In this document: one piece after another, positions 1 through 64,000 of the stretch
Layout of the letters: every line of letters begins with the position of its first letter
Numbering within the stretch: position 1 is the first letter of the stretch
NCBI GenBank assembly: GCA_039889305.1
Contig: JAVVFV010000002.1
Coordinates: 6,401-70,400, forward strand
Direction: 5' to 3'
Length of the DNA stretch: 64,000 bases
DNA from: Candidatus Zestomicrobium tamdykulense
Lineage (GTDB): Archaea > Thermoproteota > Thermoprotei_A > Sulfolobales > NBVN01
Program-made: the position numbers and the translations under genes
The notes under the pieces: generated by a model
What the model saw: the letters and a program-made list of their open reading frames with translations, nothing else
Databases searched by the model: none
What the model was told of the DNA's origin: nothing

Positions 1-950
1 TAAACACCTATATCAACCCTCTTCATCATTGAAGCTATTATGAATCCTGGCTTTATGTAGTCTTGATCAGCATCAACACCTATAGCGAATGGCGGACCCA
101 TGGTTCTACTCTCCCTAGCTCCTGCCTCAGCAACAGCTTCGAAAATCCCTAAGCCGGTTGCTCCAGCCACGTTATACACTACTATAGCACCCTCACCCAG
201 CATAGCTTCAGTAGCTGTCTTACCCCTCGCAGGGTCGTTGAAAGCACCTGTATATGTGTAGAGTATCTTGATACTGATTTCCTTCCCTGTTTTCTCTCTA
301 AAGATTTCCTGACCATATCTTATGCCCCAGTAGTAACCAGCCTCAAACTTGTAGAGGACAGGTATCTCCATCCCCAACACAACACCAACCGCCGGCTTAT
401 TGTAGTAACCAGCAATCATAGCAGCCAGAGCCCCAACCACAGCACTCCCTTCATGCTCCTTAAACAAAACACTCAACACGTTAGGCTTATCTACGTAGCC
501 ATCAATTATCGCGAAGAGCTGATCCGGGAACTCATCAGCTACCTGTGCTATAGCATCAGTAAGTAAGAACCCAACACCCACAATAACAACACACTCCTTC
601 GAACGAGCCAACGTCCTCAAATTAGGTAAGTAATCTGCTTCAGTCCGGCTCTGCAACTCAGTAAGCGTGAGACCGAAATCTTCAGCTGCTTTACTACCAC
701 CTAAATACGCCATATCATTAAAGCTGAGGTCCCCCCTCCCACCAATATCGTACACTATACAGACCTTAGTAGGGCGAGACACAACCTGAGTCGGAGCTAA
801 AGACAAGATCGCGTAGATTGCTACACCAACAACCACTAACAAAACCACGAGAACCAACACAATAGTTTTAGAGATTCCCCCCGCAACATGAACCAAATAT
901 AACACCTCAATATTATTATTGAGCATCACCTTAAAAAATTTTCTGCTCAT
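1..950 (-). CDS. BMP-family (PnrA/Med-like) ABC-transporter substrate-binding protein; 3' end lies outside the window
   Basis: Hand translation of the minus strand (absent from the ORF track because no stop lies inside the window): MSRKFFKVML.., signal-anchor VLVLVVLLVVVGVAIYAIL, then KVCIVYDIGGRGDLSFNDMAY..DEFPDQLFAIIDG..FAIGVDADQDYIKPGFIIASMMKRVDIGV. The IGG.GD.SFN and GVD.DQ motifs are typical of BMP lipoproteins. Start is ATG 950 (alternative ATG 926). Confidence 0.75.
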   Translation of the reverse strand, partial: MSRKFFKVMLNNNIEVLYLVHVAGGISKTIVLVLVVLLVVVGVAIYAILSLAPTQVVSRPTKVCIVYDIGGRGDLSFNDMAYLGGSKAAEDFGLTLTELQSRTEADYLPNLRTLARSKECVVIVGVGFLLTDAIAQVADEFPDQLFAIIDGYVDKPNVLSVLFKEHEGSAVVGALAAMIAGYYNKPAVGVVLGMEIPVLYKFEAGYYWGIRYGQEIFREKTGKEISIKILYTYTGAFNDPARGKTATEAMLGEGAIVVYNVAGATGLGIFEAVAEAGARESRTMGPPFAIGVDADQDYIKPGFIIASMMKRVDIGV

Positions 951-1335
951 AACATCTGAAAGAAATTACGCATATCATCACATAAAGTAACATACTAGTA
1001 AGAAATTAATCACAATAATACAAATTCGAACAACTACTCAGGAAAAACAACACGAATAAACAACATTTCAGCACCATACTACTCACTACCTTCGTATCAT
1101 CAAGTAAATAATGAGAATTTTTTACTTCCACGAACGCGTATGCGTTACAGCATCAGTAAAGAATGAATTAAAAAGACAAAAACTCATAACCTTCTTGACT
1201 AGTATTTTAGTGATTAGAATAGATGAAGTTGTTGCCACAAAATAACAAAGAACTAAAAGAAGTTGTGTTATAGGGAAGTAATTAAGTTGTTAGAATTTTT
1301 ATTAAAAACTCCTAAGTTTGGGGGATACTTAATGA

Positions 1336-1572
1336 TTATGTAGCACTAGGTTTCTTCTGGAGTTCTTCTATCCTCTTCCTTATTTCGTTTAGTTCAGCTT
1401 CCAGATCTTCTTTCAGTGCTTCTAGGAACCTACGTTCTTCTTCAGTGCTTGATGGGTATCGCCAGTACCACCAAGCAGGCGGCGCCCCGTAATACCACCA
1501 ATACTTCGCTCCGGCCCAGTGTCTATACCTCCACCATGGACACCACCATGGACCCCATGGCATTCTTTTCAT
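1336..1572 (-). CDS. DUF5320-like small protein with a Trp/Tyr-rich N-terminus and a C-terminal coiled coil
   Basis: 78-aa ORF. The C-terminal EEERRFLEALKEDLEAELNEIRKRIEELQK segment resembles DUF5320. The first 40 residues hold 11 W and 6 Y. It is divergent from a DUF134 gene, the usual partner family. Confidence 0.55.
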   Translation of the reverse strand: MKRMPWGPWWCPWWRYRHWAGAKYWWYYGAPPAWWYWRYPSSTEEERRFLEALKEDLEAELNEIRKRIEELQKKPSAT

Positions 1573-1665
1573 CTTTTTGTGACATGTTTCAAAATATATA
1601 CGTTATGGGGGTTTTATAAACTTTTCCATTAAAATAATCTGAGACGATATAGTGCGGGAGAGACT

Positions 1666-1986
1666 GTGAAGGGTTGCTGTCGTAGGCGGAAACGCGGGAG
1701 ATTTGGAAGGAACCCGAAGCCTGTCGTAGTACGTAGCATCCCTCAAGCCACCACACTAAAACCAGAACCTAGTCATTGTGGTGGGGAACCCATATACCTC
1801 GACCTAGCCGAAGTAGAAGCTCTAAAACTCATAGACATCGAGAAACTATCGTTCAGGGAAGCCGAACAATTAATGGGTGTCTCAAGATCTACTATCTGGA
1901 GACTCGTAAACAGCGCTAGAGAAAAAATAGCTAGAGCAATAATCGAGTGTAGAGAAATAAGAATAGAAAAGCCAGAAAATACTTGA
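1666..1986 (+). CDS. DUF134/UPF0251 family DNA-binding protein (sigma-70 region-4-like HTH)
   Basis: GTG start and a basic Cys-containing N-terminus. LDLAEVEALKLIDIEKLSFREAEQLMGVSRSTIWRLVNSAREKIARAI matches the DUF134 HTH core. Confidence 0.7.
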   Translation: MKGCCRRRKRGRFGRNPKPVVVRSIPQATTLKPEPSHCGGEPIYLDLAEVEALKLIDIEKLSFREAEQLMGVSRSTIWRLVNSAREKIARAIIECREIRIEKPENT

Positions 1987-2193
1987 AGGCCTTATGAAGA
2001 CAATCATAACTACACACAACCCTCAACTCCATCAAAGCATGAAACAACAATAGTTCTGCTATTCCTAAGATTTAATGAGGAACTCGCGAGAACCGCGAGT
2101 AGCAGAACAAGCGTTGCTGCCACAACTGGTGAATTAAACGCTAAGTAGGGATTTAAAGCCTCAAAGCTTATTAATTAAGAAACGAATTAAAAG

Positions 2194-2526
2194 CTACCTA
2201 GATACTGTCTTTAATGTTTTGATGTAGAGGAGTTCTTTACTAGTTACTTTAGCTTTCTCCGTCATGTATGATTCTAAGCCGCTTGTTTTTATAGCTTCTA
2301 GAACTTCTTCGTCTGTAGCTCCCTTCCTGATATCTATTTTCTTGTCTGTAGGCTCGATATGGTTTACGTTGACTTTCCTGCGCTTAACTCCAGAAAGATT
2401 CTTAGGTCCAGTCACCAAAACAAAATTCTCGTCAATTATATCGACTACGACGCACTTCCTCCCAGCTTCCCTCCCACACAACTTCACACAAACCCTACCA
2501 ATCTCGATAGCGGGCAACCTAGACAC
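2194..2526 (-). CDS. rpl14e: 50S ribosomal protein L14e (eL14)
   Basis: KOW-like IEIGRVCVKLCGREAGRKCVVVDIID. Follows L34e-cmk, as in crenarchaeal clusters. Confidence 0.85.
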   Translation of the reverse strand: MSRLPAIEIGRVCVKLCGREAGRKCVVVDIIDENFVLVTGPKNLSGVKRRKVNVNHIEPTDKKIDIRKGATDEEVLEAIKTSGLESYMTEKAKVTSKELLYIKTLKTVSR

Positions 2527-2660
2527 CTACATCTAAGACTCTAGTAGAATTATTGAGAGTCCTTTTTAAGCTTATTCAGCACCAAAAACAGTACTCCAGC
2601 ACTTTAAAACAAGAAATTATGGTGTGATGAAGTGTTTAGGTATGCTCACGTACTAACTCA

Positions 2661-3221
2661 CTACCTACACAGAATCTTCAGCTTCGACTCAATCGCTTTC
2701 TTAGATATCTCGAAGGCTTCCTCCGCGTTGAAGCTAGCCGTATTTATCACTAAATCAAAACTACTTAAGTCTTTAATGTCTATGTTGTAGTATGTTTTGA
2801 ATCTCTTCTGCTCAGACTCTTCCCTTAACCTCAGCTCTCTTAAAGCTTCTTCATAACTCTTCTTATCTCTCTCAGCTATTCTCCTAGCTCTCACGTCCTC
2901 AGGAGCTACCAAGTATATCCTGACGTGAGCCATATCCTTAAGTAACCACCCAGCTATGTGTGCATCAATAACTACACACCCCTTACTAGCTTCACTCAAA
3001 GACATCCCATCAACTATCTTATCAATTGAGGGATCCTCCTCAGCAATCCTCGACAACTCACTTAACGTAACTCCTTTCTGAGCAGCTAAACTCCTAAACA
3101 AACCACCAGCTGAAACCATTCTTAAACCAAGCCACTCAGCTATCTTCCTAGCTAACGTAGACTTCCCACTTCCCGGCATCCCGCTAACCGTTACAACTAA
3201 CCCACACAAACAATCACACAA
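2661..3221 (-). CDS. cmk: Cytidylate (CMP) kinase, archaeal type
   Basis: P-loop SGMPGSGKSTLARKIAE. Sits at the conserved position between L34e and L14e. The true start is probably internal, near LVVTVSG. Confidence 0.85.
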   Translation of the reverse strand: MCDCLCGLVVTVSGMPGSGKSTLARKIAEWLGLRMVSAGGLFRSLAAQKGVTLSELSRIAEEDPSIDKIVDGMSLSEASKGCVVIDAHIAGWLLKDMAHVRIYLVAPEDVRARRIAERDKKSYEEALRELRLREESEQKRFKTYYNIDIKDLSSFDLVINTASFNAEEAFEISKKAIESKLKILCR

Positions 3222-3231
3222 TAAGATCCCC

Positions 3232-3507
3232 CTAAGAACCTCTTACAGAATACTTCAACGCGATTGACAAGCAAGAAGGACAGAACACACCACCGAAAAT
3301 TCTTTCAGGCCTCTTAGAAGACTTAGCAACCTTCCTTAAGGAACCAGTAGATGTAGGAACCCCACCTAACCTACTACCACAAACCCCACACACAGCAACA
3401 TGAGGCTTAGATCTCCTGTAATGAATTACGGTCTTACCACCAGGCGTACGCCTCCAGACCCTCCTAAGCGACCTAGACCTCACTGAAGCACCCGACATAC
3501 GCTCCAA
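3232..3507 (-). CDS. rpl34e: 50S ribosomal protein L34e (eL34)
   Basis: RRTPGGKTVIHYRRSKPHVAVCGVCGSRLGGVP, with a zinc-ribbon-like CxxC. Confidence 0.9.
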   Translation of the reverse strand: MERMSGASVRSRSLRRVWRRTPGGKTVIHYRRSKPHVAVCGVCGSRLGGVPTSTGSLRKVAKSSKRPERIFGGVFCPSCLSIALKYSVRGS

Positions 3508-3588
3508 CCATAAACGTTACCATGATTAGCTAAAAAAGCTTTATAGCCTAACATCACACAAAACAGCGAAGCACTAACCACACAAGAA

Positions 3589-4065
3589 CTAAGCAACTCC
3601 CTCACTCCTAATCAGGTCTATGCCAGCAATCCTATTATGCAGTACCTGATAACCAACAAGAGTAGCTAAGAACACAAACAACTCATTCAAGAAGCCCTCA
3701 GAACTCGAGATCACGGGCAGGCTGAGAGGCGAAGGTATTGGCTTACCACCACCGTACGTCAGAACAAAAAACAAGTACATATACTCCGAAATAAGCATAG
3801 AAAAGAAAACACCACCCCACAAAACTAGTAAGTTAATTATGAAGAAGTTACTGAGCCTCCTCCTAAGCTTAGAAGCCCTCTCCTCAAGAATCTTAGCTTT
3901 CTTCTCCTGAGGTCTCAACCCCCTATACTCCTTCTCAATACTCCTCAACTCCCTAGCAACCTCAACCACCTTAAGCCTACTCAACCCTAACCAACCAACT
4001 AAGTAAGACCAGGGAAGCATAGCCACCAAAACACTCATCACGTACAACAAAGTAATCATTCTCAC
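3589..4065 (-). CDS. DUF106 / EMC3-TMCO1-like membrane protein (archaeal YidC/Oxa1-like insertase candidate)
   Basis: Architecture is TM1, then a basic coiled coil (EKEYRGLRPQEKKAKILEERASKLRRRL), then TM2 and TM3. It sits directly after adk in the secY-adk cluster, where DUF106 genes lie in many archaea. Confidence 0.55.
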   Translation of the reverse strand: MRMITLLYVMSVLVAMLPWSYLVGWLGLSRLKVVEVARELRSIEKEYRGLRPQEKKAKILEERASKLRRRLSNFFIINLLVLWGGVFFSMLISEYMYLFFVLTYGGGKPIPSPLSLPVISSSEGFLNELFVFLATLVGYQVLHNRIAGIDLIRSEGVA

Positions 4066-4724
4066 AACCTCTTAACCAACTCAGCCAGAAACCTACCAGC
4101 CTCCTCAGCCCTACCCTCCTCATTCCTCACAATACTCACGGACGCACCAACCAACGTAGCGCTAGCCACAGAAAACATTCTTATGAATTCCATAACCTCC
4201 TTAACCAACCCAACATCACTGTAGTCCTTCCTATACCTACTTAAGTCTCTACTCTGCCTCTCCACCACTAACTGAGGATCAGCCTCAACAACAACTATGG
4301 TGTCAGGCCTTAATTCCTTAATAACATACTCCGGTAAGCCTGGCCAGAAACCAGTAGTTGTTTTTATGACTGCGTGAGTATCCACGAAAACCACAACATC
4401 ACTCCCAGGATACTTCCCAGGAAGTAAGTCTATGTAGTTCCTCATCTCCCTAGCAACTAAGGATTGAACCCTCCTCTGCTCATTCAGCGGGAGACTACGT
4501 ATCTCGTCCCTACTCCTACATATGCTTTTCTCAACAACATACTTAAGCATGAAGTCCCCGTAATTCAGCGTCTCAACAACGTACCCATCATCCTCAAGAA
4601 ACCTCCTAGCATGTGATAACACCGTAGACTTACCAACCCCAGCTACACCAACCACAACAACTACTCTTAATTTATTCCCCACCCTACTCACCAAGCAGCT
4701 TCTTAAGTAGCGGGTATGCCTCAA
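4062..4724 (-). CDS. adkA: Adenylate kinase, archaeal type
   Basis: P-loop VVVVGVAGVGKSTV with NYGDFM. The likely real start is GTG at 4682, 1 nt after the secY stop; the 4724 ATG would overlap secY. Confidence 0.85.
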   Translation of the reverse strand: MRHTRYLRSCLVSRVGNKLRVVVVVGVAGVGKSTVLSHARRFLEDDGYVVETLNYGDFMLKYVVEKSICRSRDEIRSLPLNEQRRVQSLVAREMRNYIDLLPGKYPGSDVVVFVDTHAVIKTTTGFWPGLPEYVIKELRPDTIVVVEADPQLVVERQSRDLSRYRKDYSDVGLVKEVMEFIRMFSVASATLVGASVSIVRNEEGRAEEAGRFLAELVKRL

Positions 4725-6078
4725 GAGCTCTCTCGTAAGTTATCTGAGCATAGAACTGCTGCAGAATACCCACAGCTAACAAAATACCCATACCAGAACC
4801 GTAAACACCGAAAATATCGGCGACCAGAGACACTAAAGCAACTATTATTGAGCTAAGAATAGCTAAAGGATATATGTACTTCGACAAAACAACCTCGAAA
4901 GCTTTAGGATTACTCCTGTGCCCAGGTATTAGTAAGCCAGACCTAGCCAGATTCTCTGCCTGAGCAGAAGGATTAAGACCAGCAACCTCAACCCACATAA
5001 GACCGAAAAGCACAGCCAAACCAACAAGCAGAACCGCATACACACTAACCCTGACCGGATTAATAATCACCTCAAGTAGTGAGGATGGAGGATTAAGATA
5101 ATGCACAGCAGTACCGAAAGCATCAGTAAGCCACGGAACCCCAGCCAAGTAAGAAGAAGCAAGCCTGTAGAAAAGTATTAAGTCAGAAAAGAGAATACCG
5201 ACCAGCAATATAGGTATGTTACTCACGTAAAGAAACTGAAGAGGCATCCCAGACTTAACACCAGGCATCCTGTGCGAGGTTATCGGGATATTGACTTTCA
5301 TGTCCTGCAAATAAACAATAATAACAACCAACACAAAAAGAGCCACGAACCCCACCAAAGAAGGCGCGGTAAGATGCTCAGAACCAGCCACTACTATACC
5401 GAAAACCAACCTATTCATGTCCGGAACACCCCTCTGAAAAACACTCACTAAGTAAGGCACTATGCCGTAGTACTGGTTAGTTCCAGAGATCTCGACTGGA
5501 GCGAGTATAGACCACAAGACAGTCCTAGCAATACCAGCAAGAATAAACAAGCTAACACCAGAACCTATGCCGTACCCCTTCTGCATAGCCTCATCAAGAA
5601 CCATCAGTATCAGAGCACCAGCCAAGAACTGAAGGAAGATAGCAGCAGTCAAGAACATGTTGAGTCTGTAGTAGAGAGCAAAACCAAGACCCTCAACAAC
5701 AGCTATCAAGAGCGCCAAACCCTTCTGACTCTGAGTAAACAACCTCCTATCCTCAGGATCCGTCAAATCCAAATCAATAAGCTTAGCACCAGCAAGTATC
5801 TGAATAATTAAGCCAGCCGTCACTAAAGGACCAATACCCAACTGCGTTAAAGAACCACTCTGCGAAGCAAATATAACGTTTATTAAAGTCGGCAACTGAA
5901 TACCCTGAATATGAGGATACGCAGACAGAGGGAACGCGTAAGTTGAAGACATCAGGTAGAAAACCAGAAGAACCAGGAAAGTATATAATAGTCTCTTACC
6001 TAACTCAGGCTTCCTAACAGGCTTAGGAGTTGAAGGCACATACTCACCAATCCTAGCTAACCAAGACAACATACCCAC
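4684..6078 (-). CDS. secY: Preprotein translocase subunit SecY
   Basis: 464-aa polytopic protein with about 10 TM segments, at the L15-secY-adk position of the spc cluster. Confidence 0.95.
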   Translation of the reverse strand: MGMLSWLARIGEYVPSTPKPVRKPELGKRLLYTFLVLLVFYLMSSTYAFPLSAYPHIQGIQLPTLINVIFASQSGSLTQLGIGPLVTAGLIIQILAGAKLIDLDLTDPEDRRLFTQSQKGLALLIAVVEGLGFALYYRLNMFLTAAIFLQFLAGALILMVLDEAMQKGYGIGSGVSLFILAGIARTVLWSILAPVEISGTNQYYGIVPYLVSVFQRGVPDMNRLVFGIVVAGSEHLTAPSLVGFVALFVLVVIIVYLQDMKVNIPITSHRMPGVKSGMPLQFLYVSNIPILLVGILFSDLILFYRLASSYLAGVPWLTDAFGTAVHYLNPPSSLLEVIINPVRVSVYAVLLVGLAVLFGLMWVEVAGLNPSAQAENLARSGLLIPGHRSNPKAFEVVLSKYIYPLAILSSIIVALVSLVADIFGVYGSGMGILLAVGILQQFYAQITYERALEAYPLLKKLLGE

Positions 6079-6217
6079 TATCTATCCCTAATGAGTAAAA
6101 ACCAGGAAGTTATAAAGCTTAAACGAACCGAAAAACCTACTAAACCACGGGAAAACAAGCTAGTAGGAACGATGAATAGTTACGAAACCAATACTGGCGA
6201 ATCCCGACGCACCCACG

Positions 6218-6685
6218 TTATTGCTGGGAAGTAGTAACTACTACCTCTCCGCCAGCTTCCTTAACCTTCTCTATAGCTGCCTTAGTAGCTCTCGGAGTTA
6301 CTATCTTCATAGGTCTCGTTAAGTTCCCTCCACCGAGGAGCTTATTATAGCCTAACTCCTCTAAATTAATCATTACTAAGTTGTTTTCTATTCTGAGTTT
6401 ATTCTCCTGAAGTAATTCCTTCACCTTCTCAGAAAGTTCCTTAAGATTAATAGCCTTGATCTCCTCCTTCACCATCGTTGGGTTAGGATTCTTGAATCCG
6501 TGCTTACCGAACCAATCAGGGTGGTACTTGACGACCCACGTCCACTTATGCTTATGCAGGCCTGCAGCACCTCTACCTCCTCTACTACCAGCCTTCCTGT
6601 GTTGTCCTACCCTACCGTAGCCGTGTGTTCTACTACCCCTCAACTTCCTGCTCTTCTTATCTTTCCTCACCACCATCAACACCAC
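6218..6685 (-). CDS. rpl15: 50S ribosomal protein L15 (uL15)
   Basis: RKLRGSRTHGYGRVGQHRKAGSRGGRG; operon order. Confidence 0.9.
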   Translation of the reverse strand: MVLMVVRKDKKSRKLRGSRTHGYGRVGQHRKAGSRGGRGAAGLHKHKWTWVVKYHPDWFGKHGFKNPNPTMVKEEIKAINLKELSEKVKELLQENKLRIENNLVMINLEELGYNKLLGGGNLTRPMKIVTPRATKAAIEKVKEAGGEVVVTTSQQ

Positions 6686-6689
6686 CTAA

Positions 6690-7163
6690 CTACATCATTC
6701 TTTGTAGGAGCTTATTTATTTCAGTGCCCCTATACCCTAACTCCCCATCACTACCTATCGGCTTCCTAGTACTCTTCTTGAAGCCACCCTTAGGTGGGTG
6801 AAGTCTGAACACAGGCTTTATGACGTCGTCAAGCTTATGTAGCTGTAGCTCACCATCAATTAACGCTTTCACGAAATCATCAATACTCATACCGTACTTC
6901 TCCTTAATGAATTCCTCCGTGATAGGTTTATTCCCTACTAGCCTACCACGCCTCACCAGCAATTCTTTAAGGGTTTCCTTATCTATCTCTCCCCACGTCA
7001 CCCAATCCTTCACCACAGCCAGCATACCATCGATAGAGGGGTTCTTAGGGTAGATCACAACCATGTACTTCCTAGTTAATCTAAGCTTCCTTAAGGTCTC
7101 AGCAACGTCCGGGAGAACACCGCTACGACCCCGCAACCTAATTATAGCGTAAAGCACGCTCAT
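6690..7163 (-). CDS. rpl30: 50S ribosomal protein L30 (uL30)
   Basis: LYAIIRLRGRSGVLPDVAETLRKLRL; operon order. Confidence 0.9.
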   Translation of the reverse strand: MSVLYAIIRLRGRSGVLPDVAETLRKLRLTRKYMVVIYPKNPSIDGMLAVVKDWVTWGEIDKETLKELLVRRGRLVGNKPITEEFIKEKYGMSIDDFVKALIDGELQLHKLDDVIKPVFRLHPPKGGFKKSTRKPIGSDGELGYRGTEINKLLQRMM

Positions 7164-7795
7164 CAGGAACTACCCCTAATCCAGTCATACGAAGTCACGA
7201 ATTTGTAAGTTCTTCTCAAAGCATCGAATACCGCGTAAGCAAAATTTATGGTTGTTCTTGTCTCGCCCTTAGACCAAGTCCACACGTCCTTTATTCCAGC
7301 ATACCTCAAAACAACCTTACCTACATCACCAGCAACAAGCCCTGTGCCTTTCGGCGCGGGAGCCAGCGTTACCCTGACAGACCCGCTCTTACCCTCCGTC
7401 CTGAACGGCACGCTGTGAGGGTCTGTACATGAACACACCCAACTCCCGCAACCCCTCCTCACAGGCGTTATGTTCAGCTTAGCTTCCCTGAGCGCCTTAT
7501 CTATTGCTTGCCTTATTTGTCTAGCCTTACCAATACCTAGACCTATGTACCCGTCGAAATTACCCACCACAACAACAACCCTGAACTTACTTACCTCGCC
7601 AGCATCAGTCTGTTTCTGAACTATAGCTACGTCAAGAACCTCGTGCTTGAGATTAGGTAGCAGATAATCAACGATCTCAGGCTCCCTAATTATGAGGTTC
7701 TGATCGAATATTTCCTTAATATTAGATATCCTGCCCTCCTTAACCATCCTACCTAACTTAGTCTTCGGAACCCACTCACTCAAAACATCACTCAA
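7163..7795 (-). CDS. rps5: 30S ribosomal protein S5 (uS5)
   Basis: [18 protein letters not shown] with a C-terminal S5 domain. Its stop overlaps the L30 start by 1 nt. Confidence 0.9.
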
Positions 7796-8403
7796 GCTTC
7801 CTCACCTGAAGAAAGTAAGTTAAGTATCTTCTCACGTACTTCCCTAAAGTGTTGAAGTAGGTTATGAGGATCAAGACCTCTCTTCAAGTATTCCCCGAAG
7901 TACCTCCTGAATAAGTCTTCGTTCTCGGAAGAAAGCTTCCTAGCATACTCCGCTATATGCTGACCCTCAATCCTCTCCTGAGAAGGTATAACCTCCTCAG
8001 ACACAGGAATCTGAACACCAGCATCCAGCAAACCCTTCATAGCAGCGAACACGCGAGCACCCTTAGACGCCTTATGAAGTCCTATATCAGGGATTACTTC
8101 CTTCACGTTCTTCTTGATTGCTAAGACTCCTGCTAGGAGTCCCGTCAAGTAAGCTGCTGACGTATTGTTTAAATCACCTAACCACCCGTACTTACGTAAA
8201 GACTTACTACTAACACCAACTACAGTCTCATCACCATTCACTGAAAACTTCACTATCTGAACAATTACCTGCGTATTAGTTTTTCTTATGACTGCCCTTA
8301 ACAACCTCCCTGACTTCACCATCCTGTAACGCTTGTAGTAGTTCGTCTTACCTTCTCTCCTTCTTCTGAAAGGAACCTTATATGTTGGTCCGCGACCCAA
8401 CAC
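7792..8403 (-). CDS. rpl18: 50S ribosomal protein L18 (uL18)
   Basis: [32 protein letters not shown]; 4-nt overlap with S5. Confidence 0.9.
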
Positions 8404-8855
8404 TACCTCACCTTAATACCTAATTCAGTTAAGTACCTCTTAAGATCTGAGAGGTTCCTGAACATACCTCCCTTAACCCGTAAGTACAGAGCTCTGTATG
8501 TCTTTCTATCAATTACTTCCTCATCCCTCAACCATCTCAAGTACTTCCTAAGCTTCCTGGCAATATAGACGTAGGCTTCCTCCGCATCACTCCTAGACTT
8601 CCTGCTACCCTTCCTCTTCCCGTAACCTCTCCTATGACCCTTCTTCCTCTTCTCGTGAAGTTCTCTCCACCTACCCCTAGAATTTCCTTTAGCTTGCTCA
8701 ACCCAAATAACACCGTTCTCAATCAACCTCCTAACATCTTCTTTAGTCAGCGCTGACTCCACATCCTCCACCCTAGTAGGATCTATCCTAATCCTAGACA
8801 CACCAACCCCAAGAATCTCAGCAGCTAGTCTTTTCTGCAGACTCAAATCACTCAT
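8403..8855 (-). CDS. rpl19e: 50S ribosomal protein L19e (eL19)
   Basis: LSLQKRLAAEILGVGVSRIRIDP with a basic middle region. Confidence 0.9.
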   Translation of the reverse strand: MSDLSLQKRLAAEILGVGVSRIRIDPTRVEDVESALTKEDVRRLIENGVIWVEQAKGNSRGRWRELHEKRKKGHRRGYGKRKGSRKSRSDAEEAYVYIARKLRKYLRWLRDEEVIDRKTYRALYLRVKGGMFRNLSDLKRYLTELGIKVR

Positions 8856-9238
8856 TGCTTCACACCCTCATTCGCAACCAACATACCTAACTCCTTAGCT
8901 TTATTGATTATCTCAGCTCTCTTACGCCTACCCACAGTCCTACCAACATAAACTATCACTTCCGAAGGATTCAGAGACTCAAGCTCCTTAACGTTATGCA
9001 CTACCACAGGCCTCAAACCCGACGGATGAAGCCCTCTCACCTCTCTAGGACTACCGAAACCTGACGAAGGTCTTGGAGGCATCCCCTTAAGCCTTAACCG
9101 CATAGGATTATCTATGCCTTTAGGTCTCCTCCACTTCAGATCATTAATGAACTTCCAGAACTTCCACCACTGATGCCTCAAGAACCTGATCTTCCGCTTA
9201 CTTCTCAATAACTTCAATTTCCTGCTAGCACTACTCAA
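8852..9238 (-). CDS. rpl32e: 50S ribosomal protein L32e (eL32)
   Basis: WWKFWKF..KWRRPKGIDNPMRLRLKG. Confidence 0.9.
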   Translation of the reverse strand: MSSASRKLKLLRSKRKIRFLRHQWWKFWKFINDLKWRRPKGIDNPMRLRLKGMPPRPSSGFGSPREVRGLHPSGLRPVVVHNVKELESLNPSEVIVYVGRTVGRRKRAEIINKAKELGMLVANEGVKQ

Positions 9239-9804
9239 AGCTCACCACCCTCCATGAATTCCTTCTTATATATGTATATGCCGTCAGAAAACACACGCCT
9301 ATCAAGCCCTCTAATCCTGGTTGCTTGCTCTATATTAGCGGCAGTCTGACTAACATCCTCCAAATCAATACCCTCAACGATTATGTCGTTTTTCTGCACC
9401 TTAACCTTCACATCACCAATAATCCTAGCTACTCTAGGATTCCTCTCACCTATGAAATTCTCTATGAGTACCTTATCACCCTCAACCTTAACACTTATTG
9501 GGAAGTGCGAGTACACTATCCTCAACCAATACCTGAAACCCTTAGTCACCCCGAGAATCATGTTCTTTATGTGTGCTGAGACAGCATACACCTGAGCCAC
9601 GTCTCTTCCCTTAGCAAAAAACGTAGAAACCTCAACCCTACCACCCTCAACAACAATCCTAACATTCTCAGCATAACTGAAATCTCTTGCTACCTCCCCC
9701 TTAGGACCCTTAACAATCACCCTACGACCATCAACCACCACAAAAACACCCTCAGGAATATCCACGTAATCCCTAACCACAACAGCCCTAACCACACACA
9801 TCAC
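9235..9804 (-). CDS. rpl6: 50S ribosomal protein L6 (uL6)
   Basis: VKGPKGEV with the two-domain L6 pattern; operon order. Confidence 0.9.
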   Translation of the reverse strand: MMCVVRAVVVRDYVDIPEGVFVVVDGRRVIVKGPKGEVARDFSYAENVRIVVEGGRVEVSTFFAKGRDVAQVYAVSAHIKNMILGVTKGFRYWLRIVYSHFPISVKVEGDKVLIENFIGERNPRVARIIGDVKVKVQKNDIIVEGIDLEDVSQTAANIEQATRIRGLDRRVFSDGIYIYKKEFMEGGEL

Positions 9805-9807
9805 CCC

Positions 9808-10218
9808 TCAATAGACGTAAGCCAGCAGAATACCTCCAATCCTCTTCTCCAGAGCTTCCTTATGTGACATAACACCCTGAGGTGTCGAAAGTATTAGCAA
9901 CCCGATATCCCTGGAAGGCAGTATCTTCCTTAACCAGTCAGGCATGCTACGCAGCTCCGCGTACTTTATAGGTGTCCTAGGCTTTATCACACCAGCATTG
10001 TTAATCCTGCCTAACAACTGAACCTTAATCTTGCCTGACCTTCCGTCATCTATATACTCAAACTCTCCTATGTACCCGTACCTCTGGAGAGTCCTTAAAG
10101 TCATGGCTATGAGCTTAGAAGCAGGTATTATGATAGCTTCTCTCTTACCCCTCAACTCACAGTTCTTCAAGGTCACCAAAGCATTAGCTAGAGTATCCAT
10201 CATTACCACACGAAACAC
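9808..10218 (-). CDS. rps8: 30S ribosomal protein S8 (uS8)
   Basis: [31 protein letters not shown]. Confidence 0.9.
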
Positions 10219-10219
10219 C

Positions 10220-10384
10220 TCACATATACTTCTTGAAACCTAACCCACTAGCTACCTCCCTGAAACACTGCCTACATAAGTAGAGGTTATATTTCTGGAT
10301 CACCGCGTCACGAGACCCGCAACGCTGGCAAACCTGCACACCCCTACCATACTTCCTAATCTTAGGAGGTCTGAATTTCCCCAT
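10220..10384 (-). CDS. rps14: 30S ribosomal protein S14 (uS14, zinc type)
   Basis: [43 protein letters not shown]. The ORF-track start at 10438 would overlap L5, so I use the internal ATG at 10384, 1 nt after the L5 stop. Confidence 0.9.
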
Positions 10385-10385
10385 C

Positions 10386-10964
10386 CTACACCACCTTAGT
10401 ATTGAGTTCCTTAATAAAGAAAACAATAGCTTCCGCACGAGAAACCCTCTGCCTGTAAGGTACGCGAGATCTCTTAACTCTCCTCCTCATCACTCTCAAC
10501 CCAGGCTTCTCTAAAGTAACACATACGTCCATACCGAAAATCCCTAACTCAGGATCGTACTTGACGCCAGGAAGCATTATGTGTTCCTTAATACCGATCG
10601 AGACATTACCGTAGTTATCAAAACTCGAACTCTTGACTCGCCTACCCACCGCGTCAAGAACCTTATTAAGGAAACTCAAGGCTTTCTCACCTCTCAAAGT
10701 CACTGCGACAGCTATGGGCTCACCCTTCCTAATATTGAATTCCTTAATAGTTTTCTTAGCTCTCCTTTCTGAGGGTTTCTGACCAGTAAGCATCTCAAGA
10801 ATCTTAGCAGCTTTCTTAAGCCTCTCACCAGACTCCCCAACACCGATGTTGACAGTGACTTTAGCTAGTCTAGGCTTCCTCATCGGGTTAGATTCCCAGA
10901 CCTCCAGAACCCTCCTAACAACCTCCTCACTTACCCCGGCCTCAACCCCGCGAACAACACTCAT
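10386..10964 (-). CDS. rpl5: 50S ribosomal protein L5 (uL5)
   Basis: [19 protein letters not shown]. Confidence 0.9.
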
Positions 10965-11719
10965 ATAGCTCCCTCAGGAACCCTTATCACGGGTTTCTCA
11001 GAACCCAAAACAAAAACCTTATCTAGGGTCGTGAAGAACTCACTACCTTTAAAGTCACTCAACTGAACCTGCTTACGGTAATGCCTCACACCCTCATATA
11101 TCTTAAGTATCTTAGCTACCCTACCAACGTTCTTACCACCAATAATTATAGCTACGGAACCCTCCTTCATAGGGTAGTACTCCTCCACCCTACCATCCTT
11201 CAACAACAACTTGACAGTACCTAAGGTCTCGTAAACATCCTCAACAGGATTCCTAGGATCAGAAACCCTTACTAGGACGTTCCTACCGTCATGGAGATTT
11301 AACTGTATGTGGCCCCCCTTAACCGTGGTCTTGTCCTCAATCCTACACAACTTGAAAGAAGCTTCTTCCTCATGTATAGGTAATAAACCTAAAACCTTCG
11401 TCGGTACTGGCAACACCCTGAAGTACTCACCAGTCTTAACCACCTCAATAACATCCATAATACCGACAGGGAACTTGTAGTCTTTACGAACCCTACCATC
11501 AACTCTGATGTTACCCTCAGCAATAATCTTCCTAGCCTCACTACTAGTCTCAGCCAAACCCATAAAATCCCTCACAACAATCAATAAAGGAACAGACCTA
11601 CTAATTGGGTGAGGTCCTGGAGAAGTCTTCACAGTCCACTTATAAGCTTTCCTAAGTATAGGCCAGAAAGCCGGCGCACCAAAACTCTTTACGTGTCTAC
11701 TACCTCCTTTCCTACCCAC
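10961..11719 (-). CDS. rps4e: 30S ribosomal protein S4e (eS4)
   Basis: GSRHVKSFGAPAFWPI with a KOW-containing body. Confidence 0.9.
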   Translation of the reverse strand: MGRKGGSRHVKSFGAPAFWPILRKAYKWTVKTSPGPHPISRSVPLLIVVRDFMGLAETSSEARKIIAEGNIRVDGRVRKDYKFPVGIMDVIEVVKTGEYFRVLPVPTKVLGLLPIHEEEASFKLCRIEDKTTVKGGHIQLNLHDGRNVLVRVSDPRNPVEDVYETLGTVKLLLKDGRVEEYYPMKEGSVAIIIGGKNVGRVAKILKIYEGVRHYRKQVQLSDFKGSEFFTTLDKVFVLGSEKPVIRVPEGAI

Positions 11720-12161
11720 TCACATCACCTCCTTTCTTAGGTTCTGATTCCTTATTAGCGTTACTAGTTTCTTTCTCTTCTTCAGGCTTCACCTTACTCT
11801 TACCACCCCTCCTCTCTATTATCTTAGCACGCTTCTTATCACTGAGATCCAGCTTAATAATCACTACTTTGGAGGGGTGGATAGGGTAGTAAACAGGTGT
11901 TCCATCAGCTTTCTTTATGGTTACGCCCTCAACATGTAGAGCAATATCCTCGTAATCCACCTTAACTACCTTACCCTCATGACCTTTCCAGTCCCCCCTC
12001 ACTATCTTAACAGTGTCACCAGCCCTCACGTAAATCCTCTTAATACCTAGTTCTTCCCTAAGCTCTCTGGAGAGGGGAGCAGTTAAGTACTTATGTCTTA
12101 CGTGGGGAGGTGCTTCACGCATACTCAGTCTCTGCTTACCTGGCTTAATAGAAGGACCCAT
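11712..12161 (-). CDS. rpl24: 50S ribosomal protein L24 (uL24)
   Basis: KOW motif VRAGDTVKIVRGDWKGHEGKVVKVD with a Lys/Glu-rich tail. Confidence 0.9.
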   Translation of the reverse strand: MGPSIKPGKQRLSMREAPPHVRHKYLTAPLSRELREELGIKRIYVRAGDTVKIVRGDWKGHEGKVVKVDYEDIALHVEGVTIKKADGTPVYYPIHPSKVVIIKLDLSDKKRAKIIERRGGKSKVKPEEEKETSNANKESEPKKGGDVSG

Positions 12162-12172
12162 ACATCACCACC

Positions 12173-12592
12173 CTAAACTATGATTGAAGCTAGAGTAGCT
12201 ATCCTAGGCCACCTCTCCGCAGCTTCCCTAGCCATAGGACCTCTGATTTCCGTTCCTTTAGGAGTGCCGTCAGGCGCTATAATCACGCAAGCATTATCCT
12301 CGAAGCTAAGCCACCTACCATCACTCCTCCTGAAAGGCTTCTTCTGCCTTATAACAACTGCCTGAAGAACCTGACCAACTAACTCAGTACTACCCTTCTT
12401 CACAGCAACAACAACTAAGTCCCCAACCGTCGCTGAAGGACGCCTACGCAACCTAGTCTTAACTCCCGGAATACCTATCACCATCACTACCTTAGCACCA
12501 CTATTATCAGCTACCTTAAGATCAGTACCAATAGTCACGCCAGCAACCCTACCGAAACGGCTGAGAGCCGCACCACCCTTCTTCTCGGACAT
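12173..12592 (-). CDS. rpl14: 50S ribosomal protein L14 (uL14)
   Basis: LKVADNSGAKVVMVIG. The ATG at 12592 (MSEKKGG..) is preferred; the 12631 start would overlap S17. Confidence 0.9.
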   Translation of the reverse strand: MSEKKGGAALSRFGRVAGVTIGTDLKVADNSGAKVVMVIGIPGVKTRLRRRPSATVGDLVVVAVKKGSTELVGQVLQAVVIRQKKPFRRSDGRWLSFEDNACVIIAPDGTPKGTEIRGPMAREAAERWPRIATLASIIV

Positions 12593-12594
12593 CA

Positions 12595-12954
12595 CTAACC
12601 ACCCTTCCTGAGAACACCCAACACAACCCAACTAACAGACTTAGCTAGAGGTCTCGTCTCCCCTATCAAGACATCATCTCCGAGACTCAAAGAAACGCAT
12701 GGAGGCACCCTAACATGAATCCTGGACCTACGCTTCTCATACCTCCTATACTTACGCACATAAACCAAATACTCCTTCTCAACAACAGCTAACTTCTTAG
12801 CTCTTAACTTAATTACCTTACCTACAGTAAGTCCTCCCCTAACCTTAAGATGTCCGTGCCACGGACACTCAGGATCGTCGCAAGTCTTACTAGGAGGCTC
12901 AAGACCCTCAAACTTAATCCCAATATCATGCACTGCAGACCCGCTCACCATCAA
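12595..12954 (-). CDS. rps17: 30S ribosomal protein S17 (uS17)
   Basis: GKVIKLRAKKLAVVEKEYLVYVRKYRRYEKR. Confidence 0.9.
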   Translation of the reverse strand: MMVSGSAVHDIGIKFEGLEPPSKTCDDPECPWHGHLKVRGGLTVGKVIKLRAKKLAVVEKEYLVYVRKYRRYEKRRSRIHVRVPPCVSLSLGDDVLIGETRPLAKSVSWVVLGVLRKGG

Positions 12955-13229
12955 CCACCCGCAATCTTCTTCATACGGTCTTCAGGCCTACCCACTATAG
13001 CATCACCATATACCGTAACATTAGTTCCGTCATCAAGCTTAAAAGTAAAAAGACCGCCAACCTTAGGGATCTTAATCACCTTACCACTACTCAAAACCTC
13101 CAGCATATTCTTAGACTCACTAACTACTAAACCCTTCACACCCACCAAAGAAGAACTAGTGTGTGAACTCACAAACACCTCAAGCCCTACTAACTCATGA
13201 AATACTAAGTTCTTCGGAGTCCTCCTCAC
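12951..13229 (-). CDS. rnp1: RNase P protein component 1 (Rpp29/Pop4 homolog)
   Basis: HELVGLEVFVSSHTSSSLVGVKGLVVSESKNMLEV..GRPEDR. Sits at the conserved position between L29 and S17. Confidence 0.85.
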   Translation of the reverse strand: MRRTPKNLVFHELVGLEVFVSSHTSSSLVGVKGLVVSESKNMLEVLSSGKVIKIPKVGGLFTFKLDDGTNVTVYGDAIVGRPEDRMKKIAGG

Positions 13230-13453
13230 TCAGCCTCCCTCCTACCTAACAGTTTCTTAAGCTCTTCCTCACGATTTATCGTGAGTATCCTAGCTATGTT
13301 CTTCCTCACTATTCTTATCCTTGCAGTATTCTTCAGAGTACCTACCTGAGCCTGAGTCCTCAACTTAATCAGCTCTGTCCTCAACTCAGCTAATAGCTTG
13401 TCTCGCTCCTCCCTACTCTTACTCCTTAATTCCTTAGCAGAAAGACTCAACAC
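13226..13453 (-). CDS. rpl29: 50S ribosomal protein L29 (uL29)
   Basis: LRSKSREERDKLLAELRTELIKLR. Confidence 0.9.
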   Translation of the reverse strand: MLSLSAKELRSKSREERDKLLAELRTELIKLRTQAQVGTLKNTARIRIVRKNIARILTINREEELKKLLGRREAE

Positions 13454-13462
13454 ACATCACCC

Positions 13463-14131
13463 CTACGATAACTCACCACCCTTATGCTCCGGCATGGTTT
13501 GAGCTCCTGCAGCCTCAGGCACAGGAACCTCAGCACCAGTCCTAATCACGTCGTCAGGCTCCCCAGGATTCAATATGAGTACCTCAATACCGTAGATACC
13601 TGGCTTAAGAAGTAGGTGCACGACCGCTCTATCTAGGAGTCTGTCCAGGTGCTGCCCGGTCTTATAGACTTTCCCGGCTCTCAGCTTCTCATACCTAGCT
13701 CTCTCACTAACTATCTTACCACTAATCACTATCTCTACTCCCTGAGCACCAGCAGCTAAGACCCTCCTCAAAGCCACGAAAGCAGCTCTACGAAAATGAT
13801 AGCCTTTCTCAATAGCTAGCGCAATCCTACTAGCAACTATCCTGGCATCCAAGTCAGGATTCTCAACCTGAGTAACTACTAGTTGAGGATTCTCAATCTT
13901 GAAGTACTTCTCCAGAACCTCCGTAAGCTGCTTAATCGTCTGCCCCTTCCTACCTATAATCATTGAAGGCCTGTCAGCATACAGAATAACCCTAGTACCT
14001 AGAGGCGTCTTTATCAACTCAACCCTAGAATAACCAGCCCTAACAAAATTCTTCGAGAGAAACTCATCTACCTTCAGCCTAACAAGATTCAAGCCTATGA
14101 AGTGCTCCTTAATATCAACCAAGCACCTCAC
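13463..14131 (-). CDS. rps3: 30S ribosomal protein S3 (uS3)
   Basis: KH domain GRKGQTIKQLTEVLEKYF; operon order. Confidence 0.9.
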   Translation of the reverse strand: MRCLVDIKEHFIGLNLVRLKVDEFLSKNFVRAGYSRVELIKTPLGTRVILYADRPSMIIGRKGQTIKQLTEVLEKYFKIENPQLVVTQVENPDLDARIVASRIALAIEKGYHFRRAAFVALRRVLAAGAQGVEIVISGKIVSERARYEKLRAGKVYKTGQHLDRLLDRAVVHLLLKPGIYGIEVLILNPGEPDDVIRTGAEVPVPEAAGAQTMPEHKGGELS

Positions 14132-14607
14132 CTCTCCACCACTATCACTTCAACATTAGCAGTAGTCCTGATCTTAGGTGTGGCTCTAGCGAAAGCTCTA
14201 GGCATCCACCTCTTGAGGTACCTACCCTTATGAACAGCTATGTGGTATATGTATAGACGCTCAACATCCAAGTTCTTGTTCTCAGCATTATTCTCCACAT
14301 TCTTAAGAAGCTTAAGAATCTCTCTCGCGGCCTTGACAGGATACCTACCTACAGGTGACTTCCACCTAGGAAACACAGTCGGTAAACCCTTCTTATGAGC
14401 AATACTTAACTTATACCTAACGTAAGGAACAGGAGTCTCCTTCCTAATAACCTCCTCCAAGAAAGCCTTAGCATCCTTCAGCCTCATACCTCTTACAACT
14501 TTAAGAATCTCGTAACTCTCCTTCAAAGAAATAGGTACATCCCTAACTACGGCTTTAGCTACCTTCCCCTCATCCTCAACCCTAACAGAGTATCTCCAGA
14601 CCGGCAC
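14128..14607 (-). CDS. rpl22: 50S ribosomal protein L22 (uL22)
   Basis: AKAVVRDVPISLKESYEILKVVRGMRLKDAKAFLEEV. It is the first gene of this block; no S19 or L2 lies upstream. Confidence 0.9.
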   Translation of the reverse strand: MPVWRYSVRVEDEGKVAKAVVRDVPISLKESYEILKVVRGMRLKDAKAFLEEVIRKETPVPYVRYKLSIAHKKGLPTVFPRWKSPVGRYPVKAAREILKLLKNVENNAENKNLDVERLYIYHIAVHKGRYLKRWMPRAFARATPKIRTTANVEVIVVER

Positions 14608-14762
14608 TCACCTACCCCCCAAATCCTCAGCGATTACCTAATCTAAACTATAATAACCTTAAAAAGCTAAATTAAGGTTCACTCAGTAGTAATCCTCCCC
14701 ACAAACAATACACGCGTAGCTATTTAAAACCAACTAAGTTTTTATATAGTAGGTGAAGAATC

Positions 14763-16208
14763 GTGAAGATACCTCTTAAGAAGGTTAACGAGTATGAGTG
14801 GGAGATACCGTCCACCTACAAGAACTGTATGAAAGTACCAGCAATAATATTCGCTGACGAATTCCTAATCTCTAAAATGATTGAAGACTTAACGCTAGAG
14901 CAAGCAGCAAACGTCGGTTGCTTACCAGGTATTGAGAAAGCATCGTACGTGATGCCTGACGGCCACCAAGGATACGGGTTCCCTATCGGGGGAGTCGCTG
15001 GTATTAGAGCTGAGGACGGGTACGTATCACCGGGCGGGGTAGGTTACGACATCAACTGCGGCGTCAGACTACTAAGAACTAACCTAAGCTTAAATGACGT
15101 GAGAGACAAAATTAAGGAACTCGTCGACACGATCTTCAGGAACGTTCCTTCAGGCGTTGGTAGTACGGGCAAACTAAAACTAAGCTTCACCGAACTAGAT
15201 AAGGTTCTCAACGAAGGAGTTGATTGGGCTATTAGTAGGGGGTTTGGCTGGGAGGAAGACAGAGAATACATAGAGAGTTACGGTAGGATAGAATACGCCG
15301 ACGCTACCAAGGTTAGCAACACAGCTAAGTCTAGAGGTGCTGACCAGCTAGGCACTCTAGGAGCAGGAAACCACTTCCTAGAGATCCAGGTAGTCGATAA
15401 AATATACGATGAGAGGCTAGCTAAGGCTATGGGAATAGAGCATGAAGGACAAATAACCATAATGGTTCACACAGGTTCTAGAGGATTAGGACACCAAGTA
15501 GCGAGTGATTATTTAGGTGTCATGGAGAAAGCCATGCGTAGGTATGAATTCACACCCCCAGACAGAGAACTAGCTTCAGTACCCTTCAACTCCAGAGAAG
15601 GACAAGACTACTTCAAGGCTATGGCGGCCGCCGCGAACTACGCATTCACCAACAGACAAATAATAACTCACTGGGTAAGAGAATCCGTAGCTAAAGTATT
15701 CGGAACGAAGCCCGAAAACCTCGACTTAAGAGCAATCTACGACGTAGCACACAACATAGCCAAGCTAGAAGAACATGAAGTGGAAGGCAAGAACGTCAAG
15801 TTAGTAGTGCACAGGAAAGGCGCTACGAGAGCTTTCCCGTCAGGACACCCCGAAATACCTAGAGCATACAGAAACATAGGGCAACCAGTCCTAATACCTG
15901 GATCTATGGGGTCAGCCAGCTACTTAATGGTGGGAATACCGGAAGGCAAGAGAACATTCTACTCAGCAGCTCACGGAGCAGGTAGGTGGCTCTCCAGAAA
16001 CGAAGCACTAAGGAGAAGCAGAGCAGACGCAGTACTAAACAAACTACTCAGCTCAGGAATCTACGTGAAAGCAACCTCTAAAGAAACAGTAGTAGAGGAA
16101 ATGCCGGAAGCATACAAAGACGTCGACAAAGTCGCTCTAGTATCCCATAAAGTCGGGATAGCAGCCCTAGTAGCTAGGATGCGACCCCTCGGAGTAGTTA
16201 AGGGGTAG
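14763..16208 (+). CDS. rtcB: RNA-splicing ligase RtcB
   Basis: GTG start. Motifs GYDINCGVRLL, GAGNHFLE and HTGSRGLGHQV. 481 aa, no intein. Confidence 0.95.
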   Translation: MKIPLKKVNEYEWEIPSTYKNCMKVPAIIFADEFLISKMIEDLTLEQAANVGCLPGIEKASYVMPDGHQGYGFPIGGVAGIRAEDGYVSPGGVGYDINCGVRLLRTNLSLNDVRDKIKELVDTIFRNVPSGVGSTGKLKLSFTELDKVLNEGVDWAISRGFGWEEDREYIESYGRIEYADATKVSNTAKSRGADQLGTLGAGNHFLEIQVVDKIYDERLAKAMGIEHEGQITIMVHTGSRGLGHQVASDYLGVMEKAMRRYEFTPPDRELASVPFNSREGQDYFKAMAAAANYAFTNRQIITHWVRESVAKVFGTKPENLDLRAIYDVAHNIAKLEEHEVEGKNVKLVVHRKGATRAFPSGHPEIPRAYRNIGQPVLIPGSMGSASYLMVGIPEGKRTFYSAAHGAGRWLSRNEALRRSRADAVLNKLLSSGIYVKATSKETVVEEMPEAYKDVDKVALVSHKVGIAALVARMRPLGVVKG

Positions 16209-16226
16209 TACGAAAACCCCAAAGAC

Positions 16227-17210
16227 TTAACGACCCACCCTATTAATGCATTGTATTGGTTCCTCAAAACATATGGACGTAGTTGTGTCGAGAGACATGT
16301 ATGAAGCATACCTGTTGTAGTACGGCTCACCAACACGACTAAAGAGAGTAACTACTCTGTTCCTATGATTTAGTTTAAACCCCTCGTACGAGGGTTCATG
16401 CCCCCTAACAATCAGCTTAACCTTAAACCTCTTCAGAACCCACTGAGTAACAGGCACCCCGAACAAGTAGCCAGCACCCCTAGGAGACGGGATTCTCCCT
16501 ATATTGAGGTCTACCGGGTCATTCCACAATATCTCCTCAATCAACTTAGTTCTCTCATAATCGTTACTCCCGAGAAAATACTCTGCTAAAGTGATTTCTG
16601 AGTTATAGTTTAGTGTAGGTAACCCACCATGCAAAGCTATGAAGGAATTCCTCACGTACAGAACTAACGGCATATTACTAAATAACTCCATGAAATCACT
16701 ATACAACTCAGTACCTTTAACGTAGCCGTAAGTAGTCTTGAGTACCTGAGGAAAATCATGTGGCGACGGTATTAGGTGAGGTGGGGGTTCATGATTCCCT
16801 CTAAGAAGAGTAACGTTATCTGGGAAGTCCCTCTTGAGCAGTAATGCCGCTAACAAACACTCCAGCTGGTGTGAGCCCCTATCAACGTAATCACCCAAGA
16901 AAACCAACTCTACCGAGCCTTCCTTAACCAAATTAATGTTGAGTTTAGTTAAGATTTTCTTCAGAGTCTCTAAATCACCATGAATATCACCCACAATAAA
17001 GAAAATCTTGCCGCTCTCCTTAGTCACTATAGGCCCGCCATACTTCCTCAACTCATTAATGATTACGTTACTCAACGAATCCTTTACGAAGTCCCTCACT
17101 CTAGAATAATCACTCAGCAAAGAATCAAGGACCCCCCTAACGTAGTCCCAAACACTACCCACACTCACACCATCATCGCCTATAATGTCTTGGTCTAAGT
17201 AATTATTCAT
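16227..17210 (-). CDS. PPP-family Ser/Thr protein phosphatase (metallophosphoesterase)
   Basis: GDIHGD, GDYVDRG, GNHE, HGG and RGHEP motifs in the canonical order. Confidence 0.8.
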   Translation of the reverse strand: MNNYLDQDIIGDDGVSVGSVWDYVRGVLDSLLSDYSRVRDFVKDSLSNVIINELRKYGGPIVTKESGKIFFIVGDIHGDLETLKKILTKLNINLVKEGSVELVFLGDYVDRGSHQLECLLAALLLKRDFPDNVTLLRGNHEPPPHLIPSPHDFPQVLKTTYGYVKGTELYSDFMELFSNMPLVLYVRNSFIALHGGLPTLNYNSEITLAEYFLGSNDYERTKLIEEILWNDPVDLNIGRIPSPRGAGYLFGVPVTQWVLKRFKVKLIVRGHEPSYEGFKLNHRNRVVTLFSRVGEPYYNRYASYMSLDTTTSICFEEPIQCINRVGR

Positions 17211-17281
17211 TAAATAGCGTTTTTAATGTTAACTCATAACCACCCTTATGTTGTAGCACAACATAACTAGGAAGTAGGTGG

Positions 17282-17379
17282 TGGGCCCGCGGGGATTCGA
17301 ACCCCGGACCGCCCGGTTATGAATCCCGTAGGTCTCAACAACCTATGCCGGGCGCTCTACCTGGCTGAGCTACGGGCCC
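17282..17379 (-). tRNA. tRNA-Met (or Ile2) with anticodon CAT, carrying a 24-nt intron at a non-canonical position in the 5' side of the anticodon loop; CCA encoded (17279-17281)
   Basis: Folded by hand: GGGCCCG/CGGGCCC acceptor, GCTC/GAGC D-stem, CCCGG/CCGGG anticodon stem, CGGGG-TTCGAAT-CCCCG T-arm. Between the anticodon stem halves lie 31 nt, CATAGGTTGTTGAGACCTACGGGATTCATAA, which is the CTCATAA loop plus a 24-nt insert. Confidence 0.85.
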
Positions 17380-17405
17380 TACCCACACTAATTCTTGTTC
17401 TCCCG

Positions 17406-17413
17406 TTTTTAAA
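17406..17413 (-). promoter_or_regulatory. TATA-like box (TTTAAAAA) 34 nt upstream of the tRNA-Met 5' end
   Basis: The same A/T octamer recurs 33-34 nt upstream of four of the five tRNAs in the window. Confidence 0.4.
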
Positions 17414-17487
17414 TTTTTGCTATGCTAACCTAACACAACGTTATATTTATTTTGGTTCAGGAGATTATTTTATTGTGGTGAATTAGT

Positions 17488-17715
17488 ATGCCTCTAAAAG
17501 TAAAGGTTGACTGGAACCTCTGTATAGCTGACGGCGTGTGTTACGCGTTATGTCCTCAAGTGTTTGAAGCAGGACCTGACGGCAAATCCCAAATAGTGAA
17601 GGAGTATAGAGGTAGCGACGTTACTGAGGGCACAGTACCTGACGACCTATCTGATTGCGTGGAGCAAGCTAAGACAGCGTGCCCCGTAGGAGCCATATTC
17701 GTTGAGAAAGCTTAA
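17488..17715 (+). CDS. Single-cluster ferredoxin (Pyrococcus-type, Asp-containing CxxDxxC motif)
   Basis: 75 aa. CIADGVCYALCPQVFE ... C ... CPVGAIFVE, the same layout as Thermococcales [4Fe-4S]/[3Fe-4S] ferredoxins. Confidence 0.8.
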   Translation: MPLKVKVDWNLCIADGVCYALCPQVFEAGPDGKSQIVKEYRGSDVTEGTVPDDLSDCVEQAKTACPVGAIFVEKA

Positions 17716-17838
17716 AACAGTGTTTTCAACGAAACACACGCATACCCTTACTTCATTTTTCATTATTTGATTAAAACACACTAGTTTATAAGTCTCGATA
17801 CATAGCATTATACGTAACGTAAATCGGAGAGGAAGAAA

Positions 17839-18297
17839 ATGGGAGAAACAAAAACAAAAATAAGTAATTTAAAACCCGGAATGAACAGAGTTAATCTCGT
17901 AGTACGCGTAATTAGCGTAGAACCCTCAAGAACCATAAACACGAGATCCGGACTCAGAACAATTACTGAAGCAGTAGTAGGGGACGAAACCGGGAAAGTC
18001 AAGCTGACTATGTGGGGTAAAGCACTAACAGATAAGCTCAAGGAAGGAGACTCAATAGAGATAAGAAACGCCTGGACAACCGTGTTTAAAGGCTTAGTCC
18101 AGCTCAACGTGGGTGGAGAAGAAAACATAAAAATAAGTTCTGAGGAAGCTTTACCAGAACCCGGAGAAATACCGGATAAATACCCTCAAGCACCAGAAGG
18201 TTATATGCCGGAACGTGGGGGAGCTCCGAGAAGATTCCAGAGACCTAGAAGACCTTACAGGAGAGAAAGGTCTACAAGCTTTAGCGAGGAGGAGTGA
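17839..18297 (+). CDS. ssb: Crenarchaeal single-stranded DNA-binding protein (single OB fold, basic linker, acidic tail)
   Basis: ISNLKPGMNRVNLVVRV..TITEAVVGDETGKVKLTMWGK..IRNAWTTVFKGLVQLNVG is close to Sulfolobus SSB as I recall it. Also has an R/P-rich linker and an EEE terminus. Confidence 0.9.
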   Translation: MGETKTKISNLKPGMNRVNLVVRVISVEPSRTINTRSGLRTITEAVVGDETGKVKLTMWGKALTDKLKEGDSIEIRNAWTTVFKGLVQLNVGGEENIKISSEEALPEPGEIPDKYPQAPEGYMPERGGAPRRFQRPRRPYRRERSTSFSEEE

Positions 18298-18298
18298 A

Positions 18299-18610
18299 TT
18301 GAGTACCACACTCACGTATGAAAACATCAAAAACAAGAGACCAGTGAGGCAAGGAGTTGAGCTAGGGATTGAGGGAGATAACTACTTAGTAGGGATTAGC
18401 GAAGAAAAGATTTATTCACTCTCACTAAGCGCGTTCTACGTATGGCAATTATGTGACGGAACCAGAAACGTGGAGCAATTAGTCGGGCACGTCATGAATG
18501 ACCTAAAAGAAACATCTCAGGAGATAAACGAGAACGAATTAAGAGATATCCTAACACTAATTCTGGGACAGCTTCACGAAGCCGAACTAATTAAGTTTAG
18601 TGAGGAATGA
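18299..18610 (+). CDS. PqqD-like (RiPP-recognition-element-like) small protein
   Basis: YSLSLSAFYVWQLCDGTRNVEQLVGHVMNDL..ELRDILTLILGQLHEAELIKF fits the PqqD pattern (..a..iW.l.DG.rtv.eiv..l...y...........v..fl..L...gli). Start taken as TTG 18299, 1 nt after the ssb stop; the ORF-track start at 18215 overlaps ssb. Confidence 0.55.
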   Translation: MSTTLTYENIKNKRPVRQGVELGIEGDNYLVGISEEKIYSLSLSAFYVWQLCDGTRNVEQLVGHVMNDLKETSQEINENELRDILTLILGQLHEAELIKFSEE

Positions 18611-18648
18611 TTCTCCCATAATTAAGGAAGAATCTTATCCTCTTTACT

Positions 18649-19140
18649 TCATTTTTGATTTAAGAACACCTCAACCTCACTACAGAGTATTCTAAGCACT
18701 GAAGAAAGACGACCAACAACCTCATGCAGTGATTCCATACCCCCGCAAAACTTAAATAAGTGGGTTTTGTGTGTCCCTCTATAGTCACTACAGCCGAAAC
18801 TCTCAATACTCGGTGTTACGTAATCCGAACTCACAAGAATCTCGTAGAGGGTTTTCTCGCTGACCCCACCACACAGTAAAGCACTGATAGGATCACACAC
18901 ACGAGTTAAGTAATCTACATGCCACCTAAGCTTCTTACTACTCTTCATTAAATGCCTCATAACTCTTAAGTATGGACGCTTAATATTAGCAGAACCAACG
19001 TAAATATAGTAACCCTTACTTAAGGGTACCTTACTACGTCTAAGCTCTACTAACACGTCATCACACCACAAAATAAGCACGTAAGAAAAAGTCTGTGATG
19101 ATCTCCTACCAGGTGAGGATTCACAAGCTCCTGTGATCAT
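18649..19140 (-). CDS. DUF123 protein (GIY-YIG-like nuclease superfamily)
   Basis: GYYIYVGSA ... RH ... KKLRWHVDYL ... FGCSD ... HLF, the hallmark string of archaeal DUF123 proteins. Confidence 0.65.
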   Translation of the reverse strand: MITGACESSPGRRSSQTFSYVLILWCDDVLVELRRSKVPLSKGYYIYVGSANIKRPYLRVMRHLMKSSKKLRWHVDYLTRVCDPISALLCGGVSEKTLYEILVSSDYVTPSIESFGCSDYRGTHKTHLFKFCGGMESLHEVVGRLSSVLRILCSEVEVFLNQK

Positions 19141-19227
19141 CCCTTCAACCTCCTTAACTACGTTATTATTAAGAAAAACACTAAAACTATTTATGGACGT
19201 ACTAATAGTTACTACTGGTTTAATTAC

Positions 19228-19533
19228 TTACGTAGTAGCTTGATGTGTTTCTTGTGTTTGAAGAATCGTTACTTCTATAAACGCTTTATCAACCTCATCC
19301 AAAGCTTTAAGTAGTTTGAGACCTAAGTCAGTTACTTTGTATACTTTGTAGTTTCCTTTCTCATTTATTACTTCAATCATGTTGAGAGCTTCAAGTACGT
19401 GGATAGTTGCTAGAACCTCGTATCTAGGTAGCCCGGACAACGTTACTACATCACCTGGAGTCACTATCCTACCAACCATCACCTCTAATATCTTCTTCAG
19501 TCTCTCCCTAGATTCGTTCAAGTCTCGCACCAA
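19228..19533 (-). CDS. Small winged-helix DNA-binding protein
   Basis: 101 aa. ..GDVVTLSGLPRYEVLATIHVLEALNMIEVINEKGNYKVYKVTDLG.. has the helix-turn-helix plus beta-wing pattern. No closer family was recognised. Confidence 0.45.
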   Translation of the reverse strand: MVRDLNESRERLKKILEVMVGRIVTPGDVVTLSGLPRYEVLATIHVLEALNMIEVINEKGNYKVYKVTDLGLKLLKALDEVDKAFIEVTILQTQETHQATT

Positions 19534-19576
19534 AGAAGTTCTTTAAGGCGTAAGTACTTTTAAAAGTTACAGGGTC

Positions 19577-20134
19577 TTAGTACTCCCTACTTGTTGATGC
19601 TTCAGCAACGTATTTACTAGACTCTAACTCAATGATTTTAGCTGTTGCTTCGTGATCTGAAGTAATTAATACCGCATAACTCTTAAACTCAGCTAAGTAG
19701 CCTGAGAGGGTGCCGGGATTGACTGTAAGACACTTACCTACTGTGCTTACTTTAGGTACGTGAGTATGCCCGTAAAGCACTATGTCATAGAGACCGGAAA
19801 CACATAAAGAATAAACAATCTTTTCAGTTAGTTTTTGATCTTTAAAGCCATGCATAATGAACACTCTCCAACCCTCGAAAAACTCCTCGAGAGGCTGATC
19901 CACTAATTGCGGTGCAAGACCCTTCAACAAAGCTTTATCACCATCATTATTACCGAAAACCCCAACTAGCTTAGGCGTAAAACTAAGTAGTTCTCTCAGA
20001 GTGAAGGGTGAAGTAAAATCACCTAAAACCACTACTAAATCGTAACTCTCACTAAGAACTATAGACTTCAGTTTCGTAAGAGCTTCTAAGTTATCATGAA
20101 TATCTGAAATCACTAATATCTTCATCACTACCAC
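19577..20134 (-). CDS. YfcE/MJ0936-type metallophosphoesterase
   Basis: MKILVISDIHDN, GDF, GNNDGD, MHG and GHTH motifs. The probable start is the internal ATG at 20125. Confidence 0.8.
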   Translation of the reverse strand: MVVMKILVISDIHDNLEALTKLKSIVLSESYDLVVVLGDFTSPFTLRELLSFTPKLVGVFGNNDGDKALLKGLAPQLVDQPLEEFFEGWRVFIMHGFKDQKLTEKIVYSLCVSGLYDIVLYGHTHVPKVSTVGKCLTVNPGTLSGYLAEFKSYAVLITSDHEATAKIIELESSKYVAEASTSREY

Positions 20135-20200
20135 TCACACAACACATAAATTCTTTAAATTAAAAAAGAGTGTTTAGTTGTTTACACAGACCAAAACTCA

Positions 20201-20389
20201 TTAAGCTGGGTAGTCTTCAGGAACCTTAGCTCTGAAGTATTTTCCGGTTTCCGGACTCTTAAAGAGTCCTATCTTGACTCCCTTCCTGCCCTTAGGTGCT
20301 AGAGTCCATACCTTCTCAGGAACCAACTCTACTTCCTTCCCTGTTGTTGAGTCCTTAACCTTAACAGGCTTCTTGCTCATGGTTATCAC
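20201..20389 (-). CDS. cren7: Chromatin protein Cren7
   Basis: [56 protein letters not shown] is nearly colinear with Sulfolobus Cren7. Confidence 0.95.
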
Positions 20390-20628
20390 TTCATAAGTTA
20401 ATGAATTAACTACTACTTAAGCTTAACTTCAAATCTTCATAATAACCTAGCTACATTTCTGAGGCAGTACTTCAGTTATTCTGAAGTAATACTTTAGATG
20501 ATTAATTATTAATAGCTTCATGAGATCTTGATCTTCTTGATGTGTTTTACATGCTTGAGTAAAGATTAACCTATTGGAATTCAAGACATGGAGCCCAAAA
20601 ATACTTTAATATGTTTTAGTGTGTTTTA

Positions 20629-21792
20629 TTGGTGGTGTTTCAAATGGATGAGAGATTCCTCCTAATGATTCCTGGACCCACGTTCTCTGAGCAGAGCGTC
20701 TTACTCAGCTTAGCAAGAATTACGAGATCACATGTTTCAGAAGAATTCGAGAATATCTTGAAAGAATCTCTCGAGATGCTTAAGAAGATACTAAACACGG
20801 ATGGTGAGGTAGTTATTATGCCTGGAAGCGGGACTTCAGCTATGGAGTTTTCTATAGCTAACTTCGTAGATCCTGGAAGCAAGGTACTCAACCTAGTTAG
20901 CGGGTACTTCGGCGAATACTTCATTCACGCAACTAGAGCTAGGGGAGGAATACCCGTAGAGATTAGGTCTCGGTTAGGGCAGGGATTCAAAGGCGACGGT
21001 ATTTCAGAATTAGTAGAGAAAGAAAAAACTAAGGTACTCACAGTACAGCACGTAGAAACATCAACAGGAGTAGCTAATCATGTAAGGAGCATAGGTGAGG
21101 AACTAAAAAAGACTGAAACTATCTACATAGTTGATGCTGTCGCTTCATTAGGTGGTATGGAAGTAAATATGAGGGAATGGAGAATTGACGTAGTCTTCAC
21201 AGGCTCACAGAAAGCTCTAGCTATACCTCCGGGACTAGCTATAGTAGGTTTGAGTAAGAGAGCAGTAGAATTAATAGAAGACAAGAAAAAAGACTTATTC
21301 TTCTTCGACGGACGTAGGTGGCTTGCCATGATGAGGAACGTGAGAAACTACTTCTCAACAATGCCTGTCAACATGATTTACGCACTGAACGAATCACTCA
21401 AGAGAATCTTGTCAGAAGGACTAGAAAACAGGTACTTAAGACACAAAATAATCGCTGAAGCAATTAGGGGAGGACTAGAAGCTATGGGTCTAAAAATCCT
21501 TGCAGACAAAGAATTCAGATCAGATACAGTCACGGCAGTCTGGCTACCCGAAGGAATCAAGTTTCAGGACCTGAGTAACGAGATGACACGACGCAACATA
21601 GTGATCGCAGGAGGCTTAGGAGAATTAACAGGCAAGATATTCAGGATAGGACACATGGGTCTAGTAAACCCCAACGACGCCATATCAACAATAGCCGCAC
21701 TAGAAAGAAGCCTAAACAAACTAAACTACCCCATCAAGCTAGGCAGCGGCGTAGAAGCAACACAACAAATCCTCAGCAAATACGGCTTCTAA
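20629..21792 (+). CDS. Class-V aminotransferase (serine-pyruvate / alanine-glyoxylate aminotransferase family)
   Basis: Fold-type-I PLP enzyme. GSGTSAMEF, the DAVASLGG Asp, and the FTGSQKAL Schiff-base lysine context. Confidence 0.8.
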   Translation: MVVFQMDERFLLMIPGPTFSEQSVLLSLARITRSHVSEEFENILKESLEMLKKILNTDGEVVIMPGSGTSAMEFSIANFVDPGSKVLNLVSGYFGEYFIHATRARGGIPVEIRSRLGQGFKGDGISELVEKEKTKVLTVQHVETSTGVANHVRSIGEELKKTETIYIVDAVASLGGMEVNMREWRIDVVFTGSQKALAIPPGLAIVGLSKRAVELIEDKKKDLFFFDGRRWLAMMRNVRNYFSTMPVNMIYALNESLKRILSEGLENRYLRHKIIAEAIRGGLEAMGLKILADKEFRSDTVTAVWLPEGIKFQDLSNEMTRRNIVIAGGLGELTGKIFRIGHMGLVNPNDAISTIAALERSLNKLNYPIKLGSGVEATQQILSKYGF

Positions 21793-21830
21793 AACACGTG
21801 AGTCCCTGAAGAAACAAAACCACATAATAT

Positions 21831-21838
21831 TTTAAAAA
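21831..21838 (+). promoter_or_regulatory. TATA-like box (TTTAAAAA) 33 nt upstream of tRNA-Asn
   Basis: Same motif and spacing as upstream of the other tRNAs. Confidence 0.4.
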
Positions 21839-21863
21839 CCTCATAATTAAAACATTATTAGGT

Positions 21864-21937
21864 GCCGGGGTAGCTCAGCCAGGTAGAGCGCCGGGCTGTT
21901 AACCCGGTGGTCGGGGGTTCAAATCCTCCCCCCGGCG
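21864..21937 (+). tRNA. tRNA-Asn (GTT), intron-less, CCA encoded (21938-21940)
   Basis: GCCGGGG/CCCCGGC acceptor, anticodon arm CCGGG-CTGTTAA-CCCGG, T-arm GGGGG-TTCAAAT-CCTCC. Confidence 0.95.
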
Positions 21938-22113
21938 CCACAATAAAACTCACAACACCTACCCCCGATTCTAGCACTCCTCAAACATACTTAAGCCTGC
22001 CTCACCAGCTCCGCAATTACGGGATTACTACAGAATACCACTAATAAGCATAGTCACTATATCGAAAACCTTATAACGTTACACGTAAACCTATACTTCG
22101 AGAAGTATGCAGA

Positions 22114-22555
22114 GTGAATTATTGGATCTTCCCCTAACAGAAGAAAATTGACTCAAAGTTAAGAATACCAACATATTCAGGGTTCCTGAAAAAGCGGACG
22201 TATCGCTGTAGAACTCGTTAAGCCTGAAGACTTGATAATCTTCTACGTAATAAAGAAAAGTTCTAAAAGTCTTGGCAGCATGATCGTAGGCGTATATAAG
22301 GTCGTTTCAACACGGTTCAGAGAAAACAAGCCCCTATAACCAGACGAAGTCAGAGAAGGCTTAGTCAAGTATCCCTGGAGAATCAGGAGAGAACCCGTAA
22401 AACTCGGGATAACCCTCTATAAGGAGCTCATCAATAAGTTAAGCTTTGTTAAAAATAAAAGTAGAGCTGGCGTATCTTTAATCGACACACCAGCAAACTT
22501 TAAGAAACCCGTACCTGAGAAGGATTTTAAGATCATAATTGAAAGTATGAAGTAA
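22114..22555 (+). pseudogene. Degraded PUA/EVE-like (UPF0310-type) gene
   Basis: Hand translation gives pieces in at least two reading frames, with at least two frameshifts: (V)NYWIFP | LTEEN*LKVKNTNIFRVPEK | SGRIAVELVKPEDLIIFYVIKKSSKSLGSMIVGVYKVVSTRFRENKPL*PDEVREGLVKYPWRIRREPVKLGITLYKELINKLSFVKNK..KDFKIIIESMK*. There are in-frame TGA and TAA stops. The YW.., pGD.iifY, ivG...v and ypwR..v.p pattern resembles EVE/PUA-like domains. Confidence 0.5.
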
Positions 22556-22795
22556 AGTCATCTTCGGAGAAACCTACAGCACCCACATACTCGTTAAACT
22601 AACGTAGAGACCCCCTAAGAAACTTCAAGGATTAGCCAGTATTCCTTAATAGCTAGTAAGAAGTTAGGCATCGGCGACCACATTCTTACAACACTTACAC
22701 GCACAAACTAGTAAAAAGAGCTAGCAGAAGTATGGATGAGAATGATTAGTAGTTAGTCTTGATTTTAATACGGCTTTGTTTGTAATAATGATGGT

Positions 22796-23422
22796 GTGGG
22801 TTGGATGGGTTCATGGGTTTCAATAATTGAGAGTAAGCTGAGTGAAGAGAGTTCTAGGATTGATGAGGTATTAAGTACTCGGGACTCGATACGGGAAAGC
22901 CTACTCAGGATTGGGCGCGAGATAGTGAGAGATTCTGGTTACGTGATAACATACATACATTCTGGTAGGTGGGAAGAAGCTGAGGAGAGTCTTCATAGGT
23001 TGAGGAATGATTATGTTAGGCTACGTGAAGTACTAAGTAAGCATCCCTGCTATGAGTTCTCTAACATTGTTATTGATTACTTAAGTGAGTATGCTGAAGC
23101 AGAAATCTTCTATAATCTAGTCAAAAACAAGAAACTAATTGTTTCAGGAGAGCTAGGCATTGATTACGTGCCCTACGTACTAGGATTGCTGGACGTCATC
23201 GGAGAACTCAAGAGGTTCGTCTTAACACTACTCTCAGCAAAGAAACCACTATCTGAAGTCAACGAGTTCTTCAGATTGATGGAAGTAATATTTGAGCACC
23301 TCCAACACCTAGACTACCCCGACGCAATACTTCCTAGTGCGAGGAGAAAAATAGATGTGGCGAGAGGAGTGATAGAATCACTGAGGTATTTATTAATTGA
23401 AGTTTCACTCAAAACACATTAA
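22796..23422 (+). CDS. Translin-family protein (archaeal translin/C3PO-like)
   Basis: EYAEAEIFYNLV..DYVPYVLGLLDVIGELKRFVL fits the translin signature dYllGl.DltGEL.R. Confidence 0.65.
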   Translation: MGWMGSWVSIIESKLSEESSRIDEVLSTRDSIRESLLRIGREIVRDSGYVITYIHSGRWEEAEESLHRLRNDYVRLREVLSKHPCYEFSNIVIDYLSEYAEAEIFYNLVKNKKLIVSGELGIDYVPYVLGLLDVIGELKRFVLTLLSAKKPLSEVNEFFRLMEVIFEHLQHLDYPDAILPSARRKIDVARGVIESLRYLLIEVSLKTH

Positions 23423-23492
23423 GTGAACAACGAGAAAGCCCTACGTAGTTGTAGTAGAGTCACGAAAATGTTTTGTAGTGAATAATTTGTGG

Positions 23493-23608
23493 TCCCCCGG
23501 GAGGGATTCGAACCCCCGACCCCCCGGTTCCTGCCGGAGGGCGTATTAAGTTTCTGTACCCTCCGGGGCTGACTACAGCCGGGTGCTCTACCGCTGAGCT
23601 ACCGGGGG
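23493..23608 (-). tRNA. tRNA-Tyr (GTA) with a 44-nt canonical 37/38 intron (23529-23572); CCA encoded (23490-23492)
   Basis: C1-G72 acceptor pair (CCCCCGG/CCGGGGG), an archaeal Tyr identity element. Anticodon arm CCCGG-CTGTAG[intron]A-CCGGG. T-arm GGGGG-TTCGAAT-CCCTC. Confidence 0.9.
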
Positions 23609-23633
23609 ATCCAATATTTACGATCTTAGGGAG

Positions 23634-23641
23634 GTTAAAAA
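23634..23641 (-). promoter_or_regulatory. TATA-like box (TTTTTAAC) 33 nt upstream of tRNA-Tyr
   Basis: Spacing identical to the other tRNA genes. Confidence 0.35.
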
Positions 23642-23783
23642 CGTTTTCCGTGTTGTTTTGGTATGGGGGTATGTTCTTAAATACTTACTGGGTTTTAGTT
23701 ATTGTTAGGGGACTATTATATTTGGGTGGAAATCTAGGGAGCCTAAGCTAAATTTAAGGAATGTTGGTAAGTTTATAATTGAT

Positions 23784-24242
23784 TTGAAGCAGCTACATAA
23801 GAAGGTTTTCTTCTATAGGTCTAGGGTACAGGAGAGTATAAACAGACTTCAAAACAGGCTTGCTCAAACCGAAGAACCCTTACTAAAGAACGAAATAATA
23901 CGAAACATAAAAATCTACGAGAATCTTTACAAATCACTTGTTATGGTTGAGTCGTTGCTGGAGGTTCTCATAATTAAGTTAGAAACTATCGGGTTCGTCA
24001 ACGTCACAACTAACGATATCTTGGTAGTTAAGGATGTGTTGAGTAAGGTAGCGGGAGACGTGAGAGAAATCCCGGATCTCTCAGTAGTTCTTGAGGATCT
24101 AGTAGATAGGGCGAACGATATCCTTGATACGTTCCCGGAATCAAAGGGTGTACTCATCCCCAGCATGGAGGAAACTAAGAAGATTATTTCGGAAGCAGAA
24201 GTTATAGCTAAGGAGAAACTAAAAGAACTCACTACGTATTAA
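23784..24242 (+). CDS. Short ESCRT-III (CdvB/Snf7-like) protein without a C-terminal winged helix
   Basis: TTG start. ..IKLETIGFVNVTTNDILVVKDVLSKVAGDVREIPDLSVVLEDLVDRANDIL..SMEETKKIISEAEVIAKEKLKEL aligns by eye with the core of Sulfolobus CdvB (..[58 protein letters not shown]). Confidence 0.55.
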   Translation: MKQLHKKVFFYRSRVQESINRLQNRLAQTEEPLLKNEIIRNIKIYENLYKSLVMVESLLEVLIIKLETIGFVNVTTNDILVVKDVLSKVAGDVREIPDLSVVLEDLVDRANDILDTFPESKGVLIPSMEETKKIISEAEVIAKEKLKELTTY

Positions 24243-24922
24243 GTAGTTAATACGTAGTAACCTCTCTCGAGCTTGAGAACACCGTTCTTAAGAAGCCACT
24301 CAACAGCGTCTCTGTAGTAATTCTCCCCAACATCTATCTCGTACCACTCCCTAAACTTACTCACTAACTCCTGGAAAGTCCAAGACTTTTTATACCTCCC
24401 CTCCTCACTCAGAATCCTCTTAAGAAACTGGTACGTGTCTTCTAGCCTGGTCCACGGGTATTGGAACCATATCCACTCACGAACCTCAACACTATAGTAG
24501 TCCGGCTTGAATTTAGCGACGGGGGATATCCACTGAAGTACAGCAACCCTCACATCACTTATGTTCCAGTTCTTACGTATGAATTCCTTAGCTAGTAATA
24601 CTGAGTCACCAGTATCCACGATATCATCAACTATCAAAACCTTACTATTGCTTAGGTTTAGCTTGTAAGGATACTTAATAACTGCTTTCTCTTCAGCTTT
24701 AGCTGCCTCAGTCCAGTGCTGTGACTGGATAGAAATCAAGTTCTCAATCATTAGGAAATCACAAACAAGTCTTGCCGGAACGAATCCACCCCTAGCTATA
24801 GCTACCACAACATCAGGTCTGTAACCAGATTCTTCAACCTTTCTCGATAAGTCACGCGCCCAGCCTACTATCTCCTCCCATGAAACTAACTTAGTCTTAA
24901 TTTTAGGCATTGAACACCCCAA
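24239..24922 (-). CDS. Purine (6-oxopurine-type) phosphoribosyltransferase with a C-terminal winged-helix-like extension
   Basis: PRPP loop KVLIVDDIVDTGDS and N-terminal VVAIARGGFVPARL. About 70 extra C-terminal residues (..ELVSKFREWYEI..AVEWLLKNGVLKLERGYYVL). The probable start is ATG 24910. Confidence 0.75.
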   Translation of the reverse strand: MGCSMPKIKTKLVSWEEIVGWARDLSRKVEESGYRPDVVVAIARGGFVPARLVCDFLMIENLISIQSQHWTEAAKAEEKAVIKYPYKLNLSNSKVLIVDDIVDTGDSVLLAKEFIRKNWNISDVRVAVLQWISPVAKFKPDYYSVEVREWIWFQYPWTRLEDTYQFLKRILSEEGRYKKSWTFQELVSKFREWYEIDVGENYYRDAVEWLLKNGVLKLERGYYVLTT

Positions 24923-25117
24923 TACTATATCTTAAGTAAACAGCATTAAAAACTTAACAACCCACCCACCTCAACAGTAATTAACATGAAAATGCATAAA
25001 ACAAGTCATCACCACGAAAATAACGATAATACAGGGTATGTAGCGTTCTTTCCTTAATCAAACCATAAACCAGCTATTTTACTTAAAATACTAAGACTTA
25101 TTAAGACTTGGAGTGAG

Positions 25118-28111
25118 GTGATATTGGTGTCCAGTATTGATTTAGGGCGCTTGAGGTTAGGTGAGGTAGAGAAAGAAGCAAAAAAATTCTGGGAAGAAAA
25201 TAATATACCCGCTAAATGGAGATCTTGGGAAGAAGGCAAACCAGTATTCTCGTTCTTAGAGGGACCACCCACAGCGAACGGAGTTCCCCACATAGGGCAT
25301 CTGAGAGGCAGGATATATAAAGACTTTGTCCTCAAATTAATGAGGTTACGAGGCTATAACGTGTGGGCTCAGGGAGGGTGGGACGAGCAAGGACTTCCCG
25401 TCGAGGTAGAAACAGAGAAGAAGTTAGGAATAAAACATAAGAAAGAGATAGGAGAGAGAATATCACCTGAGGAGTTCGTGAGGAGATGTAACGAGTTAGT
25501 AAATCACTACTTGAAGTTCTGGGAAACGCAAGCAACCACAGACATAGCGCTGTGGTTAGATCTGGAGAACGCTTACGAGACTAGAAAACCAGAGTATATA
25601 GAGCATGTGTGGCACCTAATAAAGAAAGCTTACCAAGAAGACCTATTGTATGAAGGCTTCAGAGTACTCCCCTTCTGCCCGAGGTGCGAGACTGTCTTAA
25701 GCGATGCGGAAGTAGATCTAGGTTACGAGGAAAAAACATCCCCCTCCATAATAGTGAAGTTTAAGGTCAGGAACCGTGAGAACACCTACCTCCTAGTATG
25801 GACCACAACACCGTGGACGTTAATAGATAATGAAGCAGTTGCTGCAAATCCTAAAGGCAGATACTGCAGACTCAACATCAATAATGAGTTCTGGTGGGTT
25901 GCGGAATCTAGAATGAAGGAAGTCATGAATCTAGTTAATGCTGAGGGTGAGTGTGTTGAGGTAGTCTTGGGTGAGGAGCTTGCCGGGCTTGAGTACGAGC
26001 ACCCACTAGCTGAGGAGGTACCAATACATAAATCACACAGAAACGCACACAAAGTACTCACAGCAGAATTTGTTTCGCTGGATGAGGGTACCGGATTAGT
26101 ACACATAGCTCCCGGACACGGTCCGGAAGACTTCGAGCTAGGTTCTAAGGAAGACCTACCAATAACCAGCAACGTAGAGATTAACGGCGTGTTTAATAGT
26201 GATGCCGGAATCTTCCAAGAACTCTACATCGATGAAGCTTCAAAGAAAGTAATCCAGGTCTTAAGAACTAAGGGCCTACTTATTTACTCAGGCACCATAA
26301 CCCACACATACCCCCACTGCTGGAGATGCCACACACCACTAATATACAGAGCTGACAAGCAGTGGTTCATAAACATAAGCAAAATAAAAAGCAACCTCAC
26401 GAACCAACTAGAAAAAGTAAGCATATTCCCGCCAAAACTTAAGGAAAGATTCACTAATTGGGTAGCTAACGCCAAAGACTGGACCCTCTCCAGATCACGT
26501 ATTTGGGGAACACCCTTACCTATATGGAGATGCAGAAGCAACCAAAACAAATTATTAGTCATAGGTAGTCTAGAAGAACTAAAAAGACTAGCAATTAACG
26601 CAGACCAATTTAATGATTTTGAATTAACGCATAAGCCATGGATAGATAGAGTCAAGATACGCACGAACGACTGCGACGAATGGGTTAGAGAACCTTTCGT
26701 GATTGATGTCTGGATTGATAGCGGGATTGCTTGGTACGCCGGCATTAATGGTCTCAGAAATAAAGACCTATTCAGTAAGTTATTCCCCTACGACTTCATA
26801 ACTGAGGGGGTAGACCAAACTAGGGGTTGGTTCTACTCATTATTAGTGACTTCAGTCATCCTGACAGGAAAAGCACCATACAAAAACATCCTGATTCAGG
26901 GCTTAATACTAGATAAGTACGGCCGCAAAATGTCTAAACACTTAGGCAACGTCATTTACGCGGGAGAAGCTCTCAAGAAGCATGGCGCGGATACTTTAAG
27001 ACTCTACATACTGAGCACGTACCCGCCCGGTGATCCATTCATATATAATGAAGACGAGATCAAGAACGTCATAACCTCACTAAACATAATATGGAATATC
27101 TTCAGGTTCGCACACACTTACATGACCCTGGATAAGTTCAGCCCAGAAACCCATAAACTGAGTGAGTTACTACAGAACGCGAGGATAGAGGATCGATGGA
27201 TCCTTTCCAGAGTGAACACGGTGATGAGTCAGTACCTGAATGAGTTAAGAACGTACAACATACACATAACTATCAAGAACCTCCTCACGTTCTTTGTTGA
27301 GGACTTGAGCCACAGGTACCTCAGACTCGTAAGGAGGAGAGTATGGGAAGAGGAGAACAGCGACAGATTTGTAGCTTATTATGTTCTTTACTACGTCTTG
27401 AAGAAAGCACTTAAGATGTTAGCACCCGCAACCCCACACCTAGCTGAGGTACTCTGGCAGAAGTTCTTCAGATATTACGATAAATCGTTAGAGGAGAGCA
27501 TACATCTAAGTAGTCTTGAGGGAATAGATGAAGAGTTCGTAAATCCTGAGCTAGAGGAAGCTTTCGAGGAAGTTTTCAGAGCCTTCAGCGCTATCGCTGC
27601 TCTAAGAAACTCACTAGGTCTGAAGCTGAGATGGCCTGTGAGGACGGTCTACATATCCACTACACGAGAAACTCTCGAGAAACTCGAGAAACTTAACGAG
27701 ATACTTAAGTTCTTAAGTAACGCTAAAGAAGTAGTTCTCGCGGAGAGTTTACCCCCTATATGCGAGGAGAACGAGTACTCTACACTAACATCAGATAAGT
27801 TCGTGGTATGCATGCCTAAGAAACTCGACAAAACACTACTTAACGAAGCACTCTCACGTGAGTTAATCAGGAGAATACAAGTAATGCGTAATAAAGCAAA
27901 CCTATACGTAGATGAGTTCATAGAAGTAGCTGTAGAAACCGAAGAAACAGAACTCAAAGACGCGTTAAACACATTAAGAGACTACATAGCTAGAGAAGTC
28001 AGAGCCACACAAATTTCCGATAAAGTAAGAAGCGATATGTTAATAGAAGATTGGGATATTGAAGGTATGAAAGTCAAGATAGGCATAAAAAGACAAAAAC
28101 AAACTAACTAA
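25118..28111 (+). CDS. ileS: Isoleucine--tRNA ligase
   Basis: GTG start after a GGAGTGAGGTGAT Shine-Dalgarno-like run. GPPTANGVPHIGH (HIGH), WTTTPWTL, GWDEQGLP and KMSKHLGN (KMSKS). Confidence 0.9.
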   Translation: MILVSSIDLGRLRLGEVEKEAKKFWEENNIPAKWRSWEEGKPVFSFLEGPPTANGVPHIGHLRGRIYKDFVLKLMRLRGYNVWAQGGWDEQGLPVEVETEKKLGIKHKKEIGERISPEEFVRRCNELVNHYLKFWETQATTDIALWLDLENAYETRKPEYIEHVWHLIKKAYQEDLLYEGFRVLPFCPRCETVLSDAEVDLGYEEKTSPSIIVKFKVRNRENTYLLVWTTTPWTLIDNEAVAANPKGRYCRLNINNEFWWVAESRMKEVMNLVNAEGECVEVVLGEELAGLEYEHPLAEEVPIHKSHRNAHKVLTAEFVSLDEGTGLVHIAPGHGPEDFELGSKEDLPITSNVEINGVFNSDAGIFQELYIDEASKKVIQVLRTKGLLIYSGTITHTYPHCWRCHTPLIYRADKQWFINISKIKSNLTNQLEKVSIFPPKLKERFTNWVANAKDWTLSRSRIWGTPLPIWRCRSNQNKLLVIGSLEELKRLAINADQFNDFELTHKPWIDRVKIRTNDCDEWVREPFVIDVWIDSGIAWYAGINGLRNKDLFSKLFPYDFITEGVDQTRGWFYSLLVTSVILTGKAPYKNILIQGLILDKYGRKMSKHLGNVIYAGEALKKHGADTLRLYILSTYPPGDPFIYNEDEIKNVITSLNIIWNIFRFAHTYMTLDKFSPETHKLSELLQNARIEDRWILSRVNTVMSQYLNELRTYNIHITIKNLLTFFVEDLSHRYLRLVRRRVWEEENSDRFVAYYVLYYVLKKALKMLAPATPHLAEVLWQKFFRYYDKSLEESIHLSSLEGIDEEFVNPELEEAFEEVFRAFSAIAALRNSLGLKLRWPVRTVYISTTRETLEKLEKLNEILKFLSNAKEVVLAESLPPICEENEYSTLTSDKFVVCMPKKLDKTLLNEALSRELIRRIQVMRNKANLYVDEFIEVAVETEETELKDALNTLRDYIAREVRATQISDKVRSDMLIEDWDIEGMKVKIGIKRQKQTN

Positions 28112-28356
28112 ACCTACTCTAAGGAAAAAGATAATTAGATGCTAATAACAGGAAGCAAGATAATTTACCACACGTAGAACTCCGTTGCAGCACTCGCGAG
28201 ACACTCTTGAGAGCGCATCCTTAATGAAGGTCTCGACAAATCCCGCAACCTGTAAGTAAGTTTCGAGGAAGCTCACGCCCGGAAGCAACTAAAATAACTC
28301 AAGTAGTAAGCACTGACAAACTTCTCAGGCTAAATATATTATCCGCTTAAGCTATA

Positions 28357-29376
28357 GTGAATATTAAGTGGTGCAAGGAAGTGACTCATACTGAGTGCGA
28401 AAGCCTTAAACAAAGAGTACATAAATTTATTCGTGATGTTCGTGATGGTGCTGTATTAGGTCCTACGGAGGTTGCTATAGGCTCGTTAGAACTCATAAGA
28501 GATGCATCAAGCTTATGTAAGAACGAATTTAGGGAATTCCTAACTAATTTTATTCCTTTGGTGGTTGTTTCTAGACCACCTTCTCAGGTAGCTGAGAATA
28601 TACTTCGTAAGTATCTCGAGGAATTCATTAATTTGAAAACTGAGAAAGGGTTTGATAGAGCTGTAGATGAGTCACGAAGTATTATAAACTCATTAATTAA
28701 AGAACTCGAGTTAGTTAGGGATATGATAGCGGAGATAGGTTCTAGACGCATCGAGAACGGCGACACCATCTTAACACACTCCTACAGCACTACCGTACTA
28801 AAAACTCTTGAGAAAGCTGTTAAGAAAGGCGTTACTTTCAGAGTATACGTAACAGAGTCTAGACCTATAGGTGAGGGTAAAGTAACTGCCAGCACTCTAA
28901 GTAAGTTAGGGATTGAAACCACCCTAATCGTGGATTCAGCTGTTAGGTACGTAATGAAGCACGTGAATAAGGTGTTGGTCGGTGCTGATGCTATAGCAGT
29001 GAACGGTGCAGTAGTAAATAAGGTAGGTACTTCAGCAATAGCTCTGGCAGCTAAGGAAGCTAGGTCACGCTTATTTGTTTTAGCTGGAATATATAAGCTA
29101 TCTTTCGAAACAATCTTCGGTGAGTTAATAGAGCAAGTATTTCTTGATAACGCAGACCTAATCATACCTAAAGAAAAAATTCAGGAACTCCCAAGTAAGG
29201 TAAGAGTTAGTGTACCGCTCTTCGATGTCACACCACCAGAATACATAGACGCGATAATTACTGAGAGGGGGGTGTTAGCACCTCAAGCAATACCTGTTTT
29301 GGTTGCTAGTCTTTATGGATGGCCACCCAAGATTAAATCCTTAAGAGAGTTGCTGGAAGAGGTGAGCAGGAATTGA
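28357..29376 (+). CDS. eIF-2B alpha/beta/delta-family protein, divergent paralog
   Basis: The C-terminal two-thirds are colinear with the next gene (ILTHSYSTTV..YVTESRP..GADAIAVNGAVVNKVGT..FDVTPPEYIDAIITERG). The N-terminal RGA and RPTAVSL motifs are degenerate (RDGAVLGP; SRPPSQV). Confidence 0.7.
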   Translation: MNIKWCKEVTHTECESLKQRVHKFIRDVRDGAVLGPTEVAIGSLELIRDASSLCKNEFREFLTNFIPLVVVSRPPSQVAENILRKYLEEFINLKTEKGFDRAVDESRSIINSLIKELELVRDMIAEIGSRRIENGDTILTHSYSTTVLKTLEKAVKKGVTFRVYVTESRPIGEGKVTASTLSKLGIETTLIVDSAVRYVMKHVNKVLVGADAIAVNGAVVNKVGTSAIALAAKEARSRLFVLAGIYKLSFETIFGELIEQVFLDNADLIIPKEKIQELPSKVRVSVPLFDVTPPEYIDAIITERGVLAPQAIPVLVASLYGWPPKIKSLRELLEEVSRN

Positions 29377-30359
29377 ATCCAGAATATAAGCTCCCTAAAG
29401 AAGTAATAGAGATTCGTGAAGGAATTAGAAACATGAGTATAAGGGGTGCAGGAAGAATAGCTAAGTACGCAGTCCTAGCGCTAATGAAAGCTGCGGAAGA
29501 TTTTAAAGGAAACAAAGCACGTGATTTCCTCAAATACATGGAGTACGTGGGTTCATACTTAAGGAGTGCTAGACCAACAGCAGTCTCCCTACCTAACGCC
29601 ATAACGTACGTCCTAGCTAAACTAAAGAAACAAAGCATTACTTCAGTAGATGAAGGTAAACAAACAGTTATCAGCCTAGCTCAAGAATTCATGAAGAGAG
29701 CTGATGAAGCTCTTAAAACAATAGGTGAGCTCGGTTCTAGACGAATTGAGAACGGCGACATCATAATGACTCACTGCCACAGCACCGCAGCTGTCTCAGT
29801 AATAACTACCGCGTACAGAAGAGGAAAAATAAACGTTGTTTACGTTAAGGAAACACGCCCAGCATTCCAAGGATTAATCACTGCCAAAACCTTAGCAGAA
29901 GAAGGTCTTGATGTAATCGTAATACCTGACTCATCAGTAAGGTACTTCATGAAGAAAGTAGATAAGGTTGTGGTAGGAGCTGACACCGTAGCAGCTAATG
30001 GCGCGGTAGTCAATAAAATAGGGACGTCGTTAGTAGCTTTAGCAGCCAAAGAAGCAAGAGTTCGTTTCTACGTCGCTACAGAAACTTTTAAGTTCAGTCC
30101 TTACACGTTACTAGGAGAACTAGTTCCTATAGAAGTTAGGGATCCTAGAGAAGTAGTTGATGATGAGTGGCTAAAAGAAAACAAAAACGTAAAGATTTTT
30201 AACCCGGTCTTCGACGTCACACCACCAGAATACGTAGACGCAATAATTACTGAGAAAGGCGTAATACCTCCTCAAGCCGCACTACTAATACTAATTGAAG
30301 ACTACGGTGCTGATTTAAGAAGTGTGGAGGCAAGTACTACGATATCTTGGGAAGAATAA
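29373..30359 (+). CDS. eIF-2B-family protein, ribose-1,5-bisphosphate isomerase-like (e2b2 type)
   Basis: IRNMSIRGAGRIAKYA, SARPTAVSLPNAI, IMTHCHSTAA, ETRPAFQG, GADTVAANGAVVNKIGT and FDVTPPEYVDAIITEKG are very close to the Thermococcus R15P isomerase as I recall it. It has a 4-nt overlap with the upstream paralog. Confidence 0.75.
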   Translation: MNPEYKLPKEVIEIREGIRNMSIRGAGRIAKYAVLALMKAAEDFKGNKARDFLKYMEYVGSYLRSARPTAVSLPNAITYVLAKLKKQSITSVDEGKQTVISLAQEFMKRADEALKTIGELGSRRIENGDIIMTHCHSTAAVSVITTAYRRGKINVVYVKETRPAFQGLITAKTLAEEGLDVIVIPDSSVRYFMKKVDKVVVGADTVAANGAVVNKIGTSLVALAAKEARVRFYVATETFKFSPYTLLGELVPIEVRDPREVVDDEWLKENKNVKIFNPVFDVTPPEYVDAIITEKGVIPPQAALLILIEDYGADLRSVEASTTISWEE

Positions 30360-30383
30360 CACTACCTCAACAGTGGCTTTAAA

Positions 30384-31415
30384 TCAGAGCACAACAGTTT
30401 TTATGTTTAGCTTACTTGATACATAATCCGCGAATACCCTGCCCTGAGAACTCCTCGCGTTATTAACTACGAGTAACCTAGGTCTTGAACGTTCTACGTA
30501 CTCCATTAAACCTTTAAAATCAGAGTGATCGCTGAAAGCTACTAGGTAGCTATTATTCCCGATCTGTCTGTAAGGTTTCGTGAATTCCCAACCACTAAGT
30601 GTTACGTGACTTGCTCTACTATTTTCTTTTAGTCTAGGATAACTTACTGAGTGGGTTAAGTAGACGTACCAACCACTCCTTATAATGTCTAAGCCTTCAC
30701 TAGAGTTTATGTGGAAATACTCACCAAACCTCATGCCATATTTTTCAGCGATTCTTGAGAGTGTGTACTGTTTATGACTAAGGACAAAAGGAGCTATGAC
30801 GCCGCGTTCACGCAGAATCTGCATTACTTCCTGAACCTTGCCGTAGTAAGCATAAAGATGGACAGGACCCTTACTAAGTAACTCATTAATTAAGTCAGCC
30901 AAGACCGTCTCAATAAATTCATCAAATTCCCTAACGTATGATGGATGCCCGTACACAGCATCCATGACTAATATGTCTGGCTGAATAACGTCAGTACCCC
31001 TACCCACCTTCTTGAAATCACTAGTGTAGCCGACGGTTGTGTTATCCTCATACTCAACCAATACTTGAGCTGTCCCAGGTATGTGTACAGCTTTCTTAAA
31101 AAGGATTTTAAGACCCCCCACCTTGTAAGATTGGTCGTAATCAAGCGGAAGAAACAATGATGAGTCATTAAATCCAGTCATTACAGAAAGCCACTCAAGA
31201 GTGAGTGGTGTTCCAACTATCTTCTGCCTACGTCTCACAGACTCAGCAAGCCTCACTACATGATCACTATGGACGTGAGTCACTATCCTATCTTGAAAAT
31301 CTTCATGCCCATCAATAACTATAGACTCATTAACTGATATACCGCCGTGCTCGTTCACCCTAATCAAAGCTCTCTGCAGAGTCGACTCAACACTCAATGA
31401 GTAAACCCCTGCCAA
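30384..31415 (-). CDS. MBL-fold metallo-hydrolase (small beta-CASP-like)
   Basis: HxHxDH motif THVHSDH, a later HIPG, and the C-terminal FSDHSD typical of beta-CASP motif C. Confidence 0.6.
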   Translation of the reverse strand: MAGVYSLSVESTLQRALIRVNEHGGISVNESIVIDGHEDFQDRIVTHVHSDHVVRLAESVRRRQKIVGTPLTLEWLSVMTGFNDSSLFLPLDYDQSYKVGGLKILFKKAVHIPGTAQVLVEYEDNTTVGYTSDFKKVGRGTDVIQPDILVMDAVYGHPSYVREFDEFIETVLADLINELLSKGPVHLYAYYGKVQEVMQILRERGVIAPFVLSHKQYTLSRIAEKYGMRFGEYFHINSSEGLDIIRSGWYVYLTHSVSYPRLKENSRASHVTLSGWEFTKPYRQIGNNSYLVAFSDHSDFKGLMEYVERSRPRLLVVNNARSSQGRVFADYVSSKLNIKTVVL

Positions 31416-31497
31416 AATTATTAATTAACAGCAGAATTAATAAAAACAAACCCACTACGAGTTCCTGATTAGAGTAATTCGTCGGTCTTCGCGTGTC

Positions 31498-32772
31498 CTA
31501 GATTAGTGTTTTATAATGAGTGAGTAGAACTTTCCTTAACTCCTCAATATCTGGGTTTATTGTTGGAGCATCACCAACTACTTCCCTCACTACGTCCGGA
31601 TCTTTTAGTCCGTGCCCAGTTATTAATACTACTATTTCTTCATCTCTATCTATAAGCTTTTCTTGGAGAGCTTTCATTAGTCCTGCTAGAGATGCAGCTC
31701 CTGAAGGCTCAGCAAATATTCCCTCAGTACTAGCTAGAGCCTTCATAGCCTCAACAATTAAAGAATCCTCAACTTCCTCCGCATTACCTTTAGTAACTTG
31801 AAGAGCTGTGAGTCCTGCATCACCATCCCAGGGGTATGGGTCCTCAAGACCCCAAGCTATTGTGTGTGGGCGGTCCCAAGGACGTATATTGAATGGGTCT
31901 TGCTTCTCTTTAAAAGCTCTGACGAACGGTGGATTACCTGTTGATTGCACAGCAAATAATCTCGGGTACTCGTTAATCAAGCCTAACTCCAGGTAGTCTC
32001 TAAACCCTTTCCAAACACCGGTCAGTAATGATGCAGCACCTACAGGAACAAACACCCAATCCGGTGTTCTCCAGCTCATTTGCTCAACTATCTCGTAAGA
32101 GATTGTTTTAGAGCCCTCAATCTGGTATGGATTGAAAGGACCGAAACTAGGTGACGGGAAGAACCCGAATTTCTCGTAAGCTAGCCTCATCATCTTGACT
32201 GTAGGGTCTTCCCTACCGAGACCCCTCACCCTAACTACCTTAGCTCCATAAAAGAGTAGCTGAGCTATCTTACTATAACTAGCTTGCTCTATAACGAAAG
32301 CATAAACCTCCATCCCAGTCCTCGCAGCATAAGCTGATAACGCGACCGCCGCATTACCTGATGAAGCAGTAACTAACTTTCTGTAACCGAATTCCTTAGC
32401 AACACTAACCGCAACCGACATACCACGATCTTTGTAGGAAGCTGTCGGGTTTCTGGTCTCGTCTTTAATCCATAAAGACTTAACACCAAGCTTCTCAGCA
32501 AGCCTCCGAGCCTTGATTAGGGGGGTAGCTCCCTCATTAAGTGTAACTATGTTCTCGCTGTTTTGAGGAGGTAATAAATCAAAATACTTCCACTGACTAG
32601 TTAGGGGCTTCCTATCAACATAATCCCTAGTATAGAAATTCTTGAGTGCCTCATAATCGTAATTTATGTCTAAACGACCTAAATCATCCCTTAAACATAG
32701 AGAGGGCTTATCCTCATACTTATAGACGGTGCCGCAACGAGAACACGTAAGATTTCTTATGTATTTCGACAT
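31498..32772 (-). CDS. thrC: Threonine synthase-family fold-type-II PLP enzyme with an N-terminal zinc ribbon
   Basis: CSRCGTVY, NEGATPL, NPTASYKDRG (PLP lysine context) and ASSGNAAVALSAYAA. Confidence 0.7.
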   Translation of the reverse strand: MSKYIRNLTCSRCGTVYKYEDKPSLCLRDDLGRLDINYDYEALKNFYTRDYVDRKPLTSQWKYFDLLPPQNSENIVTLNEGATPLIKARRLAEKLGVKSLWIKDETRNPTASYKDRGMSVAVSVAKEFGYRKLVTASSGNAAVALSAYAARTGMEVYAFVIEQASYSKIAQLLFYGAKVVRVRGLGREDPTVKMMRLAYEKFGFFPSPSFGPFNPYQIEGSKTISYEIVEQMSWRTPDWVFVPVGAASLLTGVWKGFRDYLELGLINEYPRLFAVQSTGNPPFVRAFKEKQDPFNIRPWDRPHTIAWGLEDPYPWDGDAGLTALQVTKGNAEEVEDSLIVEAMKALASTEGIFAEPSGAASLAGLMKALQEKLIDRDEEIVVLITGHGLKDPDVVREVVGDAPTINPDIEELRKVLLTHYKTLI

Positions 32773-32910
32773 ATTACTTTAACCCCACACAAATAAGAAC
32801 TTAGAGTAATTTTAGTATGACTTAAACTAAGCTATATAATACTTAACACCATCCTCCATATTTTGCTAGAAAAAGACTTACTTAATTTAAATTAAGTAGT
32901 ATTGTCCTCG

Positions 32911-34128
32911 CTATAACCAGTAGCTTGCTGGGAAGTGAATAGCTCTCGTAGGACATACTGTAGTGCAAACACCGCAACCATAACACTTACTAGTATCCAC
33001 AACAGCTACTCTGGTGTTACCTTTAGGAAGTACGTGAACAGCATCGTAAGTGCATGATTGCTCGCAAAGCCCGCAAGCAATGCACTTATCTTCTGAAACT
33101 ACCGGGTTCTTCACCTCATACCAGCCAGCTAACTCAGGCTTGAGGTGCTTTAACGCAATACCTTTAATATCTTCTATGCTTGAGTAGTCGTGTTCTCTCA
33201 ACCATTTAGCAACGCCATCAACTAACCTCCTAAATACTTGAGGGCCTTCTAGTATGGCTTGAGTACAGACCTGAACAGCCGTAGCACCAGCCATAACGTA
33301 CTCGATTACATCCTCAGGCTGGGAAATACCTCCTACACCAATTATTGGTAACTTACTTATCTTCGCTATCTCAGCCACTACAGCAACTCCAAGTGGTTTT
33401 ATAGCTGGTCCTGAGAGCCATCCGTGTCCGTTAGGTCCTCCCATAATAGGCTTCCCACTTTCTATGTCTATGTGTAGTGTAGGACCTATCGTGTTTATCG
33501 CTACTACGCCGTCAACACCTACCTTCTCAAGTTCTCTTATCATTTCTTTGAGACCTGTTAGGTGGGGACTCAACTTAGGGAATACTGGAACATCCACAAC
33601 CTCCTTCAGTGCTTTAGCTGACTCAACAACGGGTTTGTAATCGAAGCCTACGTAGTGAGTTGAGAACTCAATTCCTTGAGCACCAGCCTTCACAGCCTTA
33701 GGACCTAACTCTCTTAGTTCATGAGCCCAGTACCCTAAGCTAGCTATGAGCGGTATCCCGTGCTTCTCAGCAACTCTTCTAGCGTAAGGTAATTCAACAT
33801 TGAACCACTGTTCAGGTGGTAGATCAGACCAGAGCTCAGCATTCAAGAACCCGTAATACGCTCCCCTAACGTTCACTATTTTTGTTACTAGTTTCTCGTT
33901 CTCATACTTAGGCGATATTAACCCTATATACCCCCTATTAATGACACCCATATGAGGTCTCGGAACTTTAGCTGCTTTAATACCTATAGTCTTAGCTACT
34001 AAACCCCCCGCACCACCCTCAGCAAGCAACTCCATAGCCTTACCGTCTCTTGATATCGGGCATGCGGAGTTTAATATTGGGTTTCTGAACTTCAGACCAG
34101 CTATCTCAACAGATATTTCTACACTCAT
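32911..34128 (-). CDS. Dihydroorotate/dihydropyrimidine dehydrogenase-like flavoprotein with a C-terminal 2x[4Fe-4S] domain (PreA-like)
   Basis: N-terminal DHODH/DPD TIM-barrel string (GLKFRNPILNSACPIS.., GAQGIEFS, NTIGP, GGIS). The C-terminus carries CIACGLCEQSC and CYGCGVCTTVCP ferredoxin motifs. At 405 aa it matches the E. coli PreA size and layout. Confidence 0.7.
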   Translation of the reverse strand: MSVEISVEIAGLKFRNPILNSACPISRDGKAMELLAEGGAGGLVAKTIGIKAAKVPRPHMGVINRGYIGLISPKYENEKLVTKIVNVRGAYYGFLNAELWSDLPPEQWFNVELPYARRVAEKHGIPLIASLGYWAHELRELGPKAVKAGAQGIEFSTHYVGFDYKPVVESAKALKEVVDVPVFPKLSPHLTGLKEMIRELEKVGVDGVVAINTIGPTLHIDIESGKPIMGGPNGHGWLSGPAIKPLGVAVVAEIAKISKLPIIGVGGISQPEDVIEYVMAGATAVQVCTQAILEGPQVFRRLVDGVAKWLREHDYSSIEDIKGIALKHLKPELAGWYEVKNPVVSEDKCIACGLCEQSCTYDAVHVLPKGNTRVAVVDTSKCYGCGVCTTVCPTRAIHFPASYWL

Positions 34129-34146
34129 ACGACACCACCTAATAAA

Positions 34147-35607
34147 TTAGGGCTTAAGCCACTCAACCTTATACTTAACCTCCATCGAGAGCATCCTATC
34201 CCATAACCTGTTTATGACTTTCTCCGCATAATCAATAACCTTATCTAGATCAACATTCACTAAGCGCTTCTCTTTAGTGATCCACTTACCCCTAACTAAG
34301 ACTCCCCACACGTCCTTACCACTGAACGTATTGACTAAATGCCCGTACACGGTCCTCTCGTCAAGCGGTGTATGCGTGAACTCAGACACCAATATAGTTA
34401 TGTCAGCATCCTTACCTACCTCTATAGAACCTACCTTATCATCAACGTTGAGGGCTTTAGCAGCGTCGATAGTAGCCATCTCAACAACCTTAAGGGGACT
34501 CATTAATCTCGGGTCCTTATTCACTACCTTATGCACTAAGTATGTTGACCTCATATTCTCGAAAACATCCATCACGTACCCATCATTACCTATACCTACA
34601 GTCATCCCTAACGACAACATCTTAGGTATTGGAGGAACTCCAACCCCGTTTATCATGTTACTCATAGCATTATGCGCTATCTTGACATCATACTGCTTCA
34701 GTATCATTAATTCATCCTCAGTAACCTGAACACCGTGAATAGCTAGAAACCTAGGTGATAAGAACCCTATATCTCTCAACCTCTCTACGGGCCTCTTACC
34801 GTAACGCTCGATATTATGGTAAACATCAATAAGACCTTCCTCCAAGTGCATAGCGTATATAGTCCCGTACTTATCAGCTAATTCCTTTGTTTTAATCAAG
34901 ACATCATCAGTAACGGTGAAGGAAGCGTGTAGAGTGAAAACACCCTTAACGTTACTATCAGGATTACTGTGAGTCTTCCTAACAAACCTTTCGTTCTCAG
35001 CTATACCTTCATAACCCTCACTCAAGCTCCTCCTTTGAGTTACTGAGAAACCTGCGAAACCTCTCAAACCAACTTCAGTAACTCCCTTCTCCACATAATC
35101 TAGTGAATTCTGAGTTATGTTAGGAGCATCTAGTAAGTCCTTAAAGAAAGTAGTTCCGGTTCTAGCGAAAAGCATGGATCCTAGCAAAGCACTAACATAC
35201 ACGTCATCGTATGTGAGGGATTCATCAAGTGCCCACCAAATCCTCTGCAAATTTTGCTGGAAATCTGACGGTGCCTCAATCACGCCAAACCACGGCGAAC
35301 CTGTTAAGAGGAGCCCGTAAAAATGTGTATGCGTACACACGAAACCCGGAGTCACGACACTCCTCCTTAACTCTACATATTCCTCAGCAACATACTTACT
35401 CCTACCATCACCGAAACCAGCATCAATGATCTTACCATCCCTAACAGCAACAAAACCCCGCGGAATAACGTCTCTCTTGGGATTCATTGTAACTATCAAA
35501 GCGTTATTTACTAGTAAATCTACCTTCTCCAAGTAAAACACACCATCAGAATAACTCCCTAAGGTAGTTTTAAATAAGTGTTTATATGTTTCAAAGAAAA
35601 CTCTCAA
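34147..35607 (-). CDS. SsnA-like amidohydrolase (chlorohydrolase/aminohydrolase superfamily)
   Basis: Metal motif PGFVCTHTHFYG. LQRIWWALDESLTYDDVYVSALLGSMLFARTGTT and GLRG..AENERF match my recollection of the SsnA-specific LWWrLDraL..iYySAL block. Also has HLEE and GNDG. The true start may be an internal GTG/TTG near ..GVFYLEKV. Confidence 0.65.
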   Translation of the reverse strand: MRVFFETYKHLFKTTLGSYSDGVFYLEKVDLLVNNALIVTMNPKRDVIPRGFVAVRDGKIIDAGFGDGRSKYVAEEYVELRRSVVTPGFVCTHTHFYGLLLTGSPWFGVIEAPSDFQQNLQRIWWALDESLTYDDVYVSALLGSMLFARTGTTFFKDLLDAPNITQNSLDYVEKGVTEVGLRGFAGFSVTQRRSLSEGYEGIAENERFVRKTHSNPDSNVKGVFTLHASFTVTDDVLIKTKELADKYGTIYAMHLEEGLIDVYHNIERYGKRPVERLRDIGFLSPRFLAIHGVQVTEDELMILKQYDVKIAHNAMSNMINGVGVPPIPKMLSLGMTVGIGNDGYVMDVFENMRSTYLVHKVVNKDPRLMSPLKVVEMATIDAAKALNVDDKVGSIEVGKDADITILVSEFTHTPLDERTVYGHLVNTFSGKDVWGVLVRGKWITKEKRLVNVDLDKVIDYAEKVINRLWDRMLSMEVKYKVEWLKP

Positions 35608-35666
35608 GAACTTTAGTAAATGCTTAGCTTAAATATTTAGATTACTTACGAAAATAATTTAAACTA

Positions 35667-36629
35667 CTATATAGGCAATACTGTAGTTCCTGAGAAACCC
35701 TTAATTACCTCGTAACCATTATATAGGTGGCCTATCATAGCTTTCTTACCGCCGTTCTTTATGAATCTTACTGCTGCTAATACTTTAGGTCCCATAGAAC
35801 CTGGTGCGAAGTGTCCTTCCTTATAGTACTCCTCTAATTCAGACACCATTACTACATCTAGCTTCTTCTGATTCGGCTTACCGAAGTTTAAGTATACTCC
35901 ATCAACATCTGTCAGAATCACGAAGGTCCCTACACCGAGGGAAGTAGCTAGGACCTCACCAGCTAAATCTTTATCAATTACTGCCTCAACACCTTGTAAA
36001 GTGTTGTCGTCATTTCTAACTATAGGTATCCCGCCACCACCGGAAGCTACAACTATCCATCCATCATCAACTAGTCTTTTTATAGCAGCTACCTCTACGT
36101 TGCTAAATGGGTTAGGTGATGGAACTACTCTCCTGTACCCACCTCTAGGGTCAGGTTTGAAGATCCAGCCTTTCTCAGCAGCTAACTTCTTAGCTTCCTC
36201 CTCAGTATACCAACTCCCCACATACTTAGTAGGATTACTCCACGCTGGATCATCTCGCCGTACCTCAACCTGATTAACTATGGCTACAGCCCCCTTAACA
36301 GAGTCTCTAATACCTTCCCTCACTAACACGTTATTTATTGATTGAACTAGTAGGTAACCTAACCATCCTTGAGTCATAGCGCCAGCTATATCCATAGTTA
36401 AGGGAGGTATCCTATCCTTAGATCTCTCCATCCACTCCAATATAATACCTACTTGAGGCCCGTTCCCGTGAGTAACGACAACCTTATATCCTTCCTTAAC
36501 TATCCTCACGATAATTTCTGCAGCTCTGTAAGCGTTTTTCCAGTAGTCTTCAGGAGTTCCTTTATCTCCTTTAGACTGGAACGCGTTACCACCTAACGCA
36601 ATCAGTATGTATTTCTCGTCTCTAGCCAA
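35667..36629 (-). CDS. arcC: Carbamate kinase
   Basis: ILIALGGNAF, VVTHGNGPQVG and ASGGGGIP, with the amino-acid-kinase fold order. 320 aa. Confidence 0.9.
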   Translation of the reverse strand: MARDEKYILIALGGNAFQSKGDKGTPEDYWKNAYRAAEIIVRIVKEGYKVVVTHGNGPQVGIILEWMERSKDRIPPLTMDIAGAMTQGWLGYLLVQSINNVLVREGIRDSVKGAVAIVNQVEVRRDDPAWSNPTKYVGSWYTEEEAKKLAAEKGWIFKPDPRGGYRRVVPSPNPFSNVEVAAIKRLVDDGWIVVASGGGGIPIVRNDDNTLQGVEAVIDKDLAGEVLATSLGVGTFVILTDVDGVYLNFGKPNQKKLDVVMVSELEEYYKEGHFAPGSMGPKVLAAVRFIKNGGKKAMIGHLYNGYEVIKGFSGTTVLPI

Positions 36630-36643
36630 CTACTCATAACACC

Positions 36644-37735
36644 TCATTCGTACCTGCTTCCCATAACCATAGCCATTACTGCTTTTTGTACATGAAGCCT
36701 ATTCTCTGCTTCCTCAAAGTAAAGTGATTTCTCGTAAGTGTCTAGTACCTCATCAGTTACTTCTTGTCCTCTGTCTGCCGGCCCGCAGTGCATGTAGTAC
36801 GGTTTTCCTGACTCTTCTAGAAGATCCATCGTTACTATCCAGTTCTTGAATTTGTTTTGATACTCCATAGCTTCCTCCTTACGTACTTTGCCGTCAGGAC
36901 TGTATGGTGGGAAGAATCCTTTAGGACTCCAAGCCTTCGGATACACGAACGTAGCACCCTCGAAAGCCTCCTTCATGTCGTAAGTTACCTTAACAGAACC
37001 TCCGTAACGGTCAGCCAACTCCCTAACCTTCTGCATTATGTTATCCATTAACTCAAATCCTGGTGGGTGAGCAATCCAGACCTCAGCACCCATCATAGCA
37101 GCCATAATAGCAACGTCTTGAGGAACAGCCAAAGGCTTAAGACCGCCGGAATACGCGTAAGAGACAACAAACTTCTTACCTCTTAAATTAGGTACTACGT
37201 CTAAAGCAGCCTTAATATCGGCTAGAGACTGGAACGGGTGGAATATGTCGTCCTCCATGTTAAGAACAGGTATGGTAGCCCACTTAGCAAACTCCTCAAT
37301 AACTCTGTGCCCCCTACCAATAATCCACTTAGCAGCATCAGCGTAAATTCTTATAGCTATACCGTTCCCGTACCTACTCAAAACCCTAGCAACATCACTT
37401 ATTGCTTCAGTCTTGTAAGGCTCCATGTCCTCAGGAAGTGTTGGTGTGTAGACGTCTTGAGGGCTCAGGAAATGAGCGTGACCACCCAACTGAGACATAC
37501 CCGCCTCAAAACTATTCCTAGTTCTTAAAGACCTATTATAGAATAACATGAAGAGTGTCTGACCCTGCAGGTAAGGTGTCGGGACCTTAGCCTTAAACTT
37601 CCTCTCCAAATCTTTCGCAGCCTCAATAATCAACTTTATGTCTTCTTGAGTCCTCTCTAGATTAGAAAGATAGTCCTGACCCTCCCAAATACCCACATAC
37701 CAGGGCTTACCCACGTACATCACCACATGACTCAT
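36644..37735 (-). CDS. Non-canonical (YgeW-like) carbamoyltransferase B
   Basis: The carbamoyl-phosphate motif is altered to SLRTR. Has HPFQSLAD, YAYSGGLKPLAVPQ, VYPKAWSP, KNWIVT and YMHCGPADRGQEV in place of HCLP. No DxxxSMG ornithine motif. Confidence 0.7.
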   Translation of the reverse strand: MSHVVMYVGKPWYVGIWEGQDYLSNLERTQEDIKLIIEAAKDLERKFKAKVPTPYLQGQTLFMLFYNRSLRTRNSFEAGMSQLGGHAHFLSPQDVYTPTLPEDMEPYKTEAISDVARVLSRYGNGIAIRIYADAAKWIIGRGHRVIEEFAKWATIPVLNMEDDIFHPFQSLADIKAALDVVPNLRGKKFVVSYAYSGGLKPLAVPQDVAIMAAMMGAEVWIAHPPGFELMDNIMQKVRELADRYGGSVKVTYDMKEAFEGATFVYPKAWSPKGFFPPYSPDGKVRKEEAMEYQNKFKNWIVTMDLLEESGKPYYMHCGPADRGQEVTDEVLDTYEKSLYFEEAENRLHVQKAVMAMVMGSRYE

Positions 37736-37839
37736 TAGTAATATTATCTTTTTAAACTTAGCTCCATTTATTCTAATAAAACGTTATTTTCATTAAGTAA
37801 ATAAAATTAATGTGGTTTTATACGAGTCTTAATTAAACG

Positions 37840-38874
37840 TTATTTGAGCCCAGCCATCGTGAGAGCTAAGACTGCCATCTTAGTCCATAAACCGTTTTCT
37901 GCTTGCTCGTAGAGAACAGACCTCGGACTATCAACTACTTCGTCATCAGCTTCAGCATTCCTGAAGATAGGCATAACATGCATTAAAACCCCGGACTTAT
38001 CCATGAGACTCATCAATTCTTTAGTGACTCTCCAGTCCTTGAATTTCTCGTAATTCTTTAGTTCTTCTTGACCATACTTACTATAACCTAACTCCTGAAG
38101 AGTTCTTGAAGCCCAGTTCCTCGGGAATACTGCGTGAGCCCCCCTCAAAGCCTCCCTGTAATCATTACTGAACTCAAGAACTGAACCTGAGTTCTTGGCG
38201 TTCTCCTTAGCCTGATCAACGATGTCAGGGAATAAATCGTAGCCAGGCGGATACACTACTGTGACGTCAACACCCATCCTAGTAAACATTATGAGATCCT
38301 CGTTAATACTGCAAGGACCCCTAACAACAGGAGAGTAAGCCCACATTATAACGTACTTCTTACCTCGAGGATTAGGGAATAATTCCTCGAAAGTCATGTA
38401 GTCTGCTAAAGCCTGTGTTGGGTGGAATTGATCATCGGCCATGTTAATCACAGGTATTTTAACGTGTTTAGCTACCTCACGTATTAACTGATTCCCCGCA
38501 CCATGCTTGTAATCTATAGCTTTATCAAGTATTCTTATACCTAAGCCGTGACCGTACCTCTCATACATCGTAGCAACGTCTTTAACTGCCTCACCCTCAC
38601 CAATACGTGTTTCCTGAGCTCCTATATACTGTGCGTGACCACCTAAGTAAGTCATACCAGCCTCGAAAGCTGCTCTAGTTCTTGTTGAACCAGCAAAGAA
38701 CAACATAAAGAAAGTTTTTCTTTCTAGAATAGGTGGTATTTTGCTCACACCGTAATAATGAGCAACCCACTTAAACTCCTTAGCGAGATTTAACGCTATC
38801 CTTAACTCATCAATACTCCACTCCTGAGTTGTTATTAAGTCTTTACCTGTTAACTCATAAACCAGGTTCCTCAA
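37840..38874 (-). CDS. Non-canonical (YgeW-like) carbamoyltransferase A
   Basis: STRTR, HPTQALAD, MWAYSPVVRGP, VFPRNWAS, KDWRVT and HVMP in place of HCLP. No DxxxSMG (OTC) and no ATCase-type Asp-binding motifs. Confidence 0.7.
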   Translation of the reverse strand: MRNLVYELTGKDLITTQEWSIDELRIALNLAKEFKWVAHYYGVSKIPPILERKTFFMLFFAGSTRTRAAFEAGMTYLGGHAQYIGAQETRIGEGEAVKDVATMYERYGHGLGIRILDKAIDYKHGAGNQLIREVAKHVKIPVINMADDQFHPTQALADYMTFEELFPNPRGKKYVIMWAYSPVVRGPCSINEDLIMFTRMGVDVTVVYPPGYDLFPDIVDQAKENAKNSGSVLEFSNDYREALRGAHAVFPRNWASRTLQELGYSKYGQEELKNYEKFKDWRVTKELMSLMDKSGVLMHVMPIFRNAEADDEVVDSPRSVLYEQAENGLWTKMAVLALTMAGLK

Positions 38875-39000
38875 GTTGGGTACCTCATATACGCACCTAA
38901 CACAAACATTAAAAACAATTATTTCATTGAATTGATGTTACTACTGAAAATACTTACTCAGAAAACCTAACTAGGGGTGTAATACCAAGTAAATTAATCG

Positions 39001-39507
39001 TTAACGCGTAGATCCCTGAGATAACACCCTGTTTTTTAGTCTTATGTACGTACTGCGTAGATCTTCAGGCATTACCTTAGTTCCAGCAATTACAGGCATG
39101 AAGTTAGTATCTCCTAACCATCTAGGAACCACGTGCACGTGAATATGTGACTCAATCCCTGCTCCAGCAACCCTACCCATATTTATTCCTATGTTGTAGC
39201 CCTGCGGGCCGTACTCTTGATCAATAGCCTTAATAACTCTGAAAAGAACATCAAACAAATCTAGAACCTCCTCATTCGTTAGTTGCTCAACCCTAGCAAC
39301 ATGCCTGACTGGCGCAATCATTACGTGCGCGGTGTTGTACGGGAATATATTAAGCATAGCGATGCTGTGTCTAGACCTCACCACGACGTAATTCTCGTCA
39401 TCACTGCCTCTAACAGCTTTACAGAATATACACTCCTCCGAAGAACCCTTAACTATGTAACTCATTCTCCAAGGAGCCCACAAAACCCTTAAATTTCGCC
39501 CACACAT
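39001..39507 (-). CDS. HIT-family nucleotide hydrolase/transferase
   Basis: Histidine triad HIHVHVVPR, preceded by CIFC and NIGINMG. Confidence 0.8.
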   Translation of the reverse strand: MCGRNLRVLWAPWRMSYIVKGSSEECIFCKAVRGSDDENYVVVRSRHSIAMLNIFPYNTAHVMIAPVRHVARVEQLTNEEVLDLFDVLFRVIKAIDQEYGPQGYNIGINMGRVAGAGIESHIHVHVVPRWLGDTNFMPVIAGTKVMPEDLRSTYIRLKNRVLSQGSTR

Positions 39508-39536
39508 AATACTCTCACTATCAGTAATAACTTACT

Positions 39537-40259
39537 TTAAGGAATTATGAGGTGAAGGAGAGATTCAGGAGTTATTAACGCCAACACATACCCAAACAAA
39601 TAAAACGTTATCTGAGGTAGTCCGGGAGTAACCCATACAATATCATCAGCTTTGAGGCTTCCTTTATCCAGCAATTCCTCAACGTTACTCTTTATCTTCC
39701 CCTCATAAGCATCATCCAGAGAAAACGACGCACGACACTCGAATAAGGCTTTCTGTGGATCCACAGGGATTGTGAGGAGATACGTGAATTTCGAGTAGAA
39801 GAATGAGTCTATATTTGCTGGGCGCCCTAACAGTAACAGTATTTTCTTACTACCCTTAATACACTTAAGCTTCTTATAATCATTAAGATGTCTTAAACCA
39901 TAAATTAAGTTACGTAGTATCAGCACTGCAGGAATAATTAACGAATATATGAGAGTTAAGTAAGTTAGTGGTTTAGGAAATATTTTTGGATGTGCTAGAG
40001 TTATTACTAGCAAAGCTAGGAAGTCAGCCCCACCCATCATATCAAGTACGGCGAAAACCAGAACTAAGAGAGCAGGTATTGAAGTTATTAATAGCTGTAG
40101 TGGGTTGTAATTACCGAACCATAAATTCAGTATCACTGAAAGTAAGCCTGCAGGAAGCCATACACGTACTCCTACTTCTCTAGTTCTAAGATCTAGTATG
40201 GACGCGTACAGGAGAGTAAGTAAGACAGCAGCAGTCAGCACTAGCTCCACAAGATACAT
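39537..40259 (-). CDS. A24-family type IV prepilin/preflagellin peptidase (PibD/FlaK-like)
   Basis: Polytopic membrane protein. The two catalytic-Asp contexts are ASILDLRTREV and MMGGADFLALL. Confidence 0.7.
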   Translation of the reverse strand: MYLVELVLTAAVLLTLLYASILDLRTREVGVRVWLPAGLLSVILNLWFGNYNPLQLLITSIPALLVLVFAVLDMMGGADFLALLVITLAHPKIFPKPLTYLTLIYSLIIPAVLILRNLIYGLRHLNDYKKLKCIKGSKKILLLLGRPANIDSFFYSKFTYLLTIPVDPQKALFECRASFSLDDAYEGKIKSNVEELLDKGSLKADDIVWVTPGLPQITFYLFGYVLALITPESLLHLIIP

Positions 40260-40261
40260 TC

Positions 40262-41233
40262 TTACTCCTCCGCATCCCTAATGCCTTCCTCAGCAATTAT
40301 GAAGACTGCTTCACCCTCCGGTAAGTGAGGAGCGTCAACAACTCTAGCTATCCTCTTATTACCTCTTCCTTTCCTTAACTGTATTCTCACACCAGGCGCG
40401 TGCGCTAGCACGTGACCTCCTACGGCCTGCGTTGGATCTCCGTAATAGAGATCTGGTCTAGCCATGACTTGATTAGTCACAACTACAGCTATGTCAAAGG
40501 CTTCAGCTATCCTAGCTAAGTCGTGTAGGTGCTTATTGAGTTTCTGTTGCCTGACAGCCAGAGTCTCTCTACCAGTGTATTCTGCTCTGAAGTGACTGAT
40601 GACTGAGTCTATTATGAGTAGCTTTATGTTCTCGTTAGGTAGTAACTCGTTAGTAGCTTCATCAACTAGAGATATCTGGTGATCACTGTTTATTGCTCTA
40701 GCCCATATAATGTTCCTCATAGCAACTTCAGGATCTAACCCAACACCCTTAGCCATAGCTTCTATCCTTTCCCACCGGAACGTGCCCTCAGTATCTATGT
40801 AGAGAGCCTTCCCGTTCAACCCACCACGCTCCTCAGGCAACTGAACATTAACTGCTAGCTGGTGACATATGTTTGTTTTGCCGGTCCCGTACTCCCCGAA
40901 GAGCTCAGTAATAGACTTAGTCTCAATACCTCCCCCGAGCAAAGCATCTAAGCTTTTTGAACCAGTAGTAATCCTTCCTATCTTAGCTCTCTCAATCCTT
41001 AACTCGAGAGCGGTCTTGAACTTAAGCCCGAGCAGATCCCTCGCTTTAATAATTATCCTCTGAGCTGTCGGCAACGGTATGCCAGCTATGCTAGCAAGCT
41101 CTGCTGAGTTAGCAGCAGCTATAGATTCAAGAGTCTTGAAACCCGCTTCAATCAGCTTAGAAAGAACTGTTGGTGTAAGCTCTAGATCCTCTATCGAAGC
41201 TATCTTCTTACTTGAAGATTTAAATTCTCCCAA
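40262..41233 (-). CDS. radA: DNA repair and recombination protein RadA
   Basis: N-terminal HhH domain, Walker [17 protein letters not shown] and Walker B LLIIDS. 323 aa, no intein. Confidence 0.95.
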
Positions 41234-41360
41234 CCTAACCCACCATTTTCATAAGTTATTAACTACCTATTAAATACAACCACACATCAAAACACGAAAT
41301 CCTTAGATAGATCCACTACCTGATTTTAAGCCCTCATACTAGAATACTTGGGGTAAGTAA

Positions 41361-43106
41361 TTGAGGATATTACTAATACATGCTGAATTATTCACAACTA
41401 AAACAGTAGAGAAAGCACTTAAAGAAGCTGAGGAAATACCTAGTGAGTACTCTATCGAACTCAAGAATGTTTTAGTGGTTTTCACCACTATTGAGGAAGG
41501 AGACTCAAGAAACTCAATCAAGCTAGCGACAGATCTCGTGAAGGATCTTAAAGACCTAGTAATTAAGCTGAAACCTACAGCAATCGTTCTATACCCATAC
41601 GCACACCTATCAAGAAACCTAGCAAAACCCTACGAAGCTCTAGAAGTATTTAAGACCCTCGAGAAAGCCCTGCGAGAAGAAATCAAAGAAATACCTACGT
41701 ACCGAACACCATTCGGGTGGTACAAACAATTCACTATTAATTGTTACGGACACCCACTCTCAGAACTCTCAAGAGAGTATAAGGCTAAAGAAGAAATAAA
41801 GACCGCAGAACTTAATGAATGCTTCGTATATAGCAGAACCTCCGGCACACAAAAACTAATACCAGACTCAAAACACGTGAAAACAATGAAGTGGGTTCTG
41901 AGCAAGCACAGATGCGTAGACGTAGCTACAACACGATGGAAACCTAGTGAGAGAATCAACGAACTATTAAGTAAGTTCAAGTTTAAACTAGTAGAGGATG
42001 CTGGGTTAAGACTTCATAGATTAGGACCAGCAATAATTATTGAAGACAAACTACTTGAGTTAAGTGAATCAATCATTAATGAGCTTAGGGAACCACACGA
42101 CCTCCAAGGAGAGAAAATAATAACTCAAGGCTACTCAGAAAACACGGAAAGAAATGAAGAGTTCCTGTGTTTTACCACGACTGAAGATTTTAAACATTGT
42201 GTTAGTAGTGAAGCAACTTCAAACCACGTTAAGGTTCTGATGGAGTTAGAAGTCCTTAAAGAAAGGAGTAACTACTACCTCTACGAAGTAGCTAGCGTCT
42301 TAAAAGAGGCTAAACCAAGCGACTTCAGAAACTACTTAACGTGTTTGAGAAAACCACAACTAACGGTATTGTTGAGTAGTGAGAAGGAAGCCCTTAATCT
42401 GTTGAAGGATCTCCTAAACCACATACTGAAAAAACTAGAAAAAACTGAGTTATTAAACCACTTAATACCTGTCCTAGTAGTTAGTCAGAAAGTATTTGAG
42501 GAAGGTCTTCCGACCCCAATCAATGAAGTTTTAAACAAATTTTATGAGGAACTACTACTAGTAGTTAAGAAAAATAAGTCTTCCTGGGAATTAACAGTTG
42601 AGCTTTACTACGTAGACTCAACCGAAACACCAACATTGCTTACCAAGACTTCCTTAAGAATTCAGACTCACACCACCACAACACCTAGACACGAACACGT
42701 AATCACCCTATCATCAGAGTTGCTAGGACCTCTTGAAGTTCTTGCTTACGCCTTAATAGATAAAGCTTACAAAACAGAGCTAGCTGGTAAAACACCTTAC
42801 ATACCTGCGTTTCTGGCCCCCACGCAAGTTAGAATAATACCTGTGAGTAAGAATCATGCGGAGTATGCGGAGTTTATCGCAAGTAAGCTGCGTGCTACCG
42901 GGATTAGCGTAGATGTAGATCATAGGGAGGTAGGGTTAGGTAGAAAAATACGTGATGCAGGGATTAGTTGGATACCTTACGTAGTAGTAGTTGGTGATAG
43001 AGAAAAAGAAAGTGAGACAGTCAATGTGAGGATACGCAGCACTGGCTTACAGAAATCAATGAAAATTGATGAGTTCATAGAATTCCTAAAAATAAGTATT
43101 TCGTGA
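41361..43106 (+). CDS. Free-standing threonyl-tRNA synthetase editing subunit (ThrRS-ed): archaeal editing domain, degenerate class-II core, anticodon-binding domain
   Basis: N-terminal MRILLIHAE..VVFTTIEEGD archaeal-type editing domain. The middle region lacks recognisable class-II motifs 2 and 3. C-terminal VRIIPVS..GISVDVDHREVGLGRKIRDAGISWIPYVVVVGDRE is the HGTP anticodon domain. Confidence 0.75.
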   Translation: MRILLIHAELFTTKTVEKALKEAEEIPSEYSIELKNVLVVFTTIEEGDSRNSIKLATDLVKDLKDLVIKLKPTAIVLYPYAHLSRNLAKPYEALEVFKTLEKALREEIKEIPTYRTPFGWYKQFTINCYGHPLSELSREYKAKEEIKTAELNECFVYSRTSGTQKLIPDSKHVKTMKWVLSKHRCVDVATTRWKPSERINELLSKFKFKLVEDAGLRLHRLGPAIIIEDKLLELSESIINELREPHDLQGEKIITQGYSENTERNEEFLCFTTTEDFKHCVSSEATSNHVKVLMELEVLKERSNYYLYEVASVLKEAKPSDFRNYLTCLRKPQLTVLLSSEKEALNLLKDLLNHILKKLEKTELLNHLIPVLVVSQKVFEEGLPTPINEVLNKFYEELLLVVKKNKSSWELTVELYYVDSTETPTLLTKTSLRIQTHTTTTPRHEHVITLSSELLGPLEVLAYALIDKAYKTELAGKTPYIPAFLAPTQVRIIPVSKNHAEYAEFIASKLRATGISVDVDHREVGLGRKIRDAGISWIPYVVVVGDREKESETVNVRIRSTGLQKSMKIDEFIEFLKISIS

Positions 43107-43159
43107 AGAGAAATATTGTTGAGGCAGTAGGGAAATTTATAACTACCAAAAACCTCAAA

Positions 43160-43220
43160 TTATTAGTGATGAGTGTCGCCCAACTGACTAAATGATGCGG
43201 ATGAACCTCCACTGAGTTTA
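43160..43220 (+). ncRNA. C/D-box sRNA (2'-O-methylation guide)
   Basis: Box C GUGAUGA 43166-43172, 11-nt spacer GTGTCGCCCAA, box D' CUGA 43184-43187, 4-nt loop, box C' AUGAUGC 43192-43198, 13-nt spacer GGATGAACCTCCA, box D CUGA 43212-43215. This is the canonical archaeal layout, and it is intergenic. Confidence 0.6.
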
Positions 43221-43226
43221 TGCGTG

Positions 43227-43382
43227 TTACGCATTATTCAAAGGCTCTATGATTTCATGATACGTATTCTTACCACATACCCTGCAGTAATGATAGAGTT
43301 GAGTAAACTCGCTTAAGTCATAACTCACGTTAAGAATCCACACGTTACCGCACTCCCTACACCTAATTCTCCAAGGACTCAC
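43227..43382 (-). CDS. Small zinc-ribbon protein (51 aa, below the ORF-track cutoff)
   Basis: Hand translation: (GTG)SPWRIRCRECGNVWILNVSYDLSEFTQLYHYCRVCGKNTYHEIIEPLNNA*. It has two CxxC pairs, and a GGTGA lies just upstream. Confidence 0.35.
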   Translation of the reverse strand: MSPWRIRCRECGNVWILNVSYDLSEFTQLYHYCRVCGKNTYHEIIEPLNNA

Positions 43383-43412
43383 TACTCACCCCTTAAGGAG
43401 GATACGGGAAAG

Positions 43413-43421
43413 TATTTAAAA
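43413..43421 (+). promoter_or_regulatory. TATA-like box (TATTTAAAA) upstream of tRNA-Trp
   Basis: The TTTAAAAG core starts 42 nt upstream of the mature 5' end, about 9 nt further than at the other four tRNA genes. Confidence 0.35.
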
Positions 43422-43456
43422 GCCCTGGTATTATTCTGTAAGTGATGAGCTAAGGT

Positions 43457-43582
43457 GGGCCCGTAGCTCAGCTAGGCAGAGCGGCGGGCTCCAGTCCTCT
43501 ACGGGTCTACGGACCGAAAGGGATGATAGAAGAACTCCAGGGTGAGACCCGTAGGTCGGGGGTTCAAGTCCCCCCGGGCCCA
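43457..43582 (+). tRNA. tRNA-Trp (CCA) with a 52-nt intron at 37/38 (43495-43546); CCA encoded (43583-43585)
   Basis: GGGCCCG/CGGGCCC acceptor, anticodon arm GCGGG-CTCCAG[intron]A-CCCGT, T-arm GGGGG-TTCAAGT-CCCCC. Confidence 0.85.
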
Positions 43583-43643
43583 CCACATAGAGGAGGCAGG
43601 GCTCCTAACAAGTTAAACTTTTCTTCTCAGGCTTTCTTTAGCG

Positions 43644-44240
43644 TTAAGGGTTTCTCCTCCAATATTCTGTGAGTCTCTTACGTTTTAGTTCCCGTGCTTT
43701 CTTGTTGAGGAATCTGTAGACTGTTGAGTGTTCTCTCCCCTGAATAAGCATTTCTAAGGCTTCTCTAGCTAGGTAAGCCCCCTCATAATCTCCTATCACA
43801 GCTACTAGATCGTCGTAAACACTTATGTAGGTTCCCGTGAGTTGCTCTATATTTGATTTAACTCTCCCCTCCTCACCTATGATTCTAGCCTTAACCCTGT
43901 ATAGGTGGTTTTGAGAAGAACTAACAATTTCCTTCAGGTTTATGATCAGCAATACTGCATCCTCATCCAGTAACCTATAAGCTTTCTCAGGGCTGAAGCC
44001 CGCGTCAATAGCTCTAATAAAGTCTGAAGCTCTTAATAACCCATCAATAGGTGTTTCAGGAGTTGCTGCCTCAATGACTACGCTACTGTTCACGCTATCA
44101 ACACTCACGATTGTTTTAGTCTTGTTCTCAAGATCCCTCAGCGTCTTACCACCTTCACCAATCAATACACCGAGTCTCTCAGGTCTCACATTCAAATACA
44201 CTCTAGTCATGCCTTGAGGAACCCTACTCACACTACTCAC
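43644..44240 (-). CDS. KH-domain RNA-binding protein (archaeal Dim2/Pno1 homolog)
   Basis: Two KH-like modules (LIGEGGKTLRDLE; IIGEEGRVKSNIE). Last gene of the conserved aIF1A-Rio1-Dim2 trio. Confidence 0.8.
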   Translation of the reverse strand: MSSVSRVPQGMTRVYLNVRPERLGVLIGEGGKTLRDLENKTKTIVSVDSVNSSVVIEAATPETPIDGLLRASDFIRAIDAGFSPEKAYRLLDEDAVLLIINLKEIVSSSQNHLYRVKARIIGEEGRVKSNIEQLTGTYISVYDDLVAVIGDYEGAYLAREALEMLIQGREHSTVYRFLNKKARELKRKRLTEYWRRNP

Positions 44241-44337
44241 CCACTAAACCACCAGTCCACCACTAAGTACCTCAAATATTATATCTCGTCAAACCCATAA
44301 AACCTCAAAACTACTACTGAGGAATACGGGCAACCAC

Positions 44338-45120
44338 CTAGTACTCTAGCTTGTTTGTTTTTCCTGTGACGTACTCAAGAATATTGTTTTGTGGTGGGGT
44401 GCTGACACCCACATTCCTGAAGAACCTAACTATGTTTTTTAGGTCTCTCTGCAGGAGGTCCGCAGCGTTGGGGTGTGTGATTGGTACTGCTTGGCTAACG
44501 TCTATTATGTAGTGTTTATTGTTCCATATCATTATGTTGTACTCGCTTAAGTCCCCGTGAACTATCCCAGCTTTAGTGTATGCTCTCTTCACATCCTCAA
44601 TTATTTGCTGAAAGATAGTAACGTATTCTTCCGTGGTTAGGTCTGTCTCCCTCAGTAACGGAGCTCTAACGCCGTCACGCCCTATGAATTCCATGACTAA
44701 GACGTTCTCGTACTGGTTTATGGGTTTCGGGACAGAAACCCCTGCATTGTGGAGTTCCGTTAGGTTATTGAATTCTTTCTTAGCCCAAAGTATGATTAGC
44801 TTCCTAGTCGTTTTAGGGACGCTTTTATCGAATCTGTGATCACCTAATATGTACTTCATCATCCCCTTCCTGAACTCTGCTGATGATGTTAGGTATATCT
44901 TGAGTGCTAGGTCCTGCCCACCACGCCCCCTCCCCCAATAAATTCTAGATTCCTTGCCAGAACTAACTACCCCCTTAAGACTATACACTACTCCCCTCCT
45001 CATCAGCTTAAGAACTGCTTGAACAGTCGCTTTATCAAAGACCTCCTCCACACTTTCGAATAAATCTTTATCTATTATTCTGCGTTCCTTATCTCTAATC
45101 CTGAAAAACGAATCAATCAC
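44338..45120 (-). CDS. rio1: RIO1-type serine protein kinase
   Basis: SSGKESRIYWG, ALKIY and VHGDLSEYNIMI..IIDVSQAV. No N-terminal winged helix, so Rio1 rather than Rio2. Confidence 0.85.
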   Translation of the reverse strand: MIDSFFRIRDKERRIIDKDLFESVEEVFDKATVQAVLKLMRRGVVYSLKGVVSSGKESRIYWGRGRGGQDLALKIYLTSSAEFRKGMMKYILGDHRFDKSVPKTTRKLIILWAKKEFNNLTELHNAGVSVPKPINQYENVLVMEFIGRDGVRAPLLRETDLTTEEYVTIFQQIIEDVKRAYTKAGIVHGDLSEYNIMIWNNKHYIIDVSQAVPITHPNAADLLQRDLKNIVRFFRNVGVSTPPQNNILEYVTGKTNKLEY

Positions 45121-45146
45121 TGAGTCTTCAGATCCGTCACGCGATA

Positions 45147-45476
45147 TTAAAACTCACCCGCACTCTCAGCTAGTGAAGGATCTAAGAATCCTGCCTCAAT
45201 AAGTTTCTTTTTCTCGTCTCTCCCATACTTATACAGGATGTCCCCCCTACCCTCATCAAACTCCCACTTACCAACCAAAACCACGTCCTTAACGTTTATC
45301 CAGACCTTATGCCTTAGCTTCCCAGGTATTCTCAGCTTCCGTTCCTTCCCATCCATACATATAGCTTTCACGTAGTTACCTCCCATAGGCTCAGTAACCA
45401 CGCAAATTACCGTGCCCGCGTCAGGGTCAGGGTAAGGAGTTTCCGAAACCACCTCACTTTTCTTCTTGGCCAACAC
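45147..45476 (-). CDS. eif1a: Translation initiation factor aIF-1A
   Basis: S1-like OB: VICVVTEPMGGNYVKAICMDGKERKLRIPGKLRHKVWINVKDVVLV. Confidence 0.9.
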   Translation of the reverse strand: MLAKKKSEVVSETPYPDPDAGTVICVVTEPMGGNYVKAICMDGKERKLRIPGKLRHKVWINVKDVVLVGKWEFDEGRGDILYKYGRDEKKKLIEAGFLDPSLAESAGEF

Positions 45477-45534
45477 ACCACCTCTATATTAATAGACGTA
45501 AAAACTATTTAAGAAGAACAGAACCTGATAAAGC

Positions 45535-46587
45535 TTATCCTCTCCCGGCTTGCCGCCTAACGTATTTCGAGTCTCTGTAAGTTATTACTTGAATTACCTC
45601 CCCGATACTCAAGTATTTAGGGAAACTAGTCTTAATTATGGATCCCTCAACACATTTAGCAGTAACTTCACCGTTTCTGAAGTCTAGTACCTCACACTCA
45701 CTAATTAAGTAGTCGTTAGGACTTAATAGTCTGAACTCACCCCTAGTTAGGGACCTCACATCTATCTTTAGGACTTCATCCCTAGCTAAATCCCTTAAGA
45801 GTAGTTTATCTTTCTGTATGTTGAGTACCTCCATTACTGTATCTTTAAAATATATTAGATCTCCAGGAACTAATTGAGGGATTCTTAACACTATAGATAG
45901 CTTGCCGCGCCTCTTACCTCCCACTATCCCGTGAAGTTTCCATGACTCCATAACATAACCACCAAGTACTCCCTGCAAGTAGCTAGCAGCCTGCCGAGCT
46001 ACTGAAACACTACTAAACTTTATGTCTATCCCCTCACGTAACTCCTCAAAATCTGTTATGTTGCTACTAATACTCCTCATACTACCTATCAGCTTAGTTA
46101 TTCTTTTCTTTACTCCTTCTGCAGGCATTCCTACGAACCTTATCTGTAGTATCGCTTCATAATCTCTGGTCTTAATACTTAAGCACTTAGGACATAACTT
46201 AGTGCTTATCTTGTAATTAATTACGAATACCTGTTCTGCAGGCTTATTCATGAATAAAGACCTCACCAGTAACTCCGCACGATTATTACCAGTACTCAAG
46301 ACTACTACCTGAGTGTTCTTGAGTGCTGGGTGTGTTTTCCCTTTCCTCAACACTGTTTCCTCGATATAGTATAGTAGTAGTTCTTTCTCGTCTCCTAACA
46401 CAGGTATCCAAGAACTACTCATGTGGAGTGAGCCGCAGACAGGACACCTAACTAGAGCTATCTTGTCAGGAATACTCACTATAGGTTTCTCCTTAACAAA
46501 GCAGTCTACACATAAACCATCAATTAGTGGTTCGTCACTACTTTCTTTCTTCCCACACCTCAAGCAAAACCTTCCGGTGAAACTCAC
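45535..46587 (-). CDS. NMD3-family protein (60S subunit export/maturation factor homolog)
   Basis: N-terminal double zinc motif CLRCGKK..CVDCF..CPVCGS, plus CPKC. Confidence 0.75.
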   Translation of the reverse strand: MSFTGRFCLRCGKKESSDEPLIDGLCVDCFVKEKPIVSIPDKIALVRCPVCGSLHMSSSWIPVLGDEKELLLYYIEETVLRKGKTHPALKNTQVVVLSTGNNRAELLVRSLFMNKPAEQVFVINYKISTKLCPKCLSIKTRDYEAILQIRFVGMPAEGVKKRITKLIGSMRSISSNITDFEELREGIDIKFSSVSVARQAASYLQGVLGGYVMESWKLHGIVGGKRRGKLSIVLRIPQLVPGDLIYFKDTVMEVLNIQKDKLLLRDLARDEVLKIDVRSLTRGEFRLLSPNDYLISECEVLDFRNGEVTAKCVEGSIIKTSFPKYLSIGEVIQVITYRDSKYVRRQAGRG

Positions 46588-46952
46588 AACCTAACCACCT
46601 GTGCGTAAGGCACGCCACACACCCTAAGTATGGCGTCAGGATGCACCAACCCCTCCTTAACAGCTCTATCTACAGACGCCTCACCAGCTAAAACAATTAT
46701 GGAAGCGTTCCTAGCGTGATGCATGGCTTCATCCAGAGTAGCTAAGAACCCCTTAAAGAACTCCTCATTCAAGTGCAGAACAACATCTCCTTCCTGAAAC
46801 TTCCTACCAAGAAGCTCCTCATCACATATAGCTACTACTTCCCTAAAATCTTGAGAAATCTCTGTAGCTACGTGTATCTTCACATACACCATGATTTGAG
46901 ACTCAGAACCTCCTTCAAGACCTGGTGACTCGCTCCTACCCAAACCACTCAA
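46584..46952 (-). CDS. DUF424 domain protein
   Basis: VAICDEELLGRKFQEG..LHLNEEFFKG..GVPYAQVV matches the DUF424 string. The likely start is the internal ATG at 46892 (MVYVKIHV). Confidence 0.6.
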   Translation of the reverse strand: MSGLGRSESPGLEGGSESQIMVYVKIHVATEISQDFREVVAICDEELLGRKFQEGDVVLHLNEEFFKGFLATLDEAMHHARNASIIVLAGEASVDRAVKEGLVHPDAILRVCGVPYAQVVRL

Positions 46953-46994
46953 ACCTCAGTCTCGCTCTCGAGGAATCCAGAAGTCCTACACCCC

Positions 46995-47414
46995 TCACAC
47001 AGGCTTCACCGGAGCCTCAGCACCGCAAGCCAAGCACCTTATTACCCATATTTTACCCTGCCTCCTCAACTCAGTCTGGTAAGAACCGCAAGTCTTGCAG
47101 ATAACATAGCTGTCTAGAAACCTCTTAAACAACGCGTTAATAGTTTGTGAAGAAACACGTGAGTAAATAGTGAATACCCCGGACTCATCAATAGTTCCTC
47201 TAGCAGCTAACTCCTTAAGTAGGTACCTAGCACAGATCTTAGGTTCCCTCAAAATAACATCACAGACAGTCTTGAAATTCTTGATTTGTGTCTGAAGCCC
47301 TACATGAACTATCTCTAACGCAGGTATATCTAGAGTTACTGCTTGACTCCTCTTCTCAGGAAGCTTCTCGTACAGCTCCTTAAGTAATTCCTCGTAAGGC
47401 GGTAACCCACTCAC
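46995..47414 (-). CDS. eif2b: Translation initiation factor aIF-2 beta subunit
   Basis: C-terminal zinc ribbon CKTCGSYQTEL..CLACGA; N-terminal YEELLKELYEKLP. Confidence 0.9.
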   Translation of the reverse strand: MSGLPPYEELLKELYEKLPEKRSQAVTLDIPALEIVHVGLQTQIKNFKTVCDVILREPKICARYLLKELAARGTIDESGVFTIYSRVSSQTINALFKRFLDSYVICKTCGSYQTELRRQGKIWVIRCLACGAEAPVKPV

Positions 47415-47667
47415 TCAGCACCACCTCTACTTAATAAACCAACAAAAAACTTTTAAGTTGATTAAACCACAAATTATTAAGACTCAGTTCCTACCTACAT
47501 TCACATTCAAACAAAGAATATTCGGAACTAGTTTGCAAGCCTTACACAACACGTTAAGAGACTCAATAAATCTTAAGCTAACTCGTAGAAAATATTTAAG
47601 CCTCACAACACCAACACATATAAAGACTCACTAAAACTAAACAGTAACGGAAGGCTGATATACTGAG

Positions 47668-48948
47668 ATGAAGGTATATATAGAAACATACGGGTGCGCA
47701 CTGAATAACGCTGACACTGCCTTAATGAAGAGCATCTTAGTTAGTAGGGGGCACGAGATAGTGTCTTCCGTAGATCACGCTGAAGTAATCATAATTAATA
47801 CCTGCACTGTGAGGCTAGACACAGAACAAAGAATCCTGAAAAGATTAAGTCAACTAAAGAAATCCCTGAATAACAACAACGTTAAGTTAGTTGTTGCTGG
47901 GTGTATGGCTGCTGCGCAACCATACACGGTAACTAAGACAGTCCCTGAGGTCTCACTCATATCTCCGCAGAACGTTACCAGGATACATGAAGTTGTTGAA
48001 AGTCCTGGAAAAACCTTCATGATTGGTGGTGAGAGAGATACTGCGTTCCTGTGTCCGCTAGTAGAGGGTTTCACGGCAGCAATACCTATAGCTGAGGGCT
48101 GTTTAGGTAATTGCTCATTCTGCATAACCAAGATAGCTAGACGTAAGTTAAGATCTTACAAACCTGACTTAGTGGTTAGAGCTGTTAAAGAAGCTGTCAG
48201 TAAGGGAGCTATTGAGATAGACCTCACAGCCCAGGATACGGCCGCGTACGGTGTTGACTTAGGTAATATCAGGCTCCACAACCTCGTCAGAACAGTAGTA
48301 GAGGAGGTGAGAGGTAACTACATGCTGAGGATCGGGATGGCTAACCCAGATAACCTACTCCCAATACTTGATGAGTTTCTAGAGATTCTGAAACACCCAA
48401 ACATATTCAAGTACGTACACATACCTCTACAATCAGGTAGTGATAAGGTCTTGAAGCTTATGAAGAGAAGATACACATACGATGATTACAAGTCTTTAAC
48501 GAAAGAAATAAGAAGAAAAATACCTGAGGTTCAGCTAGCTACAGACATAATAGTCGGGCATCCCGGCGAGGACGAGGAAGATTTTGAGTTAACAATTAAA
48601 GCTCTTGAGGAGTTGCTTCCCGACAAAGTACACATAGCTCAGTACACAATACGCCCTAGAACAGAAGCTGCGTCAATGAAGCAAATCTCAGACTCAATCA
48701 AGAAATACCGAAGCACTGAATTAGGTAAGGTTGTAGAGAAGATAGGCTCTATCCTGAATTCCGCGTACGTAGGTACTAGAGCTTGGGTTATCGTATCGAG
48801 AAGATCCTTCAGAGGAACACCAATAGGCAGAACAATAAACTACAAACCAGTAGTAATTAGTGGTTTAAGAGAATTAGGTGTTAGTGGTTATGTAGAGATA
48901 ACTCAACACACGTTTTACGACTTGAGAGGTCGTTGGAGTCCTAAGTAG
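47668..48948 (+). CDS. MiaB/MtaB-like radical-SAM tRNA methylthiotransferase (archaeal/CDKAL1 type)
   Basis: UPF0004 domain YIETYGCALNNAD, radical-SAM CLGNCSFC and a TRAM-like C-terminus. Confidence 0.85.
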   Translation: MKVYIETYGCALNNADTALMKSILVSRGHEIVSSVDHAEVIIINTCTVRLDTEQRILKRLSQLKKSLNNNNVKLVVAGCMAAAQPYTVTKTVPEVSLISPQNVTRIHEVVESPGKTFMIGGERDTAFLCPLVEGFTAAIPIAEGCLGNCSFCITKIARRKLRSYKPDLVVRAVKEAVSKGAIEIDLTAQDTAAYGVDLGNIRLHNLVRTVVEEVRGNYMLRIGMANPDNLLPILDEFLEILKHPNIFKYVHIPLQSGSDKVLKLMKRRYTYDDYKSLTKEIRRKIPEVQLATDIIVGHPGEDEEDFELTIKALEELLPDKVHIAQYTIRPRTEAASMKQISDSIKKYRSTELGKVVEKIGSILNSAYVGTRAWVIVSRRSFRGTPIGRTINYKPVVISGLRELGVSGYVEITQHTFYDLRGRWSPK

Positions 48949-48949
48949 T

Positions 48950-49321
48950 TTATTTCTGCTTCATTCGTTCCTCATTAACTCGTTTCCTAAAGTATTCTTC
49001 TAGTTCTGAGTCACTCATTTCGGAGTATTCCTCAGCAAGTACTTTCCTAGCATCTTTGTTTTTCAGGAAATAATAGATTGCGTAGCTACACACAGGAATT
49101 ATTTTGAGGTTTCTCTTCCCAGCATCTCTAATCGCTGCTTCAACTAATTTAGCGCCGTAACCCTTCCCCCTGTGTTGTTCTGGAGTGTAAGTCTCGAGGA
49201 GGTACAATTTATTGTTTTCTTCCTTAAAAGAAAGCCATGCTTTAGAACCATCATTAAATCTAATCATGTAAACACTGCCTTTCTTCTCAACACGGACCTC
49301 CTCCACCATACCACCCCACAT
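48950..49321 (-). CDS. Small GNAT-family N-acetyltransferase
   Basis: HRGKGYGAKLVEAAI acetyl-CoA loop; IPVCSYAIYYF. Confidence 0.7.
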   Translation of the reverse strand: MWGGMVEEVRVEKKGSVYMIRFNDGSKAWLSFKEENNKLYLLETYTPEQHRGKGYGAKLVEAAIRDAGKRNLKIIPVCSYAIYYFLKNKDARKVLAEEYSEMSDSELEEYFRKRVNEERMKQK

Positions 49322-49390
49322 AATATTGCTGGCATAAATAAATAACTTTATTATATGTAACTTGAGCTTAAAACAACATCATGATGAAAG

Positions 49391-49464
49391 AGCCGCCGCC
49401 GGGATTTGAACCCGGGACCTCTGCCTTACCAGGGCAGCGCTCCACCAGGCTGAGCTACGGCGGC
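49391..49464 (-). tRNA. tRNA-Thr (GGT), intron-less, CCA not encoded
   Basis: GCCGCCG/CGGCGGC acceptor, anticodon arm CTGCC-CTGGTAA-GGCAG, T-arm CCGGG-TTCAAAT-CCCGG, discriminator U. Confidence 0.95.
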
Positions 49465-49489
49465 ACCTTAAACTATTATTCTGTCTAGA

Positions 49490-49497
49490 TATTTAAA
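49490..49497 (-). promoter_or_regulatory. TATA-like box (TTTAAATA) 33 nt upstream of tRNA-Thr
   Basis: Same motif and spacing as the other tRNA genes. Confidence 0.4.
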
Positions 49498-49718
49498 TTT
49501 TTGATGACGTTCCTCCATGTTCTCTAGTCTTCGTAGTCACGTATTGTTTTTCTTTGTTATACGAAATGTGGATGTAAGTCTTTATGATTTTTCTTAATTT
49601 ACGATTTCTACTACTTTATCTTTATTTCTTTTTTTGTTTTGGTTGTTTCATCTTTACATGTTAATGATTTGTAGTTATTTCAACTTTAATACTTATATTT
49701 TCTAGTCTTCTTCAAGGC

Positions 49719-50948
49719 TTGGTGTATTGCTTGAGTGTTGTGGTTGGTAGAGTTGTTGGTTTTGTGAGTGGTTGTTTAGTTAGGGTTAGTGTTGGTGGTT
49801 TCTTAGTAGATGTTGAGTTAGGGGATTCTTTATGTAGTGATGGTTTATTAAGTGTTATTAAGTCTGGTCGTGAGGTTTTTCTTAAGTTGTTTATAGATGA
49901 AGCTACTACTAAGGTTTTAGGAGTTGCTGGCGTTGGTGAGGTACCACTTAAGAACTTCTACGTAGATGCTTCAAAACCTGAGGTTTTTGCTAGGTATTCC
50001 TGGTTTTGGTTAAGGTTTCCTAGATACTCTAAGATTATTAGGTTTCAGCACTTACTCCTGAAAACCTTGAGAGAGATACTAGATTCTGAGGGTTTTATTG
50101 AGTTACTACCTCCTGTCCTGAACTTAGCGAGTGATCCTGGGTTAAGAGGTGCTAGGAAGGTTCCGGTTAGTGTTTACGGGTCTACCTACGAATTATGCTC
50201 GAGCACCATAATGTATAAGCAGTTAGCCGCGACAGCTCTAGGCAAGATATATTTCGTAGCTAGGAACGTTAGGGAGGAACCAGTAGAGAACATTAAGACT
50301 GGTAGGCATCTGATAGAGTTTACTCAGCTAGACCTAGAATGGGCTGGTGCTTCAATGAATGAAGTCATGAGTCTCGGTGAGAAACTAGTTTATGAGTCTT
50401 GCTTAGAAATCACTGAGAAAGCTAGAGAATTAATTGAGGAATTCAACCCAAGACTCAAGTGTTTTAAGCCACCCTACGAGAAAATAACTTTTAGTGAAGC
50501 ACTAAATATTGTTAGGGAGGCTGGGATAAGAGTAAGTGATTCTAGAGAATTACCTCAAGAAGCTGAAGAAGTACTTAGCGTTAAGATAGGGAAGCCATTC
50601 TGGCTAATTAAGTTCCCCACAGCCGGTAGAGGCTTCTACTACATGCCTGACGAGGAAGAACCAGACAAGAACCAAGACTTCAACTTAATAATGCCTGAAG
50701 GTTACGGGGAATTAATTGATGGTGGTGTGAGAGAATACAGGCATGAACGCATAGTACGTAGACTTAAAGAATTAGGTGAGGACCTAAGCAAGTATTCATG
50801 GTTCCTGGAAGCCCTGAAATCAGGGATAGCACCCACAGCAGGGTTTGGTTTAGGTATTGAGAGATACACTATATATTTACTTAACCTAAAATACATATGG
50901 GAGGCAGCACCGTTCCCTAAACCCCCCGGGGTAGTTAACGCACCATGA
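49719..50948 (+). CDS. Divergent class-IIb aminoacyl-tRNA-synthetase-like protein (AsnRS/AspRS paralog; possible AsnA-type asparagine synthetase)
   Basis: TTG start. Motif 1 GFIELLPP; motif 2 region ARNVREEP..GRHLIEFTQLDLEWA (canonical FRAE replaced); GELIDGGVRE; motif 3 GFGLGIERYTIYLL. The atypical 95-aa Val/Gly-rich N-terminal domain does not look like the usual OB anticodon-binding domain. Confidence 0.6.
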   Translation: MVYCLSVVVGRVVGFVSGCLVRVSVGGFLVDVELGDSLCSDGLLSVIKSGREVFLKLFIDEATTKVLGVAGVGEVPLKNFYVDASKPEVFARYSWFWLRFPRYSKIIRFQHLLLKTLREILDSEGFIELLPPVLNLASDPGLRGARKVPVSVYGSTYELCSSTIMYKQLAATALGKIYFVARNVREEPVENIKTGRHLIEFTQLDLEWAGASMNEVMSLGEKLVYESCLEITEKARELIEEFNPRLKCFKPPYEKITFSEALNIVREAGIRVSDSRELPQEAEEVLSVKIGKPFWLIKFPTAGRGFYYMPDEEEPDKNQDFNLIMPEGYGELIDGGVREYRHERIVRRLKELGEDLSKYSWFLEALKSGIAPTAGFGLGIERYTIYLLNLKYIWEAAPFPKPPGVVNAP

Positions 50949-51439
50949 GAGGTAAGAAAAATAAAGTAAGTCTAGACTACCTAGACATACAAATAATAAA
51001 TCTCTTAAGAAAAAACGCAAGACTAAAATCTAGTGAGATAGCTAAGAAACTCGGAAGACCTAGAACCACGATAGTTCAGAGAATCAAGAAACTAGAGAAA
51101 GAAGGCATCATAAGATCCTACACAGTTTCAGTAAAACCTGACGTTCTAGGCTACAACTACTACGCATACATAGCTATAAAAGTTAGGAAAGGCCTCACAG
51201 GCAAGCTAGACCAGTACGAACTAGCTAAAAAACTAGTTAGTGAATCAAGAAACAAAAACGAACTCCCCATGATAGAAGAAGCAGCAATAGTTACTGGAGC
51301 ATACGACATAATACTTAGAGTATGGATAAGAAACTGGGAAGAACTATCAAGATACCTACTAAAATACCTACCATCAATCGAAGAAATAGAATCAACAGAA
51401 ACTTTCATGGTGTTAAGGAAAGTCCCTGATGAAGAGTAA
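50945..51439 (+). CDS. Lrp/AsnC-family transcriptional regulator
   Basis: LDYLDIQIINLLRKNARLKSSEIAKKLGRPRTTIVQRIKKLEKEGII followed by a RAM-type C-terminal domain. ATGA start/stop overlap with the upstream gene. Confidence 0.85.
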   Translation: MRGKKNKVSLDYLDIQIINLLRKNARLKSSEIAKKLGRPRTTIVQRIKKLEKEGIIRSYTVSVKPDVLGYNYYAYIAIKVRKGLTGKLDQYELAKKLVSESRNKNELPMIEEAAIVTGAYDIILRVWIRNWEELSRYLLKYLPSIEEIESTETFMVLRKVPDEE

Positions 51440-51557
51440 ACAAATATACCAAAGATAAACACAAAAACCTTTATAAACCTTACTACCAAACACTAAATAA
51501 ACCCAATTACAGCAACCTACAATACAACAAAAACAAAATTATGTTGGGGGTTAGGTA

Positions 51558-51779
51558 GTGGTAGGACACAAAATAAACCTGAAAGAATTAAAAAGAATAG
51601 CTCCCGGACTGCTACCAGTACTCAACATAATGTCAAGAATGACATACGGCAAAGACCTAGAAACAATAATCACAGAAACAAACAACGGAACAGCAGAAGA
51701 AATAATAACATCTCTCTTATTTAAGATCTTCCAAAACGAAGAAACACCAAAACTAATATTAAATATAATTAAAAACTAA
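51558..51779 (+). CDS. Hypothetical 73-aa protein
   Basis: ORF only (GTG start) in an A-rich stretch; no recognisable motif. Confidence 0.25.
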   Translation: MVGHKINLKELKRIAPGLLPVLNIMSRMTYGKDLETIITETNNGTAEEIITSLLFKIFQNEETPKLILNIIKN

Positions 51780-51788
51780 CTTAAAGAT

Positions 51789-51947
51789 TTACAAGAGAGA
51801 CCAGTCGTCCGGATTCTCGTCGCCAAGAACTCCGAAATCAGCTCCAGCTAAAGCTACAGTTAATAGTATAGCTGCTACCAGCAACCCCCTATTCCTGTTA
51901 AAAGTCTCAAGAACTTCAACCAATTTAACAGCTGTTTCAGGCTTCAT
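51789..51947 (-). CDS. Hypothetical 52-aa single-TM protein (below the ORF-track cutoff)
   Basis: Hand translation: MKPETAVKLVEVLETFNRNRGLLVAAILLTVALAGADFGVLGDENPDDWSLL*, with one hydrophobic helix. Confidence 0.25.
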   Translation of the reverse strand: MKPETAVKLVEVLETFNRNRGLLVAAILLTVALAGADFGVLGDENPDDWSLL

Positions 51948-52082
51948 ATATTATTCACCAAGTTTATTTCCTAAATAAGGAATATCAATTTTACTGTTTG
52001 TTATACAAAACAGATTATGTAGTATACATATTATTAGAAATCCCGACATATAAAGTATTGAGGTAGTGAAAGGTAAGAGTAT

Positions 52083-53177
52083 ATGAAGTTGATAGAACCT
52101 GAATTCCTTGAAACACTCTACAAAATAAGAACTGTTGGTAAGTATCAGATAGTTAAAGAACTAGCTAAGATATTAGGTGAAGACGTTAGATCAGTACTTT
52201 ATAAAATAAACATATTACTGAAAGGTAAGTATTTTAAGTTCTCAATCGATTACTCGTTAAGTGAGTTAGGTCTTAAACTATTAGTCATAATAACTAATAA
52301 GAATCTTATAAGGGAGGAGTCCACAACTAAGTTTATGAAGTTCGTTAAAGCAATAGCTTATGTTTTTCCTAATAAACATTTCTACTCTCTCTACATGCCC
52401 TTAAATATGCAGGAATTACCACAACCACTAAAGATTGATAACGAAACTGTAGTAATAGAACTTCATGAAAGATTAAGAAATAAGACCTCCTTCACGACTT
52501 ACAGTATAGAATCGGTATTTTCTCCTGAAAAGGGATTTAGCAAGGAATCTTTTAACAAGTTAGAAGGAACTATAAAAAATGCAATTAGTAATCTAGATAG
52601 AAGGAAGGTTTATATTGAAGATGAAGAAAAGATTACGTTTGATGCGATAGATTTGGGTATTATTAAGGAATTAGAGAAGAATGCGTTTGTTAAGCAGGTT
52701 GATATAGCTAGAGCTTTAGGGATTTCTATAGGTAAGCTTAGGAGGCACGCTAAGCTGCATGTGCCTTATTTAATTAAGGGTATCAGGTTGATGGACATGC
52801 CTCTATACCCTGAAGCTTTAGAGACCTCATTATTTGTATTGATCAAGTCTAGTAGTCCAAATATTGTCAGAAGTTTGTGTGAGGCTTTAGTAACTCATCC
52901 TACGGTGGTTTCTTGTGCTCACAGGAATGATGTTGGTTTAGGTATGGTTCAATTTGTTATTCCTTTCTCTATGGTTCAGTTTGTTGTTGAGTTTCTTGAG
53001 AAGGTTGGTTTAGAGTATGGTTTTGAGGTTTCTAGGGATATGTTATGGCTTGCTAATATTGAATTTAGTAGGAGGTTTACTTTGCCTTATAAGCGGTGGG
53101 AGGAGTATGTTCCTAAGATGTCTTGGAATATTGATGAGTTGAGGAGGTTTTTCAGTGGTTTCGGAGAGACGAGTTAG
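52083..53177 (+). CDS. Protein with two tandem Lrp/AsnC-like wHTH modules (putative transcription regulator)
   Basis: Module 1: YQIVKELAKILGEDVRSVLYKINILL. Module 2: DAIDLGIIKELEKNAFVKQVDIARALGISIGKLRRHAKL. Each is followed by a beta-rich segment. No closer family was recognised. Confidence 0.45.
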   Translation: MKLIEPEFLETLYKIRTVGKYQIVKELAKILGEDVRSVLYKINILLKGKYFKFSIDYSLSELGLKLLVIITNKNLIREESTTKFMKFVKAIAYVFPNKHFYSLYMPLNMQELPQPLKIDNETVVIELHERLRNKTSFTTYSIESVFSPEKGFSKESFNKLEGTIKNAISNLDRRKVYIEDEEKITFDAIDLGIIKELEKNAFVKQVDIARALGISIGKLRRHAKLHVPYLIKGIRLMDMPLYPEALETSLFVLIKSSSPNIVRSLCEALVTHPTVVSCAHRNDVGLGMVQFVIPFSMVQFVVEFLEKVGLEYGFEVSRDMLWLANIEFSRRFTLPYKRWEEYVPKMSWNIDELRRFFSGFGETS

Positions 53178-53574
53178 GGATTGTGTTTCTGGGTTTAGTT
53201 TTGATGCTGCTCATTATAGTTTGGTTGAGGGAGAGTTACTATTGCATGGGCATACATTCGTTGTTGAGGTGTGTGTTGAGGGTTTTTTGAGGGGTTCTTG
53301 GGTTGTGGATTTTATTGAGTTAAGGAAGATTGTTGAGGAGATTGTTAAGGATCTTAATTACTCTTTCCTAGTTCCTGCAGGAGATGCTGCTAGTATTCGT
53401 TTTGAGGCTCCTTTTAAGTGTAAGCAGAAGCTCCTTAACTGCGTTATGGTTACTGCTGAGTGCTTAGGTAACTACTTATGTAGTGAGTTAAGAAAAACCT
53501 ACAAGGAGAAAGATCTAAGAATTTTAGTTAGTGTTAGGGAAGGTGTTGACAATAAAGCAATCGTGGAGTGTTAG
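53155..53574 (+). CDS. 6-pyruvoyl-tetrahydropterin synthase / QueD-family protein
   Basis: FSFDAAHYS..LHGHTFVVEVCVEG..VVDFIELRK. The start is uncertain; it overlaps the upstream gene by 23 nt. Confidence 0.7.
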   Translation: MVSERRVRDCVSGFSFDAAHYSLVEGELLLHGHTFVVEVCVEGFLRGSWVVDFIELRKIVEEIVKDLNYSFLVPAGDAASIRFEAPFKCKQKLLNCVMVTAECLGNYLCSELRKTYKEKDLRILVSVREGVDNKAIVEC

Positions 53575-53716
53575 TCGTGACTCATGAACTTTACTTTATT
53601 AAAAAGTTATTGATCTGTATGACTTATTACTTAGTTTATTCACGTAGATATATCAAATACAGCGTTTATTCCATTACTTTCAACTATTTTAACCTACGAC
53701 TGCAATATTAAAAGAA

Positions 53717-54074
53717 GTGATTTCCGTGACTCCACAATCTTCGAGAGTGAATAAGGATGAGCTAGTTTCATATATTAAGTCTTATTCTTCTAGAATCATG
53801 CCAGGACTTCTCAACATCTTAAACAGATTTTTATTACGCGATATAATAGTGATGTAGTGCTCTTATTTTTGATGATCCGAGGAAGGTTTATGAGGCTTTG
53901 CTTAGCTTATACGGTAGTGAAGATACTGTTACTCTCATAATAAGTTACTTATTAATCAAGCCTATACTGATAAGACTTGGGAGACTAGACTTAACAGATA
54001 AAGCTATTATGCTTGCTATTGAGAATCCTGAAGAGTTTAAGGAATTCCTGAAGTCTCTTAATGTTGACTTATGA
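53717..54074 (+). pseudogene. Hypothetical gene apparently split by a frameshift (46-codon and about 72-codon pieces)
   Basis: Piece 1, from GTG 53717: VISVTPQSSRVNKDELVSYIKSYSSRIMPGLLNILNRFLLRDIIVM*. Piece 2, in the +1 frame from 53859: ALIFDDPRKVYEALLSLYGSEDTVTLIISYLLIKPILIRLGRLDLTDKAIMLAIENPEEFKEFLKSLNVDL*. Piece 2 has no start codon near its 5' end. Confidence 0.3.
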
Positions 54075-54159
54075 TTCTCGACTTAATTGCTTATTGTGTT
54101 CGTTGACTCATACTTTGTGTGGACTTAATTATTTTAGGTGCTTGGCTGACTCAGCTATC

Positions 54160-54790
54160 TTATATGAGTTCCGACACTACGAACATGGTTGTCACGACTA
54201 ACGTGAGTATAGATATGTACTTCAGTGATTTTATGGCACATCCTTCTATGGCTTTACTCATTATTACTGAAGTAATCCCTATCAGGAAGAGTACTGAGAC
54301 GTAGTAGGCTGACTTAAGCAAGTCCATGCTTACCTGACCAGCAAAGATAGGTACGCCTCCAGCACTACCCCCCATAAAAGCAATAAGTTTTAGAGTCACT
54401 ACCGCTGAGAAAGCATACGCTATTACTGAGAGAACTAAAACCAGCTTATACTCATACAGCTTACTCTTCCTAAGTCCACCTAACTTAGTTAGCTCCCTCA
54501 AATACTTCTCATCCTGACTCAAAACCTCTAAGTACCTGCCACCAGACTTCATAGCTTGTGAGATTAAAGTGAAGACTAACCTAGCCTCCTTAGGCAGTCC
54601 GGAGTCACTATAGCTTCAGTTCTCAGAGGATCTTCACCGTTAGATACTAGGTACGCGTAAGTCTCAAGATACTCGGAAGCCAGAGAACAAACTCAGCAGT
54701 CCTCCTAAGAGCATCGATTATTAGAACACCCGCCATAGCGTGAGACATAAAAACACTCATCAAATCACCTAACTGATTCTTAAATCTCTC
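54160..54790 (-). pseudogene. Frameshifted, 5'-truncated T2SSF-domain (TadC/FlaJ-like) pilus/archaellum membrane-platform gene
   Basis: The ORF-track 130-aa C-terminal piece (54160-54552, TM-rich) continues upstream without a start into PKEARLVFTLISQA. Two further pieces lie in other frames: EYLETYAYLVSNGEDPLRTEAIVTPD and ERFKNQLGDLMSVFMSHAMAGVLIIDALRRTAE, which fits the F..QLpD.l..l...l.aG.sl..AL pattern. Confidence 0.5.
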
Positions 54791-54798
54791 TATCTTCC

Positions 54799-55245
54799 TT
54801 AATCATTATCTATCCTTACGAGCTCTTCTAAAGCTCTTGAAGCGCCTAACACACTTTTAGCTTCCATCCAGTGACCGAGAAGCATAACATCAATAAGAGT
54901 CACAAGTTCCTAGAAGAAGTTCCTCCCACTTATCATAAAAACCGTTCCTAAAGAATAGAGGAACACTATAGATATAGCAGTACCAACAAGAGTCATCATT
55001 CCAGGTCTTCTAACTTTAACCTCTTGACTTAAACCTTTCAGGAATGGCCATCCACCATAAAAGTAAATAATAACCGACAAGAAAGACACAACTAATTTTT
55101 GATGCAGAATCTGCAACTATTGAAGATTAAACCACTCCTGAATCATTTCCGAAAACAACAAAACCGGTATTGTTAGGAGGAGAGAAACCCACAATCTTCT
55201 TTTAAATTCTTCTACGTGATGAGCATGATGGTATATGTGAGTCAC
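54799..55245 (-). pseudogene. Remnant of a heavy-metal (P1B-type) P-type ATPase: N-terminal membrane part only, with two in-frame TAG stops
   Basis: Hand translation: [146 protein letters not shown]. This is the typical CopA-like TM1-4 string (fyGG.pF, MdtLva, FFE....i....lG..lE). The actuator, phosphorylation and nucleotide-binding domains are absent. Confidence 0.6.
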
Positions 55246-55501
55246 GAACTCTCACTAGTTTTAAAGTAAATCTAGAATCTTCTTAAAAACTTTTCCTATC
55301 AAGTTAGGGAGTAAATAGTATTTTGAAACTCAGATGGAGATTAGGAGAACATCAAGTACTTAGCTGGGAACTAATCCCTGAGATGCTAACACGAAAAGAT
55401 TAGAATTAATATCTAAACAAACAGCAAACCACGACTTTTCTCATATCAGGGCTATACTAAGAAAGTGTGTCGAAGTAGTTATGAATGCTTGAGTCTGTAG
55501 T

Positions 55502-56200
55502 TCACGAATACGTTGTTTGAAACGGAATTAGGGTGGTTAAGTCAATTATTTTGTCTTTAAAGTTCTTCTTTATTATTTCTCCAGCTAAGTCATATATTTT
55601 TCTTGCTCTGCTTATTACTACGTAATCGCTTGAAGCTATTATTCCATCCCCACCAATAACTCTCATGTCAGCTTTATCCGCTAATACAACTTCTGCCAAG
55701 TCTCTCATAAAGTTCTTTATTTTGTCTGCGTGATGCGCCGAATAACTAACGTTCTTATCAAGAACTATCGTTACTGAACTAGGGGTTAGGTCAAGTAGCT
55801 CTTTCTTAAGAAGTTCTATGGTGTCTTCAAGCGTCTTTAAGTCTATTCCCTTCCTATAAGATTTTCTTAAATCTCTGATAAACCCGTCATCACATAAGAA
55901 AACCTCCATACCTTCCATAACTGTATGGAGAGTCAGCAAAACGTTGTATCCGTCTATGATGAGTGGGTATTGTTTAACATCCTTAACACACTTACTCCTT
56001 ATTACCTCAACGTCTTGAGAACTATGAACACATCTAAGGAGCAGAATTCTCTCAATAATGCTTAAACCATACCTAGAAGTGACTAGATCTAACACTACCT
56101 TCTGCCTATAACCCCTACTCAGTAAGTATTTGTAATCTTTGGATGCTTCAACAACTTCTTTCCTAACAGAAAACAATTTATCTGCCCTGAAATTCATCAA
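55502..56200 (-). CDS. DUF434-like protein with a C-terminal PIN/NYN-like domain (hypothetical)
   Basis: KDYKYLLSRGYRQKVVLDLVTSRYGLSIIERILLLRCV resembles the DUF434 signature (LL.RGY....l.lV..rY.L....R..L.R). The C-terminal half runs ..LIIDGYNVL..VTIVLD... Its start overlaps the alaS 3' end. Confidence 0.4.
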   Translation of the reverse strand: MMNFRADKLFSVRKEVVEASKDYKYLLSRGYRQKVVLDLVTSRYGLSIIERILLLRCVHSSQDVEVIRSKCVKDVKQYPLIIDGYNVLLTLHTVMEGMEVFLCDDGFIRDLRKSYRKGIDLKTLEDTIELLKKELLDLTPSSVTIVLDKNVSYSAHHADKIKNFMRDLAEVVLADKADMRVIGGDGIIASSDYVVISRARKIYDLAGEIIKKNFKDKIIDLTTLIPFQTTYS

Positions 56201-58940
56201 TTATCTTGAAAATAAGTTTTCTTACTTCCTCCACGTTACTGGTTTCTAGGTAACCGGTAGCGTGTTGATTCCCGCCTCCACCACGTCCTCCAGTAAGTGA
56301 TGTAAGCTCAATCAATAACTTGCTTGCTGTTAGTATGGTGGATGCTTTAAGTCCTTCAGAGATCTCGATATCAAGTCCTCCAGCACTCCTAGGAGTTAAG
56401 ACAACCAGTATTAGGTCTGTGTATTGCTGGCTGAAATCCTTTAGAACATCTCTCAATGCATCATTATCTACTAGGTCTAAGTAGATAATCGATACCTTCA
56501 AATCCTTGACTTGCTTAATTGATGACTCAATAAGCTTAACTAAATCCCTAACATAGTACTTCCTGAACATAGCTATTCTGGATCTCAAGTCCTGCAGCTC
56601 CTTAACTACTGTCTGAAGTCTTAAGGTGAGGTCGCCACCTATCAGCTTCTCAGCACTCTTTATCTTGCTTTCTAACTCCCTAGCATACATGCTGACTTGA
56701 GTACCAGCAACGTACTCAAGCCTAACCACGCCGTCAGCTATCTTCTCGGTCTTCACTATCTTTAGAGCACCTATCTCTCTAGTATTACTTAGGTGCGTCC
56801 CGAAACAAGCCTCAGCATCTAAGCCGTCAATCTCAACAACTCTTATGATAGGTTCTAGAACTACACCACCCTCATACAGGACGAACCCATACTTCCCTTC
56901 AGCCTCATACTTAGGCATGAAGTAAGTCCTGACCTCCCTACCCTCAAGCACGACCTTATTAGCTAGGTCCTCAATAGCTCTCACCTCATCGTCTGTGAGA
57001 GCCTTGTAGTGAGTTATGTCTAGCCTAGCTCTATCCTCAGTCTTCTCAGCACCAGCCTGCCACACGTGAGACCCAAAGATCTTCCTAGCAGCACCAAGAA
57101 TCACGTGCGTCGCTGTGTGATGCCTCATTAACTTATACCTTCTCTCCCAATCAATAACTCCCCTAACCACACTACCAACTACGTGCTCAGGCATGAGCTT
57201 CTCAAGCTTATGCAGGATAACCCCATCTACTTTCTGCGTATCAACGACTCTATACGTGTCCTCACCCAAGAACAAGTAACCCGTATCGGGTTCCTGACCA
57301 CCACCCTCAGGATAAAACACTGTCTCCTCCAGCACCACATACTCACCCACAACCTTAACCACGCGTGAAGTGAATTCCCTCAGGTAGGGATTCTCGTGGA
57401 ATAACTGCTTAGTAGGCTTCAAACCCCTCACAGCTTCAGCAACCTCAGCAGGAACTTTCACTTTCTCTTCCTTAAGTATTGGAGCTCTCGAATGCTTAGC
57501 AGCTAACTTATTATAGAAATCACCAGGAACAATAACCTCTACCCCCTCCCTCCTACCTATCTCAGCAACCACTTCCGGCGGGACCCCGTGACTATCGTAG
57601 AGTTCTATTAACTCATCCAAACTAAGTCCCTGAGCACTCCTCCTCAAATATTTCCTGACTAACGAAGGCGCTCTACCTAAAACATCAAGATACTTACTTA
57701 CCTCATACCTCAAAACATCCTCAACATAACCTTCCTTACCCCTCAGCTGCTCATACATGTCCTCCCAAAACTTAATCTGCTTATCAAAAAGCACGTAAGC
57801 CTCACTTAAGTCAAAACCTAAATGCGTTAAGAGTCTGAAAATTCTCCTTAATACAAGCCTCGCTAAATACCCCTCACCACTATTTGACGGGACAACCCCG
57901 TCAGCAAGCATCAGAGAAGCTGTCTTAACGTGATCTAGCAAAGCATAAACTTTTATCACCCTATCAAGAGTAAACCCTAGCTCATCAACACCTAACCCAA
58001 GCTCTCTTGAGACCTCATTCTTCAACTTAGTATAGAGTACCTCATTCTTCGGATTCAACCTACCAACATACTTAACACTCACTCTCAAGACTTCCTCAGG
58101 AGGTTCCTCAACCCCGAGTATCTTGTGGTAATCACTTACTAGATTACCGTAAATAGCGTGGAAAGCCGTAGGAGTCTTCTGAGTAAGCCACGCTATCCTC
58201 TCTATCCCGTACCCCGTATCAACTATCTTGAGAGGTATTTCCCTATAGGTACCGTCCTGCAGAGTCTCATACATCATGAAGACTAGAGTAGCTACTTCTA
58301 AACCCCCTACAGCTACTTCAAAACAAGGACCTGCGTTACCCCCACCCTCCCACCAAGACTCCTTAAAAACCAGCTCCTCCTCAGGAACACCGATGACTCT
58401 CGTAAAGAATTCTTTAGCGTACTCCACAGTCTCGTGAGTGAAGTACACGTACTTATCAGGATAGTTGAAAGCGTGGTGACCACCCATTATAAAGTTAGTT
58501 AAGTGCCTACCGAAAGTATACCCAACACTATCAATATCTTCAAGTCTTATACTTGGCTGAGCTATCACTAGAGGATTAGCTGGCGGCGGAACCAAACCCG
58601 AAGTTACGTGAGGCTGGAAAACAACGATCGAAGCTATAGTTAAGTATAGGTCGTCCCTCCACCTAGCCACGACCGGGTAAGGCTTAATAACTTCATGCCC
58701 AAGCCTCTCAAAAAAATCAAGAAACTTATCACGAACCTCCCTAACCGTTAGCGGTCCTGAACCAATCCTTAAGTCAAAGAATGTGTAGTCAGCACACGGA
58801 GCATCATTACAGTTACTTCTATAAACCCTAGACCAGAAATCAGCCCCACACACACTACATTTCAGCCTAACATAGTTTTCTTTCTCAAACATCTTAACCC
58901 TATAAATATCTGGCCTCACCACAGGCAACCAACTCACCAA
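56178..58940 (-). CDS. alaS: Alanine--tRNA ligase
   Basis: N-terminal zinc motif CSVCGADFW, class-II core, editing-domain HHTATHVILGAARKIFGSHVWQAGA, and a C-terminal DHHA1-like GGRGGGG. The likely start is the internal ATG at 58892 (MFEKENY). Confidence 0.95.
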   Translation of the reverse strand: MVSWLPVVRPDIYRVKMFEKENYVRLKCSVCGADFWSRVYRSNCNDAPCADYTFFDLRIGSGPLTVREVRDKFLDFFERLGHEVIKPYPVVARWRDDLYLTIASIVVFQPHVTSGLVPPPANPLVIAQPSIRLEDIDSVGYTFGRHLTNFIMGGHHAFNYPDKYVYFTHETVEYAKEFFTRVIGVPEEELVFKESWWEGGGNAGPCFEVAVGGLEVATLVFMMYETLQDGTYREIPLKIVDTGYGIERIAWLTQKTPTAFHAIYGNLVSDYHKILGVEEPPEEVLRVSVKYVGRLNPKNEVLYTKLKNEVSRELGLGVDELGFTLDRVIKVYALLDHVKTASLMLADGVVPSNSGEGYLARLVLRRIFRLLTHLGFDLSEAYVLFDKQIKFWEDMYEQLRGKEGYVEDVLRYEVSKYLDVLGRAPSLVRKYLRRSAQGLSLDELIELYDSHGVPPEVVAEIGRREGVEVIVPGDFYNKLAAKHSRAPILKEEKVKVPAEVAEAVRGLKPTKQLFHENPYLREFTSRVVKVVGEYVVLEETVFYPEGGGQEPDTGYLFLGEDTYRVVDTQKVDGVILHKLEKLMPEHVVGSVVRGVIDWERRYKLMRHHTATHVILGAARKIFGSHVWQAGAEKTEDRARLDITHYKALTDDEVRAIEDLANKVVLEGREVRTYFMPKYEAEGKYGFVLYEGGVVLEPIIRVVEIDGLDAEACFGTHLSNTREIGALKIVKTEKIADGVVRLEYVAGTQVSMYARELESKIKSAEKLIGGDLTLRLQTVVKELQDLRSRIAMFRKYYVRDLVKLIESSIKQVKDLKVSIIYLDLVDNDALRDVLKDFSQQYTDLILVVLTPRSAGGLDIEISEGLKASTILTASKLLIELTSLTGGRGGGGNQHATGYLETSNVEEVRKLIFKIIDEFQGR

Positions 58941-59340
58941 TCTAAATTAGAAAATAATGTCAAGGTAATAAAGTCTTATCAAAAATCAGTAAAGATCACA
59001 CACATTTTATTTAGTACAGAATACTTCATCATAATTGCTTACGTCAAAATAATCAAGTATGTTAGAACACGTGAAATACTCCCAAAGAAATTAACCTTAC
59101 TATTACGTAATTTCTATCGTGTAGAGCTTCCGCTAGGTGTGCTGGACGCTGCTGAATATGACGTAGATTAAATGCTAGGAAAAACTAACTTAGTAGTATA
59201 TCGGGTGAAACTACTCAACTCTCAGGTATGTTGAGAGACCGATATACCTCAACACAAAATACGTGTATGAGAATAGATAAGAAAACCTAGTCAGGATCCA
59301 TAATTATGAGGAAGAAATCTACGTGTTTAACTTCTGCTTC

Positions 59341-60429
59341 CTAACCGAAAAGTGAAGAAATTCCTTCAGCTATTTCTTCTTCACTTACTTCTTTTTCTTT
59401 CTCTTCTTCAGTTTCTTCTTCTTTCTCAGTAGGTTTCTTAACTTCTTGAGGTGGTTGGGTAGTTGTTACTGGTTGAGCAGTTACAGGTATGTTGAGTTCT
59501 GGGTGTTTCTGCATTAGAGCTATCGCTAGTGCTTGTGCTTTGTTAATAGCTCTCCCGAGTATTAGGTGGGTGTTTTCAGGAGTAACGTAAGCGATTTCGC
59601 AAGCTAGGTTAATGGCTTTTGTATAAGCCCTAATAATTATTTCAGGCATTACTTCAGGAAGAGGTAATGCGGTCTCAACAGCTAATATTCGTGAGGTCTG
59701 AAGAGCTGCTAGGAGTTCCTTCTTGAAGCTCTCAATATCTAGCTTCAGCTTATCAGCAGGAATAACTACTCCCTTATCTAATACTGCCTTTATAGAGAGC
59801 TTAACCGGGTAAGCTTTTATTTCCAGCTTTCTAAGTAGAGACGCTAGTTCAGGCGAAATTACGTCACCAGCCGAAGCAACTTTAGACTCCTTAGCAATCC
59901 ATATGATTCCCTCCCTCACCATAGTTCTGATCTTCAACTTACCGAAAACAGACATCATAGGACCCGGAGGTATTCCCGTAGGACCTTCCGGAACATATAT
60001 ATCAGCAGGTGCTTTCTCCCCAGGCTTAACATACCTCAAAACTACAATCCTATCTACTAGGTTAGCAAGCATGAACGCGTTGAGGTTGGTAAATATGAAT
60101 AAGTTAGGTCCTGTAAGGTAGTTGAGGAACTCCTCAAGACTTGGTAGACCTAACTCCCTCAAAGCTCTCGTAACGATAGTGTTTTTAAGTACCTTAACAA
60201 CACCGTAACTACTTAAGCTCTTCTTAATCTCCGCAAGCTCCCTCGCTGAAACTCCTTCAAGACTCACCACACCTAAAGTCTTGTATGTGGTTAGCAACTT
60301 CTTAATTTCGTTAACTACGGCTCCTTTCTCAATTATGGATTTTCTCGTAGCTACTCTATAACTCTTTTTAGCTGCCTGAATATCTTCTATTATTTTGAGT
60401 AACTTATTCTTGGTTGAACTCTTCATCAC
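59341..60429 (-). CDS. rpl10: 50S ribosomal protein L10 / acidic stalk protein P0 (uL10)
   Basis: Follows L1. Glu/Lys-rich C-terminus ending EEEIAEGISSLFG, the stalk tail. Confidence 0.9.
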   Translation of the reverse strand: MMKSSTKNKLLKIIEDIQAAKKSYRVATRKSIIEKGAVVNEIKKLLTTYKTLGVVSLEGVSARELAEIKKSLSSYGVVKVLKNTIVTRALRELGLPSLEEFLNYLTGPNLFIFTNLNAFMLANLVDRIVVLRYVKPGEKAPADIYVPEGPTGIPPGPMMSVFGKLKIRTMVREGIIWIAKESKVASAGDVISPELASLLRKLEIKAYPVKLSIKAVLDKGVVIPADKLKLDIESFKKELLAALQTSRILAVETALPLPEVMPEIIIRAYTKAINLACEIAYVTPENTHLILGRAINKAQALAIALMQKHPELNIPVTAQPVTTTQPPQEVKKPTEKEEETEEEKEKEVSEEEIAEGISSLFG

Positions 60430-61073
60430 ATACTCACCTCGACAGCAGGTCCCATAGTCGTCTTGAAGTATATCTTAGCTGTAGTTTCTAACGGCTTAGT
60501 ATACTTAGACTTGATGAAGTTGAGTACCGCTACAGCGTTCTCTACCAGGTGTTCTAGCGGCATGTCCTCACTACCTATCCTGCAACCAACCCATGCCTGC
60601 TCTTTATTTCGGATCTTCGTGGAATTAGCGTACTTACTAACTAGTGCTTTCAGGTTGGCTGTTGCCGGGATAGGTATGGGGAATTTACCTCTAGGACCTA
60701 GAGCTGGTCCTAAAACCCTACCTACTTGAGTCATTAGGTCCGGCTGAACCAAGAAGACATCATACTTCCTACTAAGTTTCTTCGCATCACGCTTAGATAG
60801 ATTCTTTAAGTCTTCAGGCGTTAAGACATCAATCCCTAACTCTTTAGCTTGCAGTTGAAGATTACCTGAAGCTATAACTAAGACTTTAGTTTCTTTCCCA
60901 GAACCCCTAGGAAGGAGCACGAAATCCCTGAACTTGACTTCAGAACTCTTTGGGTCAGCCCCCTTAAAAACCACTACTAACTCAACAGACTGCTTAAAAT
61001 TACGTCTCTTACCTAGCTCTAGAGCCGTTCTAAGAGCTTCAGCTAACTTATCTTCACTTACCACTACCCTCAC
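60426..61073 (-). CDS. rpl1: 50S ribosomal protein L1 (uL1)
   Basis: NFKQSVELVVVFKG..GKETKVLV; operon order; 4-nt overlap with L10. Confidence 0.9.
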   Translation of the reverse strand: MRVVVSEDKLAEALRTALELGKRRNFKQSVELVVVFKGADPKSSEVKFRDFVLLPRGSGKETKVLVIASGNLQLQAKELGIDVLTPEDLKNLSKRDAKKLSRKYDVFLVQPDLMTQVGRVLGPALGPRGKFPIPIPATANLKALVSKYANSTKIRNKEQAWVGCRIGSEDMPLEHLVENAVAVLNFIKSKYTKPLETTAKIYFKTTMGPAVEVSM

Positions 61074-61577
61074 CTACTTTCTCCACTCATCCTCGTATTT
61101 AAGAAAGAGTGAATCGTAGAATCCCTCATCAATCAACTTAATAACTTCCTTAGCATTCTTACCCTCAACACTCAAACCTATAGTTGATGCGGTAGAAACC
61201 AAACTCTTCACAGCAGCTTTCAAGTTCCTGGAATTCATTTCGTTTTTCTTCATTAAAGCAACCTTAATCACGTCCTCAATACTTATATTACCTACCTTCT
61301 TATGTGCTGGATCTCCTGAAGGCTCGGAAACCCCCGCCATCTTAAGAAGAAGTGATGAAGTTGAGGGTGACTTAACCTCAATCCTGTAATTCTTGGTATC
61401 CGTGTCAACGTGAAGTAACACAGTAACCTCAAAATCTTTGAGGTGTTTGGTCAACTCATTTATCTTATTGATTACTTCATTAACGTCTAGACCTAACTGA
61501 GTTATAGTAGGCCCTACAGGTGGTTGGGGCGTTGCTGACGCCCCCTTAACTTTAAGCCTTACGGTACGCCACACCAC
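61074..61577 (-). CDS. rpl11: 50S ribosomal protein L11 (uL11)
   Basis: KGASATPQPPVGPTITQLGLDV; operon order. Confidence 0.9.
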   Translation of the reverse strand: MVWRTVRLKVKGASATPQPPVGPTITQLGLDVNEVINKINELTKHLKDFEVTVLLHVDTDTKNYRIEVKSPSTSSLLLKMAGVSEPSGDPAHKKVGNISIEDVIKVALMKKNEMNSRNLKAAVKSLVSTASTIGLSVEGKNAKEVIKLIDEGFYDSLFLKYEDEWRK

Positions 61578-61583
61578 ACCACA

Positions 61584-62063
61584 TCACCTCTTAACAGGCT
61601 TCACATCATCTGCTGGTAACGTGACCTCCATCTTGAAGGAGGCCTCCAGTATGTTTAGCGTGACTGTTCTCTTACTCACGTTAACACTTATAATTTGGGC
61701 CTTTAAGCCTTTAAAAGGTCCTGAAACAACCTCCACAATATCTCCTGGGCGGAGCTCCTCAAGAGGTGACACAACCTTAAGTAATCTCTCAACCTCCTCC
61801 TCCGTAAGAGAACCCATAGCCTGCCCCTTCACGTGCTTTATGTCTTTAGCTATCTTGTGAACTATGTGGTGTCCCTTAGTCTCTATTATTATGTAGCCCT
61901 TAACCTTAGGAGGTATTATTATGGAGTAAATACCTTTAGTCTCGGTATTCCTTATTAAGGACTCAAGCATTAACGCAACATTAAGTTCCTGCCCAGCAGT
62001 AGTTCTTAGTATGACGTACTTATGTTGCTTATCACTCTGTGTTACGCTTCCTCCCTCACTCAA
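61584..62063 (-). CDS. spt5: Transcription elongation factor Spt5 (NusG homolog)
   Basis: NGN domain YVILRTTAGQELNVALMLE and KOW motif GDIVEVVSGPFKGLKAQIISV. Confidence 0.9.
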   Translation of the reverse strand: MSEGGSVTQSDKQHKYVILRTTAGQELNVALMLESLIRNTETKGIYSIIIPPKVKGYIIIETKGHHIVHKIAKDIKHVKGQAMGSLTEEEVERLLKVVSPLEELRPGDIVEVVSGPFKGLKAQIISVNVSKRTVTLNILEASFKMEVTLPADDVKPVKR

Positions 62064-62073
62064 TACATACCCC

Positions 62074-62247
62074 TCACAAGTATCCCTGAACGTAGGAAAG
62101 TATTAAGTGAACAACAAAACCTATAAGACCTACTAATATCATTCCTCCTAAAGTTATCTTGAGTAATGTTCTGTACTCGTCACTCTCAGGCTTCTCCGAG
62201 ATAGTTATTATTTTTCTCCACATAGCTACTATCTCCTCTATCTTCAT
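62074..62247 (-). CDS. secE: Protein translocase subunit SecE / Sec61-gamma (57 aa, below the ORF-track cutoff)
   Basis: Hand translation: MKIEEIVAMWRKIITISEKPESDEYRTLLKITLGGMILVGLIGFVVHLILSYVQGYL*, with a single C-terminal TM. Conserved position directly upstream of spt5. Confidence 0.8.
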   Translation of the reverse strand: MKIEEIVAMWRKIITISEKPESDEYRTLLKITLGGMILVGLIGFVVHLILSYVQGYL

Positions 62248-62259
62248 GGCCTCACCTTT

Positions 62260-63189
62260 CTAAGTGTTAATACTGAGAAGATTATTAAGTATTAAGTCGG
62301 GATTAAACTCTAGTAAGTCGCCATAACTCTGCCCGACACCCACGTACAGTATCTTCTTCCCTAAAGTTAGTATTATGCTTAGTGCTGATCCTCCCTTAAC
62401 ATCAGCGTCTACCTTAGTGAGTATTACCGCATCAACACCTACTGCTTCATCAAACCATCTAGCTTGTGAAACAGCATCATTACCTACTAGAGCATCTAAA
62501 ACCAAGACCTTTAGATTAGGTCTCACAACCCTAACTACCTTCCTGAGTTCCTCCATTAGGTCTCTATCAGTATGCATTCGCCCAGCAGTATCTATCAATA
62601 CAGCATCATACTTGTTCTTAGTAGCGTGTATTAGTCCGTCTTTAGCTACCGCTGCAGGATCAGCACCATACTTACCCTTAATTATCGGGACCCCAACCCT
62701 ACTCGCATGTATTTCTAGCTGTTCTAGTGCGCCAGCTCTGAAAGTATCTGCCGCAACGATTAGAGGTTTTAATCCGTTATTCAGTAACTTATACGCAACC
62801 TTAGCTATCGTGGTTGTTTTCCCTACCCCATTAACACCTAAGAAAACAATAACGTAAGGTTTTTGTGATTCCCTGATTAAGGTGCTTAAGTCGTTGCTGA
62901 AGGTGCTACCACCAAGCAACTCCTTAAGTGTTTCCCTAACAACCCTCAAAACATACTCTCTAGAACTACCAAGTCGAGGTACTTTAGCACTAACCAACTT
63001 ACTAGCTAGTCTAGAACGAAGAACCTCAACAGCCTCGAGAGCTACATCACCTTCTAAAAGAAGCCACTGAAACTCATCAAATATCTCATTAAATTCCTTC
63101 TCACTTAATTCTTTCTTACTTACAGTCTCTTCTAGAGTGTTAACAAAACTACTCAGCGCTTCCTTAATCTTACGAAACACAACAATCAC
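62260..63189 (-). CDS. ftsY: Signal recognition particle receptor FtsY
   Basis: NG domain: GVNGVGKTTTIAKVA, DTAGR and LTKVD. Confidence 0.95.
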   Translation of the reverse strand: MIVVFRKIKEALSSFVNTLEETVSKKELSEKEFNEIFDEFQWLLLEGDVALEAVEVLRSRLASKLVSAKVPRLGSSREYVLRVVRETLKELLGGSTFSNDLSTLIRESQKPYVIVFLGVNGVGKTTTIAKVAYKLLNNGLKPLIVAADTFRAGALEQLEIHASRVGVPIIKGKYGADPAAVAKDGLIHATKNKYDAVLIDTAGRMHTDRDLMEELRKVVRVVRPNLKVLVLDALVGNDAVSQARWFDEAVGVDAVILTKVDADVKGGSALSIILTLGKKILYVGVGQSYGDLLEFNPDLILNNLLSINT

Positions 63190-63196
63190 TCTTTAA

Positions 63197-63676
63197 CTAA
63201 GAACTAGTACCTCTTGCTTGCTGAGTTCTTGCTTGCTGCGCCTGAACCAAGATAGAATTAACTAGGTTTTCTAGTTTCTCGTAATGATTGAGAGCTCTAA
63301 CTAGTTCTTTCTGGAGTTCCTCAGCAATACCTCTATACTCCTTCTCTTTACTAGTTAATACCTCGAAAGCCTTATCTAGAGAAAGCTCAGCATAATACTC
63401 CAAACCAACATGCGTTATAACTCTGTCAACGTAATGTGGTGAAGCCTTAATCAAAACATATCCTCTCCTATCAGCAGGTGCTAAAAACTCACTCACGCCC
63501 TCATCCCTAAACTCTGTTAAGGCGTTAATACTAGATTTAATCTCATTTAATTCTTCCTGAACTTGATTAAGTTGATTCTGTAAAGCATCAATATACTTCT
63601 TTAACTCAGTTAACTGAGCAAGAAGAACCTCAAAACTCACAACCTGCTTTCTCTCAACACTCTTGTCTGAACTCAA
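63197..63676 (-). CDS. pfdA: Prefoldin alpha subunit
   Basis: Two long coiled coils flank the beta-hairpin core (LAPADRRGYVLIKASP..VITHVGLEYYAELSLDKA). Part of the LX-pfdA-ftsY synteny. Confidence 0.8.
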   Translation of the reverse strand: MSSDKSVERKQVVSFEVLLAQLTELKKYIDALQNQLNQVQEELNEIKSSINALTEFRDEGVSEFLAPADRRGYVLIKASPHYVDRVITHVGLEYYAELSLDKAFEVLTSKEKEYRGIAEELQKELVRALNHYEKLENLVNSILVQAQQARTQQARGTSS

Positions 63677-63939
63677 CTAAACCAACCCTTAAGCTTAGCT
63701 AACTCCTTAACAATCCTCTTCTTAGCTTCCTCCGGTCTTATCTCGACTACATCAAGTATTTTTATGTGTTTCCTCTTCAGCTTATGCTTACTACCCATCA
63801 ACGAATAAACCTTCTCTAAAGCTTCCTCCTTAGTGAGAGCTCTTACTTCCAAAGAAAATTTCTGCCAGAACTTGAGCTTATCAGGACTAAACAACGCAAC
63901 ACCATTAACTCTGTAAGTCTTGACCTCACTACCCACCAC
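63673..63939 (-). CDS. rplX: 50S ribosomal protein LX / L18Ae (eL20)
   Basis: KTYRVNGVALFSPDKLKFWQKFSLEVRALTKEEALEKVYSLMGSKHKLKRKHIKI; 4-nt overlap with pfdA. Confidence 0.75.
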   Translation of the reverse strand: MVGSEVKTYRVNGVALFSPDKLKFWQKFSLEVRALTKEEALEKVYSLMGSKHKLKRKHIKILDVVEIRPEEAKKRIVKELAKLKGWFS

Positions 63940-64000
63940 TCACACCAAACATTAATGGAGATGAAGCTTATAAAATCATCCTGGCATAACTAGAATCAGG

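Follow-up and report, generated by a model that had tools for sequence, protein, structure and literature searches.

A conserved archaeal gene module as a candidate core of reductive 2,8-dioxopurine degradation

Results

Organization of the locus

In the 64 kb window (the whole stretch of DNA that was analyzed), a module of five intact genes, all on the minus strand, occupies positions 32911-38874. The host, a hot-spring archaeon, belongs to the Desulfurococcales and is Zestosphaera-like. The adjoining gene of a ThrC-like PLP enzyme (31498-32772) probably belongs to the module as well, and the features are as follows.

37840..38874, minus strand: CT1, carbamoyltransferase, 344 aa; Pfam OTCace_N and OTCace
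36644..37735, minus strand: CT2, second carbamoyltransferase, 363 aa; Pfam OTCace_N and OTCace
36630..36643, minus strand: CT2-CK junction, 14 bp; Shine-Dalgarno-like GAGGTG overlapping the CT2 stop codon
35667..36629, minus strand: CK, carbamate kinase, 320 aa; TIGR00746 arcC
34147..35532, minus strand: AH, SsnA-like metal-dependent hydrolase, with the likely start; the longest ORF (486 aa) reaches 35607
34129..34146, minus strand: AH-DPD junction, 18 bp; Shine-Dalgarno-like AGGTGGTG
32911..34128, minus strand: DPD, predicted UacX-family flavin reductase, 405 aa; DHO_dh and 2x[4Fe-4S]
31498..32772, minus strand: ThrC-family PLP enzyme; PRK08197

All five ORFs reported in an earlier note on this DNA were found in place, and the intergenic gaps of 104, 14, 59 and 18 bp hold for the longest ORFs. 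The AH homologues are 460-462 aa long; therefore, the true start of AH is most likely the TTG at 35532, with which the CK-AH gap becomes 134 bp, not 59 bp. The Shine-Dalgarno-like motifs at the two short junctions suggest translational coupling of CT2 with CK and of AH with DPD. Three AT-rich gaps (104, 134 and 138 bp) contain TATA-like boxes, so that co-transcription of all the module genes is putative only.

A tblastn search of the window found no XDH, HyuA-type hydantoinase, other cyclic amidohydrolase, YgeY or YgeX, and no PreT, adenine deaminase or purine permease, in agreement with the earlier view that XDH, hydantoinase, YgeY and PreT are not in the window. Because the window holds neither XDH nor hydantoinase, the five genes alone would make an incomplete pathway in cis. 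The compact pathway envisaged in the earlier note is thus not complete in these genes, and 23 close relatives also have no XDH-type molybdenum hydroxylase, hydantoinase or YgeY within 10 kb. A bona fide ribose-1,5-bisphosphate isomerase is encoded at 29373-30359, two genes from the module.

Family placement of the encoded enzymes

The DPD product consists of a Pfam DHO_dh domain and two [4Fe-4S] motifs, matching the DHODH/DPD-like barrel described before. Its best score was obtained with the PreA model, below the cut-off (197 bits against 335), and the PyrD model gave 128 bits (cut-off 330). An assignment as PreA was rejected, since DPD is 27-29% identical to PreA and the alignment shows no PreA catalytic Cys loop; a FAD/NAD(P)H domain and a PreT partner are also absent. 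DPD is 44% identical to the UacX-position proteins of the uricolytic clusters in Desnuesiella massiliensis and Eubacterium multiforme, has the loop E(L/F)STHYVG in common with these clostridial proteins, and shares with them the same 8+4-residue deletions relative to the PreA FSCPQ loop. The two clostridial clusters also hold SsnA, HyuA, XDH, YgeY, YgeX and a purine permease, and carry either YgeW or a UacY-like hydrolase. Judged by these alignments, DPD is a predicted flavin and 2x[4Fe-4S] reductase of the UacX family, and the previous description as PreA-like gives way to a UacX-like enzyme that would act on a purine and not on a pyrimidine.

The top models for AH were those of SsnA, both below the cut-off (327 bits against 444 and 308 against 455). 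AH carries the metal ligands (HxH, HxxE and D) and the SsnA-specific blocks LWWxLD..L..E..Y.S.L, HAxFTVxD, ENxRF and HNxxSNMxNxVG. The WW.LD..L..Y.S.L block, which had already been recognized as SsnA-like, is present in AH and in true SsnA proteins, not in DadD-like or GuaD relatives. AH shares 34% identity with a true SsnA from an archaeon and 29-31% with the bacterial proteins; it is a predicted deaminase-type hydrolase and a sister paralogue of SsnA. Because AH fails the SsnA cut-offs and coexists with a true SsnA in Hadarchaeota, it may use a different substrate.

The two carbamoyltransferases, 38% identical to each other, carry the motifs STRTR, HPTQ and HVMP..FRNAE (CT1) and SLRTR, HPFQ and HCGP..DRGQE with a Pro-rich loop LKPLAVPQ (CT2). 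As noted earlier, inspection of both sequences found no ornithine motif DxxxSMG. CT1 failed all NCBIfam models (bits/cut-off: AOTCase 204.5/288, OTCase 199/281, YgeW 146/453, ATCase 127/263), and CT2 likewise stayed below the cut-offs for AOTCase (239.6/288), OTCase (212/306) and YgeW (132/453); with the ATCase models, the two reached 80-127 bits against cut-offs of 237-263. In a tree rooted on E. coli PyrB as the sole ATCase, both fall outside the OTCase clade. Bootstrap support is 97% for the CT1 clade and only 46% for its position beside E. coli YgeW; CT2 falls in an archaeal clade of its own, to which N-acetylornithine carbamoyltransferase is nearest. Consistent with the latter, CT2 aligns with AOTCase 3m5c without gaps through insertions that are missing from OTCase. 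The AF2 model of CT1 (pLDDT 93.9) did not discriminate among the families in Foldseek (TMq 0.87 for AOTCase, 0.85 for OTCase and 0.85 for a YgeW homologue). Identity to YgeW is 33-34% for CT1 and 27-29% for CT2 (30% and 27% to the E. coli protein by tblastn), and both fail both YgeW models. From their sequences, CT1 and CT2 are best assigned to two archaeal clades within the wider AOTCase/YgeW group, apart from OTCase, ATCase and YgeW proper. Thermogladius has a bona fide OTCase separately, beside CT2, so CT2 is not the OTCase. Membership of the two transferases in the YgeW clade, as expected in the earlier note, was not retained.

CK scored 371 bits against TIGR00746 arcC, above the curated cut-off of 358, and is 42.7% identical to E. 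coli YqeA. This upholds its annotation as a canonical carbamate kinase, predicted to convert carbamoyl phosphate and ADP to ATP and carbamate. Known catabolic pairs of carbamoyltransferase and carbamate kinase (arginine deiminase, agmatine, Rubrobacter ureidoglycine carbamoyltransferase) likewise rely on substrate-level phosphorylation via carbamoyl phosphate and have closely adjacent genes; unlike there, CT1 and CT2 are not OTCase, PTCase or pseudo-ATCase, and two transferases serve one kinase.

The same enzymes could be read in the anabolic direction, with CK supplying carbamoyl phosphate to CT1, CT2, AH and DPD for the assembly of a carbamoylated product, for instance in a non-canonical pyrimidine or arginine-type route. 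The parallel to UMP synthesis, with its carbamoyl-phosphate source, transcarbamylase, ring-forming amidohydrolase and DHODH-like flavoprotein, and a CTP synthase located between DPD and AH in one related locus (L041) would fit such a cluster. The family placements make it very improbable, however: CT1 and CT2 score as low as given above with the ATCase models and are not within the OTCase clade, AH does not belong to the cyclic amidohydrolases of the dihydroorotase type, DPD is not PyrD, the true OTCase of Thermogladius is separate, and the same gene families occur in bacterial catabolic purine clusters.

The PLP enzyme, which has an N-terminal Cys-rich extension, scored 324.9 bits against PRK08197 (cut-off 303) and 240 bits against threonine synthase 2zsj, and is only 23% identical to YgeX. 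Its orthologues accompany other module genes in three further arrangements, namely by YgeY (L029/L049), by PreT-PreA (L064) and by CT1 (L090).

Gene neighborhoods in related archaea

In 51 of the 66 related loci that reach far enough to judge this adjacency, the DPD gene follows AH on the same strand at a distance of no more than 800 bp. The pairs come from Desulfurococcales, Hadarchaeota, Bathyarchaeia and Hodarchaeaceae, so the conservation sought in the earlier note extends across several archaeal phyla, and the frequency of the pair argues that the arrangement is more than chance. At least five distinct arrangements combine CT1, CT2 and CK with AH or DPD. In relatives, 17 loci have hydantoinase or cyclic amidohydrolase genes beside the module, 9 have adenine deaminase and 3 a three-subunit XDH with XdhC; Bmp-type nucleoside ABC transporters also occur there, as does YgeY above its cut-off, which in L049 adjoins RuBisCO. 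L029 has YgeY in addition to the two CTs, which makes it less convincing that each CT handles one ureido group.

These neighborhoods bear on a second reading, reductive pyrimidine catabolism, in which DPD would reduce uracil or thymine, AH would open the dihydropyrimidine, and the CTs would phosphorolyse N-carbamoyl-beta-alanine and N-carbamoyl-beta-aminoisobutyrate to feed CK. Among the curated models PreA scores best for DPD, whose fold is that of DPD/DHODH; two CTs could fit two pyrimidine-derived ureido acids, and the nucleotide shunt, which has a gene nearby, frees pyrimidine bases too through its AMP phosphorylase. The known pathway (PreA/PreT or PydA, dihydropyrimidinase, beta-ureidopropionase) also combines flavin-dependent ring reduction, hydrolytic opening and carbamoyl removal, and the PreA barrel fold with a C-terminal ferredoxin domain recurs in DPD. 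We consider this reading quite unlikely, as DPD, which lacks the catalytic Cys loop and PreT, falls among the UacX-position proteins of purine clusters, AH is of the deaminase type and not a dihydropyrimidinase, and the module would remove the carbamoyl group by phosphorolysis instead of hydrolysis. Furthermore, Hadarchaeota and Hecatella have a true PreA next to the module, accompanied by a PreT-type protein where the contig is long enough; the neighboring adenine deaminase, XDH and YgeY indicate purines, and it is hard to see what a fold-type II PLP enzyme would do with beta-alanine.

Some loci hold only part of the set. The Bathyarchaeia locus L090 contains CT1-CT2-CK with ThrC-like and CysK-like enzymes and a DadD-like hydrolase, and lacks AH-DPD up to 10 kb from CT1; Desulfurococcus amylolyticus has CT1 alone, beside a peptide ABC transporter, and in D. 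mucosus AH has neither CTs nor DPD in its vicinity. Together with the TATA-like boxes in the 134-bp CK-AH gap, they would suit two separate neighboring modules, in which AH-DPD opens an N-heterocycle and CT1, CT2, CK and the PLP enzyme catabolise a ureido compound that is no product of AH-DPD, such as a citrulline-like or another carbamoylated amino acid from peptides or nucleosides. Such a division is unlikely, given that the CT genes adjoin AH or DPD in five gene orders from distant lineages, that the separate contexts are also linked to nucleosides or purines (Bmp transporter, adenine deaminase), and that a homologous bacterial pathway joins exactly these enzyme types.

Comparison with bacterial purine degradation

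The earlier note had cited the bacterial precedent as a gene neighborhood; the pathway has since been solved biochemically in 2025 (PMC12507026; bioRxiv 10.1101/2025.04.24.650524). In C. difficile, UacX and SsnA convert 2,8-dioxopurine to ureidomethylhydantoin (PMC12507026), and the bacterial YgeW-YqeA pair generates ATP (bioRxiv 10.1101/2025.04.24.650524). The archaeal module resembles the clostridial pathway (C. difficile, Desnuesiella, E. multiforme) in its UacX-type DHO_dh and 2x[4Fe-4S] reductase, which has the STHY loop and lacks an NAD(P)H module, in the direct adjacency of this reductase to an SsnA-type hydrolase, in the carbamoyltransferase and carbamate kinase that would yield ATP, and in the hydantoinase-like enzymes, YgeY, XDH and purine uptake genes of archaeal relatives. 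It differs in that the hydrolase is a paralogue below the SsnA cut-offs, two non-YgeW transferases replace one YgeW or the hydrolytic UacY, a ThrC-like (in relatives also CysK-like) PLP enzyme stands in place of YgeX, this lineage does not carry XDH, HyuA or YgeY in cis, and the host is a hyperthermophilic archaeon with a link to ribose-1,5-bisphosphate isomerase. E. coli likewise combines reduction, SsnA-type ring opening, ureido phosphorolysis and a carbamate kinase, and CK shares 43% identity with YqeA. However, its reductase is the large NAD(P)H-dependent YgfK, AH is only 30% identical to its SsnA, and it conserves only one ureido group as ATP because YgeY hydrolyses the other.

Proposed pathway

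Our preferred reading, with a probability of roughly 0.6, is that these genes form the core of a reductive 2,8-dioxopurine (uric acid) degradation pathway in an archaeal variant. It is supported by the placement of DPD in the UacX family, the measured activities of the bacterial UacX-SsnA and YgeW-YqeA pairs, the SsnA signature blocks and metal ligands of AH, the AH-DPD adjacency, the recurring CT1/CT2/CK arrangements and purine-related neighbors in relatives, the bona fide CK, the distinction of CT2 from OTCase, and the nearby nucleotide-shunt gene. Against it we counted the incompleteness in cis, the CT1-CT2-CK-PLP set of L090, the solitary CT1 of D. amylolyticus, and the failure of CT1/CT2 with the YgeW models and of AH with the SsnA cut-offs.

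What we observed are the identities of the genes, their family placement and their conserved context; from these we infer which substrates are used, in which order the steps run, what donates the electrons and how CT1 and CT2 share the work, along the earlier logic of reduction, opening, phosphorolysis and ATP formation. First, DPD would dearomatise the dioxopurine with low-potential electrons, probably from ferredoxin. Second, AH would hydrolyse the ring, pulling the unfavorable reduction forward. Third, a hydantoinase-type enzyme encoded outside the window would open the second ring to give a product with two ureido groups, whose bacterial counterpart is 2,3-diureidopropionate. Fourth, CT1 and CT2 would phosphorolyse one ureido group each to carbamoyl phosphate, which CK would then turn into ATP. 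At last, the ThrC-like PLP enzyme would probably free pyruvate and ammonia from a C3 diamino (or ureido) acid. Our literature search found no paper on an archaeal counterpart, in line with the earlier note; if true, this would be an undescribed archaeal version of the bacterial gut purine route that reclaims ATP from ureido groups. With the ribose-1,5-bisphosphate isomerase gene nearby, the module may serve to dispose of the bases freed by the archaeal nucleotide shunt.

A gene module with a candidate role in purine degradation

The module consists of five minus-strand genes, which appear in the six-frame ORF list at the coordinates that an earlier note had read from the sequence alone, and probably of a sixth gene on the same strand, a ThrC-family PLP enzyme absent from that note's list. 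The GC content of the five ORFs (0.42-0.44) equals that of their surroundings.

37840-38874, minus strand: CT1, a carbamoyltransferase, probably of the AOTCase/YgeW group
36644-37735, minus strand: CT2, a second carbamoyltransferase, probably of that group
35667-36629, minus strand: CK, carbamate kinase
34147-35607, minus strand: AH, an SsnA-like amidohydrolase (longest ORF)
32911-34128, minus strand: DPD, a DHO_dh + 2x[4Fe-4S] reductase
31498-32772, minus strand: PLP, the ThrC-family enzyme

In the best-supported reading, to which we assign a probability of about 0.6, these genes make up the core of an archaeal version of the reductive purine pathway, which was solved for bacteria in 2025 (PMC12507026; bioRxiv 10.1101/2025.04.24.650524).

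Table. Steps of the bacterial pathway (PMC12507026; bioRxiv 10.1101/2025.04.24.650524) and module genes proposed for them
Step 1: an XDH-type enzyme yields 2,8-dioxopurine
Step 2: 2,8-dioxopurine is reduced by YgfK or UacX; DPD would act here
Step 3: SsnA opens the pyrimidine ring; AH would act here
Step 4: HyuA opens the hydantoin, giving 2,3-diureidopropionate
Step 5: YgeW and YqeA turn one ureido group into ATP; CT1, CT2 and CK would act here
Step 6: YgeY hydrolyses the other ureido group
Step 7: YgeX yields pyruvate; the ThrC-like enzyme would possibly act here

Searches of the 64-kb window by tblastn with E. coli and archaeal queries found no XDH, HyuA-type hydantoinase or other cyclic amidohydrolase, and no YgeY, YgeX, PreT, adenine deaminase or purine permease; the earlier remark that the bacterial partners are missing from the window thus holds for xanthine dehydrogenase, hydantoinase, YgeY and PreT.

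The intergenic gaps previously given as 104, 14, 59 and 18 bp are correct for the ORFs as listed, except that the CK-AH gap is probably 134 bp rather than 59 bp, because AH homologues are 460-462 aa long and AH would accordingly start at the TTG codon at 35532. In the CT2-CK (14 bp) and AH-DPD (18 bp) junctions, a Shine-Dalgarno-like GGTG motif, read by eye, lies shortly before the next start codon, which fits translational coupling. The CT1-CT2 (104 bp), CK-AH (134 bp) and DPD-PLP (138 bp) gaps are AT-rich and carry TATA-like boxes and T-runs, so the module may be transcribed as several units. A promoter and terminator scan, bacterial in design, gave fewer hits than in shuffled sequence and carries no information for an archaeon.

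CT1 is immediately preceded on its own strand by a HIT-family gene (39001-39507, minus strand), whose best model is ATP adenylyltransferase (Ap4A phosphorylase-like; 156 bits against a cut-off of 290); this gene keeps its place in the Zestosphaera lineage only and was therefore left out of the module. On the other flank, a 343-aa gene (30384-31415, minus strand) separates the PLP gene from the isomerase genes described below; it weakly resembles metallo-beta-lactamase/beta-CASP nucleases (ligase-associated exonuclease model, 79 versus 325 bits; sub-threshold Pfam RMMBL), and its synteny is limited to close relatives.

A predicted UacX-type reductase

The 405-aa DPD contains the Pfam DHO_dh and Fer4 motifs without an FAD/NAD(P)H domain, and no PreT-like gene accompanies it in the window by tblastn. 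Its best curated model is PreA, and a PreA/DPD-like identity had been proposed for it; this identity is not retained, since DPD scores below the PreA cut-off (197 versus 335 bits), is only 27-29% identical to PreA and lacks its catalytic-cysteine loop (FSCPQ...G.M), having EFSTHYVG instead, with deletions of 8 and 4 residues. On HMM scores, loop and identities, both PreA and PyrD were rejected, and DPD groups with proteins at the UacX position of bacterial uricolytic clusters. Pyrimidine catabolism, with PreA as the top-ranking model on its side and the missing loop and this grouping against it, is an improbable role for the module.

An exhaustive search of representatives, and then a profile search, brought up bacterial proteins of the DPD family, two of which lie in textbook uricolytic clusters, those of Desnuesiella massiliensis and Eubacterium multiforme. 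The Desnuesiella cluster encodes a sigma-54 regulator, a YgeX-like PALP, an M20 protein, a 527-aa Amidohydro_3 protein (UacY-like), a 442-aa SsnA-type amidohydrolase, a purine permease, the DPD-family reductase, a HyuA-type amidohydrolase, XDH and RidA; the E. multiforme cluster has the same set, except that it includes a YgeW 66% identical to that of E. coli. DPD is 44% identical to the reductases of both clusters and shares with them the loop E(L/F)STHYVG and the 8- and 4-residue deletions. In our comparison, these clostridial proteins at the UacX cluster position stand in for C. difficile UacX (Q181U4), which has the same cluster position and the same architecture as the DPD family, an FMN barrel with 2x[4Fe-4S] (PMC12507026). 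Together with SsnA, C. difficile UacX converts 2,8-dioxopurine to ureidomethylhydantoin (PMC12507026), and the counterpart of UacX, a ferredoxin-type enzyme, in Barba et al. 2013 is the 'X1' dehydrogenase clade (PMC4016543). We propose that DPD is a predicted 2,8-dioxopurine reductase of the UacX type, coupled to an SsnA-type hydrolase.

An amidohydrolase related to SsnA

The hydrolase encoded 18 bp upstream of DPD had been described as SsnA-like, which is right for its motifs and falls short at the family cut-offs. The two SsnA models are its top models, both under cut-off (PRK07203, 326.8 against 444 bits; TIGR03314, 307.7 against 455.5 bits), whereas the true archaeal SsnA of a Hadarchaeota locus (L077) scores 572 bits (cut-off 444). 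AH has four sequence blocks and the complete set of deaminase-type metal ligands (HxH, HxxE, D) in common with E. coli SsnA and the Hadarchaeal SsnA, and the SsnA-type blocks are missing from DadD-like and GuaD proteins. AH is 29-34% identical to true SsnAs, compared with 48% between archaeal and clostridial true SsnAs; judged by these identities, therefore, AH is a sister paralogue of SsnA and not an orthologue. Since this paralogue coexists with true SsnA in Hadarchaeota, its substrate may differ from that of SsnA, which counts against the purine-pathway reading.

Two carbamoyltransferase clades, a carbamate kinase and a PLP enzyme

CK passes the equivalog cut-off of TIGR00746 arcC over residues 6-318 (371 versus 358.25 bits), in agreement with its earlier description as a canonical carbamate kinase. 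CT1 and CT2 contain both halves of the aspartate/ornithine carbamoyltransferase fold (Pfam, NCBIfam) and retain the carbamoyl-phosphate motifs S-x-R-T-R, H-P-x-Q and H-x-x-P...R; the ornithine motif DxxxSMG is absent from both, as had been noticed. The two are 38% identical to each other, 33-34% (CT1) and 27-29% (CT2) identical to YgeW, and 32-36% identical to true OTCase. They align gap-free to N-acetylornithine carbamoyltransferase across two insertions missing in OTCase, including a Pro-rich loop. In a neighbor-joining tree with few reference sequences, CT1 and CT2 make up separate archaeal clades, both apart from the OTCase clade, with CT2 beside AOTCase and CT1 as sister to E. coli YgeW with 46% support; bootstrap values of the CT2 clade are unreliable (rooted tree versus unrooted replicates), and our conclusions draw only on the CT1 and OTCase clades together with the HMM scores. 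Modelled confidently by AF2 (pLDDT 93.9), CT1 resembles AOTCase, OTCase and a YgeW homologue to about the same degree, and a Foldseek search with this model does not separate knotted from unknotted transcarbamylases. Both proteins fail the OTCase models (199-212 bits, cut-offs 281-306) and the ATCase models (80-127 bits, cut-offs 237-263), in agreement with the earlier expectation that they would not fall with ArgF/PyrB; their earlier description as YgeW-like is weaker, as the YgeW models TIGR03316 and NF005538 were failed by CT1 (146/453 and 135/500 bits) and by CT2 (132/453 and 131/500 bits).

An identity of the CTs as OTCase or ATCase of the organism was rejected: HMM scores, motifs and the tree speak against it, as does the coexistence of a true OTCase in Thermogladius. 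In that genus a true OTCase (405-427 bits, cut-offs 281-306) adjoins CT2, which is therefore not the organism's OTCase. An anabolic role of the module, against which the HMM scores, the tree and this OTCase count, is very unlikely. The Thermogladius OTCase (L036, 2884-3828, minus strand) lies divergently upstream of CT2..CK..AH..DPD, with CK at 7929-8996, and because of this proximity one CK may serve several catabolic transferases, citrulline being among their substrates.

Homologues of CT1 are common across Desulfurococcales and Bathyarchaeia under the database label 'ornithine carbamoyltransferase'. Public annotations list AH homologues as 'amidohydrolase' or 'cytosine/adenosine deaminase-related' and give UacX-family proteins the names '4Fe-4S binding protein', 'dihydroorotate dehydrogenase' and, in places, 'diguanylate cyclase'. 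These public names are probably wrong or uninformative. The CT2 orthologue of Zestosphaera MAG GCA_038894715.1 (L001, 7714-8892) is broken into ORFs of 305 aa and 54 aa by a frameshift or assembly error; sequence errors are favoured because the IF-2B and tRNA-synthetase genes of this MAG are split as well.

The PLP gene passes the threonine synthase cut-offs (PRK08197, 324.9 versus 303 bits; TIGR00260, 201 versus 167 bits), and by these scores its product is a ThrC-family member. Its recurrent placement with module genes is our one reason to suggest a role other than threonine synthesis.

Conservation of the module in relatives

The nearest AH homologue, 93% identical, comes from Zestosphaera MAGs, whose contigs match the window in gene order from RadA up to the IF-2B-family genes, and the AH family pervades Desulfurococcales. 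Neighbourhood conservation, a check that the earlier note had proposed, was assessed by scanning a genome collection with an AH profile, which gave 80 loci that were annotated by tblastn, genes being counted within about 10 kb of AH; some absences reflect short contigs.

Table. Genes near AH in three groups of loci
Zestosphaera lineage (AH at least 61% identical, n=23): DPD 23, CK 21, CT1 17, CT2 17, PLP 20, ribose-1,5-bisphosphate isomerase family 18
Other Desulfurococcales and relatives (AH 49-58%, n=35): DPD 18, CK 14, CT2 11, adenine deaminase 9, AH2 (DadD-like hydrolase) 8, CT1 5, CysK-like 4, XDH 3, cyclic amidohydrolase 3, PLP 2, YgeY 2
Distant lineages (AH below 49%, n=22): DPD 14, cyclic amidohydrolase 14, true SsnA 6, true PreA 3, CT1 3, CT2 2, CK 2

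Of the 66 loci of sufficient extent, 51 have DPD at most 800 bp downstream of AH and encoded on its strand, and these span Desulfurococcales, Hadarchaeota, Bathyarchaeia and Hodarchaeaceae. CT1, CT2 and CK join AH in several gene orders.

Table. Gene orders
Zestosphaera lineage: CT1 CT2 CK AH DPD PLP
L032 and L055: CT2 AH DPD, then CT1 on the other strand
Thermogladius: CT2, two genes, CK, one gene, AH, DPD
Ca. Hecatella (L064): CK, hydantoinase, CT1, CT2, then AH
Bathyarchaeota contig L073: CT2 CT1 CysK-like AH

Gene sets that are repeatedly reshuffled yet retained are a classical mark of a functional link, and the several distinct orders that keep CT1, CT2 and CK together with AH argue for such a link. 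The CT-CK-PLP set also occurs without AH-DPD, which weighs against the purine-pathway reading and would suit two independent modules; given the reshuffled but persistent associations, we consider this division unlikely. A further point against the purine pathway is that no hydroxylase or hydantoinase is found in cis in the Zestosphaera lineage: XDH, cyclic amidohydrolase, YgeY and adenine deaminase are all absent from the roughly 10 kb on either side of AH in its 23 loci.

Genes that accompany the module elsewhere

Such genes do appear at other loci. In L029, a cyclic amidohydrolase, an adenine deaminase and a DadD-like hydrolase lie on one side of the module genes, and a CysK-like PLP enzyme, a ThrC-like PLP enzyme and an M20 hydrolase that passes the YgeY-family cut-off (349.8 versus 321 bits) lie on the other. 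L049 combines AH, DPD, CysK-like and ThrC-like enzymes and again YgeY, followed by RuBisCO. A three-subunit XDH-family molybdenum hydroxylase (best models XdhA and PucD) is present in L032, L041 and L055, in L041 with the XdhC maturation factor too, and nucleoside-type ABC transporters are encoded in L045 and L090, the latter including a Bmp binding protein. The Ca. Hecatella locus carries a bona fide D-hydantoinase/dihydropyrimidinase (476 versus 393 bits) and a PreT-PreA pair.

In Hadarchaeota (L077 8326-16785; also L071, L072, L074, L078 and L084), a cyclic amidohydrolase of the dihydroorotase/allantoinase/hydantoinase group lies divergently beside AH-DPD, although it is not visible in L078. 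On the other side, immediately downstream and on the opposite strand, is a bona fide SsnA (572 versus 444 bits), followed, where contigs reach, by a bona fide PreA (466 versus 335 bits; L077 and L084) and a PreT/GltD-like protein (L071 and L077). By gene content, these loci contain two paralogous reductase-hydrolase systems side by side.

Possible energy yield and link to the nucleotide shunt

The presence of two transferases and one kinase with no YgeY in cis suggests that ATP could be gained from both ureido groups; L029, which carries both CTs and YgeY, weakens this idea. A fully phosphorolytic purine fermentation, in which CT1 and CT2 would each process one ureido group and a recruited ThrC-like PLP lyase would convert the C3 skeleton to pyruvate, would give two ATP per purine where the bacterial pathway gives one; we regard it as tentative and rather doubtful.

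Two tandem IF-2B-family genes (28357-30359, plus strand) are convergent with the module. The second (29373-30359), two genes downstream of the PLP gene on the opposite strand, passes the ribose-1,5-bisphosphate isomerase cut-off (394.5 versus 314 bits), and the first is a sub-threshold paralogue (238.7 bits). The pair adjoins the module in 18/23 close relatives and, by this placement, would tie the breakdown of bases to the nucleotide shunt of archaea. The RuBisCO large subunit encoded next to YgeY in L049 is presumably of type III, like that of other archaea. The reconstruction of a close relative describes auxotrophy for amino acids, incomplete purine and pyrimidine biosynthesis except for uracil, and nucleoside ABC uptake systems (PMC11467010). 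The nearby isomerase, the L049 RuBisCO and this combination of auxotrophy and nucleoside uptake together suggest nucleoside/nucleotide fermentation, with ribose entering the bisphosphate shunt and the purine base the module. The module is thus a candidate answer to the fate of the bases freed by the AMP phosphorylase/ribose-1,5-bisphosphate isomerase/RuBisCO route in archaea, and, if the fully phosphorolytic reading were true, hyperthermophilic archaea would gain energy from the bases of the nucleotide (pentose bisphosphate) shunt.

This kind of system is known in bacteria, and four proteins set the archaeal version apart. Our literature searches found no paper on an archaeal counterpart, in line with the earlier note, and the 2025 bacterial study does not mention archaea (PMC12507026). 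The module would extend a pathway solved only in 2025, and for gut bacteria only, to hyperthermophilic and subsurface Desulfurococcales, Bathyarchaeia, Hadarchaeota and Asgard relatives. It would supply new enzymes, namely an SsnA paralogue, two uncharacterised transcarbamylase clades that carry the database label 'ornithine carbamoyltransferase' and, in a catabolic context, a ThrC-like enzyme, with a hint of a higher ATP yield per purine, and thermostable versions could serve urate-degradation work.

Other features of the window

Three tRNA matches of 98-126 nt (17282-17379 and 23493-23608, minus strand; 43457-43582, plus strand) were found by Rfam and not by ARAGORN, and are presumably intron-containing archaeal tRNA genes. 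The GC minimum of the window, 0.346 with positive GC skew, lies at 52001-54000, which contains a 364-aa ORF (52083-53177) with no NCBIfam match and could be foreign or fast-evolving DNA.
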